In this document: positions 1 to 62,348 of the stretch, one piece after another
Layout: every line of letters begins with the position of its first letter
Position numbering within the stretch: the stretch's first letter is position 1
Source of the DNA: Thermoplasmatota archaeon
GTDB taxonomy: Archaea > Thermoplasmatota > Thermoplasmata > Halarchaeoplasmatales > Halarchaeoplasmataceae
Reading direction: 5' to 3'
Length of the DNA stretch: 62,348 bases
NCBI GenBank assembly: GCA_018334755.1
Contig: JAGXLI010000004.1
Location: forward strand, 1-62,348
Notes under the pieces: model-generated
The model's database searches: none
What the model was told of the DNA's origin: nothing
Seen by the model: only the letters and a program-made list of their open reading frames with translations
Position numbers and translations under genes: made by a program

Positions 1-1
1 T

Positions 2-3000
2 TATATGAGACAGGGCGTAGTCTTCTTGAAATACTATACCGGGGCGATAATGGAAGGGCAATTGAAAACAAAAGATGGGGCCACCGTTCCAGGAGCAAGG
101 GTCACCGTTCTTGACGAGAATGGAGTGCCCCATTCTACGGATATCACAGATGAGGACGGTAACTATAAGGTACTGCTACCAGCGGGAAATATCACGGTCA
201 CGGCCTCTACTGGCGGGATAGAAGAAGGTGGGGGACAAGCAGCCCAAATGGCCCAGATGAGAGGACGAATGGAGCCCGGGACAAGGCAGAGGATGCTAAA
301 ACAAGAACAAATCCAGCTAGATCAGATCAAGATGGAAGTCAGTGAAGAGCAGGCGATGAGGAAAAAAGTCGATAGAGACGGAGATGGACAGTGGGATTAT
401 AAGATAGATGAGGACTTCGAATTCGATTCCGGACAGATGGGCGGTAATGTTTTCCTAGACCAAAATGGAGATGAAGAGTATAATAAGGAAAACGAAACCC
501 TGCTTTCCGGTGGAGGAGAAGTCATCGTTGAAGAGTCCATCCAAGGCGTTAGAAGTTCTTACCAGATATCGAGCAACGGTTCATACAATATAAGCTCTTT
601 AGCCCCTGGAAGTTATTCAGTAAAGACATCTCTATCGGGAAGTTCTACCGTAGAAGACGTGCTTGTAAAAAGCGGAGAAAAGACTTCTGAGGATATACCC
701 GTCTCTGTTGGAGAGTTGAATGGAAATATCAGCTATGAAGACGTGGGGAAAGAAAAATCCGTGGAGTTGAGTCTCGAGAACAGTGACAAGGACTATACGG
801 TCGTTCTTGGAGAGACAAAAAATTACACTTTCGAAGATATAATCCCGGGTAATTACACTTTGAAGGTCAGCGATGAAGATCACACTCTCAAAGAGGGCCC
901 AAAGGACATAAGTATGGAAGAGAAGGTCAGTCTGAATCGGGATATAACCATAGTCAAATCATATCAGGTAGACGGTGTATTCGAGAGGAAAGGAGAACCA
1001 CTAGCAAATCAGAAGATCAGTATCCTGGGGAGACAGTACGATAGGATTATAACCACTGACGATCAAGGTGAATTCAGCGTAAAGCTCCCGGAAGCCGCTT
1101 ATCGGATCTATGGAACCAATAGAAAGGATGAAGCCACCTATGTCCATCTCGGAAGGATAGTAGTCGATTCTGATTTTGACGGTGACGAAAGATACGAGGG
1201 GGAATTTAAGGAAGGGTATGAACTGAGCGGACAATTGAAAAATGATGGCGAAGGGGTCAAAAATTGTGAGGTATTTATCAGAGAGAACTCAGGAGCTGAA
1301 TATTACCTTGTCACCAATAACAACGGAAGATTTAGCACCTATCTTCCAAAAGGAACTTACACGGTCTATGGATGGAAAGAATCCAGCATAGGACGACCAG
1401 GAGAAGACCTCTATTTCCTTGATAAGCTCAGGATAAGAGAGGATGAGGAGATAACAATCGAGGGTTCAAGTGCTCGGATTGTAGAGAGTCATATCAAGAG
1501 AGATATCCTGAAGGACGATCACGAAGGACCTAGTGAAGGATTGTACGCCACGATGGAAACCACTCTTGACAACATAACAGTGAGAGGAGATACTGCTCTT
1601 AGTGGAAGTTTCAAGATCGCCCTGCCTAGAGATGGGGCCGAGGTCACCTTCGATAAGATGGGTTATCACGAAAAAACCGTTACATACTCTCCCTTTGAGG
1701 AGATACCTGGGAATATCTCTTTAAAAGCAAAGGATATCAAAGTTGAAGGCGAAGTGAATTTCGATCAAGCGAAAACCGAAGAACTAACACTCAAGTTCAA
1801 ACCGATGAGCAGCGGAGCAGTTGAAAAAACGATCACGATCGACGAAAGATATTACGAAGTCGCTCTACAACCCGGAGAATACGAGATAGTGATAAACGAG
1901 TCGTTGGAAAATGGAGAGGCAAAGAATGAACACTCTGAAACTATCTCGATGATGCCAAGTGATGAGCGGGTTATGGAAAAAGATCTCAACCCAACGTACA
2001 AAGTAAAGGTAAACGGAACTATAAAAGACGATAAAGGGATACTATCATCCGCGGATATACGATTCTCAGGACCAGAAGGTAAAGAAGTCGCCGCCAATCG
2101 CTCGTACGAGGTGTACCTCGAGCCGGGTAACTATTCGATCCGAGCTGTCAACAGCGAGAAAGGTCTTTCGATGCAGAAGGGTCTCTCGATAGACAACTCC
2201 CTTACCAGCAGCATCGATTTAGAAAATCCTGTCAAAGTCAGGGCTTATCTGACCTATGCGGGTGAGGGGAGTTCAGAGATCCCCGTTCACTTCGAAAATG
2301 AAGAGTCTGGATATGTCATAGAGACCATGAGTGACATGGAAGGAGGGTTCAACTTATCTCTAGTGGAAGGCGATTATAATATCAAAGTAGACCAAAACAC
2401 GGAAGAAGAGATAGACGGGATGAAAAGAGATGTCTATTACACTCTGAACGAAACGATGCATACGAACACTTTAAGCACACCCCAGCGGCTGGATATGGAA
2501 AGAAATGTGCTCCATTCAACATTTTCTGGGCAGGTAACTAAAGATGGTAATTCTGTCAGCGAAGTGGAAGTAGAGATATTATCTCAAGAAGGAGAAGTAA
2601 AGAAAACCCTCCGCACGGATGAAAAGGGCTATTTCGAAAGCGACCTCCTTCACGGACGATATACTATATACGTTGCTCATGAGACCTCACGAGAGAAGCT
2701 AGGCAAATTCAAATACTTCGTCATGCCGGCGGAGAATAAGTCCATTGAGGTATCATTAGAGGAAGGAGTAACTCTATCTGGAAGAGTGCTCTTAAAAGGT
2801 GAAGGTGTTAAGAGCGATGTTACACTCCAGAGAAAAGAGGCTAAGAAGACATTTTCTACACAATCCAACGGGGATTACAGAGCCGTGATGCCCAAAGGAA
2901 CCTATACGATTGAATCTGAGATGGAAAAAGATATAGAATATGGCATTACAACGTTCAAATATGAAGATCAGATAGAACTCGCCTATGATGAATACCAGAG

Positions 3001-3820
3001 GATAGATCTCACCAAAGTAAAAGAATACGGTATGAATATAGACGAGCTACAAACGAAAACGGCATCGCAGGGCGAAAAGATCTCCTATACTGTTGACGTT
3101 ACCAATACAGGGAACGTCCGAGATGAATACGAGTTTTCCGCTAAAACAGCGGTATGGGATATCGAGTTCTCCCCCAAAACATTCGAACTTGAAGCAGGCG
3201 ATTCAAGGTCCGTTAACATCGAAGTCCAGGTGAAAGACAATGCAAGTGTGGATCATCCACCTATACAATTCACCTTGGATTCGATGAACTCCGAAAAGAT
3301 GGAAGAGAAAGAGCTGCCCATAGATGTGAGGCAGTTCTATGGTGTCGAGCTATCCTCAGATGTTATAAATAAGAGATACGGCCGCGGGACTATAACTTAT
3401 TCAGTAAACATTACGAATACTGGAAATGGAAAGGATCGATACAATATAAGAGTCGACAACCGAGAAAAACTTAGGGACCAGGGCTGGTCCGTTTCCGTTA
3501 AAGAACAGACAAATAATATAAGTGATCTTCAGAGCAAAGAGATCGAAGTGACTCTAGAAGCTATATCATCCAAACCGAAAGAGAACATCCGAGTAGAAGT
3601 GCAAGCTTATTCCGATCTGCAGAACTCAGCGACAGATACGGTCTCGATACGTATTAATCAGCCTCAATTATCTATCGATTCAGATTCCCTGGACATGGAT
3701 AGTGAAGAAGCAAATCTGGAGGAAGAAGAATTCAGTCTATCGAATTGGCAGTGGGGTGCCATAATAATCGCGGTGATAATCGGGGCCCTATACATCATGA
3801 AGAGGAGGAGGTGGATCTGA
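2..3820 (+). CDS. C-terminal part of a very large membrane-anchored surface protein with carboxypeptidase-regulatory-like/Ig repeats; probably Thermoplasmata-type oligosaccharyltransferase AglB/STT3 with long C-terminal extension (5' truncated by window)
   Basis: Frame open to the window edge; repeated beta-sandwich motifs (V.GARVTV...TDEDGNY, TDDQGEF, TDEKGYF); DxDxDG loop (DRDGDG); two VTNTGN/ITNTGN Ig domains; C-terminal TM + KRRR. The AglB call rests on recalled architecture because the catalytic STT3 part is outside the window. Confidence 0.6.
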   Translation, partial: YMRQGVVFLKYYTGAIMEGQLKTKDGATVPGARVTVLDENGVPHSTDITDEDGNYKVLLPAGNITVTASTGGIEEGGGQAAQMAQMRGRMEPGTRQRMLKQEQIQLDQIKMEVSEEQAMRKKVDRDGDGQWDYKIDEDFEFDSGQMGGNVFLDQNGDEEYNKENETLLSGGGEVIVEESIQGVRSSYQISSNGSYNISSLAPGSYSVKTSLSGSSTVEDVLVKSGEKTSEDIPVSVGELNGNISYEDVGKEKSVELSLENSDKDYTVVLGETKNYTFEDIIPGNYTLKVSDEDHTLKEGPKDISMEEKVSLNRDITIVKSYQVDGVFERKGEPLANQKISILGRQYDRIITTDDQGEFSVKLPEAAYRIYGTNRKDEATYVHLGRIVVDSDFDGDERYEGEFKEGYELSGQLKNDGEGVKNCEVFIRENSGAEYYLVTNNNGRFSTYLPKGTYTVYGWKESSIGRPGEDLYFLDKLRIREDEEITIEGSSARIVESHIKRDILKDDHEGPSEGLYATMETTLDNITVRGDTALSGSFKIALPRDGAEVTFDKMGYHEKTVTYSPFEEIPGNISLKAKDIKVEGEVNFDQAKTEELTLKFKPMSSGAVEKTITIDERYYEVALQPGEYEIVINESLENGEAKNEHSETISMMPSDERVMEKDLNPTYKVKVNGTIKDDKGILSSADIRFSGPEGKEVAANRSYEVYLEPGNYSIRAVNSEKGLSMQKGLSIDNSLTSSIDLENPVKVRAYLTYAGEGSSEIPVHFENEESGYVIETMSDMEGGFNLSLVEGDYNIKVDQNTEEEIDGMKRDVYYTLNETMHTNTLSTPQRLDMERNVLHSTFSGQVTKDGNSVSEVEVEILSQEGEVKKTLRTDEKGYFESDLLHGRYTIYVAHETSREKLGKFKYFVMPAENKSIEVSLEEGVTLSGRVLLKGEGVKSDVTLQRKEAKKTFSTQSNGDYRAVMPKGTYTIESEMEKDIEYGITTFKYEDQIELAYDEYQRIDLTKVKEYGMNIDELQTKTASQGEKISYTVDVTNTGNVRDEYEFSAKTAVWDIEFSPKTFELEAGDSRSVNIEVQVKDNASVDHPPIQFTLDSMNSEKMEEKELPIDVRQFYGVELSSDVINKRYGRGTITYSVNITNTGNGKDRYNIRVDNREKLRDQGWSVSVKEQTNNISDLQSKEIEVTLEAISSKPKENIRVEVQAYSDLQNSATDTVSIRINQPQLSIDSDSLDMDSEEANLEEEEFSLSNWQWGAIIIAVIIGALYIMKRRRWI

Positions 3821-4623
3821 TGAGAAAAACAGGCACCCTGTTCATGGTAACTTTTCTCCTTCTGATAGCTTCTATCGGTACTATCGGGCTTCAGAACACA
3901 GAGGGAGCGAGAGAAGTTAGAGGAATCAACATAGACGTACAACAGGAGAAAGGACAAGATGTCTTCTTCGTGAATGATACAGAAAACTTCAAAGTGGAAA
4001 TTTTAGGTCGATTCCAGGCAGATGGAGAAGTGATCAAATCAGAGAATGCGGACAATTGGACTCTTAAGACCGAGACCAATGCTGACGCAACCATCGAACC
4101 AAAAGATCAGGATTCCAACGTGAGTAACCGATTTTCCGTCAACGTAACTGTCCATGAAAAGGGAAAAGCGAATCTGAACTTTACAGCTTACTGCGCCAAA
4201 GATGACAGTGTACGGTACTCGACAAGGCAGATGGAGATAAAGGTTGTCGAACCAGAATCTGTGTCGATCTCCGTAGATAATCCCACATCCTATGAAATAG
4301 AAGAAACCGATGTGAACCTCTATATCGACGGCGAGTTGATAAACACGAAGACGATCAAAAATTTAGGACCTGATGAAAGTAGAAAAGTTAAATTCAACTG
4401 GTCTAGCAGTGGATTCGGTCCTGGTGAACATAAACTAGAGATAAAGGTAGATTACGGGATCGAAGGGAGCGAAGAGAAAGTGCACCTGAGCCGTACGTTC
4501 TACATCGAAGAGGAAACCAATACAGGTCTGTATGCAGGTATAGCAGCCGTAGGCATAGGTGCTGCGGTGGTGATCTTCCTACTCTTCAGAAGGAAAAGAA
4601 AGAGACGCAGAAGACCGTGGTGA
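3820..4623 (+). CDS. Secreted CARDB/Ig-like domain protein with C-terminal membrane anchor
   Basis: ATG overlaps the upstream TGA (TGATG); signal peptide MRKTGTLFMVTFLLLIAS; CARDB-like VNLYIDG..LGPDESRKVKFNW..GEHKLEIKVD; TM + RRKRKRRR tail. Confidence 0.7.
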   Translation: MRKTGTLFMVTFLLLIASIGTIGLQNTEGAREVRGINIDVQQEKGQDVFFVNDTENFKVEILGRFQADGEVIKSENADNWTLKTETNADATIEPKDQDSNVSNRFSVNVTVHEKGKANLNFTAYCAKDDSVRYSTRQMEIKVVEPESVSISVDNPTSYEIEETDVNLYIDGELINTKTIKNLGPDESRKVKFNWSSSGFGPGEHKLEIKVDYGIEGSEEKVHLSRTFYIEEETNTGLYAGIAAVGIGAAVVIFLLFRRKRKRRRRPW

Positions 4624-4749
4624 GATGTGGCCTAGAAGTCTTGTGATGCTATAGTAGACAGGGTCTTAGTACCTTTTTCTTCCTTTTTTGAACTCATCTC
4701 TCAATATCACAAATCATAGGTCAATATCACAATTCATCAGCTTTCAGAT

Positions 4750-6987
4750 TCACATCACTTCGCTGCCTGGTGGTAGCTCTTCGTCCAATCGGACCACACC
4801 TTCACTATCTTTTAGGAGTAAGGCATTATCCTCATCATCTATAAGGGCGACTCCAACCCTTTCAACCTCTTTTCCTTCTTCTTCCTCCTCCTCTTCCTTG
4901 GCTTTGAAGGTTTCGGCATCTATCAAATTCACGACGTCGTCAGCTATGATCTTTCCGTCCTCTTTCTTCACGGTTTTTAATTCGTACTCCTCAAAATCAT
5001 CGAACGAGATCATCTCGGCACCCGGTCCAGTTCCCTTTATGTTCTCCCCGACATTTCCTCTAGGTTCCAGTAGAGAGACCTTGTCATCACTTTGAGCCGC
5101 CAGCATCATACCTTCGGATTCGATCCCCCTCAATTTAGCGGGTTCTAGATTTGCAACGACGGCGATCTTCTTATCCTCCATCTGTTCTTTATCGTAGTAC
5201 GGCTTTAGACCAGCTACTAGCGTTCTTTCTTCTTCTCCCATGTCCACTCGACATATGTACAGTTTGTCGGCGTTAGGATGCTCCTGTACTTTACTTATCT
5301 CTCCTACTCTGAGATCCAATCTTTCCAGTGAATTCCTTAAATCAGTCTCTTCCCTCATCTCGGATAGATCTATCTTCTCATAGAGTGGCTCTGGTTCGTC
5401 TAGTTCTATCCCGGTTTCTATCGGCTCAATAGCCTCTTTCCAGTCCTGTTCGTGAACGCTGCCCTCCTGTTCCAGATAGACCCACAGTTCATCCATACTA
5501 TCGGGAAGATAGGGAGCCCCGGTTACACAGAGAGCTTTTACTATCCGAAGAGAAATATTTATGGTGGTTCCAGCCGATTCTTTATCTTCATCGACTTCTT
5601 CCCAAGGAGCCTTGTCATTGAAATATTTGTTTCCAGTCCTAGAGAGCGCCGTCAGTTCTTTTAATCCCTTGTTAAATTTTCTACCCTCTAGTTTCTCACT
5701 AATTGCCTCTACTCTTTTCTCTATCTCTTCTATAACTTCAGTGTCCCTCTCCTCCAATTCTCCCGCTTCTGGGGTCTCGTCAAAGTTAGAATGGGTGAAA
5801 GAAAGAACTCTATGTATGAAATTACCTAGATTACCCACGAGTTCTGAATTTATCTTCTCTTGGAATTCATCCCAGGTGAAGTTCGTGTCTTTGGTCTCCG
5901 GCATTATGGTAGTGATATAATACCGGACCGCATCGCTGTCGAAATCTCTCAATACGTCGGGTAAGGAAACTATTATCCCTCTAGAAGTGGAGAACTGTTC
6001 TCCTCCAAGCCGCATGTACTGGTTGGCGGGGACATCATAAGGTAGATTCAGGTCCTCGTCGTAACCCATCAACATGGCCGGCCATATGATAGTATGAAAG
6101 GGGATGTTATCCTTAGCCAAAAAGTAATAGTGTTCAGCATCCGGGTCCTTCCAGAATTTGGTCCAATCGCCGTCTGTTTCTTCTGACCATTTTATCGATG
6201 TAGATAGATATCCGATGACAGCTTCGAACCAGACGTAAATTTTTTTCTCTTCATATCCCTCAACCGGGACAGGGATGCCCCATTCCATATCCCTAGATAT
6301 GGGACGGTCCTCGAGCCCTTCGTCCAGCCATCCTTTCGTAAAGTTCAGAACATGATTTTTCCAGTGATCCTTATCTTCGACATACTCTTCTAACTTTTCC
6401 TGGAAGGCCGAAAGTCTCAGGAAAAAATGTTCACTTTCCTTAAGCTCGGGCCTTCCCCCACAGTGTTTACATTCCGGTTCTATCAGGTCCTCTGGATCCA
6501 ATAAAGCTCCGCATTCATCACACTGATCTCCATCGATCTCCTCCTGACCGCATTCCGGACAGGTGCCTATAACATACCTATCCGGGAGGAATTTTTCACA
6601 GTGTGGACAGTAAAAAGTTTCCATCGTGTCCATATAGATGTGATCTTTTTCGTATAAGGTCTTGAAGATGTCCCGTGCGACCCTTTTATGAGTGTCATTC
6701 ATCGTGTAGGTAAAAAGTGTGAAATCCACACCTAGGTCTTTCAGCGCTTTAGAATTAATCTGATGATACTTTTCGGCGGTCTCCTTCGGTGTCAATCCTT
6801 CCTCCTCTGCAGTTACTGTTACAGGGGTGCCGTGCTGATCTGATCCCGAGACCATCAGGACCTCGTTCCCCTTCATCTTGTGATAGCGCCTGAATATATC
6901 TGGGGGAAGATAACAACCGCCAACCTGTCCGATGTGTATTGGACCATTCGCATACGGCCATGCGACTCCTATGAGTATCCGTTTCAT
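4750..6987 (-). CDS. metG: Methionine--tRNA ligase with C-terminal tRNA-binding OB domain
   Basis: PYANGPIHIG (HIGH), GSDQHG, Zn knuckle CxxC pairs, YVWFEA, KDNIPFH, QFSTS (KMSKS equivalent), HPNADKL..NLEPAKLRGIESEGM. Confidence 0.97.
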   Translation of the reverse strand: MKRILIGVAWPYANGPIHIGQVGGCYLPPDIFRRYHKMKGNEVLMVSGSDQHGTPVTVTAEEEGLTPKETAEKYHQINSKALKDLGVDFTLFTYTMNDTHKRVARDIFKTLYEKDHIYMDTMETFYCPHCEKFLPDRYVIGTCPECGQEEIDGDQCDECGALLDPEDLIEPECKHCGGRPELKESEHFFLRLSAFQEKLEEYVEDKDHWKNHVLNFTKGWLDEGLEDRPISRDMEWGIPVPVEGYEEKKIYVWFEAVIGYLSTSIKWSEETDGDWTKFWKDPDAEHYYFLAKDNIPFHTIIWPAMLMGYDEDLNLPYDVPANQYMRLGGEQFSTSRGIIVSLPDVLRDFDSDAVRYYITTIMPETKDTNFTWDEFQEKINSELVGNLGNFIHRVLSFTHSNFDETPEAGELEERDTEVIEEIEKRVEAISEKLEGRKFNKGLKELTALSRTGNKYFNDKAPWEEVDEDKESAGTTINISLRIVKALCVTGAPYLPDSMDELWVYLEQEGSVHEQDWKEAIEPIETGIELDEPEPLYEKIDLSEMREETDLRNSLERLDLRVGEISKVQEHPNADKLYICRVDMGEEERTLVAGLKPYYDKEQMEDKKIAVVANLEPAKLRGIESEGMMLAAQSDDKVSLLEPRGNVGENIKGTGPGAEMISFDDFEEYELKTVKKEDGKIIADDVVNLIDAETFKAKEEEEEEEGKEVERVGVALIDDEDNALLLKDSEGVVRLDEELPPGSEVM

Positions 6988-7084
6988 GGTTGGGGATAAG
7001 ACTAGTGAGATATAAATTCAATGATTGATCTGTCAGACAAAACTATTGTTGATGGGTTTAACAAGGCAGTATTGAGTTTTGGTG

Positions 7085-7104
7085 AAATGCAGGCGCCGGG
7101 ATTC
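7085..7104. repeat. 20-bp direct repeat of the tRNA-Gly 3' end (aaatgcaggcgccgggattc; second copy 7234-7253), att-like
   Basis: Exact 20-bp match read directly; a further 7 bp of T-arm (gaacccg, 7159-7165) resumes after a 54-bp insert. Confidence 0.85.
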
Positions 7105-7236
7105 TAGTCAGAATCAAAGATTCTAACAGCTCGAAAATTTTTTAAAAATTTTACTCGCGAACCCGAGGCATACCTGGTGAGGGTGATAAGGAATTCATTC
7201 CTTTAGAACCCAAGGGTTCTCATCCCACCGCCAAAA

Positions 7237-7310
7237 TGCAGGCGCCGGGATTCGAACCCGGCCAATGAGCTTGGAAGGCTCAGATCCTAACCAGACTAGA
7301 TCACGCCTGC
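7237..7310 (-). tRNA. tRNA-Gly (TCC), intronless, CCA not encoded
   Basis: Reverse complement GCAGGCGTGATCTAGTCTGGTTAGGATCTGAGCCTTCCAAGCTCATTGGCCGGGTTCGAATCCCGGCGCCTGCA folds as a cloverleaf; anticodon loop CTTCCAA. Confidence 0.96.
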
Positions 7311-7429
7311 AATCTGTGTAAGCTCATAAAAAGAAGTGATATTAACCTTTTCTGCTTTCCCTTTTGTCCTCTTTTGTACCGATAGATTTTTATTGGTAGT
7401 TATCAATCCCATAGTCGGACGTGAACCCA

Positions 7430-7816
7430 ATGATAGGAGATTTCATCAAGAAGAAGACCCATTTCAAGAAGAAAAAGGGACAAGGACCAGAGTTAGAATC
7501 TGAAGAATATGTAGACCTCACTCATCTCGCTGATGAAGAGGAAGGATTCTCTGAAGCCGATACTTTGATCAAGATCGCAGAGATACATCGGTTCGAAGAT
7601 GTGAGAGATGTCACCGAAGAGGTGTATGACGGCAACATCCTCCTTGTAGATACTGAAGCAATAGCGGGAAATGAGGATGCACTGGAAAGGGTGCAGAGTG
7701 AACTGAAGGCGGTAGCGAGCGATGTTTCTGGCGATATAGCGGGAATAGGAAACGATTTCCTCGCGGTCACCCCTGAAGGCATCGCGATAGACAGAGAAAA
7801 GATAAAACCCTTCTAA
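7430..7816 (+). CDS. sepF: Cell division protein SepF (archaeal DUF552 type)
   Basis: EYVDL N-terminal motif; EVYDGNILLVD..ELKAVA..GDIAGIG..LAVTPEGIAIDREK. Start could be 7421 (GTG). Confidence 0.85.
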   Translation: MIGDFIKKKTHFKKKKGQGPELESEEYVDLTHLADEEEGFSEADTLIKIAEIHRFEDVRDVTEEVYDGNILLVDTEAIAGNEDALERVQSELKAVASDVSGDIAGIGNDFLAVTPEGIAIDREKIKPF

Positions 7817-7913
7817 AAAGGACCTAGCTCATCAAAATCTGGTCCGGGATCGATCCTTTCCTAGCTCACGAAGTGTTAACTCTATCCGTTAAAGGTATCT
7901 CCTATCATCAATC

Positions 7914-8849
7914 TTATTCTCCAAAGGATAAACCCATTTCCGTAGAATTCAAAATATAGGGTTTTCCTCCTCTTCGTTCTATGACTTCCGCAACTTTTTC
8001 CGGCTGGTCGGTCAAAGCTATCATCGACCCGCCGCCTCCCGCACCGGTAAGTTTTGCACCATAGGAATATTTTCTAGCACCTTTTATCAGCCTCTCCAAC
8101 TTGGGATGGCTCACTCCAAGGATCGAAAGTAAGCGCTGATTTTCGTCCATCAGCTCTCCTACCCTCTCTATATCACCACTTTCCAGATGAGAACTTCCTT
8201 TTCTCACTATCCTTCCAATGTCCTCGACTATCTCTTTTGCGAAGTTATTTTTTTCGTAGAATCTCTTCACTTTCTTGACCAGAGGAGCAGTGGGAGAATG
8301 AACGCCAGTATCTCCGATCACGAATTTGACGTCCGGTATCGGTCTATGATGGATATTCCATCTTTTTTCCTTCTTCCCGATCTCCCACAAAAAATCTTCC
8401 TCTTTCTCTTCTGAAACCATGATCGCACTGCCATGAGTGGAGGTAGAGGTATCGATGGGACTCGCATTTCCTTGGACCTCGAATTCGACATTGAAGGCGT
8501 CCTCAGCTATCTGCTCTTCAGTTACTTCGTTTTCTGCAAGCTTCCTAAGGCAGCCGAGAGTAGATACACTTATAGCCGCTGAAGAACCCATACCTGCGCC
8601 GCTCGGGAGCTCACTTTCAGTCTCTATTTTTAAATCATCATCGATGCCCACGCGATTTAGACATTCTAGGATATAACTGTGATACTCCTCCTGGATCGGA
8701 TAACCGTTCACGGTCGTTTCAGATGAAGAACTGGAGATCTCACAGAAGGAACGTTTATTGACCGCTAAAGCTAAAGCTGGCTCTCCGTAGACCACGGCGT
8801 GCTCTCCGAACAATATGATCTTTCCAGGTGCTGACGCTTTCACTTTCAC
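7914..8849 (-). CDS. mvk: Mevalonate kinase
   Basis: APGKIILFGEHAVVYG, PSGAGMGSSAA, KLTGAGGGG GHMP motifs. Confidence 0.95.
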   Translation of the reverse strand: MKVKASAPGKIILFGEHAVVYGEPALALAVNKRSFCEISSSSSETTVNGYPIQEEYHSYILECLNRVGIDDDLKIETESELPSGAGMGSSAAISVSTLGCLRKLAENEVTEEQIAEDAFNVEFEVQGNASPIDTSTSTHGSAIMVSEEKEEDFLWEIGKKEKRWNIHHRPIPDVKFVIGDTGVHSPTAPLVKKVKRFYEKNNFAKEIVEDIGRIVRKGSSHLESGDIERVGELMDENQRLLSILGVSHPKLERLIKGARKYSYGAKLTGAGGGGSMIALTDQPEKVAEVIERRGGKPYILNSTEMGLSFGE

Positions 8850-8918
8850 GATTCTACAAGTACAAAAAAGAATCCCTACTTATATATTCGGAAGGTAGAA
8901 AGAAGAAAAGGAAAATAT

Positions 8919-9779
8919 CTATAGATAGCTGAAATCCTTAGCCATCTCTCTCAACCTTTTGACCCTCTCTTCGGTCGGGGGATGGGAAGAGAAAAGCTTC
9001 ACGAAAGTGCTCTTCTTGAAGGGATTCACTATGAAGAGTGAAGAGGTCGTGGTGCTTTTACTTTTCATAGGATTTTTCTTGTTTTCGGCACTTAACTTTT
9101 CGAGTGCCCTTGCCAAGGCTTTGGGATTTTTAGATATCTCGGCCCCTTTCTTGTCCGCCTTGAATTCTCTTTTTCTAGAGATTGCAAGTTTTATTATAAT
9201 GGCGCCGATAGGAGCCAAGATCATCACGACCAAAAATATTGGATTTATCCTTCTTCGACTGAAGAACATCTGAAACCAGACCAGCCTCGCCATGATCGTG
9301 ATAGCTCCGGCAAGCGTAGCTGCTATGCTCATGACCAGCATATCTCTACTTTTGATGTGACCGACCTCGTGAGAAAGGACTCCTTTGAGTTCCTCTTCAT
9401 CCAGGATGTTCAAGATGCCTTCCGTGGCGGCAACGACTGCGTTGTCCTCGTTTCTACCGGTGGCGAACGCGTTGGGCGTATTCGAAGGGACTATGGCCAC
9501 TTTCGGCATCTTTATATCCGCTTCTCTTGCCACCTCTTTCACTATGTTGTACAGTTGGGGATTATCTTTCTCTTCTATGATCTCTGCGTTATGAGACCTT
9601 AGGATCAATTTATGACTGTAGAAGTAAGTTACGAGGTTCATCACCGCCGCGATGCCCAAGAAAAGGAGCGTTCCAAGTATCCAATTTCCCAGGAAAAATC
9701 CGCCTATCAACCACCCTATCCCTATGAAGAAAATGAACATGAAGACGAACAGCCCGGTGGTTTGAGCCTGTGCTTTCAT
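8919..9779 (-). CDS. htpX: Zinc metalloprotease HtpX (M48)
   Basis: PNAFATG, HEVGH, SRKREFKAD, SSHPP; TM segments. Confidence 0.95.
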   Translation of the reverse strand: MKAQAQTTGLFVFMFIFFIGIGWLIGGFFLGNWILGTLLFLGIAAVMNLVTYFYSHKLILRSHNAEIIEEKDNPQLYNIVKEVAREADIKMPKVAIVPSNTPNAFATGRNEDNAVVAATEGILNILDEEELKGVLSHEVGHIKSRDMLVMSIAATLAGAITIMARLVWFQMFFSRRRINPIFLVVMILAPIGAIIIKLAISRKREFKADKKGAEISKNPKALARALEKLSAENKKNPMKSKSTTTSSLFIVNPFKKSTFVKLFSSHPPTEERVKRLREMAKDFSYL

Positions 9780-9849
9780 CTCATAATAGATTCAATCTAA
9801 GTGACATATAAAGGTTTTGAAACTGAAAAAGATGAAACATCCCAGAGAT

Positions 9850-10422
9850 CTATATCAGGATGGGATGCCTGTATTTCATGTCGTCTACTTCTTCATCGAG
9901 ATCTTCCATCAACACCGAGACCAGCCCATCGAGAAAGATCATGGCTGAATCCTCGAAGATAGTGCCTAAGGGTGCAAGTTTTTGATCTTCCTCTTTGTCC
10001 TTGATATCCAGTATTATATTTATATCTCCGAACTCCGCTAGAGTCGAGTCCGGACTAGCGGTAACTACTATGATCTCGGCTTTTGGTACCCTATTTTCGA
10101 CGATCCTGGCCGCCTGGATTGCAGTTTGAGTCTCTCCAGTCTTAGATACGAGGAATACACAGTCACCGTCCTGGACTGCTGGGGTTATAGTTTCCCCTAT
10201 GAAAAAAGAATTCAGGCCGAGCTGCATGAGTCTCATGGCGAAAGTCCTACCGACCAATCCAGATCTTCCTGAGCCGTATATGAAGACGTGATCCGAAGAG
10301 GTCAGTATGTCCACCGCTCTGTTTATCTTATCTAGTTCTAGATCCTCTAGAGAATCATCGATCGTATCTAAGATGCAGTCGATACTTTCTTTCAATATCT
10401 TATTTTCAGTTTTCTTATTCAT
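9850..10422 (-). CDS. SIS-domain protein, 6-phospho-3-hexuloisomerase-like
   Basis: GSGRSGLV..FAMRLMQLG, GETITP, SKTGET, APLGTIFE, terminal RH. Confidence 0.85.
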   Translation of the reverse strand: MNKKTENKILKESIDCILDTIDDSLEDLELDKINRAVDILTSSDHVFIYGSGRSGLVGRTFAMRLMQLGLNSFFIGETITPAVQDGDCVFLVSKTGETQTAIQAARIVENRVPKAEIIVVTASPDSTLAEFGDINIILDIKDKEEDQKLAPLGTIFEDSAMIFLDGLVSVLMEDLDEEVDDMKYRHPILI

Positions 10423-11452
10423 CTTTATTCTCTCTTCTTAGTTCTTTTCCGATCTCTCTAGAATAGATACGTTCGAATATGACCTTCATGTACATGGCAT
10501 CGTGTTCTTTCAACGGGGAGGTCGAGATGATAGTGATATTATCTTCCGTTTTGATAAGGTAGTCCACCAGATCCTCAAAGTTTAGGTCTCCCCTCTTGAT
10601 AGGTGTCATCCTGCACTCCCCGGTCCTTCTTTTCTCCACCCCGGAGAAGTTGACGTAGTATTCGTCTTTAACGAAATTTTCGCATTTATGGAAGATCTCA
10701 GCGAAATCCTCTTCATCCTTCAGAGAATAATTACCTTCGGCCTTGATGTGAGCAAAATTGATAACTGGAACTGTCTCTGAGACCTGGCGGCAGATCTCGA
10801 GTATCTCGTCTAGATTACCGTAGACATCTTCACCTGTCTGGGTTTCTATACCTATCTTTATGTCTTTTTCGCATTTTTCAGTGATCCAATCTCTAAGTTC
10901 CCTTAAATTCTCAACCACTGCCTGCTCGATGTCATCTTTATCTTTTCCCTCTTCCTTCACTCCCAGATGGGTGACGATCGTGCCGGCATCTAGTATATCC
11001 GCCATGATCGCTCCGTACTTGAAATGGCGTCTTGATTTCTCTACCGCCTCGGTTCCAGTCTCTGTCAACTTTATATAATACGGGGTATGAAGGGACATCT
11101 TCACGTCCAATTCTTTACTCAATCTTGACAGTCTTTGGAATTTATAGAAATCCTCCGCAACTCCACCTGTTATGGAGTGGATCATATCTCCTCTCTTCAA
11201 TTCCTTCTCGAGGTCTTCGACGAATATCTCCTTGTAATCTCGTCCTCTATTCACCCCGATGATGAATTTTTCAGGCACGTTTTTTGCCTTCAGACCGATC
11301 TCTTCATCCTCCACCGGTCTGGTCCTAACTTTCGGGCGAAGGAACTGGACCTCAAAGGCGTTAAGCCCCAGCTTATGTACATCTTCGATCCCGTCTTCTA
11401 GGGTTCTGCCTTTGCAGGAAAGTGGGATACCGCTCGGACCGAATCTGATCAT
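10415..11452 (-). CDS. Endonuclease IV-like TIM-barrel protein (divergent metal ligands)
   Basis: IRFGPSGIP, GLNAFEVQF, SLHTPYY, VTHLG, IGIETQ, INFAHI. Confidence 0.75.
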   Translation of the reverse strand: MIRFGPSGIPLSCKGRTLEDGIEDVHKLGLNAFEVQFLRPKVRTRPVEDEEIGLKAKNVPEKFIIGVNRGRDYKEIFVEDLEKELKRGDMIHSITGGVAEDFYKFQRLSRLSKELDVKMSLHTPYYIKLTETGTEAVEKSRRHFKYGAIMADILDAGTIVTHLGVKEEGKDKDDIEQAVVENLRELRDWITEKCEKDIKIGIETQTGEDVYGNLDEILEICRQVSETVPVINFAHIKAEGNYSLKDEEDFAEIFHKCENFVKDEYYVNFSGVEKRRTGECRMTPIKRGDLNFEDLVDYLIKTEDNITIISTSPLKEHDAMYMKVIFERIYSREIGKELRRENKDE

Positions 11453-11569
11453 CCTTTTGGTTCCTCCCGTTCAAAACTCATCATGCCCCACCAGATTGCG
11501 AACTGCCATATTTAAATTTAATCATTGACGACTAACGTGTATAGATTCCATATCCAATCTTTCCATACT

Positions 11570-11583
11570 AAAAGGTTTATATA
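11570..11583 (+). promoter_or_regulatory. Putative BRE/TATA promoter of the large surface protein gene
   Basis: aaaagg-tttatata about 47 bp upstream of the start. Confidence 0.5.
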
Positions 11584-11629
11584 TGAAAAAGCCCATTTGG
11601 CCTTAAAGGATTATGTCTGACAGGTGAGA

Positions 11630-14506
11630 ATGATGAAAGGTAAAAAAATTGTAAATATGGTAGTGATAGCACTGCTGTTGATTTCTTTGTTAACATTGTT
11701 GGTAACTCCGGCAGCTGCACAGAGCGGAGATATATACTCAACCGATAGAGAGGGAGAGAAACGATCTGAATTCCTGGTAGACCAGGAGATAAATTTTAGA
11801 GTATTTGCAGACCCTGGGACCGAATACCGGGTCAGGTTGATGGATGAAAACGACGAGACTGTAGATCAGATAGTCATTACAACCGACCAGGACGGCGTCT
11901 TTAGAAGTGCCGAAGATCCCACTACCTTCTTTCAACATGACGTGGTGGGAAATTATTATCTCGAACTTTACCATACTGGTGAAGGAGCAGTAGTTGACAC
12001 TAAGGACATACTGATCTATGAAGAACAGATCTTTACTCAGCAATCTAGAGTTGACACTTACGAGACAAGCGAGCGGGAGAACCCTGATTATTCTAATTTC
12101 GATGAGAGTGAGACCGTTTACTTCACGGCTAAAGTAAGAGATCAACATGGGCATCCTCCCGAAGCACAGATGGTCGTCAATATCCGTGTCGAGAAAGGGG
12201 GAGAAACGGTGAGAAACCTCGGCAATTATAATCTCGACGGGAACGGTAATGTGGAGGATAACTTCGGAGCCTGGGAATTAGGCGAACCTGGAGACTATTC
12301 ACTAGTGATATACAGCCAGCAGGGTGGAGAAAGAGAAGAATATGGCAGCGGTACCTTCACGGTAGTAGGCGTGGAGATATTCATCGATCAGGAATATACC
12401 CAGGGACAGACTATGGAGATACGGATCGAAAGTAATTATGAAAAGGAAGTGGACATAAGTATTCAGAATTCAACCCAAGATCCTTATAGAATCATGGATG
12501 GAGCCGAATGGACCGATCAGGAATTCACAGATCAGCTTTGGACGGAAGAATACACCATCCCAGAGGATGAAGTAGATGGTACTTATTACGTAGTGGTCAA
12601 AGCAGATGGGGATACATTGGGGGATCCAGAACCTTTCAAGTTGAAGAAATATTCTCTAGAGGCAACAACGGACAAACGGGCCTACCTCCCCGGCGAGAGC
12701 GTAGACGTGTATTATACGGTAGAGGAACAGATAGACGGTTCACGTGCCGAAGACCTTAACGTAGAATATAGGATCATGTATCAAGACCAGGATCTCGAGA
12801 TGAATGTGATCAGTGAAGATTTAGATACCTATGATGATCATTTCAGTTTTGAAATTCGAGATGACATCTATCTGCCAAGTTCTCTCAATATAGAACTCTG
12901 GGCTAACGGGACTGATGAAGACCATACAACGCACTGGAGCAGCAATGTCTGGGTTGGAGAATTAGTCGTAGATGATTTCAGTACCGACAAAGGAGAATAT
13001 CTGCAGGGTGAAACGATCTATGTAAGTGCTAGGACCATAGTCCAGGGCTCAGACGTAGGAGTAGAAGACGCAGACATCGAAGTCATACTCAAAAAGGAAG
13101 GAGAAGTTATAAATGATTATGATATAAATGACGCGACTGGGGACAACGGTGAAGTCGTAGTTCCCGTGTCAACTCCATCAAACAGCGCTGGAATCTACAC
13201 ACTCAATATGAGTGCGGAGAAAAACGATTTTATAAGTTATCCTGAAGAGAAGCAGGTCGAGATAAAGGAAGAGATCAATAATCTCAACGTCCATCTAGAT
13301 AGAGACCAACACAGTTATTCTCCAGGTGAGACCGTCGAAGTTAGTTATTCGGTCACTAAAGGAGGAGAACTCGTAGATGCCAATGTACAATATGAAGTTA
13401 CGGATGGGGCCATGAATTCAAATAGAGTTTACTTCAAGGGATTTGCCGAAGGAGGAACTATCGAATTCACCGTGCCCGACAATTTCGACCAAGATAAAAA
13501 GCTGTATCTGAAAGTCGATGCGAAAGTGGATCAAAAGACCACGGGTTCAGACCAGATGGAGATACCAATCTCCGAGATAGAACTTCTACTGAACGCCGAT
13601 AAAAACGAATACGAGGGCGGAGAGACGATCGGTTTCGAGTATGAGATAATCGGCGGTGATTCTACAAATACGGAGAGATACAAGATAATCGACGAGCTGG
13701 GCGACGTCTTAAAGACGGGGGAACCCGAAGGAAACGAATTTGAGTTCAACGTTCCAGAAGAACCCGCTTCCATGTATCGAGTCAAGATGGAAGTGGTCTC
13801 TTCAGGAAACATCCTGGTCGAGGAAGAACTGACGATTTATCAAAAATCGAGGATCCAGATCGAGATAAACATAGCCACGGAGTCCAGTTATACGACCGGT
13901 GTTTACGAACCCGGCCAGGAGTTAAAGGTCGACTACAAATTGAGGGCGGTCGGCGACGCTAAATTACCGGACAAGATAACACTCCAGTATGGCTTCTACT
14001 CCACTGGCAAGAACGGACAGATCCAGACCGACAGTCCGGAGGGGAGTTTCACTATAAACGCTCCCGAAGCATCCGAGGGGACCTACCATCTCTACGTGCA
14101 GTCACCAGCCACGGAGGGATATTCCTCTAATATTGAGCCGATCAAAGTAAAAGAAGATCCTTCAGCGATGAACCTTAAAACGGTCGCCGGCGTTTCCTTA
14201 CTCGGTCTTTTAGGTATCATAGTACTGGTGATAATATTATTGATAGGCGGGTACATGCTCTTCATGAAAGAAGGAGGAGAAGGACCGGACATCTTTAAAG
14301 GTCGGGAGAAGGAAAAAGAAGAAATGACTGAAGAGAAGGAAGAGCCGGCCGAGACCAGGAGAATAAGAGAAGAAGAAAGATCACCAAGAGAAGAGGCCCA
14401 CGGATGGAAAGGACCAGAAGAAAGTGAAGGGAGCGGGGAAGTCGAACAGATAGAGGAAACAGAGGAAAGTGACCAGATAGAGCCAGACGATGAAGATATA
14501 GAGTGA
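11630..14506 (+). CDS. Large secreted surface protein with macroglobulin(MG)-like Ig repeats, C-terminal TM and acidic cytoplasmic tail
   Basis: Signal peptide ending PAAA-Q; recurring (T/A)DK..Y..GE.V motif (TDKRAYLPGESV, TDKGEYLQGETI, DQHSYSPGETV, ADKNEYEGGETI, GVYEPGQEL); TM VSLLGLLGIIVLVIILLIGGYML. Confidence 0.7.
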   Translation: MMKGKKIVNMVVIALLLISLLTLLVTPAAAQSGDIYSTDREGEKRSEFLVDQEINFRVFADPGTEYRVRLMDENDETVDQIVITTDQDGVFRSAEDPTTFFQHDVVGNYYLELYHTGEGAVVDTKDILIYEEQIFTQQSRVDTYETSERENPDYSNFDESETVYFTAKVRDQHGHPPEAQMVVNIRVEKGGETVRNLGNYNLDGNGNVEDNFGAWELGEPGDYSLVIYSQQGGEREEYGSGTFTVVGVEIFIDQEYTQGQTMEIRIESNYEKEVDISIQNSTQDPYRIMDGAEWTDQEFTDQLWTEEYTIPEDEVDGTYYVVVKADGDTLGDPEPFKLKKYSLEATTDKRAYLPGESVDVYYTVEEQIDGSRAEDLNVEYRIMYQDQDLEMNVISEDLDTYDDHFSFEIRDDIYLPSSLNIELWANGTDEDHTTHWSSNVWVGELVVDDFSTDKGEYLQGETIYVSARTIVQGSDVGVEDADIEVILKKEGEVINDYDINDATGDNGEVVVPVSTPSNSAGIYTLNMSAEKNDFISYPEEKQVEIKEEINNLNVHLDRDQHSYSPGETVEVSYSVTKGGELVDANVQYEVTDGAMNSNRVYFKGFAEGGTIEFTVPDNFDQDKKLYLKVDAKVDQKTTGSDQMEIPISEIELLLNADKNEYEGGETIGFEYEIIGGDSTNTERYKIIDELGDVLKTGEPEGNEFEFNVPEEPASMYRVKMEVVSSGNILVEEELTIYQKSRIQIEINIATESSYTTGVYEPGQELKVDYKLRAVGDAKLPDKITLQYGFYSTGKNGQIQTDSPEGSFTINAPEASEGTYHLYVQSPATEGYSSNIEPIKVKEDPSAMNLKTVAGVSLLGLLGIIVLVIILLIGGYMLFMKEGGEGPDIFKGREKEKEEMTEEKEEPAETRRIREEERSPREEAHGWKGPEESEGSGEVEQIEETEESDQIEPDDEDIE

Positions 14507-14522
14507 ACCAACCCTTTTCTAA

Positions 14523-15074
14523 CTACCATCTTTCCTTTATTTTTTCAAGCTTTAGTATCTCAGCGCCAAATATAGATTCCATATAGTCCAAGGCCCTTTG
14601 ATGTTTTTCTTGGGAGAGGGCGGCAGTTCCGTCTTCGATTACAGTTATATCATACCCTCTATAGAAAGCTCCTGCAGCCGTATTTTGTATGCATATATCA
14701 GTGGTCACCCCGGTCAGGATCATTTCTTCTATGTCTCTTTCTTCCAGCACCTGCTCGAGGTCAGTTCTGTAAAATGAATCGTAAAACTTTTTCCGCAATC
14801 TTTCGTCCGCAAGCCCCTGAAGTTGAGGTACAGTTTCCGAACCCTCTTCTCCTTTCATAGCGTGTTGACCCCAGTGTGATATCTCCGGATCGTCTTCTTC
14901 GTGGTTATCTTGGATGAATATTCGAGGGATGCCCTTTTCTTCTGCATCTTCTAGGAATCTTTTCAGGTCCGGGACTATGTTCTCGGCGTTCTCACAGCCG
15001 AGCTTGCCGGTCACGAAATCATTTATCATATCTATAACAAGGATAGCTGTTTCGCCGATCTTATCACCGTTCAT
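14523..15074 (-). CDS. Isochorismatase-family cysteine hydrolase (nicotinamidase-like)
   Basis: VIDMINDF, D-x-H, WGQHA, KKFYDSF, GVTTDICI. Confidence 0.9.
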   Translation of the reverse strand: MNGDKIGETAILVIDMINDFVTGKLGCENAENIVPDLKRFLEDAEEKGIPRIFIQDNHEEDDPEISHWGQHAMKGEEGSETVPQLQGLADERLRKKFYDSFYRTDLEQVLEERDIEEMILTGVTTDICIQNTAAGAFYRGYDITVIEDGTAALSQEKHQRALDYMESIFGAEILKLEKIKERW

Positions 15075-15217
15075 AGTAAAATCAAAACTGCTATTTATTA
15101 TTTTCAATGACACATTTTCAGTACTTTTCCAATATACTTGGATTATTATGATAGTTCCTATATCGGAATATACATAAGTCGGTTATCATATTTGAGATTC
15201 CGTCGAGGTAAAGGAAT

Positions 15218-18200
15218 ATGAGCGAGGCTGGATTGACAAAAAATGCAGAGAACATCCTTGAGGAAAGGTACCTAAAGAGAGACGAGGAAGGGAACGTTGT
15301 TGAGACGCCGGACGAGATGTTCGAGAGAGTAGCAAGGACCATGGCAGAAGTAAATGAGGATTACGATGATGACAGGACCATGGAAAAGGAAAAGGAAGAA
15401 TTTTATGAGGCTTTATCAAGCTTAGATTTTATACCAAATTCTCCTACTTTGATGAACGCCGGTCTAGAATTAGGTCAGCTCAGTGCCTGCTTCGTCCTTT
15501 CACCCATGGATGATATGGACAGTATCTTCCAGCAGGTGAAGAACGCCGCCAAAATTTTCCAGTCCGGAGGAGGCGTGGGCTACACATTCTCTAGGATAAG
15601 ACCCTGCGGTGACAGGGTGAAATCGACCGGTGGAGTCGCCAGCGGCCCTGTCTCATTTATGAAGGTATACGACGAGATGTGCAATACGATCAAGCAGGGC
15701 GGAAAAAGACGCGGCGCCCAGATGGGAGTTCTCTCGGTTCAGCATCCAGATATAGAAAAATTCATCGAGGCAAAAGATGACGAGGAGGAACTCACCAACT
15801 TTAATATCTCGGTGGCTCTAACTGAAGAGTTCATGGATGCGGTCCATAACGGTGAAAATTACGATCTGATAAATCCTCGAAATGAAGAGAAGGAGGGCGA
15901 ACTCAACGCCGAAGAGATATACGATAAGATAGTGAGCCAGGCATGGAAGAACGGCGAACCGGGCATACTTTTCTTGGATAGAGTGAACGAAGACAACCCC
16001 TTCGATGTTGAGGAATATCCGGACCATTATATCGACGCAACTAACCCCTGCGTTACCGGCGACACATTGATAAGCACTAAAGAAGGCGTTTTCACTGCTG
16101 AAGAACTATGGGAGAACGAAAATGACCTAGACGTAGTAGTGGACGGGCGATTGAGTGAAGAAAAAATCAAAGAAGCATCTAATGTTTTCAAAACTGGCAC
16201 GAAAGATGTATTTAACTTAAAAACAAAGGAAGGATATGAGATAAGACTAACGGAAGATCATCGGGTGATGAGCTCCAATGGATGGAAAAAGGTCAAGGAT
16301 CTTAAAGCCGGTGAGAAACTAGATATAATCGATAGAGAAACTGAATTTGGTGAAGGGGGCTCTTTAGAAAAGGGACTGGTCTTGGGATGGATCGTAGGTG
16401 ATGGTCAGATCAAAGAGTCTGAAAACAGAGTTACTCTACACTTTTATGACAAAGACACTACCATCTCCGATAAATATGCTGAGAAAGTGAACCAAATAAT
16501 CCGTGAACCTAGAGGAAACGGCGATTATGAAGTAGGAGTACAAAAGATAGATAGAGGTGAAAACTCCGTCGAGGAAGAAAGGATCAGGTCAGCAAGACTG
16601 TACGAGATAACTAAAGAATACGGCCTCAATGAGAACAAATTGCAGGTGCCTAACGCTCTTTTCAAAAACGGTAGAGAAACAGCAAAAGGATTCATAAGAG
16701 GCCTTTTTACGGCGGACGGCAGCGTTCAAGGCAATGTAGAGAAGGGTGTTTCTGTGAGACTGTCTAGCTCAGAATTGAATCTATTGAAAGAAGTCCAACA
16801 ATTGCTTTTAGGTTTCGGCGTCAAAAGTAAAATCTACGAAGAAAGAAGAAAAGAAGGAGAAAGAGAACTTCCAGACGGTAAAGGGAACATGAAAAAGTAT
16901 CACGTGAAATCTCAACATGAGCTCGTGATAAGTAAAGATAACCTTAAGAGATTCAGAGATGAGATCGGATTCGTTAGAGATGATAAAAACGAGAAACTTG
17001 CTGCTCTGCTCAAGGAATATGAGATAGGACCTTACTCCGAAAAATCCCAAGTGAACGTAGATTCAATCGAATATGAGGGTCATGAAGATGTTTACGATCT
17101 CACTGAGCCTGAAACTAGTTCTTTCGTTGCAAATGGTTTTGTGGTCCACAACTGCGGTGAGCAGCCATTGGAGGACTTCGAAGCCTGCAACCTCGGCCAT
17201 ATCAACCTCGCTCACTGCGTCACGGACGGCGAGGTCGACTGGGATAAATTGGAAGACATCACGGACATGGCGGTACGATTTTTGGATAACGTTATAGACG
17301 CTTCAGACTTTCCCAACGTCATAGGATACGAGGGGGAAGAAGATGCGATAACAAAAAGGGTGAATGAGAACAGGAAGATAGGTCTAGGTGTTATGGGATG
17401 GCACCACATGCTCATGAAGTTAGGGATCCCCTATGATTGTGAAGAGTCGATAGAGAAGGCGGATGAAGTCATGAGTTTCATTCAGGAAAAAGGTAGAGAG
17501 GTCAGTAGAAGGATCGCAAAGAAGAGGGGAAAATTCCCGAATTGGAACGAGTCCGAGTTCGACGAACCTATGAGGAACGCAACAACAACGACGATAGCTC
17601 CCACAGGAACTACAAGTATGATCGCAAATGCCAGCGGGGGTATAGAGCCGATATTCGCGGTATCCTATATCAAGAATGTTCTCGAAGACGAGAGCATGGT
17701 TATGCCCGATCAAGTCTTCGAAGAGATGGCAAAAGATGGAGGCTTCTACAGCGATGAACTCATGGAAGATATCGCCGAAGTCGGCTCGATAGCAGATATC
17801 GAGGAAGTTCCAAAAGACATCAAACCCTTATTCAGAACCGCTTTAGAGATCTCTCCAGAGTGGCATATCCGGATGCAGGCCGCTTTCCAAGATCACGTAG
17901 ATAACGCGATCTCAAAAACGGTGAACTTCCCGAATGAGGCTTCAAAGGAAGACATAAAAGAGGTATACGACCTCGCCTACGACTTGAAGTGTAAAGGAGT
18001 CACGGTCTACAGGAGCGGCTCCCGGCAGGAACAGGTCATGGAAGTTGAAGGTGAGGAGAAAGAAGAGGAAGAAGAGGAGATAGAAAAAGTGCTCGAAAGA
18101 AGACCTCGGGAGAGGCCCTCCGCTATAGAAGGAACTACGCAAAAGATCAATACGGGCTATGGAGGTCTTTACGTCACGATAAACGAAGATGAATATGGCC

Positions 18201-18598
18201 TCTTCGAGGTGTTCTCACAGATAGGTAGAGCGGGAGGATTTACCCAGTCATTCACTGAATCGCTGGCTAGGATGATATCTCTCTGTCTGCGTTCCGGTAT
18301 CCCCCTCGAGGAGATCATCGAACAGCTTGAAGGTATAAGATCACCAGAGATAGCCTACGAGGAGGGAGAAAAGATATTATCGATCCCTGACGCCATGGCT
18401 AAAGCTCTAAAGTGGCATAAGAAAGGAAGGAAAACTGCCGAACAGAAACAACTCCCAACTGATGAAAACGAGGGGGCATCTTCGGTAAAAGAGATGGTCT
18501 CAAAGGGGATGAATCCGGCCTGCCCTGATTGCGGAGCCATGCTTACTCTAACCGAGGGGTGCAGGACCTGTCCGAACTGCGGATACAGCCAGTGTTAA
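15218..18598 (+). CDS. nrdJ: Adenosylcobalamin-dependent (class II) ribonucleotide reductase with intein, TSCPD domain and C-terminal Zn ribbon
   Basis: PNSPTLMNAG, LSACFV, QGGKRRGAQM, ATNP[intein]CGEQPL, TIAPTGT, AISKTVN, KGVTVYR, CPDC..EGCRTCPNCGYSQC. Confidence 0.95.
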   Translation: MSEAGLTKNAENILEERYLKRDEEGNVVETPDEMFERVARTMAEVNEDYDDDRTMEKEKEEFYEALSSLDFIPNSPTLMNAGLELGQLSACFVLSPMDDMDSIFQQVKNAAKIFQSGGGVGYTFSRIRPCGDRVKSTGGVASGPVSFMKVYDEMCNTIKQGGKRRGAQMGVLSVQHPDIEKFIEAKDDEEELTNFNISVALTEEFMDAVHNGENYDLINPRNEEKEGELNAEEIYDKIVSQAWKNGEPGILFLDRVNEDNPFDVEEYPDHYIDATNPCVTGDTLISTKEGVFTAEELWENENDLDVVVDGRLSEEKIKEASNVFKTGTKDVFNLKTKEGYEIRLTEDHRVMSSNGWKKVKDLKAGEKLDIIDRETEFGEGGSLEKGLVLGWIVGDGQIKESENRVTLHFYDKDTTISDKYAEKVNQIIREPRGNGDYEVGVQKIDRGENSVEEERIRSARLYEITKEYGLNENKLQVPNALFKNGRETAKGFIRGLFTADGSVQGNVEKGVSVRLSSSELNLLKEVQQLLLGFGVKSKIYEERRKEGERELPDGKGNMKKYHVKSQHELVISKDNLKRFRDEIGFVRDDKNEKLAALLKEYEIGPYSEKSQVNVDSIEYEGHEDVYDLTEPETSSFVANGFVVHNCGEQPLEDFEACNLGHINLAHCVTDGEVDWDKLEDITDMAVRFLDNVIDASDFPNVIGYEGEEDAITKRVNENRKIGLGVMGWHHMLMKLGIPYDCEESIEKADEVMSFIQEKGREVSRRIAKKRGKFPNWNESEFDEPMRNATTTTIAPTGTTSMIANASGGIEPIFAVSYIKNVLEDESMVMPDQVFEEMAKDGGFYSDELMEDIAEVGSIADIEEVPKDIKPLFRTALEISPEWHIRMQAAFQDHVDNAISKTVNFPNEASKEDIKEVYDLAYDLKCKGVTVYRSGSRQEQVMEVEGEEKEEEEEEIEKVLERRPRERPSAIEGTTQKINTGYGGLYVTINEDEYGLFEVFSQIGRAGGFTQSFTESLARMISLCLRSGIPLEEIIEQLEGIRSPEIAYEEGEKILSIPDAMAKALKWHKKGRKTAEQKQLPTDENEGASSVKEMVSKGMNPACPDCGAMLTLTEGCRTCPNCGYSQC
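16049..17152 (+). mobile_element. Intein (368 aa) with LAGLIDADG homing endonuclease in nrdJ, inserted just before the active-site Cys
   Basis: Starts CVTGDT, block B LTEDHRV, LAGLIDADG-like LGWIVGDG and RGLFTADG, ends VYDLT..FVANGFVVHN followed by the extein Cys. Confidence 0.95.
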
Positions 18599-18630
18599 GG
18601 AGAAAGAGCGAGGACGATGAATAGATATCA

Positions 18631-18652
18631 GATGCGAGATAAATATCGCGTC
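18631..18652. terminator. Possible stem-loop between nrdJ and the next gene
   Basis: gatgcga-N8-tcgcgtc inverted repeat (one G-U pair). Confidence 0.3.
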
Positions 18653-18713
18653 TCATCACCTCCATCCAAAAATTAGAAATACTCATCTAATATAGGATAA
18701 GTTGGTGGACGAT

Positions 18714-20042
18714 ATGGAAAAAGGAAAGAGAAGAGTTTTGATAATGGGCGCCGCTGGACGAGACTTTCACAATTTTAATACGGTCTTCAGGGACAATGAT
18801 AAGTATAAAGTCGTAGCGTTCACCGCCACCCAGATCCCTGATATAGAAGAGAGAAGATATCCCCCTTCTTTATCGGGGGAATTGTACCCTGACGGGATAC
18901 CGATCATCCCGGAAGAAAAATTGACAGATGTGGTGAAGGAAGAACGTATCGACGAAGTCGTCTTTTCCTACAGCGATGTTCCTCACGAATATGTTATGCA
19001 TAAAGGGTCAGAAGTGGTTGCGGCCGGCGCGGACTTCACTCTTTTAGGTGTAAATGAAACGATGTTGAAAGCTCGATTACCTGTCATCTCGGTGTGCGCC
19101 GTAAGGACTGGAGCTGGAAAGAGTCAGACCACCCGCAAGATATGTGAATATCTGAACGAAGATGATCTGAACCTCGTAACCGTAAGACATCCCATGCCTT
19201 ACGGGGACCTAGAAAAACAGGCGGTACAGAGATTTGCGGATTATGAAGATCTAGATATCCATGAATGTACTATAGAGGAAAGAGAAGAATATGAACCGTA
19301 CATAAACAAAGGGATGGTCATCTATGCAGGGGTGGATTATGGGGCGATACTTAGAGAGGCAGAAAAGGAAGGCGATATCCTGGTCTGGGATGGAGGTAAT
19401 AATGATACACCCTTCTATAGACCTGACCTTCACATCGTACTGTTAGATCCTCATAGGGTCGGCCATGAAACCACTTATCATCCCGGGGAGACCAACCTGA
19501 AGATGGCGGATATCTGTATAATTAATAAATGCGATACCGCCCCTGAAGAACAGATAAATCAGCTAGAAAAGAATATAGAAAAGGAAAACCCGGATGCGGA
19601 GATCCTAAGAGCAAATTCGCCTGTAACGGCAGAGGATCCGGATGCCATCAAAGGGAAAAAAGTACTGGTGATAGAAGATGGGCCTACGGTAACACATGGA
19701 GAGATGTCCTTCGGTGCGGGAAAACTAGCCGCTGAAAAATTTGGAGCTGGTGAGATCATAGATCCTCGAGATTCAGCCGTGGGAACGATACATGAGACGT
19801 TCGAGGAGTATCCACACCTTGAAGAAGTACTCCCGGCCATGGGCTATTCGAGTGACCAGATCTCGGATCTGGAACAGACCATCGAGGATTCGGATTGCGA
19901 GGTCGTTATCTCCGGAACCCCGATAGATTTGAACAGGGTACTGGAAACGGACAAGCCAGTGATAGACGTAACTTATGAGTTAGAGATCCAAAAAGAAGGA
20001 AGGTTGGAAGAGATCCTAGAGGGTTTCAAAAGTAACTACTAA
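18714..20042 (+). CDS. P-loop enzyme of the COG2403/cDPG-synthetase-like family, probably arginine synthetase (ArcE)-type
   Basis: IMGAAGRDFHNFN, AFTATQIP, AVRTGAGKS (P-loop), RHPMPYG, CTIEEREEYE, WDGGNND, EDGPT, LPAMGY. Confidence 0.75.
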   Translation: MEKGKRRVLIMGAAGRDFHNFNTVFRDNDKYKVVAFTATQIPDIEERRYPPSLSGELYPDGIPIIPEEKLTDVVKEERIDEVVFSYSDVPHEYVMHKGSEVVAAGADFTLLGVNETMLKARLPVISVCAVRTGAGKSQTTRKICEYLNEDDLNLVTVRHPMPYGDLEKQAVQRFADYEDLDIHECTIEEREEYEPYINKGMVIYAGVDYGAILREAEKEGDILVWDGGNNDTPFYRPDLHIVLLDPHRVGHETTYHPGETNLKMADICIINKCDTAPEEQINQLEKNIEKENPDAEILRANSPVTAEDPDAIKGKKVLVIEDGPTVTHGEMSFGAGKLAAEKFGAGEIIDPRDSAVGTIHETFEEYPHLEEVLPAMGYSSDQISDLEQTIEDSDCEVVISGTPIDLNRVLETDKPVIDVTYELEIQKEGRLEEILEGFKSNY

Positions 20043-20163
20043 AGCCGTACAGGGAAAGGAAATACTAAGGGACGAAAATACCTGTGATGCTAAGGTATCT
20101 TAACCTTAGTTGACCTATAGATGCAGGGAACGATGCCTTGCCGCCGCTCCCTAACGAGGGATA

Positions 20164-23100
20164 ATGATGTCAGAATTGGTACACTCAGAGAAGATGAAAG
20201 AATACTTTCAGAACTTAGAGGATGAGGCTGAGAACTGCTACGAGTTGGCCGAAAAAGCGAGGTCACTAGGATATGATCCGGAAGAAGAAGTTGAGATCCC
20301 GAGAGCCGAAGATCTGGCCTTGAGAGCCGAAGAACTTACTGAAGTGGAGAATACTGCTGAAAAGATCAGGGAACTGAGTGAAAAATACGATAGGGGGGAA
20401 GTCTCGATCAGGATCGCGAAGGAAGTCGCTTCTAGAGAAAAAGGAAGTGTTTCAGAACGTTTAGAAGATGCCATAAGGATAGGCCTGGCCGTTCTTACCG
20501 AAGGCATCTTGGTCGCTCCCCTAGAGGGTATAGGCGGTATCGAGATCAAAGATGAGGGGCAGGGCACGAATTATCTAGAACTATCTTTTGCAGGTCCCAT
20601 CCGCTCCGCAGGTGGAACCGGGCAGGCCATGACCGTTTTGATAGCCGACGTGGTAAGAAGAGAGATGGGTATAGGTGAATTTAAAGCGACCGCCGCGGAG
20701 ATACAGCGCTTCAAGGAAGAGATCCCTCTTTACAAGAAGTCTTTGGGGCTTCAATACACTCCTTCCGCTGAAGAGATCTCTCTGATAATTAAGGGCTGCC
20801 CGGTGAGTATCAGCGGGGAAGGGACCGGCAGAGAGGAGGTCTCTGGTAATAGAGATCTCCCGAGAGTCGATACAAATCAAGTCAGAGGCGGCGCTTGTCT
20901 GGTCATCGCGGAAGGTATGTGTCTGAAAGCTAAGAAGCTTAAAAAATACGTAAAAAAACTAGATATCGAGGGATGGGATTTTTTAGATGAGTATATAGAT
21001 GAATTCGCCTCTGGTAAGAAGGATTCGGGGGAAGGTGCCGAGGAAGAAGAGAAAAAGAAAGAAGTCTCTCCTAAAACAAAATACATAGAAGAGACCATAG
21101 CTGGGCGTCCAGTTTTTTCTCATCCCAGCGAAAACGGAGGCTTCAGACTGAGGTACGGCAGGACGAGATCCGAAGGACTCGCCTCGGTAGCGGTGAATCC
21201 AGCGGGGATGTATCTGACCAACGAATTCTTGGCACTGGGGACGCAGATAAAGACCGAGAGGCCAGGGAAGGCCGGCGCTATAACTCCATGTGATACCATT
21301 GAGGGGCCGACCGTTCTCTTGAAAGATGGAAGCGTTAGAAGAGTTGACTCTCCACAGGAAAGTAAGGAACTGCAGGACCAAGTCGAGGAGATCATAGACC
21401 TGGGAGAGATGCTCATCCCGTATGGGGAATTCGTAGAGAACAATCACACTCTTGTTCCAGGAGCCTACTGCCACGAGTGGTGGGTCCAGGAGATCGAAGA
21501 GGATCTGGAGGAGGACGACATCACGGCAGATAAAGCCGTAGAATTATCTAAAGAAAAAGGTTATCCACTCCATCCGGAATATGTTTATTTCTGGAATTAT
21601 GCCAGCGTGGACGAGATAAAAAGGTTGAGAGACCGTATCTCTGAAGAAGGGGATATCAAAGAAGAGGGACTCTTTTTACCTCAGGATCCCGAAATAAAAG
21701 AGATAATGGAGGAGATAGGTCTACCTCATAGAAGCGGTGAAAATCTCATCGTCGAGGAATACAGGCCTCTGCTTTTTTCATTAGGGTTAGAAGAAGAAAC
21801 ACTACAAAAGCCCAGAGACTCCGATAAAAGTGAAGTCCTCGATTATTTGAGTGAACTTGCTGGAGTCCCTATAAAAGACAAAAGTCCGACCTCGATAGGG
21901 TCTAGGATGGCGAGGCCTGAAAAAGCAAAAGAAAGAAAGATGAGTCCTCCGGTTCATGGTCTCTTTCCTCTAAGTGAGGCCGGTGGGTCAGAAAGGTTGG
22001 TTAAAAAAGCCGTAGACGAAGGGATCATTGAAGTCGAGATCAGCGCGAGAAGATGTAAAAAATGTGGTAAGAGCAGCGCCCAGATAAGATGCTCGTGCGG
22101 CGGAAGATGCGAGATCATAGATGATCCAAAAGAACAAAAGATCCCGATGAAGAACATCTACAGGGAAGCGTTAAGTACCTTAGGTGAAGGAGGCAATGTC
22201 CAGAAGATCAAAGGCGTCAAAGGATTGATCACAGAAACAAAAACTCCAGAGGCATTAGAGAAAGGGATATTGAGAGCAAAACATGGGATCTACGTCTTCA
22301 AGGATGGAACTTCAAGGTACGATATGACCGACCTTCCTATAACACATTTCAAACCTGAAGAGATAGGTTTGACAGTTTCGAAAGCGAGAAAACTGGGTTA
22401 TGAAAAAGATATCGAGGGTCAAGAACTGAAAAGTGAAGACCAGATGATCGATCTGAAGCCGCAGGACATGGTGATCTCGAAAGACGGTGGAAAATACATG
22501 GTTAAAGTGGCCGATTTCGTCGACGACCTTCTAAAGAAATATTACGACATGGACACGTATTACGATGCGGAAAGCAAGGAGGACCTGGTGGGAGAACTCG
22601 TCGTGGGTCTAGCTCCTCATACCTCCGGCGGCGTCCTTGGAAGGATAATAGGCTATCATGAAGGCAGGGCCTGCTACGCACATCCTCATTTTCATGCAGC
22701 GAAAAGACGAAACTGCGATGGTGATGAAGACTGCATCATGCTCTTACTGGACGGGCTATTGAACTTTTCTGAGGGTTTTCTACCAGAAAAACGTGGGGGA
22801 CTCATGGATGCCCCGCTGGTCATGACCACGAAGATAGACCCGTCCGAGATAGACAGCGAAGCCCACAATGTGGATACGCTCTGGGAATATCCTCTAGAAT
22901 TCTACGAGGAGACGTTGGAGTATGCCGATCCAAAAGAGGTGGGCGATCTTATAGAGACCGTGGAGGATAGATTGGGTGAAGAGGGACAGTATGAGAACTT
23001 CGGTTACACCCACGAGACCTCGGATATAGCTCAGGGCCCGAGCATGAGTAGATATACGCGCCTCGGAAAGATGACTACAAAGATGGATGCACAGTTAAAA

Positions 23101-23463
23101 GTGGCCGACATGATAAGGGCAGTTGACACAACGGACGTTGTGAGTCGGGTCATCAACGATCATTTTATCCCGGACCTGATCGGCAACCTCAATAAATTCG
23201 GTGTGCAGCAGATCAGATGTACGAAATGCAACACCAAATATCGGAGGATGCCTTTGAGCGGGAAATGTAAATGCGGCGGAAACCTTACTCTAACGATCCA
23301 CGAAGGCAGCGTCAACAAGTACCTGAACTTCTCATTGGAGATGGTCGAAAAGTACGAGGTGTCAGAATACCTTTATCAGAGGGTCAAGCAGCTGGAGAGG
23401 CAGATTGAATCACTTTTTGAAAACGATAAAGTCTCAAACCCCTCTCTAGATGAATTCTGTTAA
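20164..23463 (+). CDS. polC: DNA polymerase II (PolD) large subunit DP2, no intein
   Basis: AGPIRSAGGT, GGFRLRYGR, LAPHTSGG, KRRNCDGDED, C-terminal Zn finger. Confidence 0.98.
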   Translation: MMSELVHSEKMKEYFQNLEDEAENCYELAEKARSLGYDPEEEVEIPRAEDLALRAEELTEVENTAEKIRELSEKYDRGEVSIRIAKEVASREKGSVSERLEDAIRIGLAVLTEGILVAPLEGIGGIEIKDEGQGTNYLELSFAGPIRSAGGTGQAMTVLIADVVRREMGIGEFKATAAEIQRFKEEIPLYKKSLGLQYTPSAEEISLIIKGCPVSISGEGTGREEVSGNRDLPRVDTNQVRGGACLVIAEGMCLKAKKLKKYVKKLDIEGWDFLDEYIDEFASGKKDSGEGAEEEEKKKEVSPKTKYIEETIAGRPVFSHPSENGGFRLRYGRTRSEGLASVAVNPAGMYLTNEFLALGTQIKTERPGKAGAITPCDTIEGPTVLLKDGSVRRVDSPQESKELQDQVEEIIDLGEMLIPYGEFVENNHTLVPGAYCHEWWVQEIEEDLEEDDITADKAVELSKEKGYPLHPEYVYFWNYASVDEIKRLRDRISEEGDIKEEGLFLPQDPEIKEIMEEIGLPHRSGENLIVEEYRPLLFSLGLEEETLQKPRDSDKSEVLDYLSELAGVPIKDKSPTSIGSRMARPEKAKERKMSPPVHGLFPLSEAGGSERLVKKAVDEGIIEVEISARRCKKCGKSSAQIRCSCGGRCEIIDDPKEQKIPMKNIYREALSTLGEGGNVQKIKGVKGLITETKTPEALEKGILRAKHGIYVFKDGTSRYDMTDLPITHFKPEEIGLTVSKARKLGYEKDIEGQELKSEDQMIDLKPQDMVISKDGGKYMVKVADFVDDLLKKYYDMDTYYDAESKEDLVGELVVGLAPHTSGGVLGRIIGYHEGRACYAHPHFHAAKRRNCDGDEDCIMLLLDGLLNFSEGFLPEKRGGLMDAPLVMTTKIDPSEIDSEAHNVDTLWEYPLEFYEETLEYADPKEVGDLIETVEDRLGEEGQYENFGYTHETSDIAQGPSMSRYTRLGKMTTKMDAQLKVADMIRAVDTTDVVSRVINDHFIPDLIGNLNKFGVQQIRCTKCNTKYRRMPLSGKCKCGGNLTLTIHEGSVNKYLNFSLEMVEKYEVSEYLYQRVKQLERQIESLFENDKVSNPSLDEFC

Positions 23464-23481
23464 ATGGTTAAGGAGATTAGA

Positions 23482-24495
23482 TCAGAAGGATGTAAGGCTG
23501 GTCTGTTCTCTCTTTTTGAAACCTTCCCTGATCTTTTCTAATGCGGATTCCACCCTCGATTCGGAAAAATCTCTTTCATCGCAGAGAAATCCTTTAACGT
23601 CGCCTAGCTCATTTTTGAACTCTATAGAATAGTCGTCCGTGACTTCAGGTTTTAAAAAGAGCTTCCTTATCGTTTCGTGATTGTTTACCTCTTTATCTTT
23701 TTCTTCTAAAACCCCTTCAAGATCCCCGTATTCCTTGATATATTTCAAACCTCTCTTTGGCCCGATGCCCTTGACCCCTTCGTTGTAGTCGGTCCCGCAG
23801 AGTATACTTATATCGATCAGCTGCTCGCGGGTGATGTCTAGTTCTTCTAAGATATCGTCCAATATCATCAATTCCGGGCTTATCTTCTTATATTCGTCCG
23901 AGCCTGGGAGTTTTCTTTTGCCGGTGATGGTCAAATTTTTTACCAATCTAGGCGCGCCGCATAACAGAGAATCGTAATCTTGACCGCCGACTGCCCAGGC
24001 ATCTCCTTTTTTGACCATGTGCGCCGCCTGACTTTCGCCCTCGGCTGGAGCCTGTATCCACGGGATTGAAAGAAGGTTGAGCAATCTTTTACTGCTCTCC
24101 TCTATCTCATCGCTGATCCTGGAGGTCTGCTGAGCTTTCATCCTCGCTTTCTTCATGTCTCCTTCTTCCAGGGCCTCTTCGTACTCCTCTTTCGCCTCCT
24201 CTTTCCTCTCCTTTCTCTTCTCTAATGTTCCCTCTTTCATTATATCTGGAGTTCCATCGAAAACATAAACGAGTTTTATCCCCTTCTCTATCAGATTCGC
24301 GTTCCTGTACAGTAGACCGGAAAGGTGAGACGTCACGCGGCCCTTTGAATCTTTCAGAGGTTGGCCGTCACGCTGTCTGATACTGGATAGGAATTGGTAG
24401 ATTATATTGTAGGCGTCGATGGCTATGGTCTTATCTTCTAGATCTTCGAAGTCGATCTCTTCACTTTTTATTATGTCGCTTATGTCTACACCCAT
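23482..24495 (-). CDS. fen: Flap endonuclease 1
   Basis: MGV start, AIDAYN, YQFLSSIRQ, EGESQA, QDYD, GTDYNEGVKGIGPK, C-terminal PIP box QTSLTSF. Confidence 0.97.
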   Translation of the reverse strand: MGVDISDIIKSEEIDFEDLEDKTIAIDAYNIIYQFLSSIRQRDGQPLKDSKGRVTSHLSGLLYRNANLIEKGIKLVYVFDGTPDIMKEGTLEKRKERKEEAKEEYEEALEEGDMKKARMKAQQTSRISDEIEESSKRLLNLLSIPWIQAPAEGESQAAHMVKKGDAWAVGGQDYDSLLCGAPRLVKNLTITGKRKLPGSDEYKKISPELMILDDILEELDITREQLIDISILCGTDYNEGVKGIGPKRGLKYIKEYGDLEGVLEEKDKEVNNHETIRKLFLKPEVTDDYSIEFKNELGDVKGFLCDERDFSESRVESALEKIREGFKKREQTSLTSF

Positions 24496-24523
24496 ATCGA
24501 TCCTGTTCCGATCAAGTTCTGAT

Positions 24524-25231
24524 CTAAAATATCGTTCCGTCTACCTGGACATCGATACCGCTGTCCGTGATGACGAAAGGTTTCATCTTTCTCGAGTGGT
24601 CGATCCTTCTCATCTTCTTGACCTGGATGCTCAGCTGTACATCTCCTGTATCGGTCTGGTTATATCTCAACAGTATGACTCCATCGGCCGTATATTCTAT
24701 CAGACCGTCTCTAGAACTCTCCGGGTTTTCATCCTTCACTTCCGCTGTCAGGAGAGCGGTGGTTCCCGTATCTTTGATCATCTTGGTCAATGCGAAGAGT
24801 TGATCCCTTTTTTCTTCAGGATCATCGGCCAACATGTTCAAAAGAGACACGGAGTCGATGGCGATCCTTTCCGCATCGAAGTTCTTTATGAATTTTGGAA
24901 GATCACTTTTGATCCTCTGTATCGTGGCCTCGGCATCGGCCGGGATCAATTTTTCTACAGCCAATTGATCGTCCTCTATATATGGCTCAAAGTCCCACCC
25001 GTAAGAGAGGCCGGTTTCGATCATCGCATCTTTGTCTTCCTCTAAAGTGATGAATATTCCGGATTCGCCCTGCTGGAGGCCCTCCCATATGTATTGGAGG
25101 GAAAAAGTTGTCTTTCCGGTCCCGAAAGCGCCCATGACAGTGAAAACATGGCCCTCTGGTATCCCGCCCTTCAATAACTCATCCAAACCGTCGATCCCGG
25201 TCTTTATCCTTCTCACATTTTTGTCAGTCAA
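24524..25231 (-). CDS. KaiC/RAD55-family ATPase (single domain)
   Basis: TGIDGLD..GGIP, GAFGTGKT, ITLEE, IAIDS, KMR; TTG start. Confidence 0.9.
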   Translation of the reverse strand: MTDKNVRRIKTGIDGLDELLKGGIPEGHVFTVMGAFGTGKTTFSLQYIWEGLQQGESGIFITLEEDKDAMIETGLSYGWDFEPYIEDDQLAVEKLIPADAEATIQRIKSDLPKFIKNFDAERIAIDSVSLLNMLADDPEEKRDQLFALTKMIKDTGTTALLTAEVKDENPESSRDGLIEYTADGVILLRYNQTDTGDVQLSIQVKKMRRIDHSRKMKPFVITDSGIDVQVDGTIF

Positions 25232-25255
25232 ACTAACACCTCGTCTACATCCATC

Positions 25256-26086
25256 TTAAATTATCCTCTCGTAATTTATTACCACATAACCTTCATAATC
25301 GGTCACTTCAGCTGTGAAGCGTGCGATCTTTTGCCGTTTGAGATGTGGGAGAACGCTCATGAATTTATCCACAATCAAGTATCTCTGCCTTTGAGAGACA
25401 CGGGGGTTGTCAGACCATTTGAAGGAGAAAACGCCGTCCACGCTGTCGATTATATGGTATTCCAAGCCCTCATCCACAATATCTTTTGAAAGCAGTAGAT
25501 ACGCCACCCCGCCCCATTTCTTGGAAGCTCTCCTCATCCCCTTTATTATAGTCACCAACTTGTCGTTGTCTATCGAGGAGTTGGTCAAGAGATCGGTTAA
25601 AGAATCTATCACCACCATGTTTCCTTCCGCATTCTCTTCCAGAAAATCAACTAGAGACTCTAAAAGATCAGTGTCGCTCTTGTCCGAGAATAGATTGTCT
25701 TCTCCATCGCCGGACCATCCGGGAGGAACCATCGTCCTCTGAAAGTACTCCTTGGAGAGATCCTTGAAATTCACGCTCTCTTCGATGGTTTCGTAATAAT
25801 GCTCGTCGAAAGAGGTCTTGACTTCCTCCAAGATATCTTCTCTAGCCCTCGAAAAGGTGATATAGTGGATATCTCCCGGGAGTTTAGAATCCTTACACTC
25901 GTCTCCCAGGACCGTTGGAGCGTCCTCTGGCTTATTCTTTGCTCTCAATAACTTCGCGGAAGAAGTATAGAGATATTCTAAACCTCCGGCTCCGATCTCC
26001 GTGAATAGAAGAACGACGGAACCTGCGGGAACACCGCCTTCGATTATCGCATCCAAGTCACTGATTCCAGTAGGTATCTTCTTCAT
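25256..26086 (-). CDS. RAD55/KaiC-like protein with degenerate Walker A
   Basis: PTGISDLD..GGVP, TEIGAGGLE (no GK[ST]), VVIDSLTD, DSVDGV. Confidence 0.8.
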   Translation of the reverse strand: MKKIPTGISDLDAIIEGGVPAGSVVLLFTEIGAGGLEYLYTSSAKLLRAKNKPEDAPTVLGDECKDSKLPGDIHYITFSRAREDILEEVKTSFDEHYYETIEESVNFKDLSKEYFQRTMVPPGWSGDGEDNLFSDKSDTDLLESLVDFLEENAEGNMVVIDSLTDLLTNSSIDNDKLVTIIKGMRRASKKWGGVAYLLLSKDIVDEGLEYHIIDSVDGVFSFKWSDNPRVSQRQRYLIVDKFMSVLPHLKRQKIARFTAEVTDYEGYVVINYERII

Positions 26087-26425
26087 ACATCTAACACCGT
26101 CGGACTTTTGTCAGACAAAGTGGTCTAAATATCTATGTGAAAACTCACTCTTATAGTTTACCACTTGATCTTAGATGATAGGGTAAGTATAAAGAAAGAT
26201 AATGCGGATAATATAGCAATAGTAGTATACCCAAAGAGGTTCCAAAACCCTTTTATAGATGGTTCCGTTCTATTCCATTTCCCATGCGGAAGCCGGATGG
26301 TTTCCGCTTGAGGAAAACAGATTTAAATAGTTCGAACGCACTGTGTTTATAATGCACTCGGCGACATGAAAAAGGGTTGTCGAGGAAGGGTATAGGATCG
26401 ATTTGATCCGATGATTACCAATCAT

Positions 26426-26456
26426 ACGCAGACCTGGATGTGTACCAGACTGAAAG
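26426..26456 (+). other. 5' arm of the 23S pre-rRNA processing stem with bulge-helix-bulge
   Basis: acgcagacctg-gatg-TGT-accagactgaaag pairs with 29400-29430. Confidence 0.9.
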
Positions 26457-26464
26457 TAATTGTT

Positions 26465-29393
<2,929 letters not shown>

Positions 29394-29399
29394 GCTTAG

Positions 29400-29430
29400 C
29401 TTTCAGTCTGGTCATCTGACAGGTCTGCGT
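29400..29430 (+). other. 3' arm of the 23S processing stem (BHB)
   Basis: ctttcagtctggt-catc-TGA-caggtctgcgt, complementary to 26426-26456 with two 3-nt bulges around a 4-bp helix. Confidence 0.9.
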
Positions 29431-29557
29431 GTGGATATTGCTTTTTTTATATCTGCTTTTTTTGTGTGAGCTTAGCGTCTGTGCTGATAGAGTGGGAATT
29501 CAGAGCAGGATAGACAGAAAGGTTATATGTTTATGTTTAACTAGTGTCGGGATAATT

Positions 29558-29998
29558 ATGTCTACAGAGAAAAATCTTGAATTGATGCGTGAGTTTGTTG
29601 ACTCTATAGAGGAGAAGGACATAGAAGAGACATTATCTTTTTGTACGGAGAACATAAGATTTGTGACTCCTTTTGGCACCTTCGAAGGAAAAGAAGAAGT
29701 CAGGCGTCTTCTTGAGTGGTTGTCGAGGAATCTTCAAGACATGAAGTATACGGAAACTGGAGCTGGCATATTTGGGGAAGGGGATAAAGCTGCATATGAG
29801 CATACTCTCACCGGCAAATATGATGGTGCAGAGATCGAGGTCTTAATGATATGCACCTACCAGTTCAATAACGGGAAGATAAAGGAGTTGCATTATACCA
29901 TGGACACTTTAGAACTAGCAAAGCAGGCTGCCGAGGGATTCCTGTCGGAAAGAATGGTGGGTACTATCTACAAACAAACCCGTAAGGGACTAGATTAG
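29558..29998 (+). CDS. NTF2/SnoaL-like domain protein
   Basis: FVDSIEEKDIE..F.TP.GTFEGKEEV..EGDKA..YQFNNGKIKE; start moved to ATG 29558 because the upstream part overlaps the rRNA trailer. Confidence 0.8.
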   Translation: MSTEKNLELMREFVDSIEEKDIEETLSFCTENIRFVTPFGTFEGKEEVRRLLEWLSRNLQDMKYTETGAGIFGEGDKAAYEHTLTGKYDGAEIEVLMICTYQFNNGKIKELHYTMDTLELAKQAAEGFLSERMVGTIYKQTRKGLD

Positions 29999-30037
29999 TC
30001 TAAAATACTTTGGCTTTTCCCTATATTCGATCGCTAG

Positions 30038-30439
30038 TCATTGCAATCCAGCAGGTGTGAGTGAATCTAAAGCAAGATGTGAGATGTAACCCAGGAGGAA
30101 AAAATAAACGAACCATATTATCAGATTTGGATCGGTCAGTAGGGTGAAAAGCGAAACCGTCCATATTATGATAAAAAGATACAATAGAACTTTGCTGTGG
30201 GCAAAGGCCCTGTGCCGGCGGGAGAAAGGGGGATCCAAAATGTCAGGTATAGATCCACCGACGAGTGAAGCCGATATCATCACGAAAAAAATCTTGACTT
30301 CCATGGATAGAAAAGAGGTCAACGTAGAGCTTATGGATGGTTTAGGGGGAAGAAGAAAAGCTACATGTAGAGAATGCCAGATAAGATAACCCAGGACAGC
30401 GAAAAAGACAGCTCCGATCATATGAGTTCTTTTCTTCAT
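30038..30439 (-). CDS. Membrane metal-dependent hydrolase (YdjM/LexA-binding family)
   Basis: TH, GSIPDILD, HRAFAHS, SHLALDSLTPAG. Confidence 0.8.
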   Translation of the reverse strand: MKKRTHMIGAVFFAVLGYLIWHSLHVAFLLPPKPSISSTLTSFLSMEVKIFFVMISASLVGGSIPDILDPPFSRRHRAFAHSKVLLYLFIIIWTVSLFTLLTDPNLIIWFVYFFLLGYISHLALDSLTPAGLQ

Positions 30440-30554
30440 AGTTACTCGGGAAATCGAAGATCATTATTTAATCTTATTTCGGGGAGAGAGGTGAGCGAAA
30501 GTGGGATGATGGAAAATATTATTTAATAACCTGGATTATGGACGTGGGAGTAAG

Positions 30555-31700
30555 ATGCAGGAAAAGGATCGATCTGAAGACGAATTCACCGTAACGCCCT
30601 GGGAAGTCGAGGGCGACATAGATTACGAGAAGTTGATAGAGAAGTTCGGTACCGAAAGCGTGGATGAGGAACTGTTGGATAGGATAGAAGATGTGGTAGG
30701 AGAGACCCATTTCATGCTGAGAAGGGGTATATTCTACTCACATAGAGACCTAGATAGGATCCTCGACGAATACGAAGATGGTAACAGATTCGCTCTATAC
30801 ACGGGTAGAGGTCCTTCCGGTCACACTCACGTAGGACATCTGATGCCCTGGATATTTGCAAAATGGATGCAGGACAAGTTCGATGTCGAGCTTTACTTCC
30901 AGCTGACCGACGACGAGAAATTTCTGTTCAATTTCGACAGTACGTTGGAAGAGACTCATTCTTATGCTTTAGAAAATGCTAAGGACATAATCGCGCTGGG
31001 CTTCGATCCTGAAAAGACACATATATTTATCGATACTGATTTTATCCATGAACTTTATCCACTTGCGTTGAAAGTAGGAAAGAGATTGAATTTTTCCAAC
31101 GTGAAGGCGGTCTTCGGTTTCGATAATTCGACCAATGTGGGCAGTATATTCTATACGGCCATACAATCGGCTCCCTGCTTTTTACCGAGCGAACTGGAAG
31201 ATGAAGATATCCCGGTTCTGATACCCTGCGGGATAGACCAGGACCCCCATTTTAGATTGACGAGAGATATAGCCGAGACGATAGGATATCTGAAACCCGC
31301 ACTGCTTCACAACAAGCTGGCCCCTTCCTTAGACGGCAGTGGAAAGATGTCGGCCAGTCGGCCCAAAACCACTATATTTACTACGGATGAGGGTGAAGAT
31401 GTGGATAGGAAGATAAACGAAGCTTTCACCGGCGGCAGGGTCTCTGCCGAGGAACAGAGAAAGAAAGGCGGCGATCCAGATATCTGCGCGATACAAAATT
31501 ACAGGTATTTCATATTCGAAGAAGACGATGAGAAAGTTTCTGACCTCGCAGAGAGATGTAAAGAAGGAGATATCCTCTGCGGGGAATGTAAGCAGATCTT
31601 AAAAGAGAATCTCAAGGAATTTTTATCTAAACATCAAAAAAGAAGAAAAGAAGCTGAAGAGAAGTTGGACCAGTTCCTGATGAGCGGGTATGAGGACTAA
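30555..31700 (+). CDS. trpS: Tryptophan--tRNA ligase
   Basis: VTPWEVEG, YTGRGPS, HVGH, TDDEKF, GIDQDPHFR, KMSAS. Confidence 0.97.
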   Translation: MQEKDRSEDEFTVTPWEVEGDIDYEKLIEKFGTESVDEELLDRIEDVVGETHFMLRRGIFYSHRDLDRILDEYEDGNRFALYTGRGPSGHTHVGHLMPWIFAKWMQDKFDVELYFQLTDDEKFLFNFDSTLEETHSYALENAKDIIALGFDPEKTHIFIDTDFIHELYPLALKVGKRLNFSNVKAVFGFDNSTNVGSIFYTAIQSAPCFLPSELEDEDIPVLIPCGIDQDPHFRLTRDIAETIGYLKPALLHNKLAPSLDGSGKMSASRPKTTIFTTDEGEDVDRKINEAFTGGRVSAEEQRKKGGDPDICAIQNYRYFIFEEDDEKVSDLAERCKEGDILCGECKQILKENLKEFLSKHQKRRKEAEEKLDQFLMSGYED

Positions 31701-33031
31701 AAGTTCAGATTCCCGGAGTCCAGCTGTTTTTTGATCTGTTTCCTCATCTTCCGGTTACCGGAGAAGCCTTTGATGGCTTTTTTGGTCTTCTTGTAATGCG
31801 AGAGAAGTTCCCGGATATCGTTTGGACTCTTCCCGCAACCTCTCGCTACCCTCCGGATACGGTCTCCTTTTATTTTGTTCGGGTTCTCCATCTCTTCCTC
31901 CGTCATGCTGTCCATTATTATCCTGAAATCGTCTAATTTCCTCTGCGTCGACATGATCTCGTCTTCAGATATCGTGCTCGGCCCCATCGGGAGCATATCT
32001 ACTATTTTTTGAAGCGGGCCGACACCTGTCAACATCTCCATCTGCTCGTACATGTCTTTCAGGTCGAAATCACCTGCGAGCATCTTCTTCGCGGTTTCCT
32101 CCGCTTTTTCCTCATCCACGACTTCTTCTGCCTTTTCCAGCAGCTTTTCTATGTCCCCCATGCCGAGTAATCTAGAAGTGAAACTCTTCGGCTCGAACTT
32201 TTCTAGGTCTCTGATACGCTCTCCGTTACCTATGAAAGCCACGGGAGCGTCGGTCTCTGCAACGGCACTTAATGCACCGCCTCCTTTAGCCGAACCGTCC
32301 ATCTTGGTGATTATCGTTTTGGTGACTCCCACCGCTTCGTGGAAAGCCTTTGCTTGAGGTCCGGCCTGCTGACCTATGGAGGCGTCTACGGTCAAGATGA
32401 CCTCATCCGGTTCCGCGATATTTTTGATCAGTTTTATCTCATTGATCAATTCGTCTTCCAGCGAATGTCTACCCGCCGTATCTATTATCAGAACGTCGTA
32501 GTTATCGAATTCCTGCATACCCTCTCTTACGACCTTCGGTGCTTTCTCTGCATCTGGGTCTCCGGAAACAGGTACTCCGGCATCTTCAGCTACCTGTTCC
32601 AATTGATCGTATGCCGCGGGCCTGTGAGTGTCTCCAGCGATCAGAGCCGTGTTTAGGCCTCTCTTCTGAAAGTAAGCAGCTAATTTACCACAGGTGGTGG
32701 TCTTTCCCATCCCGTATAGGCCGACCATCATGATGACCTGCGGTTTAAGATCTAATTCCACTCCATCCCCCATGATCTTCACGAATTCTTCGTGGATGAT
32801 CCGGATAAGATGTTCCCTGGAACTTATCTCCGAAGAAGGCTTCTCGGTCAGTCCTCTCTCTTTTATCTTTTCTGTCAATTCGAGCGCTAATTGTACTTCT
32901 ATATCAGCCTCTATCATAGCTCTCTGGATGTCTTTACTCACTTCTTTGACCAGGTCTTTATCGACGTGACTCGCGTTGGTGACCTTTTTTACTGCATTCC
33001 GTAACCCGTCCTTCAGATTCTCGAAAGCCAT
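31697..33031 (-). CDS. srp54: Signal recognition particle protein SRP54
   Basis: GLYGMGKTT, DTHRPAA, DTAGRH, TKMDGSAKGGG, RLLGMGD, M domain IMDSMT. Confidence 0.97.
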   Translation of the reverse strand: MAFENLKDGLRNAVKKVTNASHVDKDLVKEVSKDIQRAMIEADIEVQLALELTEKIKERGLTEKPSSEISSREHLIRIIHEEFVKIMGDGVELDLKPQVIMMVGLYGMGKTTTCGKLAAYFQKRGLNTALIAGDTHRPAAYDQLEQVAEDAGVPVSGDPDAEKAPKVVREGMQEFDNYDVLIIDTAGRHSLEDELINEIKLIKNIAEPDEVILTVDASIGQQAGPQAKAFHEAVGVTKTIITKMDGSAKGGGALSAVAETDAPVAFIGNGERIRDLEKFEPKSFTSRLLGMGDIEKLLEKAEEVVDEEKAEETAKKMLAGDFDLKDMYEQMEMLTGVGPLQKIVDMLPMGPSTISEDEIMSTQRKLDDFRIIMDSMTEEEMENPNKIKGDRIRRVARGCGKSPNDIRELLSHYKKTKKAIKGFSGNRKMRKQIKKQLDSGNLNF

Positions 33032-33392
33032 GGGGTAATGAATCGGTGGTAAGCATTATTAATATTTTTGGTCGGAGGACCTATGAAGATTTCAAACCGC
33101 ATGGTGAGAGGATGTGGCTAGTCCTACCTGACGGGAACAGATCGACATCCGATGAGGGAGAAATGGAGTGAGAGGTCATAGGATCTGGATCAATCATCAA
33201 ATCTCGCATTGCTATTGAAAAGGCCATTCGTCCCGCCACGAGCGTTACCATGCTCACGCTGACGGATAGCATTCACTTCTATTTGGTTAAGGAAACGAGA
33301 TTCGCAACCTATAAAAAGTAGGAGCAATATATCCGGTATAAACACCCTGATATAACTCTATAAAGGACCAAAAGTTCTCCTGGTCCCGGGGC

Positions 33393-33408
33393 AAAACATT
33401 TTATATAA
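33393..33408 (+). promoter_or_regulatory. Putative BRE/TATA promoter of the ftsZ operon
   Basis: aaaacattttatataa about 50 bp upstream of the ftsZ start. Confidence 0.5.
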
Positions 33409-33458
33409 GGGGTTATTGATTGTGTTACTGTAATTATCTCCAAATGGAGTGTGTATTT

Positions 33459-34568
33459 ATGGAATCAATCGTTGATGAGGCTCTATCACAAGCTGAAAAT
33501 GAAGATTCAGAAGCGATAGAGAAAAAAGATGAAGAAAGACGAGATCTATCGACTGCAGACGAAGAATTAAAGGAAGTGCTGTCAGACCTGAAGACAGATA
33601 TAAAGATAGTGGGAGTCGGTGGTGCTGGATGTAACACTGTTGAAAGGATCTCAGAAGAGGGCATCCAGGGAGGAGAATTGATCGCGGCGAATACAGATGC
33701 ACAGCACCTCTTGACGGTTCATTCTCAAAGGAAAGTATTGCTGGGAAGACGGAAGACAAAGGGATTGGGTGCTGGAGCGCTGCCTCAGGTCGGACAGGAA
33801 GCCACTGAGGAGGCAAAAGAAAAGTTAGACGATATCTTGGAAGGAAGCGACTTGGTATTTGTCACCTGCGGATTAGGTGGGGGTACAGGAACCGGTGGAG
33901 CGCCGGTAATAGCGGAGATGGCAAAGCAGCAAGGCGCTCTCACTGTAGCGGTATGTACCACCCCCTTTGAAGCGGAAGGATCCTCCCGGATGGAAAACGC
34001 GGAATGGGGCCTCAAAAGATTGAGGAACGTCGCCGACACGGTAATCACGATCCCAAACGATAAACTCCTAGAACTGTGCCCGAGACTCTCACTCAACAAG
34101 GCGTTCAAAGTAGCCGACGAAGTCCTGACTAGATCGATAAAGGGGATGACTGAACTCGTCACTAAACCCGGTCTTGTCAATCTGGACTTCAACGATCTAA
34201 AAACGGTGATGGAAGGTGCTGGAGTTGCTATGATAGGTATGGGCGAGGACGATTCCGAAAATAGATCTGAGGTGGCGATAAAAGAAGCTATCAACTCTCC
34301 GCTGCTCGAAGTAGATATCAGCGACGCGAACGCCGCCCTGATAAACGTCGTCGGCGGAAACGATATGACGGTCTCAGAGGCGGAGGAAGCCGCGAAGCTC
34401 GTAGAGAGCAAGATCGGAAAAGATGCGAGGATAATCTGGGGAGCATCTGTCGAGCCAACCCAAGAGAACACTCTCAAGGTCATGGTAGTGATCACGGGCG
34501 TAAAATCTAAACAGATATTTGGAAGCAGCGTTTCAGCCGAAGAAGAAGAGATCCAAACGGTAGCATGA
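33459..34568 (+). CDS. ftsZ: Cell division protein FtsZ
   Basis: [30 protein letters not shown]. Confidence 0.98.
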
Positions 34569-34578
34569 GGGGAAAAGT

Positions 34579-34815
34579 ATGGATATAGTCGAAGGCTCCT
34601 GGCGAGTACAGGATAAAATTGAAGAGAAAGCCGGTAAGATCGGAAAGGGTAAATTTGGCCGTATCCTGAAGATGGCTAGAAAACCCGATCAGGATGAGTA
34701 CAAGAAAACCCTGATGATAGTCATAGCCGGTGTCTTGTTGATTGGAGGACTTGGTTTCCTGATATTTTGGCTATGGGAGAACGTACCTACTTATTTTTGG
34801 ATAGGGGGCCTATGA
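34579..34815 (+). CDS. secE: Protein translocase subunit SecE/Sec61-gamma
   Basis: [12 protein letters not shown] + TM; canonical position between ftsZ and spt5. Confidence 0.93.
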
Positions 34816-34824
34816 GGTGGAAAT

Positions 34825-35730
34825 ATGGGGCTACTAGATGACTTCACCGAAGAGGAGATCGCCGAGGAAGAAAAAGAGATTGAGAAAGAAGAAGAGGAGG
34901 AAAAAGAAGAGGGTATCCTTTTAAAGTGCGATGAAAACAAAAAATCGATCCCTACACGGGAAGAGGCGAACTATGACGTAAAATTGATCAACTCTTCCTC
35001 CAAGACTAAAGAGATAGATGTAAAGATCCATCTGCTCTACAGTTCAGATAAAGAGGAGCCGATCCCTTGGAGGATTAAGTTATTCGAGATAGAGACGATA
35101 TCCGATCCCTCTGATTCTTTCACCAAGACGATAGAAGTTAAGGGTAACGACGAAGAGATCATACCGGTCGAAGTCAGCGCTCCAGAAGGAGCGAGCTATG
35201 GTGATAAAGCTGAAGTGATAATAGACGCCACCTCAAGCAAGGACGTACTTTCATCGGACTCTATAACTTTGATAACTACGGCAAGACCAGCCGTGGTCGC
35301 GATGAAAACCCAGATAAATCAGGAGAAGAACGTAGCTGATTATATAGCTTCGTGGGCAGAAGATAAGGATATGGGCGTCTTCTCCATTCTCGTTCCGAAA
35401 CCGGTCAGGGGCTACATATTTGTCGAAGCGATGAACCCGACGATGGTCGATGAGATCTCGGATGGAACGAGAAAAGCAAAGGGGATCATAGAAGGGGAAA
35501 CTAGTATAAAAGAGGTCGAGCACTTCCTAGCGCCGAAACTCGCCGTGGAAGGTATCGCAGAGGGAGATATAGTCGAACTTTCGGCCGGACCGTTCAAAGG
35601 AGAAAAGGCCAGAGTTGCCCAGATAGATGAAGATAATGATGAGATAACCGTAGAATTGTTTGAAGCTACAGTCCCGATTCCTGTCACTGTTAGAGGAGAT
35701 CATGTTAGAGTTTTAGAAAAGGAAGATTGA
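34825..35730 (+). CDS. spt5: Transcription elongation factor Spt5 with ~150-aa N-terminal extension
   Basis: NGN domain (KTQINQEKNVA, GYIFVEA) and KOW (GDIVEL.AGPFKGEKA..ELFEATVPIPVT). Confidence 0.93.
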   Translation: MGLLDDFTEEEIAEEEKEIEKEEEEEKEEGILLKCDENKKSIPTREEANYDVKLINSSSKTKEIDVKIHLLYSSDKEEPIPWRIKLFEIETISDPSDSFTKTIEVKGNDEEIIPVEVSAPEGASYGDKAEVIIDATSSKDVLSSDSITLITTARPAVVAMKTQINQEKNVADYIASWAEDKDMGVFSILVPKPVRGYIFVEAMNPTMVDEISDGTRKAKGIIEGETSIKEVEHFLAPKLAVEGIAEGDIVELSAGPFKGEKARVAQIDEDNDEITVELFEATVPIPVTVRGDHVRVLEKED

Positions 35731-35749
35731 AGAAAAAGGAGATGATAAT

Positions 35750-36229
35750 ATGGCTACTGAGACGATCGAAGCTTTGATAGACGGTGGTGAAGCTAGCGCA
35801 GGACCTCCATTAGGCCCTGAATTGGGGCCCTTAGGTGTCGATATAATGGGGATAGTCAATGCGATAAACGAGAAAACAGATAAATTCAAAGGTATGAAAG
35901 TCCCGATAAAGCTAACGGTAGATACCGAGAGCGGTGACTTCGATATAGAGGTCGGGACTCCGCCGACTTCCGCACTGGTTCTAGAGAAAGTCGGGATCGA
36001 AAAAGGGAGTGGAAATCCTATAACCAACAAAGCCGGCGATCTCACGATAGAACAGGCAAAAGAGATAGCCGAGATGAAAGATGACGATCTACTTGGGAAG
36101 AACCTGAAACAGAAGACAAAAGAAGTGATCGGAACTTGCGTATCTATGGGTATAACCGTCGATGAAAAAGAACCCACAGAAGTCCAAGAACTGATAGATG
36201 AAAAGGAGTACGACTCAGTGTTTGAATAA
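35750..36229 (+). CDS. rpl11: 50S ribosomal protein L11
   Basis: GGEASAGPPLGPELGPLG, VGTPPTS, GTCVSMG. Confidence 0.97.
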   Translation: MATETIEALIDGGEASAGPPLGPELGPLGVDIMGIVNAINEKTDKFKGMKVPIKLTVDTESGDFDIEVGTPPTSALVLEKVGIEKGSGNPITNKAGDLTIEQAKEIAEMKDDDLLGKNLKQKTKEVIGTCVSMGITVDEKEPTEVQELIDEKEYDSVFE

Positions 36230-36231
36230 AG

Positions 36232-36999
36232 TCAAAGTTTTACTTTCCTCGCCTTCCCCCTTTCTATGAGCACTTTAGCGATGTCCTCCTGAAGAGTGAC
36301 GACGTCCTCTTTTCTCAATTCATAGGCATTATCCACATCTACGAAGGGGGGAACATCCTCTATTATATGGACTAATAATTCTTCATGGGCGTTAGCTTCC
36401 TGCTTGACGATGTTCTGTTCGCTGTCCTTCTGGGGACTAGCTTCCTGATCTTCCGTTGCTTCGACTTCTGGACTCTGCTCTTCTTGTCCCCTTCCTTCCT
36501 CTCCTTCTTGCTGCTTTTCCTCTTCCTCTGAAGAACTCTCTTTTGATGTGTCTTCGCCCTCCTCTTTTACCCTTTCCTCTTCCGGATTTACCTCGCCCTG
36601 GGTCCTGGGTTTGTATTCTCCATAGAACATCAGATCTTTCAATTCCGTTAATAGATCCGATATCTCCTCTAAAAGTTCTAATTCCCGGTCTATCAAATTT
36701 TCCGTATTGACCTTCTCACCGAGGGAGCTGTGATAGGCGGCTAGAACGACCTTTTTCTGCCGCTCCTTAAAGAAATGATCTGCTATCTTCTTTACTCTTT
36801 CGTATTGTTTTTGTATCCTCTTCTCACGCTTGTCCTTCGGCGGCATCTCGATGTCTTCCGCCTGTTCTTTTAACTCCTGTATGTAATTTCTCAATCTCTC
36901 GTAAAAATTCTTCGGTAAGGCACAGGGTTGGGCGGAGTCTTTTTCCCTCTCCCAGACATCCACGATGTCGTCGTAATTTAACTCGTCCTCGGTCATCAT
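36232..36999 (-). CDS. GINS-family replication protein (Gins15-type) with long acidic linker
   Basis: Helical A domain (ERE..LPKNFYE..ERQKKVV..EL.LL) and B domain PPFVDVD..YELRKEDVVTL..IAKVLIERGKA. Confidence 0.8.
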   Translation of the reverse strand: MMTEDELNYDDIVDVWEREKDSAQPCALPKNFYERLRNYIQELKEQAEDIEMPPKDKREKRIQKQYERVKKIADHFFKERQKKVVLAAYHSSLGEKVNTENLIDRELELLEEISDLLTELKDLMFYGEYKPRTQGEVNPEEERVKEEGEDTSKESSSEEEEKQQEGEEGRGQEEQSPEVEATEDQEASPQKDSEQNIVKQEANAHEELLVHIIEDVPPFVDVDNAYELRKEDVVTLQEDIAKVLIERGKARKVKL

Positions 37000-37053
37000 T
37001 AAATCAAATCTGCGCTCGTATTTGTTTTTTTGGAAGGAAAAGGAACAAAGAGG

Positions 37054-37287
37054 TCAATAACTGAATGTAGTATCACATTCGGGACATTCCTCCGCGGCCT
37101 CGCCCACTTCCGTACCACAGTTGGAGCAGACCATCTTTGATCTTCCTTCGATCTCCATCTCGACGAGTTCCTCTTCACATAAAATACATTCGAATTCGTT
37201 GGGAACGAATCCGCCACAGAAAGGGCATTCTATCAGTTCTTCGATATAACCTTCCATCGGTTCATCCTCTCCGGTTTTATCTGCCAT
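37054..37287 (-). CDS. Small double zinc-ribbon protein
   Basis: CPFC..CILC..CSNC..CPEC in 77 aa. Confidence 0.7.
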   Translation of the reverse strand: MADKTGEDEPMEGYIEELIECPFCGGFVPNEFECILCEEELVEMEIEGRSKMVCSNCGTEVGEAAEECPECDTTFSY

Positions 37288-37312
37288 CGTAAAGGGAAAC
37301 TGGGTAAAACTA

Positions 37313-37795
37313 TTAATCCTTTTTCCTTCGATCTTCTTCCATGACTTCGATCTCCCCGCCCCTTCCAGTGGTAAGCTGTTTTCCATAACCTTTGTCCTGG
37401 ACGTAGCCGTTTATCACCCTGATCTTGGTTCCTAACTCAAATTCTTCTTTAACCATTTCAGTCTCTTCGTTCCAAAATACTACTTTGATCGTGCCCGTGC
37501 CGTCGTCGATACGTACATTTCTAACTTTGCCTTCACCGTCCTCGTTCTCAAAAGTTCTCAGGGTCCCTAGATCTATTATCTCGCCCTCAACAGTGCATTC
37601 TTCGCCGACCTCGACATCTTTTATATCATCGATAGCTTCTTCGTTCCTACCTTCTTCAGCTACGATAATGTGAGCTAAGGCTTCATCGTCAAAATACCCA
37701 TCGAATTCATCTCTCTTTTCTTCGAGCGTTTCTTCAAATTCATCTTCAGAGTAGATATCCGAGACCAGCTGGTACAACTCTTTGACCCTAGACAT
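37313..37795 (-). CDS. Single OB-fold ssDNA-binding (RPA/SSB-like) protein
   Basis: RTFE..DGEGKVRNV.I.DGTG.IKVVFW..INGYV; helical N-terminal domain. Confidence 0.85.
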   Translation of the reverse strand: MSRVKELYQLVSDIYSEDEFEETLEEKRDEFDGYFDDEALAHIIVAEEGRNEEAIDDIKDVEVGEECTVEGEIIDLGTLRTFENEDGEGKVRNVRIDDGTGTIKVVFWNEETEMVKEEFELGTKIRVINGYVQDKGYGKQLTTGRGGEIEVMEEDRRKKD

Positions 37796-37841
37796 ACAGC
37801 AGGTCTCGAAGTAACAGGCAGGATTAAAAGATACCGGTCTT

Positions 37842-38045
37842 CTATTTTCTAGTCATCTTCGTCCCGCATTTCGGGCATTCCTTCTCATAGCAAGGTTGTC
37901 CCCTCTGGTGTTCTTCTTCATAACCGCAGCTAGGACAAACACATTTTCCTCCTGGCCCCAGCCCTTGACCGTCGGGCTGTTTCCCGCGACCGCCTCGTCC
38001 GGAACCCTGGCCTGAACCTTTACCTTGACCTCTTCCAGCCATCAT
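37842..38045 (-). CDS. Small Gly-rich protein with C-terminal Cys-rich ribbon
   Basis: GRGQGKG..GPGGKCVCPSCG..HQRGQPC...CPKCG.KM; SD gaggt upstream. Confidence 0.75.
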   Translation of the reverse strand: MMAGRGQGKGSGQGSGRGGRGKQPDGQGLGPGGKCVCPSCGYEEEHQRGQPCYEKECPKCGTKMTRK

Positions 38046-38366
38046 CTTTTACCTCTTTCAATTACACATATGAGTAGAAATATTAAAAGTTTTGCTTTGC
38101 TAGCCGAGTGTTAGTTGGAGAAGAGCAGATGAGAAGTATATAGAAAGCCATCTTACTTTGAGGATAAAAACCATGAATATACCAAAAAACTGGAATCAAT
38201 TCAAAGACGATATTAGAATTGATATTCGATCCCTCACTAGAAGCAAGTTCTCATGATGTGTAGTTAGTAACTCAGTTCAAAAAGTTACGAGGTTCACAAT
38301 GGAAGATAAATAATAAATATGTCCTAGAATACTACAGTCATAAACTATAATAATTAGGTAAAAATC

Positions 38367-40157
38367 ATGAATAAGTCATCTGGAAAAGATCGTAAAGATT
38401 CTATGTTACCAACGCTTTTGAGGTTGGGAGAGTATGCCCGCGATCACTGGCTGAAGATCGCAGGTGTGATGGTGGCGGTTTTTATCTCAACTGGATTAGG
38501 GTTAGTCCCACCGTGGTTGATCCGGTATGGTATAGACAATATGATAATGGAGGAGGATTTAGAGGGTCTTTGGATCATCGCAGTCGCCATGGTGGGTACA
38601 GCCTTACTTAAAGGCGTCTTCGATTTCATAAAGAGTTATGTCTCAGAATTCATAGCTCAGAGCATAATCCATGATATAAGAGTCAAGCTTTACGAACATC
38701 TGAACAAACTATCTTTTTCATTTTACGACGAATCTAGAACCGGAGACCTGATGGCCCGGATAACCACCGATACAGATACCCTCCACCGTTTTCTCAGCAG
38801 GGTTAGCTCTTTCGTCTCTGAGAACATATTGACAATCGTCGGCATCATGATAATCATGTTGTTCTGGGATTACCGGCTAGGCCTTCTTTACATAATGATC
38901 CTTCCTCTGATGATCTTCGGGATGTACATGTACTCGTCCCGGGTCAGACCCATGTTTAGAAAGGTGAGGAAAAGGTTTGCCAAACTGACAGAGATGGTCC
39001 AGGAGAATTTCGTCGGCATGGAAGTCATCAAACTTTTTGGAAGAGAAGAACGGCAGAAAAAGAGATTTGATAAACAGAACCAAGAATACGTTGATATCAA
39101 TATAAAGGCCTCCAAAGTTTCAGCTCGTTGGATGCCCTATGTTCATTTCTTGGTCGGGCTGAGCACGGCTCTAGTTGTCTGGTACGGTGGTAGATTGGTC
39201 ATCGAAGGAAGGATCTCCTTGGGGATGATGGCAGGATTTCTCAGCTATATCGCGATGCTGACCCGCCCGGTGAGACAGACAGGTATGATGATCAATCTGA
39301 GCAGTCAAGCCGCCGCGGCAACTGAAAGAATCTTTGACGTTCTTGACATGTCTCCAGAAGTTAAAGATTCCCCAGATGCTCAAGAGATACCGCTAGTGGA
39401 AGGAAAAGTGGAATATAGAGATGTGAGCTTTTCGTACGAGCAGGGAAAAAAGGTATTGAAAGATATCAACATAGAAGTAGACCCCGGAGAGACCGTTGCT
39501 GTAGTTGGTCCTACAGGATCGGGAAAAAGCACTTTGTTGCATCTTCTGCCTAGATTTTACGACGCTGACGAGGGAAAGATATTGATCGACGGCCACGATA
39601 TAAAGCACGTTACGATAGACAGTCTACGAAGACAGGTGGGTATAGTCCTGCAGCACACATTCCTTTTTGGAGCGTCTATCAGAGAGAACATCTCATACGG
39701 CAGGCCTGATGCATCCATGGAGGAGATAATCCGTTGCGCCAAGATCGCTCAGATCCACGATTTTATCGAATCCCTACCGCTGGGTTATGAAACTCCGATC
39801 GGGGAGAGGGGTGTAGACCTTTCGGGTGGACAGAAGCAGAGACTTGCCATGGCTCGTGTTTTACTGACAGACCCCGCCCTCCTGATACTCGATGAACCGA
39901 CCTCGAGTGTTGATGTTGAAACCGAAGACAGGATGGAGGAAGCCATGAAAAGTGTGATCGAAGATAGGACTACATTTGTTATCGCTCACAGATTGTGGAC
40001 CGTGCAGAATGCGGACAAGATATTGCTACTGAAAGATGGAGAGATAGTCGAAAGGGGAGATCATGATGAACTTCTAGAAGAGAAAGATGGTTTCTACAGG
40101 AAGATCTACAGTCAAGTTTTGAAAAGGGAAGATGAGGATAGGGGTGATGCCACATGA
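38367..40157 (+). CDS. ABC exporter, fused permease/ATPase (heterodimer subunit A)
   Basis: TM domain, GPTGSGKS, LSGGQKQR, LILDEPTS, IAHRL. Confidence 0.95.
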   Translation: MNKSSGKDRKDSMLPTLLRLGEYARDHWLKIAGVMVAVFISTGLGLVPPWLIRYGIDNMIMEEDLEGLWIIAVAMVGTALLKGVFDFIKSYVSEFIAQSIIHDIRVKLYEHLNKLSFSFYDESRTGDLMARITTDTDTLHRFLSRVSSFVSENILTIVGIMIIMLFWDYRLGLLYIMILPLMIFGMYMYSSRVRPMFRKVRKRFAKLTEMVQENFVGMEVIKLFGREERQKKRFDKQNQEYVDINIKASKVSARWMPYVHFLVGLSTALVVWYGGRLVIEGRISLGMMAGFLSYIAMLTRPVRQTGMMINLSSQAAAATERIFDVLDMSPEVKDSPDAQEIPLVEGKVEYRDVSFSYEQGKKVLKDINIEVDPGETVAVVGPTGSGKSTLLHLLPRFYDADEGKILIDGHDIKHVTIDSLRRQVGIVLQHTFLFGASIRENISYGRPDASMEEIIRCAKIAQIHDFIESLPLGYETPIGERGVDLSGGQKQRLAMARVLLTDPALLILDEPTSSVDVETEDRMEEAMKSVIEDRTTFVIAHRLWTVQNADKILLLKDGEIVERGDHDELLEEKDGFYRKIYSQVLKREDEDRGDAT

Positions 40158-41938
40158 GAGGGGGATTCGGCCGAAGGATCCGGTCCGATAGCGAAGAAGA
40201 TTTCTCTTTGAAACAGCTGGATAAAAGAGCTTTAAAATTCATGTTTAAGTACCTGAAGCGGTACAAACTCAAGCTATTTATTGCGATATTATCCATGGCG
40301 ATGATGACCCTAGCGAGTCTTGCCGGGCCGTTCCTGATAAAGATAGCGATAGACGAGTATATCATGACAGGAAATCTGCAGGGCCTAACATTGATATTTT
40401 TCATGATGGTCGGGGCATATGGAGCTTACTGGTTTTTCTCGTACTTCCAAACTTACCTTTCTAACTGGATTGGTCACACCGTCGTAGGAGATATCCGAGA
40501 GGACCTGTACGATCACCTCCAGGGTTTACCGATCGAGTTTTACAACGAACGAGAAACTGGCGACGTGATGGCCCGGGTCACTCACGACGTGAACGCCCTA
40601 TCGGACCTTGTTTCAACGGGATTCGTTCACCTGTTGAGTGACTTTTTTATAATGGTCGGCATCGTAGTGATCATGTTGCTCCTGAACGTCAGATTGGCTC
40701 TTGTGAGTTTCATAACCATACCGTTCATATTCTTCGTGGTCTACTATTTAGGTAAGAAGATGCGGATGGCTTATCGTGACGTCAGGGAAAGACTGGCCGA
40801 ATTGAATGCGGATGTAGAGCAGAATCTATCCGGGATAAGACTGGTTCAGGCGTTGAACAGAGAGAATATAAACACCGGAAAATTCAGCAAGTTGAGCTGG
40901 AAGAACCTGAAAGCAAATCTGAAAGCTGCCACTTACTTTTCTTTGTTGTTTCCCATCATGACTTTGAGTAAGGTCTTTGGTGAGGCGCTAGTATTAGGAT
41001 ATGGAGGTTGGGGCGTTGTTCACGGCACGGTAACTCTAGGTGTCCTGATAGCCTTCATGGATTATGTAAGGAGATTCTTTGGACCTCTTGCCGATATGAG
41101 TCAGGTGTACAATACTTATCAATCCGCAGGAGCTTCTTTAGACCGTATCTACGAATACATATCTGAAGAAAGTCCTATAAAGGAGCCAGAAGATCCAGAA
41201 GCTCCTGAGAAGATCGAAGGTGAGATAGAAGTTGATAACGTGAGTTTCGGTTATGAAAAAGAAAAAGTGATAGAAGAACTGAACTTGAAGATAGAAGCGG
41301 GAGAAACCTTTGCTCTAGTGGGACAAACTGGAGCGGGAAAGACCACAGTGGTTAACGTCCTGACAAGGCTCTATGACGTTGATGAGGGGTCTATAAAAAT
41401 AGATGGGATCGATCTGAGGAAATATCCTAAAAATCGGTTAAGGGATATCATCTCAGTTGTAACGCAGGATATATTTCTCTTTGATACCTCGATAAGGGAG
41501 AACATCCGTTTTGGAAGGCCTGAAGCAGATGATGAAGAAGTAGTGAAGGTAGCCAAAGATGTCAAAGCTCACGATTTTATCGAAGACCTACCACAAGGTT
41601 ACGAGACCAGAGTGGGTGAAAAGGGAGTTAAACTCTCTGGAGGTCAGAAGCAACTTGTGTCTTTTGCAAGGGCTATGCTCGCCGATCCAAAGATACTGAT
41701 ACTGGACGAAGCTACCTCGAGCGTGGATGCATATACGGAGATGCTTATTCAGGATGCGATGGAAAAGCTGCTCGAAGACCGGACAGTGCTGATGATAGCA
41801 CATAGGTTCGCGACCCTGGATAAGGCTGATAGGATAGGTGTGCTGAAAGATGGTGAACTGATAGATCTAGGGACCCATGAAGATCTTATAGAAAGGAATG
41901 ACACCTACAGGAGATTGTACGAAAAGCAGAGTGGATAA
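40154..41938 (+). CDS. ABC exporter, fused permease/ATPase (heterodimer subunit B)
   Basis: GQTGAGKT, LSGGQKQ, LILDEATS, IAHR; ATGA overlap with subunit A. Confidence 0.95.
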   Translation: MRGGFGRRIRSDSEEDFSLKQLDKRALKFMFKYLKRYKLKLFIAILSMAMMTLASLAGPFLIKIAIDEYIMTGNLQGLTLIFFMMVGAYGAYWFFSYFQTYLSNWIGHTVVGDIREDLYDHLQGLPIEFYNERETGDVMARVTHDVNALSDLVSTGFVHLLSDFFIMVGIVVIMLLLNVRLALVSFITIPFIFFVVYYLGKKMRMAYRDVRERLAELNADVEQNLSGIRLVQALNRENINTGKFSKLSWKNLKANLKAATYFSLLFPIMTLSKVFGEALVLGYGGWGVVHGTVTLGVLIAFMDYVRRFFGPLADMSQVYNTYQSAGASLDRIYEYISEESPIKEPEDPEAPEKIEGEIEVDNVSFGYEKEKVIEELNLKIEAGETFALVGQTGAGKTTVVNVLTRLYDVDEGSIKIDGIDLRKYPKNRLRDIISVVTQDIFLFDTSIRENIRFGRPEADDEEVVKVAKDVKAHDFIEDLPQGYETRVGEKGVKLSGGQKQLVSFARAMLADPKILILDEATSSVDAYTEMLIQDAMEKLLEDRTVLMIAHRFATLDKADRIGVLKDGELIDLGTHEDLIERNDTYRRLYEKQSG

Positions 41939-42017
41939 GCGGTTATCCTGTAGATGAAAAACTACATATAAAACCATAATACTTAAGTGGTATACTGCAA
42001 TATTGGAGTTGATACAT

Positions 42018-42311
42018 ATGAGTGTGGAAAAAATCACAGCAAATAAGGAAGAGATCGTAGAAAAAGCATGGCAGAACGATAAAAAGTTCATAGAGATGAC
42101 CGTTGATATAGTTTTGGAGTACTTGGAAGAAAATCCAGGAGGTTGTAACTCCGGGAAATTCTGTCCGGAAGCGTTAGTCGACCGCTGTGCAGGTATGCCT
42201 TTTGTGACGGAAGATAGAATAAAGATGGTCGCTGACATGATGTACAGGGAAGGCTATCTGGAAAGAGAGATTCCTGAAGGGACTGGAACGCCGCATTATT
42301 CTCTCAAATAA
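42018..42311 (+). CDS. Hypothetical protein, possible winged helix with three Cys
   Basis: IVLEYLEENP..MMYREGYLERE..HYSL pattern. Confidence 0.5.
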   Translation: MSVEKITANKEEIVEKAWQNDKKFIEMTVDIVLEYLEENPGGCNSGKFCPEALVDRCAGMPFVTEDRIKMVADMMYREGYLEREIPEGTGTPHYSLK

Positions 42312-42346
42312 AACCTTTTATTTCCCATTATCAGGAGATAATCAAA

Positions 42347-42691
42347 ATGTGCTCACAGAATAATGGACGCTGCGACAAGCCAAAAGAAAGAGCCGAAAAA
42401 CGTATCAGTAAGCTTCAAGGTCTAGCCAAGGCGCTGCACTGTCCTACCAGGTGGGATATAATCGAAATCATAGGAACCGGCACGGCCAAAACCAAAGAGA
42501 TCAAGAAAGGAATGAAAGAGAAAGGCTATGATATCACTCAATCCGGTCTATATTATCACCTGTCGGAACTTCGAGAAGCGGGCATAATCGAAGTAGATAA
42601 ATTTCTAGAAGAGGGGCAAGGAGCACCTGAGAAGGTCTGGAAACTATCAAAGAAAAAGATAGAGATAGAGCTGGTGGTTGAGGAGGAATAG
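42347..42691 (+). CDS. ArsR-like winged-helix transcription regulator
   Basis: KALHCPTRWDII..SGLYYHLSELREAGII..GAPEKVW. Confidence 0.85.
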   Translation: MCSQNNGRCDKPKERAEKRISKLQGLAKALHCPTRWDIIEIIGTGTAKTKEIKKGMKEKGYDITQSGLYYHLSELREAGIIEVDKFLEEGQGAPEKVWKLSKKKIEIELVVEEE

Positions 42692-42695
42692 ATGG

Positions 42696-43619
42696 ATGAC
42701 GGTAGCTGTCGAGGCTAGTGACCTTAGTAAGACTTTCGGTGATGTTGAAGCGGTAAAAGACGTTAGTTTCAAGGTAGGAAAAGGAGAGTTCTTTGGCTTC
42801 TTAGGCCCCAATGGAGCGGGGAAGACCACCACCATAAGGATGCTCACCGGATTGATAACTCCGGATTCTGGAAAGGCATTGATAGATGGTATTGATCCCC
42901 AGAAAGATCCGATTCATGCAAAGATGAAAATGGGTATCATACCTGAGTTCGGCAATATCTATGTGGACTTGACTGCGAAGGAGAATCTGCATCTGGCAGG
43001 AAAATTCTACGGGATGTCGAAGAAGGAAAGGGAAAAAAGGGCCTCTGAACTATTACAGATATTGAAATTGAAGGGGCGGGAGAACGACGCAGTAAGAAAC
43101 TTTTCCAAGGGCATGAAACAGAGGGTCAATATAGGATGCGCTATAATACACGAACCGCCGGTTCTTTTCCTTGACGAACCCACCTCTGGTCTAGATGTGC
43201 AGAGTAAAAGGCTGGTTGTAGATATCGTAACTGAGATGAAAGAGAAAGGGAGCACAATATTTTTGACTACCCATAACATACAGGAGGCGAACGAACTCTG
43301 TGAACGTGTGGGTATCATCCATGAAGGAGATCTAGTCGCTATAGACAGTCCGGAAAGATTGAGGAATACATTCGATAAAACACAATCGATCGAGGTCTCT
43401 ATAGAAGGAGAATTCGACATCGATATGCTTCACAACGATCATGTCAATAAGATAGAAAGGTCAGGAGATAAATTGACGATCTTCACCGACCATCCAGATG
43501 TCACCGTTAAAAGACTAGTGAAACTGACGGATGAGGAGGACTTAAAGATATTATCTTTGAGAACCCAAGGTCCAAGCCTCGAGGAAGCTTTTGTCAGGTT
43601 AACAGGTGATAACGAATGA
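42696..43619 (+). CDS. ABC transporter ATP-binding protein (DrrA-like)
   Basis: GPNGAGKTT, FSKGMKQR, LFLDEPTSGLD, TTH, PSLEEAF. Confidence 0.93.
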   Translation: MTVAVEASDLSKTFGDVEAVKDVSFKVGKGEFFGFLGPNGAGKTTTIRMLTGLITPDSGKALIDGIDPQKDPIHAKMKMGIIPEFGNIYVDLTAKENLHLAGKFYGMSKKEREKRASELLQILKLKGRENDAVRNFSKGMKQRVNIGCAIIHEPPVLFLDEPTSGLDVQSKRLVVDIVTEMKEKGSTIFLTTHNIQEANELCERVGIIHEGDLVAIDSPERLRNTFDKTQSIEVSIEGEFDIDMLHNDHVNKIERSGDKLTIFTDHPDVTVKRLVKLTDEEDLKILSLRTQGPSLEEAFVRLTGDNE

Positions 43620-44362
43620 GATATTCAGAATTCTTAAGAGGTGTGATCACTACTGCTGAAAAAGACGTAAAGATTTACTACAAAAAGCCGCCGGTGATCA
43701 TATTCGGTCTTTTGTTTCCATTTCTGATGTTCCTAGCTTTCTATATAGGCAGGAAAGTGGAATTGAGTCTTTTCTTCCCGGGATTTTTGGCGATGACGCT
43801 GTTTTTCACTTCTTCCTCGGTAGGTCCGCTGGTGACACCGTGGGAGAGGCAGGCAGGTACATACGAAAGACTACTATCATATCCGGTCAACATCAAAGCG
43901 GTATTGATGGGAGATATACTTGCGGGTTCAGTCTTTGGTATAGCGATCTCAAGTGTTGTCCTCGTAGGTAGTTTATTTTTCATAAACATGCAGATCGTTA
44001 ATGTCGGTATGTTGTTAGCTTCGATATTAATGGGAGCCGTAGCTTTCTCATCGCTTGGAGTGCTTATCTCTGCACCAGCGACCACTTCGCCTTCATCGAT
44101 AATGATGCTCTCCAGCCTGATCAGATTTCCACTGATATTCATAAGCGGTATTTTCATTCCGCTCTCGCAGATGAAAGGCGTCATTAAATACATGTCTTAC
44201 ATATCTCCCTTGACCTATCTTGTAGATTCATTCCATTCAGGAATCGGTGGAAAAAATGTTCTACCCACGGGTATCGGAATACTAGCACTATTGATCTTCA
44301 GTGGATTGTTCCTTTTACTAGCCATAAAGATACACAAAAGGAATATGGTGAAGGGACTCTGA
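43616..44362 (+). CDS. ABC-2 type permease
   Basis: Six TM segments; ERQAGTYERLL.YP, ISGIFIP, SPLTYLVD. Confidence 0.9.
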   Translation: MRYSEFLRGVITTAEKDVKIYYKKPPVIIFGLLFPFLMFLAFYIGRKVELSLFFPGFLAMTLFFTSSSVGPLVTPWERQAGTYERLLSYPVNIKAVLMGDILAGSVFGIAISSVVLVGSLFFINMQIVNVGMLLASILMGAVAFSSLGVLISAPATTSPSSIMMLSSLIRFPLIFISGIFIPLSQMKGVIKYMSYISPLTYLVDSFHSGIGGKNVLPTGIGILALLIFSGLFLLLAIKIHKRNMVKGL

Positions 44363-44372
44363 GGTGAAAGAT

Positions 44373-44654
44373 TTATCCAAAGTAGTTTCGGTACTCTGAG
44401 ATTATAGCATCTTTGTACTCTTTTTCCTTTTCAGGAGGTATATAATTATCTTCTTTGAAGCTCTCTATCAATTCGTCTTCGTCGACTTCATCGGGCGCTA
44501 TCTCTTTCTCTTCTAACTCCTCGAAGATCTTTTTCATGCCTCTGATCCCAACTGTCTTTCCATCGATATTTACGATAGTAACGTCACTTGAACCCGAACA
44601 GGCGCAACCTTTACGAGTTTTCTTCAGCCCAAAAGGAGTTTCTTTATCGCCCAT
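44373..44654 (-). CDS. Small conserved hypothetical protein with N-terminal CxC
   Basis: KGCACSG..IDGKTVGIRG..NYIP..Y; starts immediately after the phosphoesterase stop. Confidence 0.65.
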   Translation of the reverse strand: MGDKETPFGLKKTRKGCACSGSSDVTIVNIDGKTVGIRGMKKIFEELEEKEIAPDEVDEDELIESFKEDNYIPPEKEKEYKDAIISEYRNYFG

Positions 44655-45329
44655 CTATACCACCTTACCTGCTCTCAAGATCCTAATGGCTCTTTCAGGG
44701 TAATCTTTTTCTCGCATCTTTTCAATAACCGTTTCGATATCGTATTTTAACCGTTCAAATGTGATCTCATCATCCTCTAACACTGCATATGCTGCTCTAG
44801 TGTCACCGTCTCTAGGTTGTCCTAAACTACCTGGATTGATGTATCTTTTGCCGTCGATTTCTCTATCCATGGGGATATGGGTATGCCCAAGAAGAACTAT
44901 ATCCTGATCTAAATCTTTGAATCCTTCAAACTCGTCCTCTGATGTATCCGGCTTTAGGTACTTGTAGAGATCATCTTTTGAAGCATGAGTCAAAAAATAC
45001 TTCTCCGTAGATTCAGTCATTGGTAGTTCACGAAGGTAATCTTTAGATTCCTCGGATATATCTTCAACTGTTATCTTCCTCACTTCCTGAGATAAGTCCT
45101 TTATCTCGTAGCCACAGCCGCAGTCTACACCGAACGCCGCGGCGTTATCGTGGTTCCCTCTAACTACAAGATCGGCCTTTTTCTTGATCAGCTCGACACA
45201 TTTTTGATTCGATGGACCGTAATCAACGATATCGCCCATACAGTATATCTTATCCCAATTTTCTTCTCTAAGAACTCCTTTCAACGCTTCGTAGTTCCCG
45301 TGTATATCAGATATAAGCAGTGTTTTCAT
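44655..45329 (-). CDS. Calcineurin-like metallophosphoesterase with extra CGC motif (intact motifs)
   Basis: SDIHGN, GDIVDYG, RGNHD, THAS, GHTH, NPGSLGQPRDG; DCGCG. Confidence 0.9.
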   Translation of the reverse strand: MKTLLISDIHGNYEALKGVLREENWDKIYCMGDIVDYGPSNQKCVELIKKKADLVVRGNHDNAAAFGVDCGCGYEIKDLSQEVRKITVEDISEESKDYLRELPMTESTEKYFLTHASKDDLYKYLKPDTSEDEFEGFKDLDQDIVLLGHTHIPMDREIDGKRYINPGSLGQPRDGDTRAAYAVLEDDEITFERLKYDIETVIEKMREKDYPERAIRILRAGKVV

Positions 45330-45357
45330 CTTAGATACCTCTCAATAATGATCGCTT

Positions 45358-46392
45358 TCAGAAATACTTTCTGGTCCGTTTGGCTATAGCCACAAGAGTC
45401 AACATAACCGGTACTTCAACTAGGACTCCAACCACTGTCGCCAATACGGCCCCGGATGCCATCCCAAATACTGAAATAGCAACCGCTACAGCTAGCTCGA
45501 AGAAATTGCTGGCTCCGATCTCAGCAGCAGGGGCCGCAACATCATGGGGTATCCCCCAAAGATAGGCCATACCGTATGCTATGGAAAATATCGTGAAAGT
45601 GAAGATCGTCAGTGGGATCGCGATCAGCAATATGTGCTCCGGATTACTGACGATGATGTCCCCCTGGAATGAGAACAGGAGTATCAGTGTCAGTAGTAAC
45701 CCCGGGATGGTCAGATCTCCGACCTTTTCTAAAAAGACTTCGTTGTACCAATCTTCGCCTTTTTTATCTATCAGATAGACTCTAGAAAAGGATCCCACGA
45801 CCAAAGGAACACCAACGTAAAGTCCCACGGACATTATCAAAGTGTCGTAAGGAACAGTTATCCCTCCTATGCCCAAAAGGAACGTGACAAGAGGTACATA
45901 GGCGAATAGGAGTATGATATTATTAGTCGATACCTGAACTAAAGTGTAAGCGGGATCGCCGTCTGAAAGATAGCTCCATACGAATACCATGGCTGTGCAG
46001 GGAGCCGCCCCTAGCAAAACGGCCCCAGCGATATATTGATCTTGTAACTCAGTTGAAATAAAACCGCTGAATATCACCTTCATGAATAAATAGATCAATC
46101 CGTACATCACGAAGGGTTTTATCACCCAATTAGAGGTCCAGGTGACGAAGAGTCCTCTAGGTTTTTCTTTGACTCCTAGGATACTTTTGAAATCTATCTC
46201 TGCCATCGCAGGATATATCATGAACCAGATCAAGATGGCTATCGGGATGTTCACGTTCGCATATTCGAATTCGCCTAGAGTCTCAGGAACAAAAGAGATA
46301 TACCTACCTATAGCCACTCCGATGATGATACATGCTGCGACCCATACCGTTAGATACTTTTCGAAAAAACTTAATCCTTGCTCCTCTGCCAT
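45358..46392 (-). CDS. acr3: ACR3-family arsenite efflux transporter
   Basis: FFEKYLTVWV, MIYP, NWVIKPF, APCTAMVFVW, GASNFFELAVAVA, GVLVEVPVML. Confidence 0.96.
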   Translation of the reverse strand: MAEEQGLSFFEKYLTVWVAACIIIGVAIGRYISFVPETLGEFEYANVNIPIAILIWFMIYPAMAEIDFKSILGVKEKPRGLFVTWTSNWVIKPFVMYGLIYLFMKVIFSGFISTELQDQYIAGAVLLGAAPCTAMVFVWSYLSDGDPAYTLVQVSTNNIILLFAYVPLVTFLLGIGGITVPYDTLIMSVGLYVGVPLVVGSFSRVYLIDKKGEDWYNEVFLEKVGDLTIPGLLLTLILLFSFQGDIIVSNPEHILLIAIPLTIFTFTIFSIAYGMAYLWGIPHDVAAPAAEIGASNFFELAVAVAISVFGMASGAVLATVVGVLVEVPVMLTLVAIAKRTRKYF

Positions 46393-46394
46393 AT

Positions 46395-46670
46395 TTAACA
46401 CCTCTCTTCCAATTTATCTCCCAACTCTTTTCCTTTCTCTAATATCTCGAGTATTTCGGACGCCGAAACCTTGTAGTAGATACGTTTTCCTTCTCGTCTT
46501 TTTTCGATGAGAGCGCAGTCTAACATATCTTTAAGATGATGACTCGTAAGAGACTGCTCGAGGTCTAAACATTCCGCGATCTCGTTAACACATTTTTCCT
46601 CCTCCCCTATGCAATAGAGTATCTTTCTGCGGTTGGTGTTGCTCAAACACTTGTATAAACGATCATTCAT
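46395..46670 (-). CDS. arsR: ArsR/SmtB-family repressor
   Basis: LSNTNRRKIL..KCVNEIAECL..QSLTSHHL..REGKRIYY; directly upstream of acr3. Confidence 0.9.
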   Translation of the reverse strand: MNDRLYKCLSNTNRRKILYCIGEEEKCVNEIAECLDLEQSLTSHHLKDMLDCALIEKRREGKRIYYKVSASEILEILEKGKELGDKLEERC

Positions 46671-46688
46671 ATGAATAAATAATCATAT
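46665..46688. promoter_or_regulatory. Putative ArsR operator overlapping the arsR start
   Basis: attcatatgaat palindrome overlapping atatga-N8-tcatat. Confidence 0.5.
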
Positions 46689-46757
46689 ATTATTAAAAAA
46701 TCTTTTGGTTCTTTTTTTCGTAAAGTATATTAGTTTTAAAATGCCTTTTTCATCTAA

Positions 46758-47093
46758 ATGCCACTAGAAATTGAGATCCCGGATGAAGTAGAACGAGACC
46801 TAGAACAAGGAGGGGGGATAGCAGAACTTCTGAAGAAGATAAAAGATGAGAAGATCGAGGAACAGAGCCAGATATATAAAGCTCTCTCCAACGAGGTCCG
46901 ATTGAAGATACTGACTCTTCTAGATGAACAGGAACTCTGTGTCTGTCTCTTGAAAGAGCTGTTGGATATCGCTGACTCGAAGTTATCTTACCATCTATCT
47001 ATTTTGAAAGACGTCGGAATGATAGAAGGAGAACGACAGGCCAATTTTGTGATCTATCGTATTACAGAAAAGGGCGAGAGATTTGCACTGTAA
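46758..47093 (+). CDS. arsR: ArsR-family repressor with ELCVC metalloid site
   Basis: KALSNEVRLKIL..ELCVCLL..SKLSYHLSILK. Confidence 0.9.
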   Translation: MPLEIEIPDEVERDLEQGGGIAELLKKIKDEKIEEQSQIYKALSNEVRLKILTLLDEQELCVCLLKELLDIADSKLSYHLSILKDVGMIEGERQANFVIYRITEKGERFAL

Positions 47094-47097
47094 CTTT

Positions 47098-47403
47098 TTA
47101 AAGATCTTCCTCTAACTCTATTTCTATTTTCTTGGATATTTTTTCTTTAGATGGGACTTCGTCCGATGCGACCTTATCACCGCTCACATAAGCGGAGGGG
47201 ACCTTTCTTTGTTTGCCGTCTGGATCGTTCTGATAGCCCTCGGTAGGTTCCACTCGCATCTGGGATCCTGCGTAGTATACATCCAATCTCAATCTATTCG
47301 GATATTTTTCAACGAAATCTTCCATCATATCGATCAATTTATTACATTTAGAAGTGGGAGGTGAGGCCACTAGAAGTTCGATCCTCAATTCATCATCAGT
47401 CAT
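47098..47403 (-). CDS. Thioredoxin-fold-like small protein, single Cys
   Basis: IELLVASPPTSKC (beta1-loop-helix), KVPS cis-Pro-like loop, VSGDKV..VPS; overlaps the ligase stop. Confidence 0.55.
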   Translation of the reverse strand: MTDDELRIELLVASPPTSKCNKLIDMMEDFVEKYPNRLRLDVYYAGSQMRVEPTEGYQNDPDGKQRKVPSAYVSGDKVASDEVPSKEKISKKIEIELEEDL

Positions 47404-48436
47404 GTCTTTTCACCATCCTCTCTACCAATTTTTTAAGATCTCTCTTGAGATGTTCTTCGAGTGCTGAATTATCTATGATATGTAAAGAACTGGTATAAGA
47501 AGTGTCGGATAGAGCATCTATCACCCGATCCAGTTCATCTTGCTCCGATACTATAAAGTCACCCTTTATGGATACTTCTTTAATAACCTCTCCTTCGATA
47601 TCGGCAGAAAGAACGATGACACCTCCTTTTCCCTTAGTAGACACCGTCGCTGACCTCGACTGCTGTTCCTGGTATGTCCAGCTTTCCAATGAATACTTGT
47701 TTTGATAGAGTTCTTCTACCTCCTCCTTCTCTCTATCAGATAGTTCCACTTCTTTCAGATCGATCTCTAAGATAGAAGAGATATGATCCGCTAAAATTTC
47801 CATGACCTCTTCAACTCTTACGGGATGATCGATCAATTCGCTTAAATTCACCACTCTGTTTTTAACACTATTTACATCCTTATCTTCGAATTTCATTTTG
47901 TTGGGTGTAAGAGTGCGGTCTAGATCGTTCTTATCTACATCTACCAAAAATGTTCCGCTGTGGACCATACTCGAGTACCATTCGATCTGTGCTGACCCGT
48001 ATATCTTTTTTCCGTTGACTACGACATCATTAATTCCGCTTATCTCCGCATCTACATCGAATTCATCTAAGGTTTTAATCACTGCATCACCCAATAACCG
48101 ATACAGATCGGATGCTTCTTCGATCGCCAGTTTTGAGAAAAGCTTTTTCTTTCTGAAAAATAGGGAGTAGCAGAAGGTCCCTTCGTCCTGATACACAGCA
48201 CCACCTGGATTCGGTCTTCGGATAACTGGAATATCATTTTCATCACAATATTTTAGATCCACCGCTTCATTCGGGTCCTGATAGATACCTATAAAAACCG
48301 ACGGCTCGACTCTTCTCAACCTCAACGTATCTGGACTCTTATCTTCATCGATACTCCTTAGGAGTGTTTCCTCCACTGCGAAATGCTTCTTTGGTTCCCG
48401 GATGTCATCCTCTAGCAACCTCCAATCTTCAGCCAT
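47396..48436 (-). CDS. Lipoate--protein ligase family protein (LplA-like, with C-terminal domain)
   Basis: WRLL, IGIYQ, RRPNPGGAVYQD, GIND, KKIYGSAQ, HSGTFL, KY..W, I.GDF. Confidence 0.88.
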   Translation of the reverse strand: MAEDWRLLEDDIREPKKHFAVEETLLRSIDEDKSPDTLRLRRVEPSVFIGIYQDPNEAVDLKYCDENDIPVIRRPNPGGAVYQDEGTFCYSLFFRKKKLFSKLAIEEASDLYRLLGDAVIKTLDEFDVDAEISGINDVVVNGKKIYGSAQIEWYSSMVHSGTFLVDVDKNDLDRTLTPNKMKFEDKDVNSVKNRVVNLSELIDHPVRVEEVMEILADHISSILEIDLKEVELSDREKEEVEELYQNKYSLESWTYQEQQSRSATVSTKGKGGVIVLSADIEGEVIKEVSIKGDFIVSEQDELDRVIDALSDTSYTSSLHIIDNSALEEHLKRDLKKLVERMVKRHD

Positions 48437-49112
48437 AATAGATACACCTTTCTTCTTTACAGCCCTCTATATCTCCGGCAAACGGACATTTAAAATCTTC
48501 AATATCATCGAGATCATATTCTTCCTTCAATATGGATATAGCCTGTTCGATCGAGGCATATACACTCTGCTTACAGCATCGCGGACCGCCCATCTCAGCT
48601 ATGGCCTTCAGAGAGTTAGAGGTCGTTCTTAAAGCTAAACTTCTCTCCTCACCTGATCTAAAAGAAGCACCGGTTATCAGTGATACAGCCACACCGGCTG
48701 ATTCACATGCCCCACAAGCGCCCCTGCTTCCACAGGCTCCGTACGGGATGTCTTCAAGCCGTTTCATAGCTGTTTTTATCTTCTTTGAAGAAACATCTAT
48801 ACCTGAATTTCTACAGATCGTTAAAATAACTGGAGCGACCAACAGATGATGTTCTATCCCGTGGGCGTTGAAGGAAGAATGCTTCATTATGAGGGGAGCT
48901 AGTTCGATCGGCTCCGTTCCATCGTAATTTTTACAAGTCCTTTCTATTATCTCTTTAGGACCGGCCAATCTGCACTCTTCACACCGAAAATGACCGTTCG
49001 GACAGATGTAGTCAGCTTCCTCTTTCTCTCCACAGAACATACATTCAGCCTTACCTTCGTGCTTTTCCAAGATCTCGCCACATATGGGGCATGGGAAGCT
49101 TCTCTCAGCCAT
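48429..49112 (-). CDS. Cys-rich DUF5714-like protein
   Basis: CPICG..CMFCG..CPNGHFRCEEC, HGIEHH, GACG..GACG, GGPRCCK, C..ERC. Confidence 0.75.
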   Translation of the reverse strand: MAERSFPCPICGEILEKHEGKAECMFCGEKEEADYICPNGHFRCEECRLAGPKEIIERTCKNYDGTEPIELAPLIMKHSSFNAHGIEHHLLVAPVILTICRNSGIDVSSKKIKTAMKRLEDIPYGACGSRGACGACESAGVAVSLITGASFRSGEERSLALRTTSNSLKAIAEMGGPRCCKQSVYASIEQAISILKEEYDLDDIEDFKCPFAGDIEGCKEERCIYYG

Positions 49113-49875
49113 GTTTACTTTCCTCAGATGGTTGACTATATTCTTTCTTTAGCTTCTTATATGCATTTTTTTCCCTAGAATTTGGTACCGCCTTTTTCGA
49201 TAGATGATCGATGTTATCACTTATCGCCTCAAGGTCTTTAAAAGGAAACCCGAGCACGCTTTCATCGGATTCTATATCTGTTGCGTCTCTACATCCATAA
49301 CATCCATAGCTCAAGTTCATCTTCTGTTCCTTATATGGGATTATCGTTGCATCAACACATGTAGCCTGTAGGATGGCAGTGGAACTTTCCACCCGCTCAC
49401 CACCTTTTGCATTGAGATATGCTAATGAGATCCACATCAAATTTTCCAGCTCACCTTCTATGACTACAACATCCGGTTCAAAGTCAGCTTCTTCCAATGG
49501 AAAAAGATGTATCTCTTGTATTTCACCAAGGTCGAATGTTGTCATCCCTTTGAACATCTCTTTTCCTGTATCTTCTCGCTGTACTATCCCGAACTTAACT
49601 AATCCTTTACCAGATTTCAAACCATCCGGAAGAGGCTTAAACCCGAATGCCCTAGCGGCAGCAGGACAGGCGATACCGTCTCCATCTAATAATACATGCT
49701 CGCCATGTCTTGCTCTCATCAACGCCTGGCAGTATCTATGACCATCTACTCTTTTCACTTTGTCCGATACCTCTTCCCTCTCATCGAATACAAATTTGAC
49801 TCCGACCGGATATGTTTCTAGTCCGATATTTTCTTTAATCGTTTTTGCGTTTTCCCTTATATTCGATGATCTCAT
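49105..49875 (-). CDS. DUF169-family protein
   Basis: PVGVKF, RYCQA, IACPAA..FG, PDVVV, ATCVD, SYGCYGCR. Confidence 0.8.
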   Translation of the reverse strand: MRSSNIRENAKTIKENIGLETYPVGVKFVFDEREEVSDKVKRVDGHRYCQALMRARHGEHVLLDGDGIACPAAARAFGFKPLPDGLKSGKGLVKFGIVQREDTGKEMFKGMTTFDLGEIQEIHLFPLEEADFEPDVVVIEGELENLMWISLAYLNAKGGERVESSTAILQATCVDATIIPYKEQKMNLSYGCYGCRDATDIESDESVLGFPFKDLEAISDNIDHLSKKAVPNSREKNAYKKLKKEYSQPSEESKHG

Positions 49876-49974
49876 GATTTCCCAACTCTCTTTATCTAGA
49901 CATCATAGATTCTAACCCAGGATGAATTTAATCATTAAAGAGATCGAGATTTAGAGTGTGTCTGAAAGGTGCTA

Positions 49975-50211
49975 TTACTCTTTCAACAGTTTTTTTATCT
50001 GGTCTGGATTCAATACTTTTCCGGTAGCTTTGGTTTCACCGTCGATCGCTATACCGGGAGTCGACATGACACCTCTCGCGCTTATCTCCTCCAGGTCCTG
50101 GACCTCTTCGATCTCCGCATCCATCCCGAGTTCGTCTACTGCTTTCTTTGCGTTTTTCTCCAATCTTTGGCATTTTGCACATCCGGTTCCCAATATCTCT
50201 ATCTTTTTCAT
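49975..50211 (-). CDS. Small redox-active disulfide protein (MTH895/ArsE-type thioredoxin)
   Basis: IEILGTGCAKC..GVMSTPGIAIDG..GKV. Confidence 0.92.
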   Translation of the reverse strand: MKKIEILGTGCAKCQRLEKNAKKAVDELGMDAEIEEVQDLEEISARGVMSTPGIAIDGETKATGKVLNPDQIKKLLKE

Positions 50212-50233
50212 ATATATCCACCTCTAAATTTCT

Positions 50234-50599
50234 TTACTCTTTTTGAAGTTTATCAACTAAATTTTCAATATCATCTATGATCTTATCCAATTTTTCTTCG
50301 CTTCTAAGATCACCGGTCTTTTCTATATCGTATCTCTCTGTAATAACTATCTCCTCATTCACCGGTATCTCAGCACTCTTTAAAGCTTTAGTCGCACACC
50401 GAACTTTACAGCCGTTCAAGGCAATATATTCATCGCTACTTTTACCGTTCTTTATTATCCCCTCTATACCCAGTGGTAACCCAAGAGCGCAGACAAAATC
50501 CGTGTTCTCTTTTTCTTTCATTGTGTTCACTACAGCCTTGTTCGACAACGCTCCAACGTTACAGGCCCCTGAACAGGGCAATATTCCTATTTTTTTCAT
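50234..50599 (-). CDS. DGC-domain putative metal-binding protein
   Basis: PCSGACNVG, VCA, LNGCKVRCA (NGC variant of DGC). Confidence 0.85.
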   Translation of the reverse strand: MKKIGILPCSGACNVGALSNKAVVNTMKEKENTDFVCALGLPLGIEGIIKNGKSSDEYIALNGCKVRCATKALKSAEIPVNEEIVITERYDIEKTGDLRSEEKLDKIIDDIENLVDKLQKE

Positions 50600-50621
50600 G
50601 TTTTTTACCTCCGTTTATATC

Positions 50622-51689
50622 TTATCCAACTATCATTCCGTACGTGAATCCCATCAAGGTTGAAAGTACCACAACGATCGCGATATAGGCGAGCCAATGC
50701 TTTAATTTCATGATCCTGAAAAGGACTATCATATTGGGTAAACTCAGAGAAGGACCAGCAAGTAACAAACTCAAGGCTGGAGCATCTCCCATGACTCCAG
50801 AATTGTAACCGAAAGTTTCGCCGATTATCGGCACTTCTAGAAGAGTAGGCATGTAAAGTATAGCTCCTATGATAGAACCGAAGAAAGATGATAACAAGCT
50901 GTTATCTCCCAGATAAGGTCTGAATGTTTCTGGAGGCAAAAAGTAAGCTATCACACCCACTATGAAAGTACCTGCGATCAGTATCGGAAATATCTTTTTG
51001 GTCAGATCCCAAGTTTCGTATCCCCATTCCGTAACTTCACTTGTCTCATAATAATAGATCATTATGACCGCGATAGCCATGGAGAACAAATAGATGATAC
51101 CTATCTTGAGGGCCCAGGAGATACCGGCTGTTCCCACAATCAATATGGCTATCAATAAAATAAAAACACTCAACTTGATCCATTTTGACCTTTTAGGACC
51201 GTTATCGTTAAGAGAGGTATTCTTGTTATTTTTGCTGGTCTCTTCATCGTGAGTTTTGAATAGATTGGACATCACAAAAGCTATGACGAAAGCCATGGCA
51301 ACCGCAGCTATCGCCCTTGCCAATCCTAGTTCGTATCCCAACATGTTAGCGGTGTAAACTATAGCCAAGATATTGACGGCAGGTCCAGAATACAAGAACG
51401 CAGTCGCCGGCCCTACGCCGCTCCCCTTTTTATACAACCCCGCGAACATCGGAAGGATCGTACAGCTGCAGACGGCTAGGACAGCTCCCGAAACAGATGC
51501 GATGGGATATGATATAGTCTTCTTCACGTCCGGTCCGAGATATTTCAGTATAGCGTCCTTTTTGATGAAGGCTGAGATGGCCCCTGCTATGAAGAAGGCA
51601 GGTACTAAACAGGTGAGCACATGTTCTGACAGGTAGGTGTATACGTTCACTAGTCCGCTCATCAAAACCGCATAGAGTATATCCCACAT
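50622..51689 (-). CDS. arsP: ArsP-like permease (DUF318)
   Basis: EHVLTCLVPAFFIAG, LAVCSCTILP, FLYSGPA.N, MPTLLEVP, LLAGPSLSLP. Confidence 0.88.
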   Translation of the reverse strand: MWDILYAVLMSGLVNVYTYLSEHVLTCLVPAFFIAGAISAFIKKDAILKYLGPDVKKTISYPIASVSGAVLAVCSCTILPMFAGLYKKGSGVGPATAFLYSGPAVNILAIVYTANMLGYELGLARAIAAVAMAFVIAFVMSNLFKTHDEETSKNNKNTSLNDNGPKRSKWIKLSVFILLIAILIVGTAGISWALKIGIIYLFSMAIAVIMIYYYETSEVTEWGYETWDLTKKIFPILIAGTFIVGVIAYFLPPETFRPYLGDNSLLSSFFGSIIGAILYMPTLLEVPIIGETFGYNSGVMGDAPALSLLLAGPSLSLPNMIVLFRIMKLKHWLAYIAIVVVLSTLMGFTYGMIVG

Positions 51690-51701
51690 GGTTTAAGCCC
51701 C

Positions 51702-51772
51702 ATTTCAACTTTGTTTAAAATAGCATAACCATAGGTGGTTAATAAGGGTTACGGTTTCAAACTTATTTGAAA
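51702..51772. promoter_or_regulatory. Two related palindromic operator sites upstream of arsP
   Basis: tttcaaa-ctta-tttgaaa (51755-51772) and imperfect atttcaactttgtttaaaat (51702-51721). Confidence 0.55.
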
Positions 51773-51872
51773 TGGGTTATTCACATGTAGACAGATTTCG
51801 GAGCATCCGAAAGAATCATTAGACGCTCCAAGTGTTCATAACATGCTTATAAGATTGGAAGGTGTCACTATA

Positions 51873-52550
51873 ATGAAAATCCTACTCGTATATGATATAC
51901 ACGGGAACTACCAGGCTTTAAAAGAGGTCCTTGCCGAAGAGGACTACGACCGGCTCTACTGCATGGGCGATATCGTGGATTACGGGGCCTCGCCAGAAGA
52001 GTGCGTGACGGAGATGATAGATAAGGCGGATATAGTGATACGTGAAAATCACGATGACGCCGTCACTACCGGAGCAGACTGCGGGTGCAGTTATGAGATC
52101 AAAGATCTTTCTGAAGAGGTGAGAAGTATAACCAAAGAACTTTTGAGTGAAAATTCTATGGGATATCTGAACGAATTGCCTTTTGAAGAAAAAGAAGGCG
52201 ATATCTTTTCCACTCACGCATCCAAAGGAGACCTTTACAAATACCTAAAACCAGATACTCCTGAAAAGAAATTTACTGATTTCTCTGACGTAGATCAAGA
52301 TATCATCATTTTAGGCCGCACACATATACCGATGGACAGAACCATCGACGGTAAGAGACTTTTGAACCCGGGAAGTCTAGGCCAGCCTAGGGACGGAGAT
52401 CCAAGAGCTAGTTATGCTGTTTTTGAGGATGGGGAAGTAAAATTCAAGAGAAAAACATATGATATAGAAAAAGCCAAGAGAAGACTAGATGAGAAAGGAT
52501 TTCCGGAACGTACGAAACGGATATTGGATGCGGGAAAGGTCGTTCCATGA
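51873..52550 (+). CDS. Second CGC-motif metallophosphoesterase paralog with degenerate motifs
   Basis: Colinear with 44655-45329; YDIHGN, RENHD (vs RGNHD), GRTH (vs GHTH), DCGCS kept. Confidence 0.85.
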   Translation: MKILLVYDIHGNYQALKEVLAEEDYDRLYCMGDIVDYGASPEECVTEMIDKADIVIRENHDDAVTTGADCGCSYEIKDLSEEVRSITKELLSENSMGYLNELPFEEKEGDIFSTHASKGDLYKYLKPDTPEKKFTDFSDVDQDIIILGRTHIPMDRTIDGKRLLNPGSLGQPRDGDPRASYAVFEDGEVKFKRKTYDIEKAKRRLDEKGFPERTKRILDAGKVVP

Positions 52551-52576
52551 AAGATTTGATAGGGCGATGATTTGAC

Positions 52577-52918
52577 CTACTTCACCATCGTCAGGAACAT
52601 CTTGAATTTTTCTACGGCTTCCACTGCATGAGGCACGTCAGCGGGCATTACTATCGTTTCTCCGCGCTGCAGTTCGTACTCTTCGCCTTCTATTATCACT
52701 TTTCCGGTCCCTTCCAAGACCTGCAGCAGCGCTTTATGGGGCGATGTATGTTCACTTAAAGTCTGTTCCTCGTCGAAAGCGAAAAGTGTCAGCGTTACTG
52801 TCTCCTTATCGACCAAAGTACGACTCACCACCGATCCTGATTGATATCCAACAAGATCTTCCAGTTCCAATACATCCCCAGTAAGCTCGTCCAGTTGATC
52901 TCTATCTTTTTCTATCAT
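52577..52918 (-). CDS. Cupin domain protein
   Basis: SVVSRTL, LFAFD..LSEHTSP, QVLEG, MPADVPHAV. Confidence 0.9.
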   Translation of the reverse strand: MIEKDRDQLDELTGDVLELEDLVGYQSGSVVSRTLVDKETVTLTLFAFDEEQTLSEHTSPHKALLQVLEGTGKVIIEGEEYELQRGETIVMPADVPHAVEAVEKFKMFLTMVK

Positions 52919-52989
52919 CCTATCTCCTCTCGTTGAAAAAAGGTTCTAGGAAAAAGGTTTTTCGTCTTTCTCTTTTCTCTAGTCCCTGT

Positions 52990-53493
52990 TTAACAACACG
53001 AAGTAGTAGGTCCACAGCAGCTCGAGGTCTGTTCCTCTTCCTCACAGCAGGTTTCCTTTGTTTCCTTTTCCATCCCGACTTCTTTCCTTACAGCTTCTTT
53101 TATCATCTCTTTCGGGATAGTTTCATAGGTCTCTCCTTCATACTCGAAGACCCTGCAGTCGTTGCCTCCGCCAGTTATCTCGTAACATTCGGGACCCGTA
53201 ACGTCTTCACAGGAAGGACAGTAACTATCCTTCACCTCGTAATCTTCGTTCACTATCCCCTCTATATCGGTACCGTTTATCCTCAATGTAGGGGAACGGA
53301 TCAGACCGTGCTTCTTTGCCTGCTCATCACTCCTTATCTTTCTCTTGTTAACGGTTATCGAATCGATGTTGTTTTGATGTATCTGATCTCTCAGTTCTCT
53401 CAAAGCTCTATCTAACGTCTCATCGCTGGAGAGACACCTTTCACATTCCGAGAGGTCCACGTAAAGAAAATCTATCGATAAGTCATCCGGCAT
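52990..53493 (-). CDS. DUF2703-like thioredoxin-fold protein with Cys-pair tail
   Basis: IDFLYVDLSECERC, SPTLRING.DI, CPSC..DCRVFEYEG, tail CC..CC..CC. Confidence 0.75.
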   Translation of the reverse strand: MPDDLSIDFLYVDLSECERCLSSDETLDRALRELRDQIHQNNIDSITVNKRKIRSDEQAKKHGLIRSPTLRINGTDIEGIVNEDYEVKDSYCPSCEDVTGPECYEITGGGNDCRVFEYEGETYETIPKEMIKEAVRKEVGMEKETKETCCEEEEQTSSCCGPTTSCC

Positions 53494-53503
53494 ATTATCA
53501 GTT

Positions 53504-53731
53504 TCAGTGCGATTTTATATGCTCTATCTTCTCTTCTACTGCGTTCAGTTCCTTTTCCAGTTCCTTTTTGTAGGACTCTAACTCGTCTATCTTCTCTTGT
53601 TTGGTTCTGAAATTTCTCCATCCGCCGTGTCCACAGCAGCAGCCACCTTTCTTTCCATGACCCTTCTTGTGACTACCATGATGACCTTTTCCTTTACGTC
53701 CGTGTCCGGTTCCACAGCATTCTCCACTCAT
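53504..53731 (-). CDS. Small His/Gly/Cys-rich protein with C-terminal coiled coil (DUF5320-like)
   Basis: ECCG..HHGSH..GCCCGHGG.R.F.TK.EK..ELE.YK.ELE. Confidence 0.7.
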   Translation of the reverse strand: MSGECCGTGHGRKGKGHHGSHKKGHGKKGGCCCGHGGWRNFRTKQEKIDELESYKKELEKELNAVEEKIEHIKSH

Positions 53732-53743
53732 ACTATCACGTCG

Positions 53744-53768
53744 ATACTTACTACAGATAGTAAAGTAT
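53744..53768. promoter_or_regulatory. Palindromic operator between divergent genes (HxlR-like site)
   Basis: atac-ttacta-caga-tagtaa-a-gtat. Confidence 0.45.
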
Positions 53769-53789
53769 ATAAATCAGGCAGTTTAAGGA

Positions 53790-54061
53790 TTGAAAGTAGG
53801 TGAAAGACCGTGAAAAACAGTTATGAGTCAGCTGGGCGCGACCGGAGAAGGTTTCAGATTCAACGAACTACAGAGATCATTAGGATTGATCAGCCCTAAA
53901 TCGTTATCGGACAGGTTGAAAGAACTGACCGAGAAAAACCTGGTGAACAGATACATAGAGAACAGTGTCTACCTAAGGTCACCTATACCCTGACGGAAGA
54001 AGAGAAAAAACTCTAGACCAGTCTGGAGCCTCTGGTGGAATGGGCGAATCAACGTGAATAA
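53790..54061 (+). pseudogene. HxlR-family transcription regulator pseudogene
   Basis: RP*(TGA at the expected Trp, 53811)KTVM..RFNELQRSL.LISPKSLSDRLKEL...LVNR, frameshift near 53970, then PKVTYTLTEEEKKL*(TAG)TSLEPLVEWA. Confidence 0.8.
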
Positions 54062-54127
54062 AACGGATAGAAAGAGATGTTTTTGTCCAAAAAAGTAAAA
54101 ATAAAGATGCTAGCGAATTCTATTATG

Positions 54128-54805
54128 TCATAATCTTAATTTACAATCTTCAAAATATTTTTCACTCCATCTCTCAAGCTTTTCTTCCGAATATGACCTT
54201 TCAGTGATCTTATCCGGATCTAAAACATCCTTTTTATGTTCGAACTGCTGTAAGATATATCTACTTTCTTTTCCCAACCATTCGGATATATCTCCGATAT
54301 CTTTTTCATCTAGCAATCCGGGTACGACAGTAGTTCTAAACTCGTAAGAAACATTGGACCCATGGACGATCTCTATAGACCTTTCTATTTTTTGGATATC
54401 AATTTCAGTTCCAACTAGAAGATCATACTTTCCTTTAGGTGCTTTTACATCGATAGCTATGTAATCTAACAGGTCTTTTTCCAATAACTTCGAGATCATC
54501 TCGGGTCTAGTCCCGTTCGTATCTATTTTTACTAGATAATCCATCTGTTTCACTTCCCTTAAAAAATCAATAAGACCTTCCTGTAACGTAGGCTCACCTC
54601 CCGAGATAGATACACCTTCAAGAAAATTTTTTCTCTCATCCAAAGTAGAGATGACCTCTTCCTCTTGAATCCTACTAGAACCATCTATCAAATTATGATT
54701 ATAACAAAAAGGGCATCTTAGATTACATCCGATAGTCCATACTACTGCGCTCAATTTATAAGGATAATCGATCAAGGAGAGCTTCTGAAACCCTCCAATC
54801 TTCAT
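54128..54805 (-). CDS. nrdG: Anaerobic ribonucleotide reductase activating protein (radical SAM)
   Basis: GFQKLSLIDYP, GCNLRCPFCYN, SGGEPT, KIDTNG, EFRTTV. Confidence 0.93.
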   Translation of the reverse strand: MKIGGFQKLSLIDYPYKLSAVVWTIGCNLRCPFCYNHNLIDGSSRIQEEEVISTLDERKNFLEGVSISGGEPTLQEGLIDFLREVKQMDYLVKIDTNGTRPEMISKLLEKDLLDYIAIDVKAPKGKYDLLVGTEIDIQKIERSIEIVHGSNVSYEFRTTVVPGLLDEKDIGDISEWLGKESRYILQQFEHKKDVLDPDKITERSYSEEKLERWSEKYFEDCKLRL

Positions 54806-56929
54806 TCAGCTCACCGCTTTCACTTCAAATGTTTCTCTGTCTTCGAATTCCTGTGTCTTACCCTCATTCCATTGGTTTACAGGCCTGAGATATCCTACTA
54901 CCCTAGAATATATCTCACATCTTTTCTTATCACCCTCTTCGCATTTTGGACAAAATTCATGTTTCCCGCTGATATAGCCGTGATCAGAGCAGATACTGAA
55001 AGTGGGAGTTATCGTATAATAAGGGATAGACGACACCTCCGATATCTTTTTGACCAATTTTTTAGTTGCTGTCGGGGAAGGCATACTCTCACCTATAAAT
55101 CCATGGAATACAGTTCCTCCGGTGTACTTGGTCTGGAGTGGTTCTTGAAGGTTCAATGCTTCGAAGAGATCTTCGGTGTACCCCACTGGTAGCTGAGATG
55201 AGTTGGTGTAATATGGCTTGATCTCTTTCTCCCCGTTCGATTTTATTTTATTGTGTATTTTTATATCGGGATATCTCTTTTCGTCCAATTTCGCTAACCT
55301 GTAACAGGTACTCTCGGCAGGTGTAGCTTCCAAATTGAAAAGATTTCCAGTCTTTTCCTGGTACTCTTTCAGTCTATCTCTCATATGAGATAAAACCTTC
55401 TCCGCAAACCTGATCCCTTCATTCGAGCCTATGTCTTCACCGAGAAGGTTCAAAACAGCGTCGTTCATACCGACTAGACCTATCGTCGAGAAATGATTCT
55501 TCCAAAATTCTCCAAATCTTTCCTGTACATCGGACAGATAGAATCTTGAATATGGATGGAGGCCTGTTTTAGTCAAGCTTTCGATAACCTCTCTTTTTAT
55601 CTCTAAGCTCTTCTTGGCCTTGTCCATCAAAGAATCCAACGTTTCTAAAAATTCCTCTTCATTTCTTGCTTTATACCCTATCCGTGGGAGATTTATCGTG
55701 ACCACTCCTATTGAACCCGTCTTTGGATTCGCTCCAAAAAGACCTCCTCCTCTTTTGTTTAGCTCTCGATTATCCAATCTCAAGCGGCAGCACATACTTC
55801 TAGAGTCCTCTGGATTCATCTCGCTGTTCACATAGTTTGAGAAATAAGGAATACCATAGTTTGCGGTCATCTCCCACAGAGGATCGTACCTTTCATCATC
55901 CCAATCAAAGTCCTCTGTAATGTTATAGGTCGGTATAGGAAAGGTGAATGGTCTCGAGTTATCGTCTCCCTCCTGCATCACCTCTGAAAATGCTCTATTT
56001 ATCATGATCATCTCCTCCCTAAATTCTCCGTAAGTTTCTTCTTTCAGATCACCACCTATTATCACCGGTTCATCTCTCATATGTTCTGGCGGATTAAGAT
56101 CCATGGTTATGTTCGTGAAGGGTGTCTGAAACCCTACACGGGTCGGGACGTTCATGTTGAAAAGGAACATCTGCATCTGCTGTTTTACCTCATCATAATC
56201 TAACCCGTCGTAATGAATGAAAGGAGCTAGAAGAGTATCAAAACTTGAGATCGCCTGGGCACCAGCAGCCTCACCCTGGAGAGTGTATAGAAAATTGACT
56301 ATCTGCATCATCGCCGCACTGAGGTGTTTAGGCGGCGAACTGGCGATCTTGCCTGATACTCCTCTAAATCCTTTCAGAAGTATATCCTTTAAATCCCATC
56401 CCACACAGTAAGGTCCAAGGGTCCCTAGATCATGAATGTGAAAATCTCCATCCATATGAGCATCTCTTATCTCTGGTGGGTAGATTTTATTCAACCAATA
56501 ATTTTCTATCACAGTCTCAGAGGTATAAACATTTAGACCCTGTAAAGAATAGCTCATATTGCTGTTCTCCTTCACCTTCCAGTCGGCCCTGTCTAGATAC
56601 TCATCCACCATCTCGATGTCTTCTAGAAGACCACCCACTTTCCTAATCTCCTCATGCTGTTTTCTATACAGGATGTATGCCTTCGCTAGTTTATATTCTC
56701 CGATCTCCATCAGTGTTTCTTCTACCAAGTCTTGAACTTTTTCGACGCTCGGCATATCTGCATATCCTGTTTCTTCCTCCAATTTTTTAACTACTCTCTC
56801 CGTTACTTCCTGTGCCAGCTCTAGGTCCTTGTTACCAACAGCCGATGAGGCTTCCCACACCGCATTCGTGATCCTGACTGGATTGAAATCTACTACTTCA
56901 CCATCTCTTTTTCTGATTTTCCTGATCAT
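54806..56929 (-). CDS. nrdD: Class III (anaerobic) ribonucleoside-triphosphate reductase with ATP cone
   Basis: IRKRDG ATP cone, HIHDL, PFTFPIPT, SMCCRL, EATPAES, YTGGTVFH, YSRVVGY glycyl-radical motif. Confidence 0.96.
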   Translation of the reverse strand: MIRKIRKRDGEVVDFNPVRITNAVWEASSAVGNKDLELAQEVTERVVKKLEEETGYADMPSVEKVQDLVEETLMEIGEYKLAKAYILYRKQHEEIRKVGGLLEDIEMVDEYLDRADWKVKENSNMSYSLQGLNVYTSETVIENYWLNKIYPPEIRDAHMDGDFHIHDLGTLGPYCVGWDLKDILLKGFRGVSGKIASSPPKHLSAAMMQIVNFLYTLQGEAAGAQAISSFDTLLAPFIHYDGLDYDEVKQQMQMFLFNMNVPTRVGFQTPFTNITMDLNPPEHMRDEPVIIGGDLKEETYGEFREEMIMINRAFSEVMQEGDDNSRPFTFPIPTYNITEDFDWDDERYDPLWEMTANYGIPYFSNYVNSEMNPEDSRSMCCRLRLDNRELNKRGGGLFGANPKTGSIGVVTINLPRIGYKARNEEEFLETLDSLMDKAKKSLEIKREVIESLTKTGLHPYSRFYLSDVQERFGEFWKNHFSTIGLVGMNDAVLNLLGEDIGSNEGIRFAEKVLSHMRDRLKEYQEKTGNLFNLEATPAESTCYRLAKLDEKRYPDIKIHNKIKSNGEKEIKPYYTNSSQLPVGYTEDLFEALNLQEPLQTKYTGGTVFHGFIGESMPSPTATKKLVKKISEVSSIPYYTITPTFSICSDHGYISGKHEFCPKCEEGDKKRCEIYSRVVGYLRPVNQWNEGKTQEFEDRETFEVKAVS

Positions 56930-57133
56930 ACATCAACCACTCTTTCTAGCCATATCTAAAGTTTATTTTATTTATTTAAAGTTTACTTGAAAGGGTGGTG
57001 ATGGTTCTGTAGTTTTTAAATTAGAGCAGTCTCAAAAGAAGATTTTAAAGATATCTTTGGACGGTATAAAGCTCAAATCTTCATTAGACAAGTTGGGATG
57101 CCAAGGAGTTCGAATGAGTTAGCAAACAGCCGC

Positions 57134-57448
57134 TTATTTCGGTTTAGGAGTTTTAACCACCATGATCTTAGCGTCTCCCTCGGATGTGTTTCTCACATTA
57201 TGAGGTATGTCTTTCGGACTTAACACCACATTTCCTTCTTCAACTTCTTGTACTTCGTCACCCACTTGGATCTCGGCCGTTCCTTCGACAACGTAGAAGA
57301 AAACATCAACTGGAGTCGTGTGTTCCTTCAATCCCTGTCCTGGCGCGAACGGAAGCAGAACCACTTCGACCTCTTCCTTCTGTATCAATCTCTCCGGGCT
57401 GAACTTCTCCTCGTTCGTTTCTATTTCCTTTAGATCTATTTTTTCCAT
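57134..57448 (-). CDS. Cupin domain protein
   Basis: PGQGLKEHTTP, FYVVEG, SPKDIPH.VRN. Confidence 0.9.
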   Translation of the reverse strand: MEKIDLKEIETNEEKFSPERLIQKEEVEVVLLPFAPGQGLKEHTTPVDVFFYVVEGTAEIQVGDEVQEVEEGNVVLSPKDIPHNVRNTSEGDAKIMVVKTPKPK

Positions 57449-57458
57449 ATTTTACACC

Positions 57459-58265
57459 TCACTTCTTTTTTCCTTTAACACTTATCGTGACCTCTTCGAC
57501 CGGTATATCTTTATCAGATCCAGATAGAGCTTTATCTACTAACTTTGTCAGTCCGAAACAGCACGGGACTTCCATATGAACCACCTTTAAACTCTCGATA
57601 TCGTTCCTCTTGAATATCTCGGTCAATTTCTCAACATAATGTTCGGCATCATCAAGCTTTGGACACCCGATGATCAAAGAGCTGTCCTCTAAAAAATCCG
57701 GGTGGAAATTCGGGTAAGCGAAAGGAACGCAGTCCGCCGCTATCACCAGGTCGGAGCCATCGAAATACGGACCCTCTACGGGAACGAGATTCAGCTGGAC
57801 CGGCCACTGCTGGAGCCGGGAACTCAAACGTCCTTCTTCCTCCTGTTCTTCAGTTTCCCACTGGCCTGGAGCAGAGGAGGGACAGCCGCAGGCCGTTTTT
57901 GGTTCTTGATCCGCTATGGGATTTTCAACGCCCATCTCCTCCAGATGATCCAGTGCTTCCTGTAAAAGTTCATTCTGATCGTGTTCTCTCAAGTGTTCAA
58001 GATGAGCTTTGAGAACCTTTTCTCCCTGTTCCACCATGTTCTCTACTACGCTTCTTTCATCGTAGGGCTCCGCTTCTCTCATCTCTATATCTATCGCGTC
58101 CTCTGGGCAGTCTCCAATGCAGGCGCCCAAACCATCGCAGAACGCTTCGTTAACAAGCCTCGCTTTTCCGTCTATCACCTGTAAAGCTCCTTCGGGACAG
58201 CCTTTCACGCAGTCTCCACAACCAGTACATTTCTCATGGTCTATCTTTATTATCTCTCTCTTCAT
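57459..58265 (-). CDS. 2x[4Fe-4S] ferredoxin-domain protein with C-terminal Cys domain (type often found next to hcp)
   Basis: CTGCGDC..CPEGA, CDGLGACIGDCP, CGCP, QWPVQL, AADCVP, GCPKLD, MEVPCC. Confidence 0.88.
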   Translation of the reverse strand: MKREIIKIDHEKCTGCGDCVKGCPEGALQVIDGKARLVNEAFCDGLGACIGDCPEDAIDIEMREAEPYDERSVVENMVEQGEKVLKAHLEHLREHDQNELLQEALDHLEEMGVENPIADQEPKTACGCPSSAPGQWETEEQEEEGRLSSRLQQWPVQLNLVPVEGPYFDGSDLVIAADCVPFAYPNFHPDFLEDSSLIIGCPKLDDAEHYVEKLTEIFKRNDIESLKVVHMEVPCCFGLTKLVDKALSGSDKDIPVEEVTISVKGKKK

Positions 58266-58266
58266 C

Positions 58267-58905
58267 TTATACACCTACCTTCTGTAAACAGATCTTATCT
58301 CCTTCGACCATAGATTTCTCCTGCTCGATATCGACGGGCCCCAATATATCCGAGACTACCTTCCTATGGATGCTGCAGATCCAAGAAGCCTGTTCCGCCG
58401 GAAGGTCGCCGAAGACACAATTCTTGTGCTTCATCGTGTAATGGTCCTCCTCTTTACTGTAAGAGGAGTAAAAACCGAGTTCCTTAGAACTTTTCACGAA
58501 CTTCTCTATCCTTTTTTCAATATCTTCTTTTTCCTCGACTTCGGGAAAATACTCTTTCAGTTCTTCAGCGACCAGATCCGCGATCTCCTTCAGCTCTTCT
58601 TCGTCCATCCTATCTTTAATACTTTTTATCAATATGTTCAGTATCAATTCTGTTTCTTTAGGAAACAGTTTTTCACCCTCCTCCGTGATTTCGAAATACT
58701 TCTTCGGCCGCCCCTTCGAAGCTTTTTCAAAGTAGCTATCTATCAGACCGTTCTTCTCCAATCTGTTGAGATGTCTTCTGACCGCGCTTTCATTTATGCT
58801 GAGTATATCGGCTATATCTATAGCCGTGAGATCCTGACCTAAAAGCTCATCTAATATCTCTGTGCGGGTGTTTTCCGACGGGTACTTGAGCGTTTTTTCT
58901 GTCAT
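58267..58905 (-). CDS. SufR-like HTH metalloregulator with three C-terminal Cys
   Basis: AVRRHLNRLEKNGLI..GRPKKYF.IT.EG.KLFP; HKNCVF, ICSIH, GDKIC. Confidence 0.85.
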   Translation of the reverse strand: MTEKTLKYPSENTRTEILDELLGQDLTAIDIADILSINESAVRRHLNRLEKNGLIDSYFEKASKGRPKKYFEITEEGEKLFPKETELILNILIKSIKDRMDEEELKEIADLVAEELKEYFPEVEEKEDIEKRIEKFVKSSKELGFYSSYSKEEDHYTMKHKNCVFGDLPAEQASWICSIHRKVVSDILGPVDIEQEKSMVEGDKICLQKVGV

Positions 58906-59011
58906 CAAATAGGGTATAGGGGACAAGGTTTATATACTTTACCCACATTATTGTGATTAAAGTGGTTAATATGAGTGTGGAAAACCTATATAAAAATTTG
59001 AGGGGTTCGCC

Positions 59012-59701
59012 TTGGGAGACATAAACCAAAAAGAGATGCTGGAGGAGATAAAGGATGCATCTCCGCTAGAGATCTCCAGAGCGGAGCAGAAGCTCCTGCA
59101 GGAAGACGAGATAGATGAAGATAAACTTAGAGACTTCTGTAGCATCCATCTGAAAGCCGTCGAAGAAGAAGTAGAAGAGATGAAGGACCGGTTGGAAAAA
59201 GGCCATCCGATACACACTTTGATATCTGAACATGAAGAGATAACGGAGATGTTGGATGAACTAGACGATGTGATCGATTCATTGAAAGACGGGGAATTGA
59301 CGGCGAAAAAGAAAGATAAATTGAACCATATCGCCGAACACTTAGTCGAATCTGAAAATCATCACGAAAGGGAAGAGGAAGCGCTCTTTCCACGGATGGA
59401 AAAGAAAGGTATAACCGGTCCAACTAGGATAATGAAGATGGACCACGAGGACATGTGGCCTAAGAAGAAGAAGTTGTTGGAGCTTTCAGAGGAGTTAGAG
59501 AAAAATGAGGAGGAAATATTGGAGTTGGCGGAGTATCTTTCCTTCAATCTAAGAGACCACATCTTCAAGGAGAACAACATACTATATCCTTCGGCATTGG
59601 ACGAGTTAGAAAATTGGGATGAGATAAGAGAGGACGCCGACGAGATTGGGTACTGCTGTTTCACACCGGGAGAAAAACGAACTGAGAAAGGAGGTTCATA
59701 A
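59012..59701 (+). CDS. DUF438/hemerythrin-domain protein
   Basis: EISRAEQKL, FCSIH, GHPIHTL.SEH, HHEREEEALFP, MKMDH, HIFKENNILYP, GYCC; TTG start. Confidence 0.85.
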   Translation: MGDINQKEMLEEIKDASPLEISRAEQKLLQEDEIDEDKLRDFCSIHLKAVEEEVEEMKDRLEKGHPIHTLISEHEEITEMLDELDDVIDSLKDGELTAKKKDKLNHIAEHLVESENHHEREEEALFPRMEKKGITGPTRIMKMDHEDMWPKKKKLLELSEELEKNEEEILELAEYLSFNLRDHIFKENNILYPSALDELENWDEIREDADEIGYCCFTPGEKRTEKGGS

Positions 59702-59702
59702 G

Positions 59703-60476
59703 ATGAAGATAGAAAAGATGGTAAGTGTCCTTCAAAAATTTGACGAGGGAGACATAACACAAGAAAAGGCCCTCGAGGAATTGAAAGATGCAGAGCCTTT
59801 CGACTTTTACGCCGCGACTCTAGAACTCTACCTGAAAGGTTCTGGACTCAGAAAAGGAGACTCACCTAGGATCAGTAAATTGTTTAAAGAACGGTACAAA
59901 GAAGATTTCCAACAACTCATCGATGATCTGAAGGACAACCATCCGATAAAAAGGCTGATGACTGAGCACGTATATTTTGAAAGACTGTTAGGCGAATTAG
60001 AGGATATAAATCAAGAGATCAAAGAAGAATCCGATAAAAGTAGAGTGGTCAAGATCGAAGCGATCGCGAACGCTTTGAACCATTTAAAGGAACATATACA
60101 CAAAGAAGAAAGATTGATTTTTCCTAAATGGTACGACCAAAAGGGGGTGGGTGATATCTTACTATTAGAGGAGGAACACGAAGATATCTTGAAAAGCCAC
60201 AAAAACTTGACAAAAAAAAGTCAAGAGAGAAGAGAAGGTTGGGGAGAAAAAGACTGGAAAGACCTCAATGAAAAGATAGACGAGTTGATAGGAGAACTAC
60301 GATTTCATACCTTCCATGAAGGAGACCTATTTTATCCGATCGTGACGAACGAATTCGATGATAAGAAGTTCAAGGAGATCAAGAAGAAGATGGATAAGAT
60401 AGAGGAAAAAAATCCCGATCCGACCTTACCTGAACACTTAAGCTATCTGGATCTGCCAGTGCTTCGAAAAAAGTAG
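59703..60476 (+). CDS. Hemerythrin-domain protein
   Basis: HPIKRLMTEH, HIHKEERLIFP, EEH, HTFHEGDLFYP. Confidence 0.82.
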   Translation: MKIEKMVSVLQKFDEGDITQEKALEELKDAEPFDFYAATLELYLKGSGLRKGDSPRISKLFKERYKEDFQQLIDDLKDNHPIKRLMTEHVYFERLLGELEDINQEIKEESDKSRVVKIEAIANALNHLKEHIHKEERLIFPKWYDQKGVGDILLLEEEHEDILKSHKNLTKKSQERREGWGEKDWKDLNEKIDELIGELRFHTFHEGDLFYPIVTNEFDDKKFKEIKKKMDKIEEKNPDPTLPEHLSYLDLPVLRKK

Positions 60477-60494
60477 AAAGGATAGGAGGAAGAT

Positions 60495-60713
60495 ATGATG
60501 AGAAATGTAAAGATCGACCGAGAAGGGTGTATCGCCTGTGGAAGCTGTTATGCGTTATGTCCAAAAGTGTTTGAAGACGACGGCACGGGGACTGCACAAG
60601 TAGTAGAAGAATACATGAAAGAAGGACCCGAGGTAGGCGAAGTCGGGGATGATATCGGCTGCGTAGAAAATGCTGAAGATTCATGCCCGGTGAACGTGAT
60701 CACAGTCAGTTAA
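60495..60713 (+). CDS. Monocluster ferredoxin
   Basis: CIACGSC..CP.VF..CPVNVI. Confidence 0.92.
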   Translation: MMRNVKIDREGCIACGSCYALCPKVFEDDGTGTAQVVEEYMKEGPEVGEVGDDIGCVENAEDSCPVNVITVS

Positions 60714-60734
60714 AAAGAAAAAGATAATGGGTTT

Positions 60735-62348
60735 TTAGAGACCCAGTCCTTCTCTTTTCTTCTCTATATGTTCTTCTATATCGTCCACTACTTCTACTGG
60801 ATCATCGCCTACAGCCAATTTTCCGCCGGTCAGATCTTCGACGTCTTCAGTCAAAAGTTTCACCACGTTCTCGCTTCCGGTGACCGGTGGAGTCGGCGAA
60901 ACGTGTGTATACAACCCATAACCTATAGCCGCCATAGCAGCTATCGTCGCCTTCTGCTCCATGTATTCTGGAGCGGTCACAGCGACCGGAAGTTGTGTAG
61001 GATCGACATCCAATGCATCAGCGACTGTAGAAACAAGATTGAGCAATCGTCCCGTATCTGTGCATGTACCGAAGCTCAGCACCGGTGGAACTTCTAGAGC
61101 TTCACATACGGCCGTGAGACCGTCTCCGGCTTTTTCTATAGCGTCGAGAGAGGTCAAACCTCCGACCTGTAGGCCGGCGTTCCCACAGCCTGCACTTAAA
61201 ACTAAAATGTCTCTCTTTATGAGTTCCTCCGCAACTTCTATCGTCGTCTCGTCTTGAGGACCGTTATCAAGGGTGGTACAGCTCACTAAAGCAACTATAC
61301 CTTTTATATTGCCGTTCTGGATGTGTTCAAGCAGGGGATCCAAAGAACCGCCGAGTGCGTTGACGACCGATTTAGGTGAAAAGCCAGTTACTATTTCCTC
61401 CTTGTTCTCCGGAACGTTTGTCTCCTTACCTTCTCTCTCTTTGAAGTTCTCTATAGCCATATCGATTATCTTTTCTGCCTGTTCCTCTGCCTTCTCCGGC
61501 TTGTAATTAATGTCGTGATCGACTCCCGGTATGTTTACCAATTTGGTTACGGGGATGATCTTCGAGTTGTATTTTTCCGCGTACTCGCCCGCTGTAGGAA
61601 CAGTACAGTTCATGTCAGCTACAAAAGCGTCCACAGCACCCGTTGCGAGAACGTACTCTTCGTTCAGCCAGTTGCCCGTCAAGCCCGCGAAAACATCGTC
61701 GGTTTCGAACCTCTGCATCAGTTCCTGACCGGTTTCAATAGAGCCGATGATCCTGAGTCCTTCCGCGCCCGCTTCCTTAGCTTTTTCCTGGATCTCGTCT
61801 CTTCTGGCAACTTGGATCAACGCCGCACCCATGAACGGTTCGTGACCGTTAGGCAAGATGTTCACATGATCCGGATCTAGAATGCCCATGTCCACTTCGG
61901 CTTCATGAGGTTCTGCCGTGCCGAAAAGGATATCTTGTACTTCCTCGAGAAGGGTTAAAGAGCCGTAAGAAGTAGAAAGACCCATCCTCAATGTCTTCAA
62001 CGCCATACTTTGATAATCGCTGTCAACATTGGTCATGACGCTGGTTTTTACGTCCATCAGTTCGTGGAGCGGACCGCCCGGAATTATACCAAGTTCATCC
62101 CACACTTCCTGACGTGATTCGGGGGCGAATTCTTTCAAAACTTCGGAAGTTTCCTCGCTGTCCCTGTTTATCTCCTCGAGCATGAAGTCGGCTAGTTCTT
62201 CAGCCAGCTCGTATTTTCCCTTCGAGGTGTCCAGTCCGATCCTTTCCGCTATCTGATTCAATTTATCTTCATCCTCTATATCGAATATCGTTTTCCCCTT
62301 GGCAGTAGCTTTCAGAGTTTTAGCGGTCGTGTTAGCGTGATAAGTGTA
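60735..62348 (-). CDS. cooS: CooS-family (Ni-CODH scaffold) protein with non-canonical cluster ligands; 5' truncated by window
   Basis: Frame open to the edge (YTYHANTTAKTLKA..); DILFG, NGHEP, GSIETGQE, DMNC, VSCT, SAGCG, FGTCTD.GR, PEYMEQKA. Confidence 0.88.
   Translation of the reverse strand, partial: YTYHANTTAKTLKATAKGKTIFDIEDEDKLNQIAERIGLDTSKGKYELAEELADFMLEEINRDSEETSEVLKEFAPESRQEVWDELGIIPGGPLHELMDVKTSVMTNVDSDYQSMALKTLRMGLSTSYGSLTLLEEVQDILFGTAEPHEAEVDMGILDPDHVNILPNGHEPFMGAALIQVARRDEIQEKAKEAGAEGLRIIGSIETGQELMQRFETDDVFAGLTGNWLNEEYVLATGAVDAFVADMNCTVPTAGEYAEKYNSKIIPVTKLVNIPGVDHDINYKPEKAEEQAEKIIDMAIENFKEREGKETNVPENKEEIVTGFSPKSVVNALGGSLDPLLEHIQNGNIKGIVALVSCTTLDNGPQDETTIEVAEELIKRDILVLSAGCGNAGLQVGGLTSLDAIEKAGDGLTAVCEALEVPPVLSFGTCTDTGRLLNLVSTVADALDVDPTQLPVAVTAPEYMEQKATIAAMAAIGYGLYTHVSPTPPVTGSENVVKLLTEDVEDLTGGKLAVGDDPVEVVDDIEEHIEKKREGLGL

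Follow-up and report, generated by a model that had tools for sequence, protein, structure and literature searches.

A DUF5714, LplA-like Ligase and Monothiol Thioredoxin-like Gene Trio in a Mosaic Arsenic Island of a Thermoplasmatota Archaeon

Introduction

ArsD and ArsA are an arsenic metallochaperone pair, in which a soluble Cys-rich protein takes As(III) and delivers it to the efflux system. ArsP is a methylarsenite and organoarsenical permease for which a C(S/T)C motif of the LAV-CSC type and N-terminal cluster-1 motifs have been described, and 24 of the 49 ArsP operons in the same survey contain two permeases, as does the island analyzed here (PMC4435449). In Pseudodesulfovibrio mercurii ND132, an arsR5-arsP-arsE(PF13192)-DGC(PF08859) operon is reported to be up-regulated with arsenic, and its DGC protein is given as having an unknown function (bioRxiv 10.1101/2022.10.17.512643). 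The selenocysteine-assisted organometallic (SAO) locus of Clostridioides difficile and other anaerobes is described as encoding a CSC-motif ArsP-family exporter, a small thioredoxin-like protein, and Cys-overloaded proteins (bioRxiv 10.1101/2022.07.06.499078). In sHdr-LbpA sulfur oxidation, a second, dedicated LplA-like ligase is found beside a non-canonical GcvH-like lipoyl carrier, whose lipoyl arm is proposed to shuttle substrate between sites (Cao et al. 2018, PMC6067878).

Here, we analyze an island within a 62,348-nucleotide stretch of DNA (the window; contig JAGXLI010000004.1 of assembly GCA_018334755.1) from a Thermoplasmatota archaeon, in which a trio of genes suggests a means of arsenic tolerance that has not been described. 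We found no paper describing a lipoyl-dithiol accessory system for arsenic.

Results and Discussion

Gene Content of the Island

Sixteen ORFs occupy positions 44373-53731. Families were assigned by Pfam and NCBIfam profile searches of these ORFs, as follows.

44373..44654, minus strand: 93-aa CxC protein (GCAC), last gene of the acr3 operon; ORF without Pfam or NCBIfam match
44655..45329, minus: YfcE-type metallophosphoesterase 1, DCGCG after GNHD; PF12850 84.9 bits, TIGR00040 65.8 (cut-off 56.25)
45358..46401, minus: Acr3 arsenite efflux permease; TIGR00832 370.5 bits (cut-off 282.8)
46395..46670, minus: ArsR/SmtB regulator 1, with C-V-N and without CVC (alignment); NF033788 80.0 bits (cut-off 55)
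46758..47093, plus: ArsR/SmtB regulator 2, ELCVC metalloid site; NF033788 76.5 bits (cut-off 55)
47098..47403, minus: TrxL101, monothiol thioredoxin-fold protein in which PPTSKC replaces CxxC (alignments); trio gene 3
47396..48436, minus: LplA-like lipoate-protein ligase paralogue; PF21948 166.5 bits, TIGR00545 225.9 (cut-off 280); trio gene 2
48429..49112, minus: DUF5714 Cys/His-rich protein, zinc-ribbon-like N-terminal part; PF18978 164.4 bits; trio gene 1
49105..49875, minus: DUF169 Cys-rich protein; PF02596 194.4 bits
49975..50211, minus: MTH895/ArsE-family thioredoxin-like protein (Trx3; CAKC); TIGR00412 99.6 bits (cut-off 62)
50234..50599, minus: DGC-domain four-Cys protein; PF08859 84.2 bits
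50622..51689, minus: ArsP-family permease, cluster 1 type; PF03773 (ArsP_1) 248.4 bits
51843..52550, plus: YfcE-like metallophosphoesterase 2 (DCGCS), divergent from arsP; PF12850 61.0 bits
52577..52918, minus: Cupin_2 protein; PF07883 43.6 bits
52990..53493, minus: DUF2703 protein, Cys-rich tail; PF10865 84.5 bits
53504..53731, minus: 75-aa protein, His/Gly/Cys-rich N-terminus and coiled-coil tail; ORF, no family above cut-off

The genes are present with the families that a sequence-only reading had named for them, apart from two small proteins. At E <= 0.01 no Pfam family exceeds its cut-off for the 75-aa protein, which leaves the label "DUF5320-like" unsupported; the 101-aa protein called thioredoxin-like has no Pfam match itself, but it aligns to the adjacent Thioredoxin_3 protein, with TSKC standing for CxxC, and one of its homologues carries PF13192. 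Vicinal Cys residues do occur in most products, a CC, CxC or CxxC motif being present in 11 of 16, while DGC has CxxxC twice (sequence inspection). From the ORF coordinates, arsP, DGC and Trx3 are spaced by 22 bases and Trx3 lies 99 bases from DUF169, and the DUF169, DUF5714, LplA-like and 101-aa genes overlap by 8 bases at each junction. As proposed, the host is an archaeon (PolD DP2, Spt5-NGN and FEN1) and carries anaerobic markers (NrdD/NrdG and a hybrid-cluster protein); the island proteins are acidic, with a pI of 4.4-5.3 in 14 of 16, and the best DNA match is in data labelled salt lake metagenome, possibly the source sample.

Arsenic Core and Extra Block

Judged by its motifs and profile scores, the arsenic label of the core is sound: Acr3 scores above the equivalog cut-off, the C(S/T)C motif is present in ArsP, and CVC in ArsR. 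By inspection, ArsP carries LAV-CSC and HVLTCLVPAFFIAG, motifs described in the ArsP survey. With canonical ars operons the island shares the CVC-type ArsR, Acr3, and an ArsP with the C(S/T)C and cluster-1 N-terminal motifs. The CVC motif of ArsR 2 is common to the ArsRs of congeners and to those adjoining the trio in loci L061 and L091 (alignment). The ND132 operon likewise combines ArsR, ArsP, a PF13192 thioredoxin-like "ArsE" and a PF08859 DGC protein; as described, it has neither DUF169 nor the ligase trio. Canonical operons differ from the island in that eleven further genes, mostly Cys-rich and of unassigned function, are present here, and ArsC, ArsD, ArsA and ArsM are missing from the genome. 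The lack of these four genes had been noted for the island; profile searches extend it to the whole host genome (93.22% complete, 112 contigs), with no matches to LMWPc, ArsC PF03960 or ArsD, only 34.2 and 18.3 bits for ArsA (over 72 and 117 of 305 positions), and a best genome-wide score of 51.8 bits for ArsM NF008823 against a cut-off of 263.

The island had been read as one system; its arsenic label and the co-occurrence of its genes elsewhere stand, but it is a mosaic and not one unit. The genus core, present in congeners, comprises arsP-DGC-ArsE(Trx3), the CVC-type ArsR, and arsR-acr3-phosphoesterase-CxC protein. The arsP-(DGC)-Trx3/ArsR 2 locus is kept in all six congener loci examined, each with the MTH895/ArsE gene after arsP, and three of them are contiguous with arsR 1-acr3-phosphoesterase; the island's Acr3 is 82-95% identical to its counterparts in congeners. 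Separate from this core is the DUF169-DUF5714-ligase-TrxL101 block (47098-49875), which is joined to the 3' end of the arsP operon and occurs in none of 15 to 17 same-genus genomes searched. DUF5714 is found in none of 17 same-genus genomes nor in any of the 24 other genomes of the family, and 47109-49829 has no DNA match among the matches listed for 15 same-genus genomes. Congener G001 retains both flanks of the block about 50 bp apart, a deletion scar. DUF169 recurs 3' of arsP-DGC-Trx3 in G022, G259, G256, G043, G198, G394 and L011, and the G259 protein carries a fused 2x[4Fe-4S] ferredoxin domain. Such Fer4::DUF169 genes and Redoxin::DsbD genes occur in related operons.

The island scores far below the SAO cut-offs, with SaoE at 97.7 against 325 and SaoT at 16.2 against 65 (NCBIfam); for all the likeness in exporter, thioredoxin-like and Cys-rich proteins, it differs from the locus as described in having no MerB-like lyase, ABC importer or in-frame TGA.

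The Trio

The fixed unit is a rare three-gene set, DUF5714 followed by the ligase and the monothiol (TSKC) Trx-like protein. This order is common to three genomes (the window's, L011 and L061) and eight metagenome contigs, the latter being every locus whose upstream sequence reaches 1.7 kb or more; two incomplete loci show the ligase and then the Trx-like gene. Scored as eight distinct contexts, the neighborhoods contain DGC in six, Acr3 or ArsP in five, at least one of ArsR, Acr3 and ArsP in six, and an adjoining CVC ArsR in three. As an internal control, 28 DUF5714 loci without the trio were examined in the phylum (∼20 kb each), and none has Acr3, ArsP, DGC, Trx3 or LplA matches. In other genomes, too, the DUF genes keep company with arsR, acr3 and arsP, and the trio adjoins ars genes in unrelated lineages with a G+C of 30% to 49% and differing arrangements. 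Two contexts are without ArsR, Acr3 and ArsP: L090, with HlyD/ABC/OEP and cyclopropane synthase genes, and L081, with two OsmC genes, a rhodanese and an FMN reductase 5' of the trio and chromate and CDF transporters beside it.

The island ligase aligns to solved ligases (8cri_A, E 2.4e-35) and keeps RRxxxGGAVYQD and the Lys of KxxGxAQ, the adenylate motif and catalytic Lys, respectively. It is 31% identical to the housekeeping LplA of the same genome. On the lipoate-protein-ligase equivalog, whose cut-off is 280, the seven trio ligases scanned all fall short, at 198-226 bits; their substrate could differ. TrxL101, whose gene is always directly 3' of the LplA-like gene in the trio loci examined, has one invariant Cys, and alignments place invariant Lys64 and Lys67 beside the cis-Pro loop; its homologues form 8 clusters in a word-indexed search and 57 representative clusters at E <= 1e-3 in 1.84 billion. 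The DUF5714 protein contains 17 Cys and invariant CGxxGxCG, GGPRCC and EHH motifs, and its model (pLDDT 93.2) has no convincing relative among solved structures. Complex prediction for the ligase with the Trx-like protein gave a weak median ipSAE of 0.38 (runs 0.04, 0.69 and 0.38; best of three controls 0.00), with contact agreement of at least 53% and partner pLDDT of at least 80; the ipSAE mark is reached by 116 of 157 solved complexes and 2 of 215 mismatches, and values <= 0.60 include only 18 of those 157 solved complexes yet both passing mismatches.

Domain Fusions and Lipoyl Carriers

Fusions of an LplA-type domain to a Trx-like domain exist: of 12 long proteins with a C-terminal Trx-like match, 11 carry the LplA catalytic domain and 11 keep the Trx-like Cys. 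Their ligase domains are far diverged (21-30% identity, with RRxxGGGxVxxD matched by 1 of 12) and thus may not be active ligases. DGC::GcvH fusions gave 530 matches, and all 120 listed have both domains (at least 120 protein clusters); all 15 that were aligned have the lipoyl Lys (ES.K), and in L091 such a gene is divergent from ArsR(CVC)-trio. An Atlas cluster of 313 members joins DUF5714 to an LMWPc domain of the ArsC type. Residues C9, C37, C64 and C68 of DGC are conserved, and its model (pLDDT 91), for which no convincing solved-structure relative was found, is predicted to be flavodoxin-like alpha/beta. Seven of the eight trio contexts, this window included, have no lipoyl carrier in cis, and so the acceptor is assumed. 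The host genome encodes GcvH (next to SHMT), GcvT, the housekeeping LplA (large subunit) and LipS2, and stand-alone GcvH is also encoded in both other trio genomes.

Proposed Function and Alternatives

Lipoic acid is the cofactor classically poisoned by arsenic. We tentatively favor a reading, possible if somewhat short of an even chance, in which the trio is the maturation or maintenance machinery of a lipoyl (dithiol) arm that serves arsenic handling; the gene content, the conserved order, the fusions and the arsenic context are observed, and lipoate as the substrate, the identity of the lipoylated protein, and arsenic binding and transfer are what we infer here. The core is ordinary: the CVC-type ArsR and the second ArsR would control the Acr3 arsenite pump and an ArsP permease accompanied, as is common, by the small proteins DGC and the ArsE-type thioredoxin. 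The ligase would attach lipoate to a GcvH-type carrier, here the stand-alone GcvH from another locus of the genome and in other lineages the DGC::GcvH fusion. Either the ligase or the dithiol end may be the target of the Trx-like protein and DUF5714. Together with the four-Cys DGC site and ArsE, the dihydrolipoyl arm would then bind As(III) or methyl-As(III) and pass it to ArsP or Acr3, acting as a metallochaperone in a genome without ArsD/ArsA. The proposed function is analogous to that of ArsD-ArsA, although no sequence relation exists, the pumps are secondary carriers, and the ligand arm would be a cofactor and not only Cys side chains. A thiol relay, as suggested earlier, is plausible; the feature that most constrains the mechanism, a link to lipoic acid provided by the dedicated ligase and by DGC::GcvH fusions, was missed in that suggestion. 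A dedicated second ligase is shared with sHdr-LbpA, as described, but the island has no Hdr-like genes, its context is arsenic and not sulfur oxidation, its partners are DUF5714, the monothiol Trx-like protein and DGC, and the carrier would be in trans, or DGC-fused in other lineages.

Against the lipoyl-arm reading, congeners live with the core only, and the L090 and L081 contexts fit a wider thiol-stress or metal role equally well. ArsR/SmtB regulators sense many ligands, and those of the island also weakly match sulfite, Cd/Pb and other sensors (NCBIfam). The trio with DGC might then be a lipoyl/thiol redox module of general use that counters peroxide, sulfur species or other soft metals and reaches ars islands because these gather thiol-stress genes under such sensors. 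The CVC motif in all three trio-adjacent ArsRs, the five of eight contexts with Acr3 or ArsP against none of 28 control loci, and the DUF5714::ArsC-type fusion make this rather improbable. It is highly unlikely that the four-gene block is unrelated cargo inserted behind the arsP operon: congeners manage without it, but the 8-base overlaps bind its genes, fusions connect the families, and the trio lies beside ars genes in unrelated lineages that differ in G+C and in arrangement.

Damage replacement is a further, unlikely alternative. As(III) ties up dihydrolipoyl groups, so that a second, ArsR-controlled ligase with thiol helpers would re-lipoylate fresh GcvH or free poisoned arms, sustaining glycine cleavage under arsenic with no role in export. 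The apparently complete housekeeping set, the ordinary GcvH in both other trio genomes, and the contexts without a cis carrier agree with it, but a housekeeping ligase is already present, and the DGC::GcvH fusion, its position beside ArsR and the trio, and the DUF5714::ArsC-type fusion are left unexplained. We also consider it doubtful, indeed quite improbable, that the trio is a lipoyl-driven reductase replacing the missing ArsC, in which the dihydrolipoyl arm would give two electrons and the Trx-like protein or DUF5714 would be the catalytic site that converts As(V) or pentavalent organoarsenicals to the trivalent forms exported by Acr3 and ArsP. The absence of both ArsC families from the 93%-complete genome, the invariant Cys and Lys residues of TrxL101, the fusion of DUF5714 to the LMWPc arsenate-reductase fold, and the electron supply to which Fer4::DUF169 and Redoxin::DsbD point all speak for it. 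However, none of the residue patterns of known arsenate reductases was found, and the block is missing from congeners as well. In G259, an LMWPc ArsC lies within a related arsP-DGC-Trx3-DUF169 operon (a locus without the trio), which indicates that the module coexists with ArsC and is not a replacement.

Flanking Genes

Phosphoesterase 1, 64% identical to phosphoesterase 2, belongs to a widespread CxC-bearing subfamily: of 29 loci in the phylum, 26 retain the motif, and the gene adjoins acr3 in 1 of these 29 (G022, same family) and in none outside the archaeal family. The divergent arsP/phosphoesterase 2 pair is also found in G011, and the 93-aa CxC gene is kept 3' of the phosphoesterase gene in G022 and in two congeners, G015 and G001. 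As a lead only, the Atlas model of the 93-aa protein (mean pLDDT 0.63) is similar to domains that occur as fusions in DGC, Fer4 or Trx3 clusters. The cupin-DUF2703-75aa genes are on other contigs in congeners, the stretch being 90% identical to G010:C49. A cupin copy (67% identical) sits 4 kb from the trio in L011, and a DUF2703 homologue lies directly 3' of the trio in L061.

Gene content of the arsenic island

The region 44373–53731 holds 16 ORFs, which we assigned to families by Pfam and NCBIfam profile searches. Along the window they run in the following order:

93-aa CxC protein without a family
YfcE-type metallophosphoesterase
Acr3
46395–46670, minus strand, ArsR1, heading the acr3 operon
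46758–47093, plus strand (opposite to its neighbors), ArsR2
47098–47403, minus strand, 101-aa protein
47396–48436, minus strand, LplA-like ligase
48429–49112, minus strand, DUF5714 protein
49105–49875, minus strand, DUF169 protein
MTH895/ArsE-family thioredoxin (Trx3)
DGC protein
ArsP_1 permease
second phosphoesterase, plus strand
cupin
DUF2703 protein
75-aa His/Gly/Cys-rich protein without a family

The DUF169, DUF5714, ligase, and 101-aa genes are joined to one another by 8-base overlaps, with a 99-base spacer between them and Trx3. The families that had been named in a sequence-only reading of this region are all borne out by the profiles, save for its "DUF5320-like" label on the 75-aa gene, which no profile backs (DUF5320 is absent from the Pfam results at E ≤ 0.01).

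The core of the region is a normal ArsR-controlled efflux island. Acr3 scores 370.5 bits on TIGR00832 against an equivalog cut-off of 282.8 and covers profile positions 1–327 of 327, as expected of a predicted As(III) efflux transporter. Both regulators match NF033788 (HTH_5; 80.0 bits for ArsR1 and 76.5 for ArsR2, cut-off 55). ArsR2 contains QELCVCLL and so has the Cys pair of the ELCVC site, which we take to be the metalloid-site motif in the DNA-binding helix region of ArsR; ArsR1 lacks this pair and has EKCVNE in its place. The permease scores 248.4 bits on PF03773 (gathering cut-off 32.3), a family that also includes Cu/Zn exporters, and 97.3 bits on the SO_0444 model against a cut-off of 300. 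Its sequence carries LAVCSC, which corresponds to the conserved C(S/T)C membrane motif described for the ArsP family in PMC4435449. We regard it as a putative permease for methyl-As(III) or trivalent aromatic arsenicals. The thioredoxin contains CAKC and scores 99.6 bits on TIGR00412 (cut-off 62), and the DGC protein scores 84.2 bits on PF08859 (cut-off 27). The arsP–arsE–DGC part of the island matches an operon of Pseudodesulfovibrio mercurii ND132 that is reported as arsenic-induced in a preprint (bioRxiv 10.1101/2022.10.17.512643); the assignment of Trx3 to the ArsE family rests on this preprint and on the NCBIfam name. Assignment of the island to the SAO systems was ruled out on the NCBIfam scores (SaoE, 97.7 bits versus 325; SaoT, 16.2 versus 65), and neither a MerB-like SaoL nor an ABC importer occurs among the 16 products.

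The absence of ArsC, ArsM, ArsA, and ArsD, first remarked for the island, extends to the assembly: profile searches returned no match to LMWPc-type ArsC, Grx-type ArsC, or ArsD, the best ArsM score is 51.8 bits (cut-off 263), and the best ArsA match scores 34.2 bits and covers 72 of 305 positions, which is no real ArsA. Because the assembly (112 contigs) is 93.22% complete, we consider the lack of these genes from the genome probable rather than proven. The description of the host as an anaerobic halophilic archaeon is also supported. Elsewhere in the window are archaeal genes (PolD DP2, Spt5-NGN, FEN1, SRP54) and anaerobic markers (NrdD/NrdG, hybrid-cluster protein), 14 of the 16 island proteins are acidic (pI 4.4–5.7), and the top-matching DNA dataset, which may be the source sample, is labeled salt lake metagenome.

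We note a palindrome, TTTCAAA-ctta-TTTGAAA, at 51757–51775 in the divergent promoter region of arsP and the second phosphoesterase, a candidate operator that sits within a longer inverted repeat (CCCATTTCAA ... TTGAAATGGG). A search for a common operator found no 9-mer shared by the ars promoters. The datasets listed as containing the window sequence include no RNA dataset. Read depth is higher over arsP, DGC, and acr3 than over the DUF169-to-101-aa block, in values that sum contigs of other organisms and are therefore uninterpretable.

A mosaic of core and accessory block

Comparison by DNA search with 25 relatives and six fetched loci from the same genus reveals that the island is a mosaic of a genus-level ars core and an accessory block. 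In all six congener loci, arsP–Trx3 is convergent with ArsR2; DGC lies between arsP and Trx3 in three of them, and the arsP–Trx3 locus is contiguous with ArsR1–Acr3–phosphoesterase in three. The CxC gene follows the phosphoesterase at full length in one congener locus and is cut by a contig end in another, and a third has a 49%-identical copy upstream of arsP. DUF169, DUF5714, the ligase, and the 101-aa gene are present in none of the six. Correspondingly, window positions 47109–49829 are uncovered by relatives' DNA among the matches listed (all but the 20 weakest), and the DUF5714 profile finds nothing in 17 same-genus genomes or in 24 other genomes of the family. Among the relatives searched, the trio of DUF5714, ligase, and 101-aa genes occurs only in the source genome. 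A 172-base contig from a second study's run spans the ArsR2/101-aa junction with no differences.

In one congener (G001), the sequences flanking the block (window 49830–50050 and 47002–47108) lie ∼50 bp apart, and the first of these flanks retains the first 45 bases of DUF169; this junction looks like a deletion scar. A genome of the same family and another genus (G022) has arsP–DGC–Trx3, two small genes, and then a DUF169 that is 83% identical to the one in the window, and because of this copy we consider DUF169 probably old in this archaeal family. The cupin–DUF2703–75-aa stretch is 90% identical in a further relative (G010), there on another contig. The single extended island, and single system, of the sequence-only reading thus gives way to separable parts, since congeners keep the core without the block. 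Treating the island as one mobile unit was likewise rejected, as congeners carry its parts on separate contigs and lack the four-gene block alone. Close relatives that share the ars core, with and without the block, form a compact natural experiment.

The metallophosphoesterase belongs to a widespread subfamily with a CxC after GNHD (26 of 29 loci). It was rejected as an ars-specific enzyme on the ground that it adjoins acr3 in just 1 of the 29 loci, that of G022. At seven of the 28 loci outside the archaeal family of the source genome (L151, L155, L156, L157, L159, L162, and L166), the CxC phosphoesterase adjoins an ArsR-family gene, without acr3. Separately, a genome of another family (f34) carries at L134 (G256:C6, 3418–4726) an Acr3 and an ArsR1 that are 90% and 82% identical to those in the window, which fits recent transfer of the arsR–acr3 pair.

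Conservation and contexts of the trio

Of 401 genomes sampled from the phylum, 44 have DUF5714. Among 29 fetched DUF5714 loci (∼20 kb each), only that of G394, from another class, has other genes of the cluster, in the row arsP–ArsR–(CMD)–DGC–Trx3–DUF169–DGC–DUF5714–ligase–101aa–DUF2703–Trx-like lipoprotein–Redoxin::DsbD–Acr3, where a double colon marks a domain fusion. The other 28 (28–40% identical) have no Acr3, ArsP, DGC, Trx3, DUF169, or LplA gene. The closest relative, L011, comes from a MAG titled uncultured Thermococci archaeon, was the sole locus obtained from a DUF5714 search of genome contigs, and has the order arsP–DUF169–DGC–Trx3–DUF5714–ligase–101aa. After the trio and a PadR gene, L011 also contains two adjacent half-size ArsP_1 ORFs (12838–13853; 160 and 178 aa), each matching the first half of the profile only, which may represent a permease that is split or made of two pieces.

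The 101-aa protein is rare: a word-indexed search gave 8 clusters, and a HMMER pass over 1.84 billion representatives gave 57 representative clusters at E ≤ 1e-3, 26 of these at E ≤ 1e-10. Scanning metagenomes with its alignment yielded 14 contigs. The order DUF5714–ligase–101aa is found in all eight contigs with at least 1.7 kb upstream, two truncated contigs have the ligase and then the 101-aa gene, and the remaining four, with <340 bases upstream, fall outside the order count.

When near-duplicates are counted once, the trio has eight distinct contexts (the window, L011, L061, L081, L085, L086, L090, and L091). Beside it lie Acr3 or ArsP in five, a CVC-type ArsR in three, and DGC in six. 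A neighborhood comparison of DUF5714, LplA, and DGC with acr3 and arsP had been proposed from the sequence alone, and its outcome favors the association: at least one of ArsR, Acr3, and ArsP accompanies the trio in six of eight contexts, and the 28 non-trio DUF5714 loci have neither Acr3 nor ArsP. DUF169 occurs with ars genes in G022, G259, G394, and L011. As a family it is broad (87 of 401 genomes), and of its 29 top-ranked non-self loci just 3 have Trx3 or DGC within 1.5 kb, so that the ars-linked copies are a subset.

The ligase and its partners

The island ligase has the catalytic domain of its family (PF21948, 166.5 bits) and aligns over 287 residues with solved lipoate-protein ligases (8cri_A, E 2.4e-35). 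In the alignment to 8cri_A, the adenylate motif RRxxGGGxV(F/Y)xD is present as RRPNPGGAVYQD and the Lys of KIYGSAQ is in place; R73, R74, G78, G79, V81, Y82, D84, and K144 are invariant in 29 ligase relatives. Alignment to the solved ligases extends to residue 297–314, and the scores for a C-terminal accessory domain fall below cut-off (PF10437, 19.7 bits versus 24; LplB model, 23.2 versus 65). At 225.9 bits the ligase lies below the TIGR00545 equivalog cut-off of 280, as do all seven trio ligases scanned (the six others at 197.8–218.1 bits), and we have filed it as a putative LplA-family paralogue and not an equivalog. It is 31% identical to the housekeeping ligase of its own genome, which belongs to the archaeal "large subunit" type, with a LipS2 lipoyl synthase gene following it. 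Homologues at E ≤ 1e-30 number 167, come from many bacterial and archaeal phyla with generic annotations throughout, and are 39–68% identical among the 120 matches listed.

The 101-aa protein gave no Pfam match, Thioredoxin_3 (PF13192) included, and PPTSKC replaces CxxC; TSKC is invariant in 10 homologues, and Lys64 and Lys67, ahead of the cis-Pro, are invariant too. We describe it as thioredoxin_3-like, a likeness suggested by its alignment to the neighboring Trx3 and by PF13192 matches in two homologues. A role as lipoyl acceptor through the Lys of its "SGDKVAS" hairpin was dropped, that Lys being unconserved. For the pair of ligase and 101-aa protein, the predicted complexes had a median ipSAE of 0.38 (runs 0.04, 0.69, and 0.38; best of three controls 0.00), with at least 53% of contacts shared between runs and a partner pLDDT of at least 80. 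Of 157 solved complexes 116 passed the same mark, as did 2 of 215 mismatches; the passing values were ≤0.60 for only 18 of those 157 and for both such mismatches. The models hint that the two proteins may bind.

DUF5714 contains 17 Cys; its N-terminal part resembles a double zinc ribbon, and the motifs EHH, CGxxGxCG, and GGPRCC are invariant. Its model is confident (pLDDT 93.2) but resembles no solved structure clearly. Against solved structures, sequence search gave only a zinc-ribbon match at E 0.017 and the best Foldseek hit had E 0.32; the best VIA hit was CyuA, a [4Fe-4S]/[2Fe-2S] cysteine desulfidase (Z 6.6, rmsd 4.8, 143 aligned; next row 4.9), a lead to a possible Fe–S site. Sequence search of solved structures gave nothing for DUF169 or DGC. 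In DGC, C64 and C68 are invariant and C9 and C37 occur in at least 90% of 26 sequences; its best Foldseek hit was lumazine synthase (E 2.7e-3, TM 0.33–0.40), and its best VIA hit, a 2-oxoglutarate:ferredoxin oxidoreductase domain (Z 8.8, rmsd 2.7, 98 aligned), is tied with many alpha/beta folds.

Domain fusions

Twelve long proteins (236–381 aa) have a C-terminal match to the 101-aa profile; in 11 an LplA catalytic-domain match precedes it, and the PPTSxC Cys is retained in 11. Their ligase-like domains have 21–30% identity, and the simple adenylate-motif pattern appears in only one of the 12. Because of this divergence, the fusions show an old partnership between the two folds and are not evidence of active fused ligases. 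At L091, the genes that diverge from ArsR(CVC)–trio form an operon for a ferredoxin, a DGC::GcvH fusion, and two further DGC proteins. Searching with this fusion gave 530 matches, with PF08859 and PF01597 in all 120 listed; among the matches listed, the sources are Asgard archaea, Bathyarchaeia, and Bacillota (for example Eubacterium callanderi, Acetobacterium, and Dialister), and all 15 that were aligned have the lipoyl Lys (ES.K). A third fusion emerged from a structure search of the ESM Atlas with 48429–49112, which found a 313-member cluster (357 aa, Bacillota) with DUF5714 in 100% and LMWPc, the fold of thioredoxin-coupled ArsC, in 98%.

In G259, DUF169 and DGC lie within a classical ars operon, ArsR–ArsR–arsP–LMWPc–CMD–DGC–Trx3–Fer4::DUF169–unknown–Redoxin::DsbD (membrane protein), in which DUF169 is joined to an electron-carrying domain. 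The ferredoxin (2×[4Fe-4S])::DUF169 fusion and the LMWPc ArsC are encoded at 8247–9179 and 10445–10849 of this locus (L131, G259:C4). Taken with gene order and placement beside ars genes, the three independent fusions (ligase-like/Trx-like, DGC/GcvH, and DUF5714/ArsC-type) tie these families to arsenic and lipoic acid.

Proposed role and alternatives

Few detoxification systems have been charted as well as arsenic resistance, and lipoic acid is the textbook target of arsenite. To the best of our knowledge, no role has been assigned to DGC and ArsE (companions of ArsP), DUF169, DUF5714, or DUF2703. The accessory block appears to bring a second, specialized lipoate ligase with two fixed thiol/metal partners, and DGC, here a small companion of ArsP, is elsewhere fused to a lipoyl carrier. 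The simplest way to join the second ligase, the ArsP–DGC association, and the DGC::GcvH fusion is a picture in three steps. The trio would make and service a lipoyl arm on a GcvH-type carrier, a stand-alone GcvH being encoded in all three trio genomes; the dithiol arm would act on arsenicals together with the four-Cys site of DGC and with ArsE; and the arm would most likely be a capture-and-hand-over device for ArsP/Acr3. We put this forward tentatively, as somewhat short of an even chance. Candidate acceptors of the ligase are the GcvH at contig C31 of the source genome or, in other lineages, DGC::GcvH. The inclusive version, in which the ligase, the monothiol Trx-fold protein, and the Cys/His-rich DUF5714 put in place and service a dihydrolipoyl arm on a GcvH-type carrier, and in which that arm, with the four-Cys site of DGC, either supplies ArsP/Acr3 with captured As(III)/methyl-As(III) or takes the part of ArsC by reducing As(V), strikes us as rather doubtful.

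Four rival readings, each less probable, are weighed against the capture-and-hand-over picture. The trio might be pure repair for the housekeeping GcvH, with which the stand-alone GcvH of the trio genomes would also fit. A lipoyl-driven reductase standing in for ArsC would suit a genome that probably lacks ArsC, and is to be set beside G259, with its LMWPc ArsC alongside DGC and DUF169. As a general thiol-stress module, the trio would be at home in the two contexts with no ars gene, namely L081, with two OsmC genes, rhodanese, FMN reductase, and chromate and CDF transporters, and L090, with HlyD/ABC-2/OEP and cyclopropane synthase; the other six contexts bear on this reading from the opposite side. 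Finally, chance might have put the block beside ars genes, as the block-free congeners would allow; the recurrence of the arrangement in G394 and L011 speaks against this, and we consider it unlikely.

For a ligase dedicated to a non-canonical lipoyl carrier, the nearest precedent is the sHdr-LbpA system (PMC6067878). Of its features the island shares the dedicated LplA-like ligase only; the 16 island products include neither an Hdr-like nor a GcvH-like protein. What the window contributes is a form whose lipoyl carrier is not encoded in cis, a fixed trio that includes a monothiol Trx-like protein and has its own fusions, DUF169 as a recurring archaeal add-on, and close relatives with and without the block. 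In the literature covered, outside of which lie most subscription journals, we found no account of arsenic resistance that involves a lipoate ligase, DUF5714 or DUF169, or DGC::GcvH. If the inclusive version is true, lipoate, arsenite's target, would serve as a weapon against arsenite, in an undescribed kind of cofactor-based metalloid chaperone or reductase. Should the arm bind or reduce arsenicals, lipoate would gain a third non-canonical function, next to those in carbon metabolism and in sHdr sulfur oxidation. The way in which anaerobes without ArsC and ArsD handle arsenic would then be explained, and four Pfam families whose function is unknown would acquire a role open to testing.

Other features of the window

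To the left of the island, 41000–44362 is an ArsR-like HTH and ABC-transporter stretch with further copies on contigs C85 and C88 of the same genome (84% and 80% DNA identity), and at 15218–18598 a class II-type ribonucleotide reductase gene is split by an intein that carries a LAGLIDADG homing-endonuclease domain. To the right, a 56-aa ORF at 53823–53993, in which only positions 19–57 of the 91-position HxlR profile match, is probably a truncated regulator gene. The NrdG and NrdD genes (54128–56929) have no same-genus DNA match and only 63–65% matches in other families. On G010:C49, the cupin–DUF2703–75-aa stretch continues straight into sequence matching the window from 57141 onward, and with the lack of a same-genus match this makes the NrdG/NrdD pair look like a separate insertion. 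Another small minus-strand set, at 57134–58926, encodes a cupin, a ferredoxin-domain protein of 271 aa, and an ArsR-family protein of 219 aa, after which come two hemerythrin genes and a hybrid-cluster protein.
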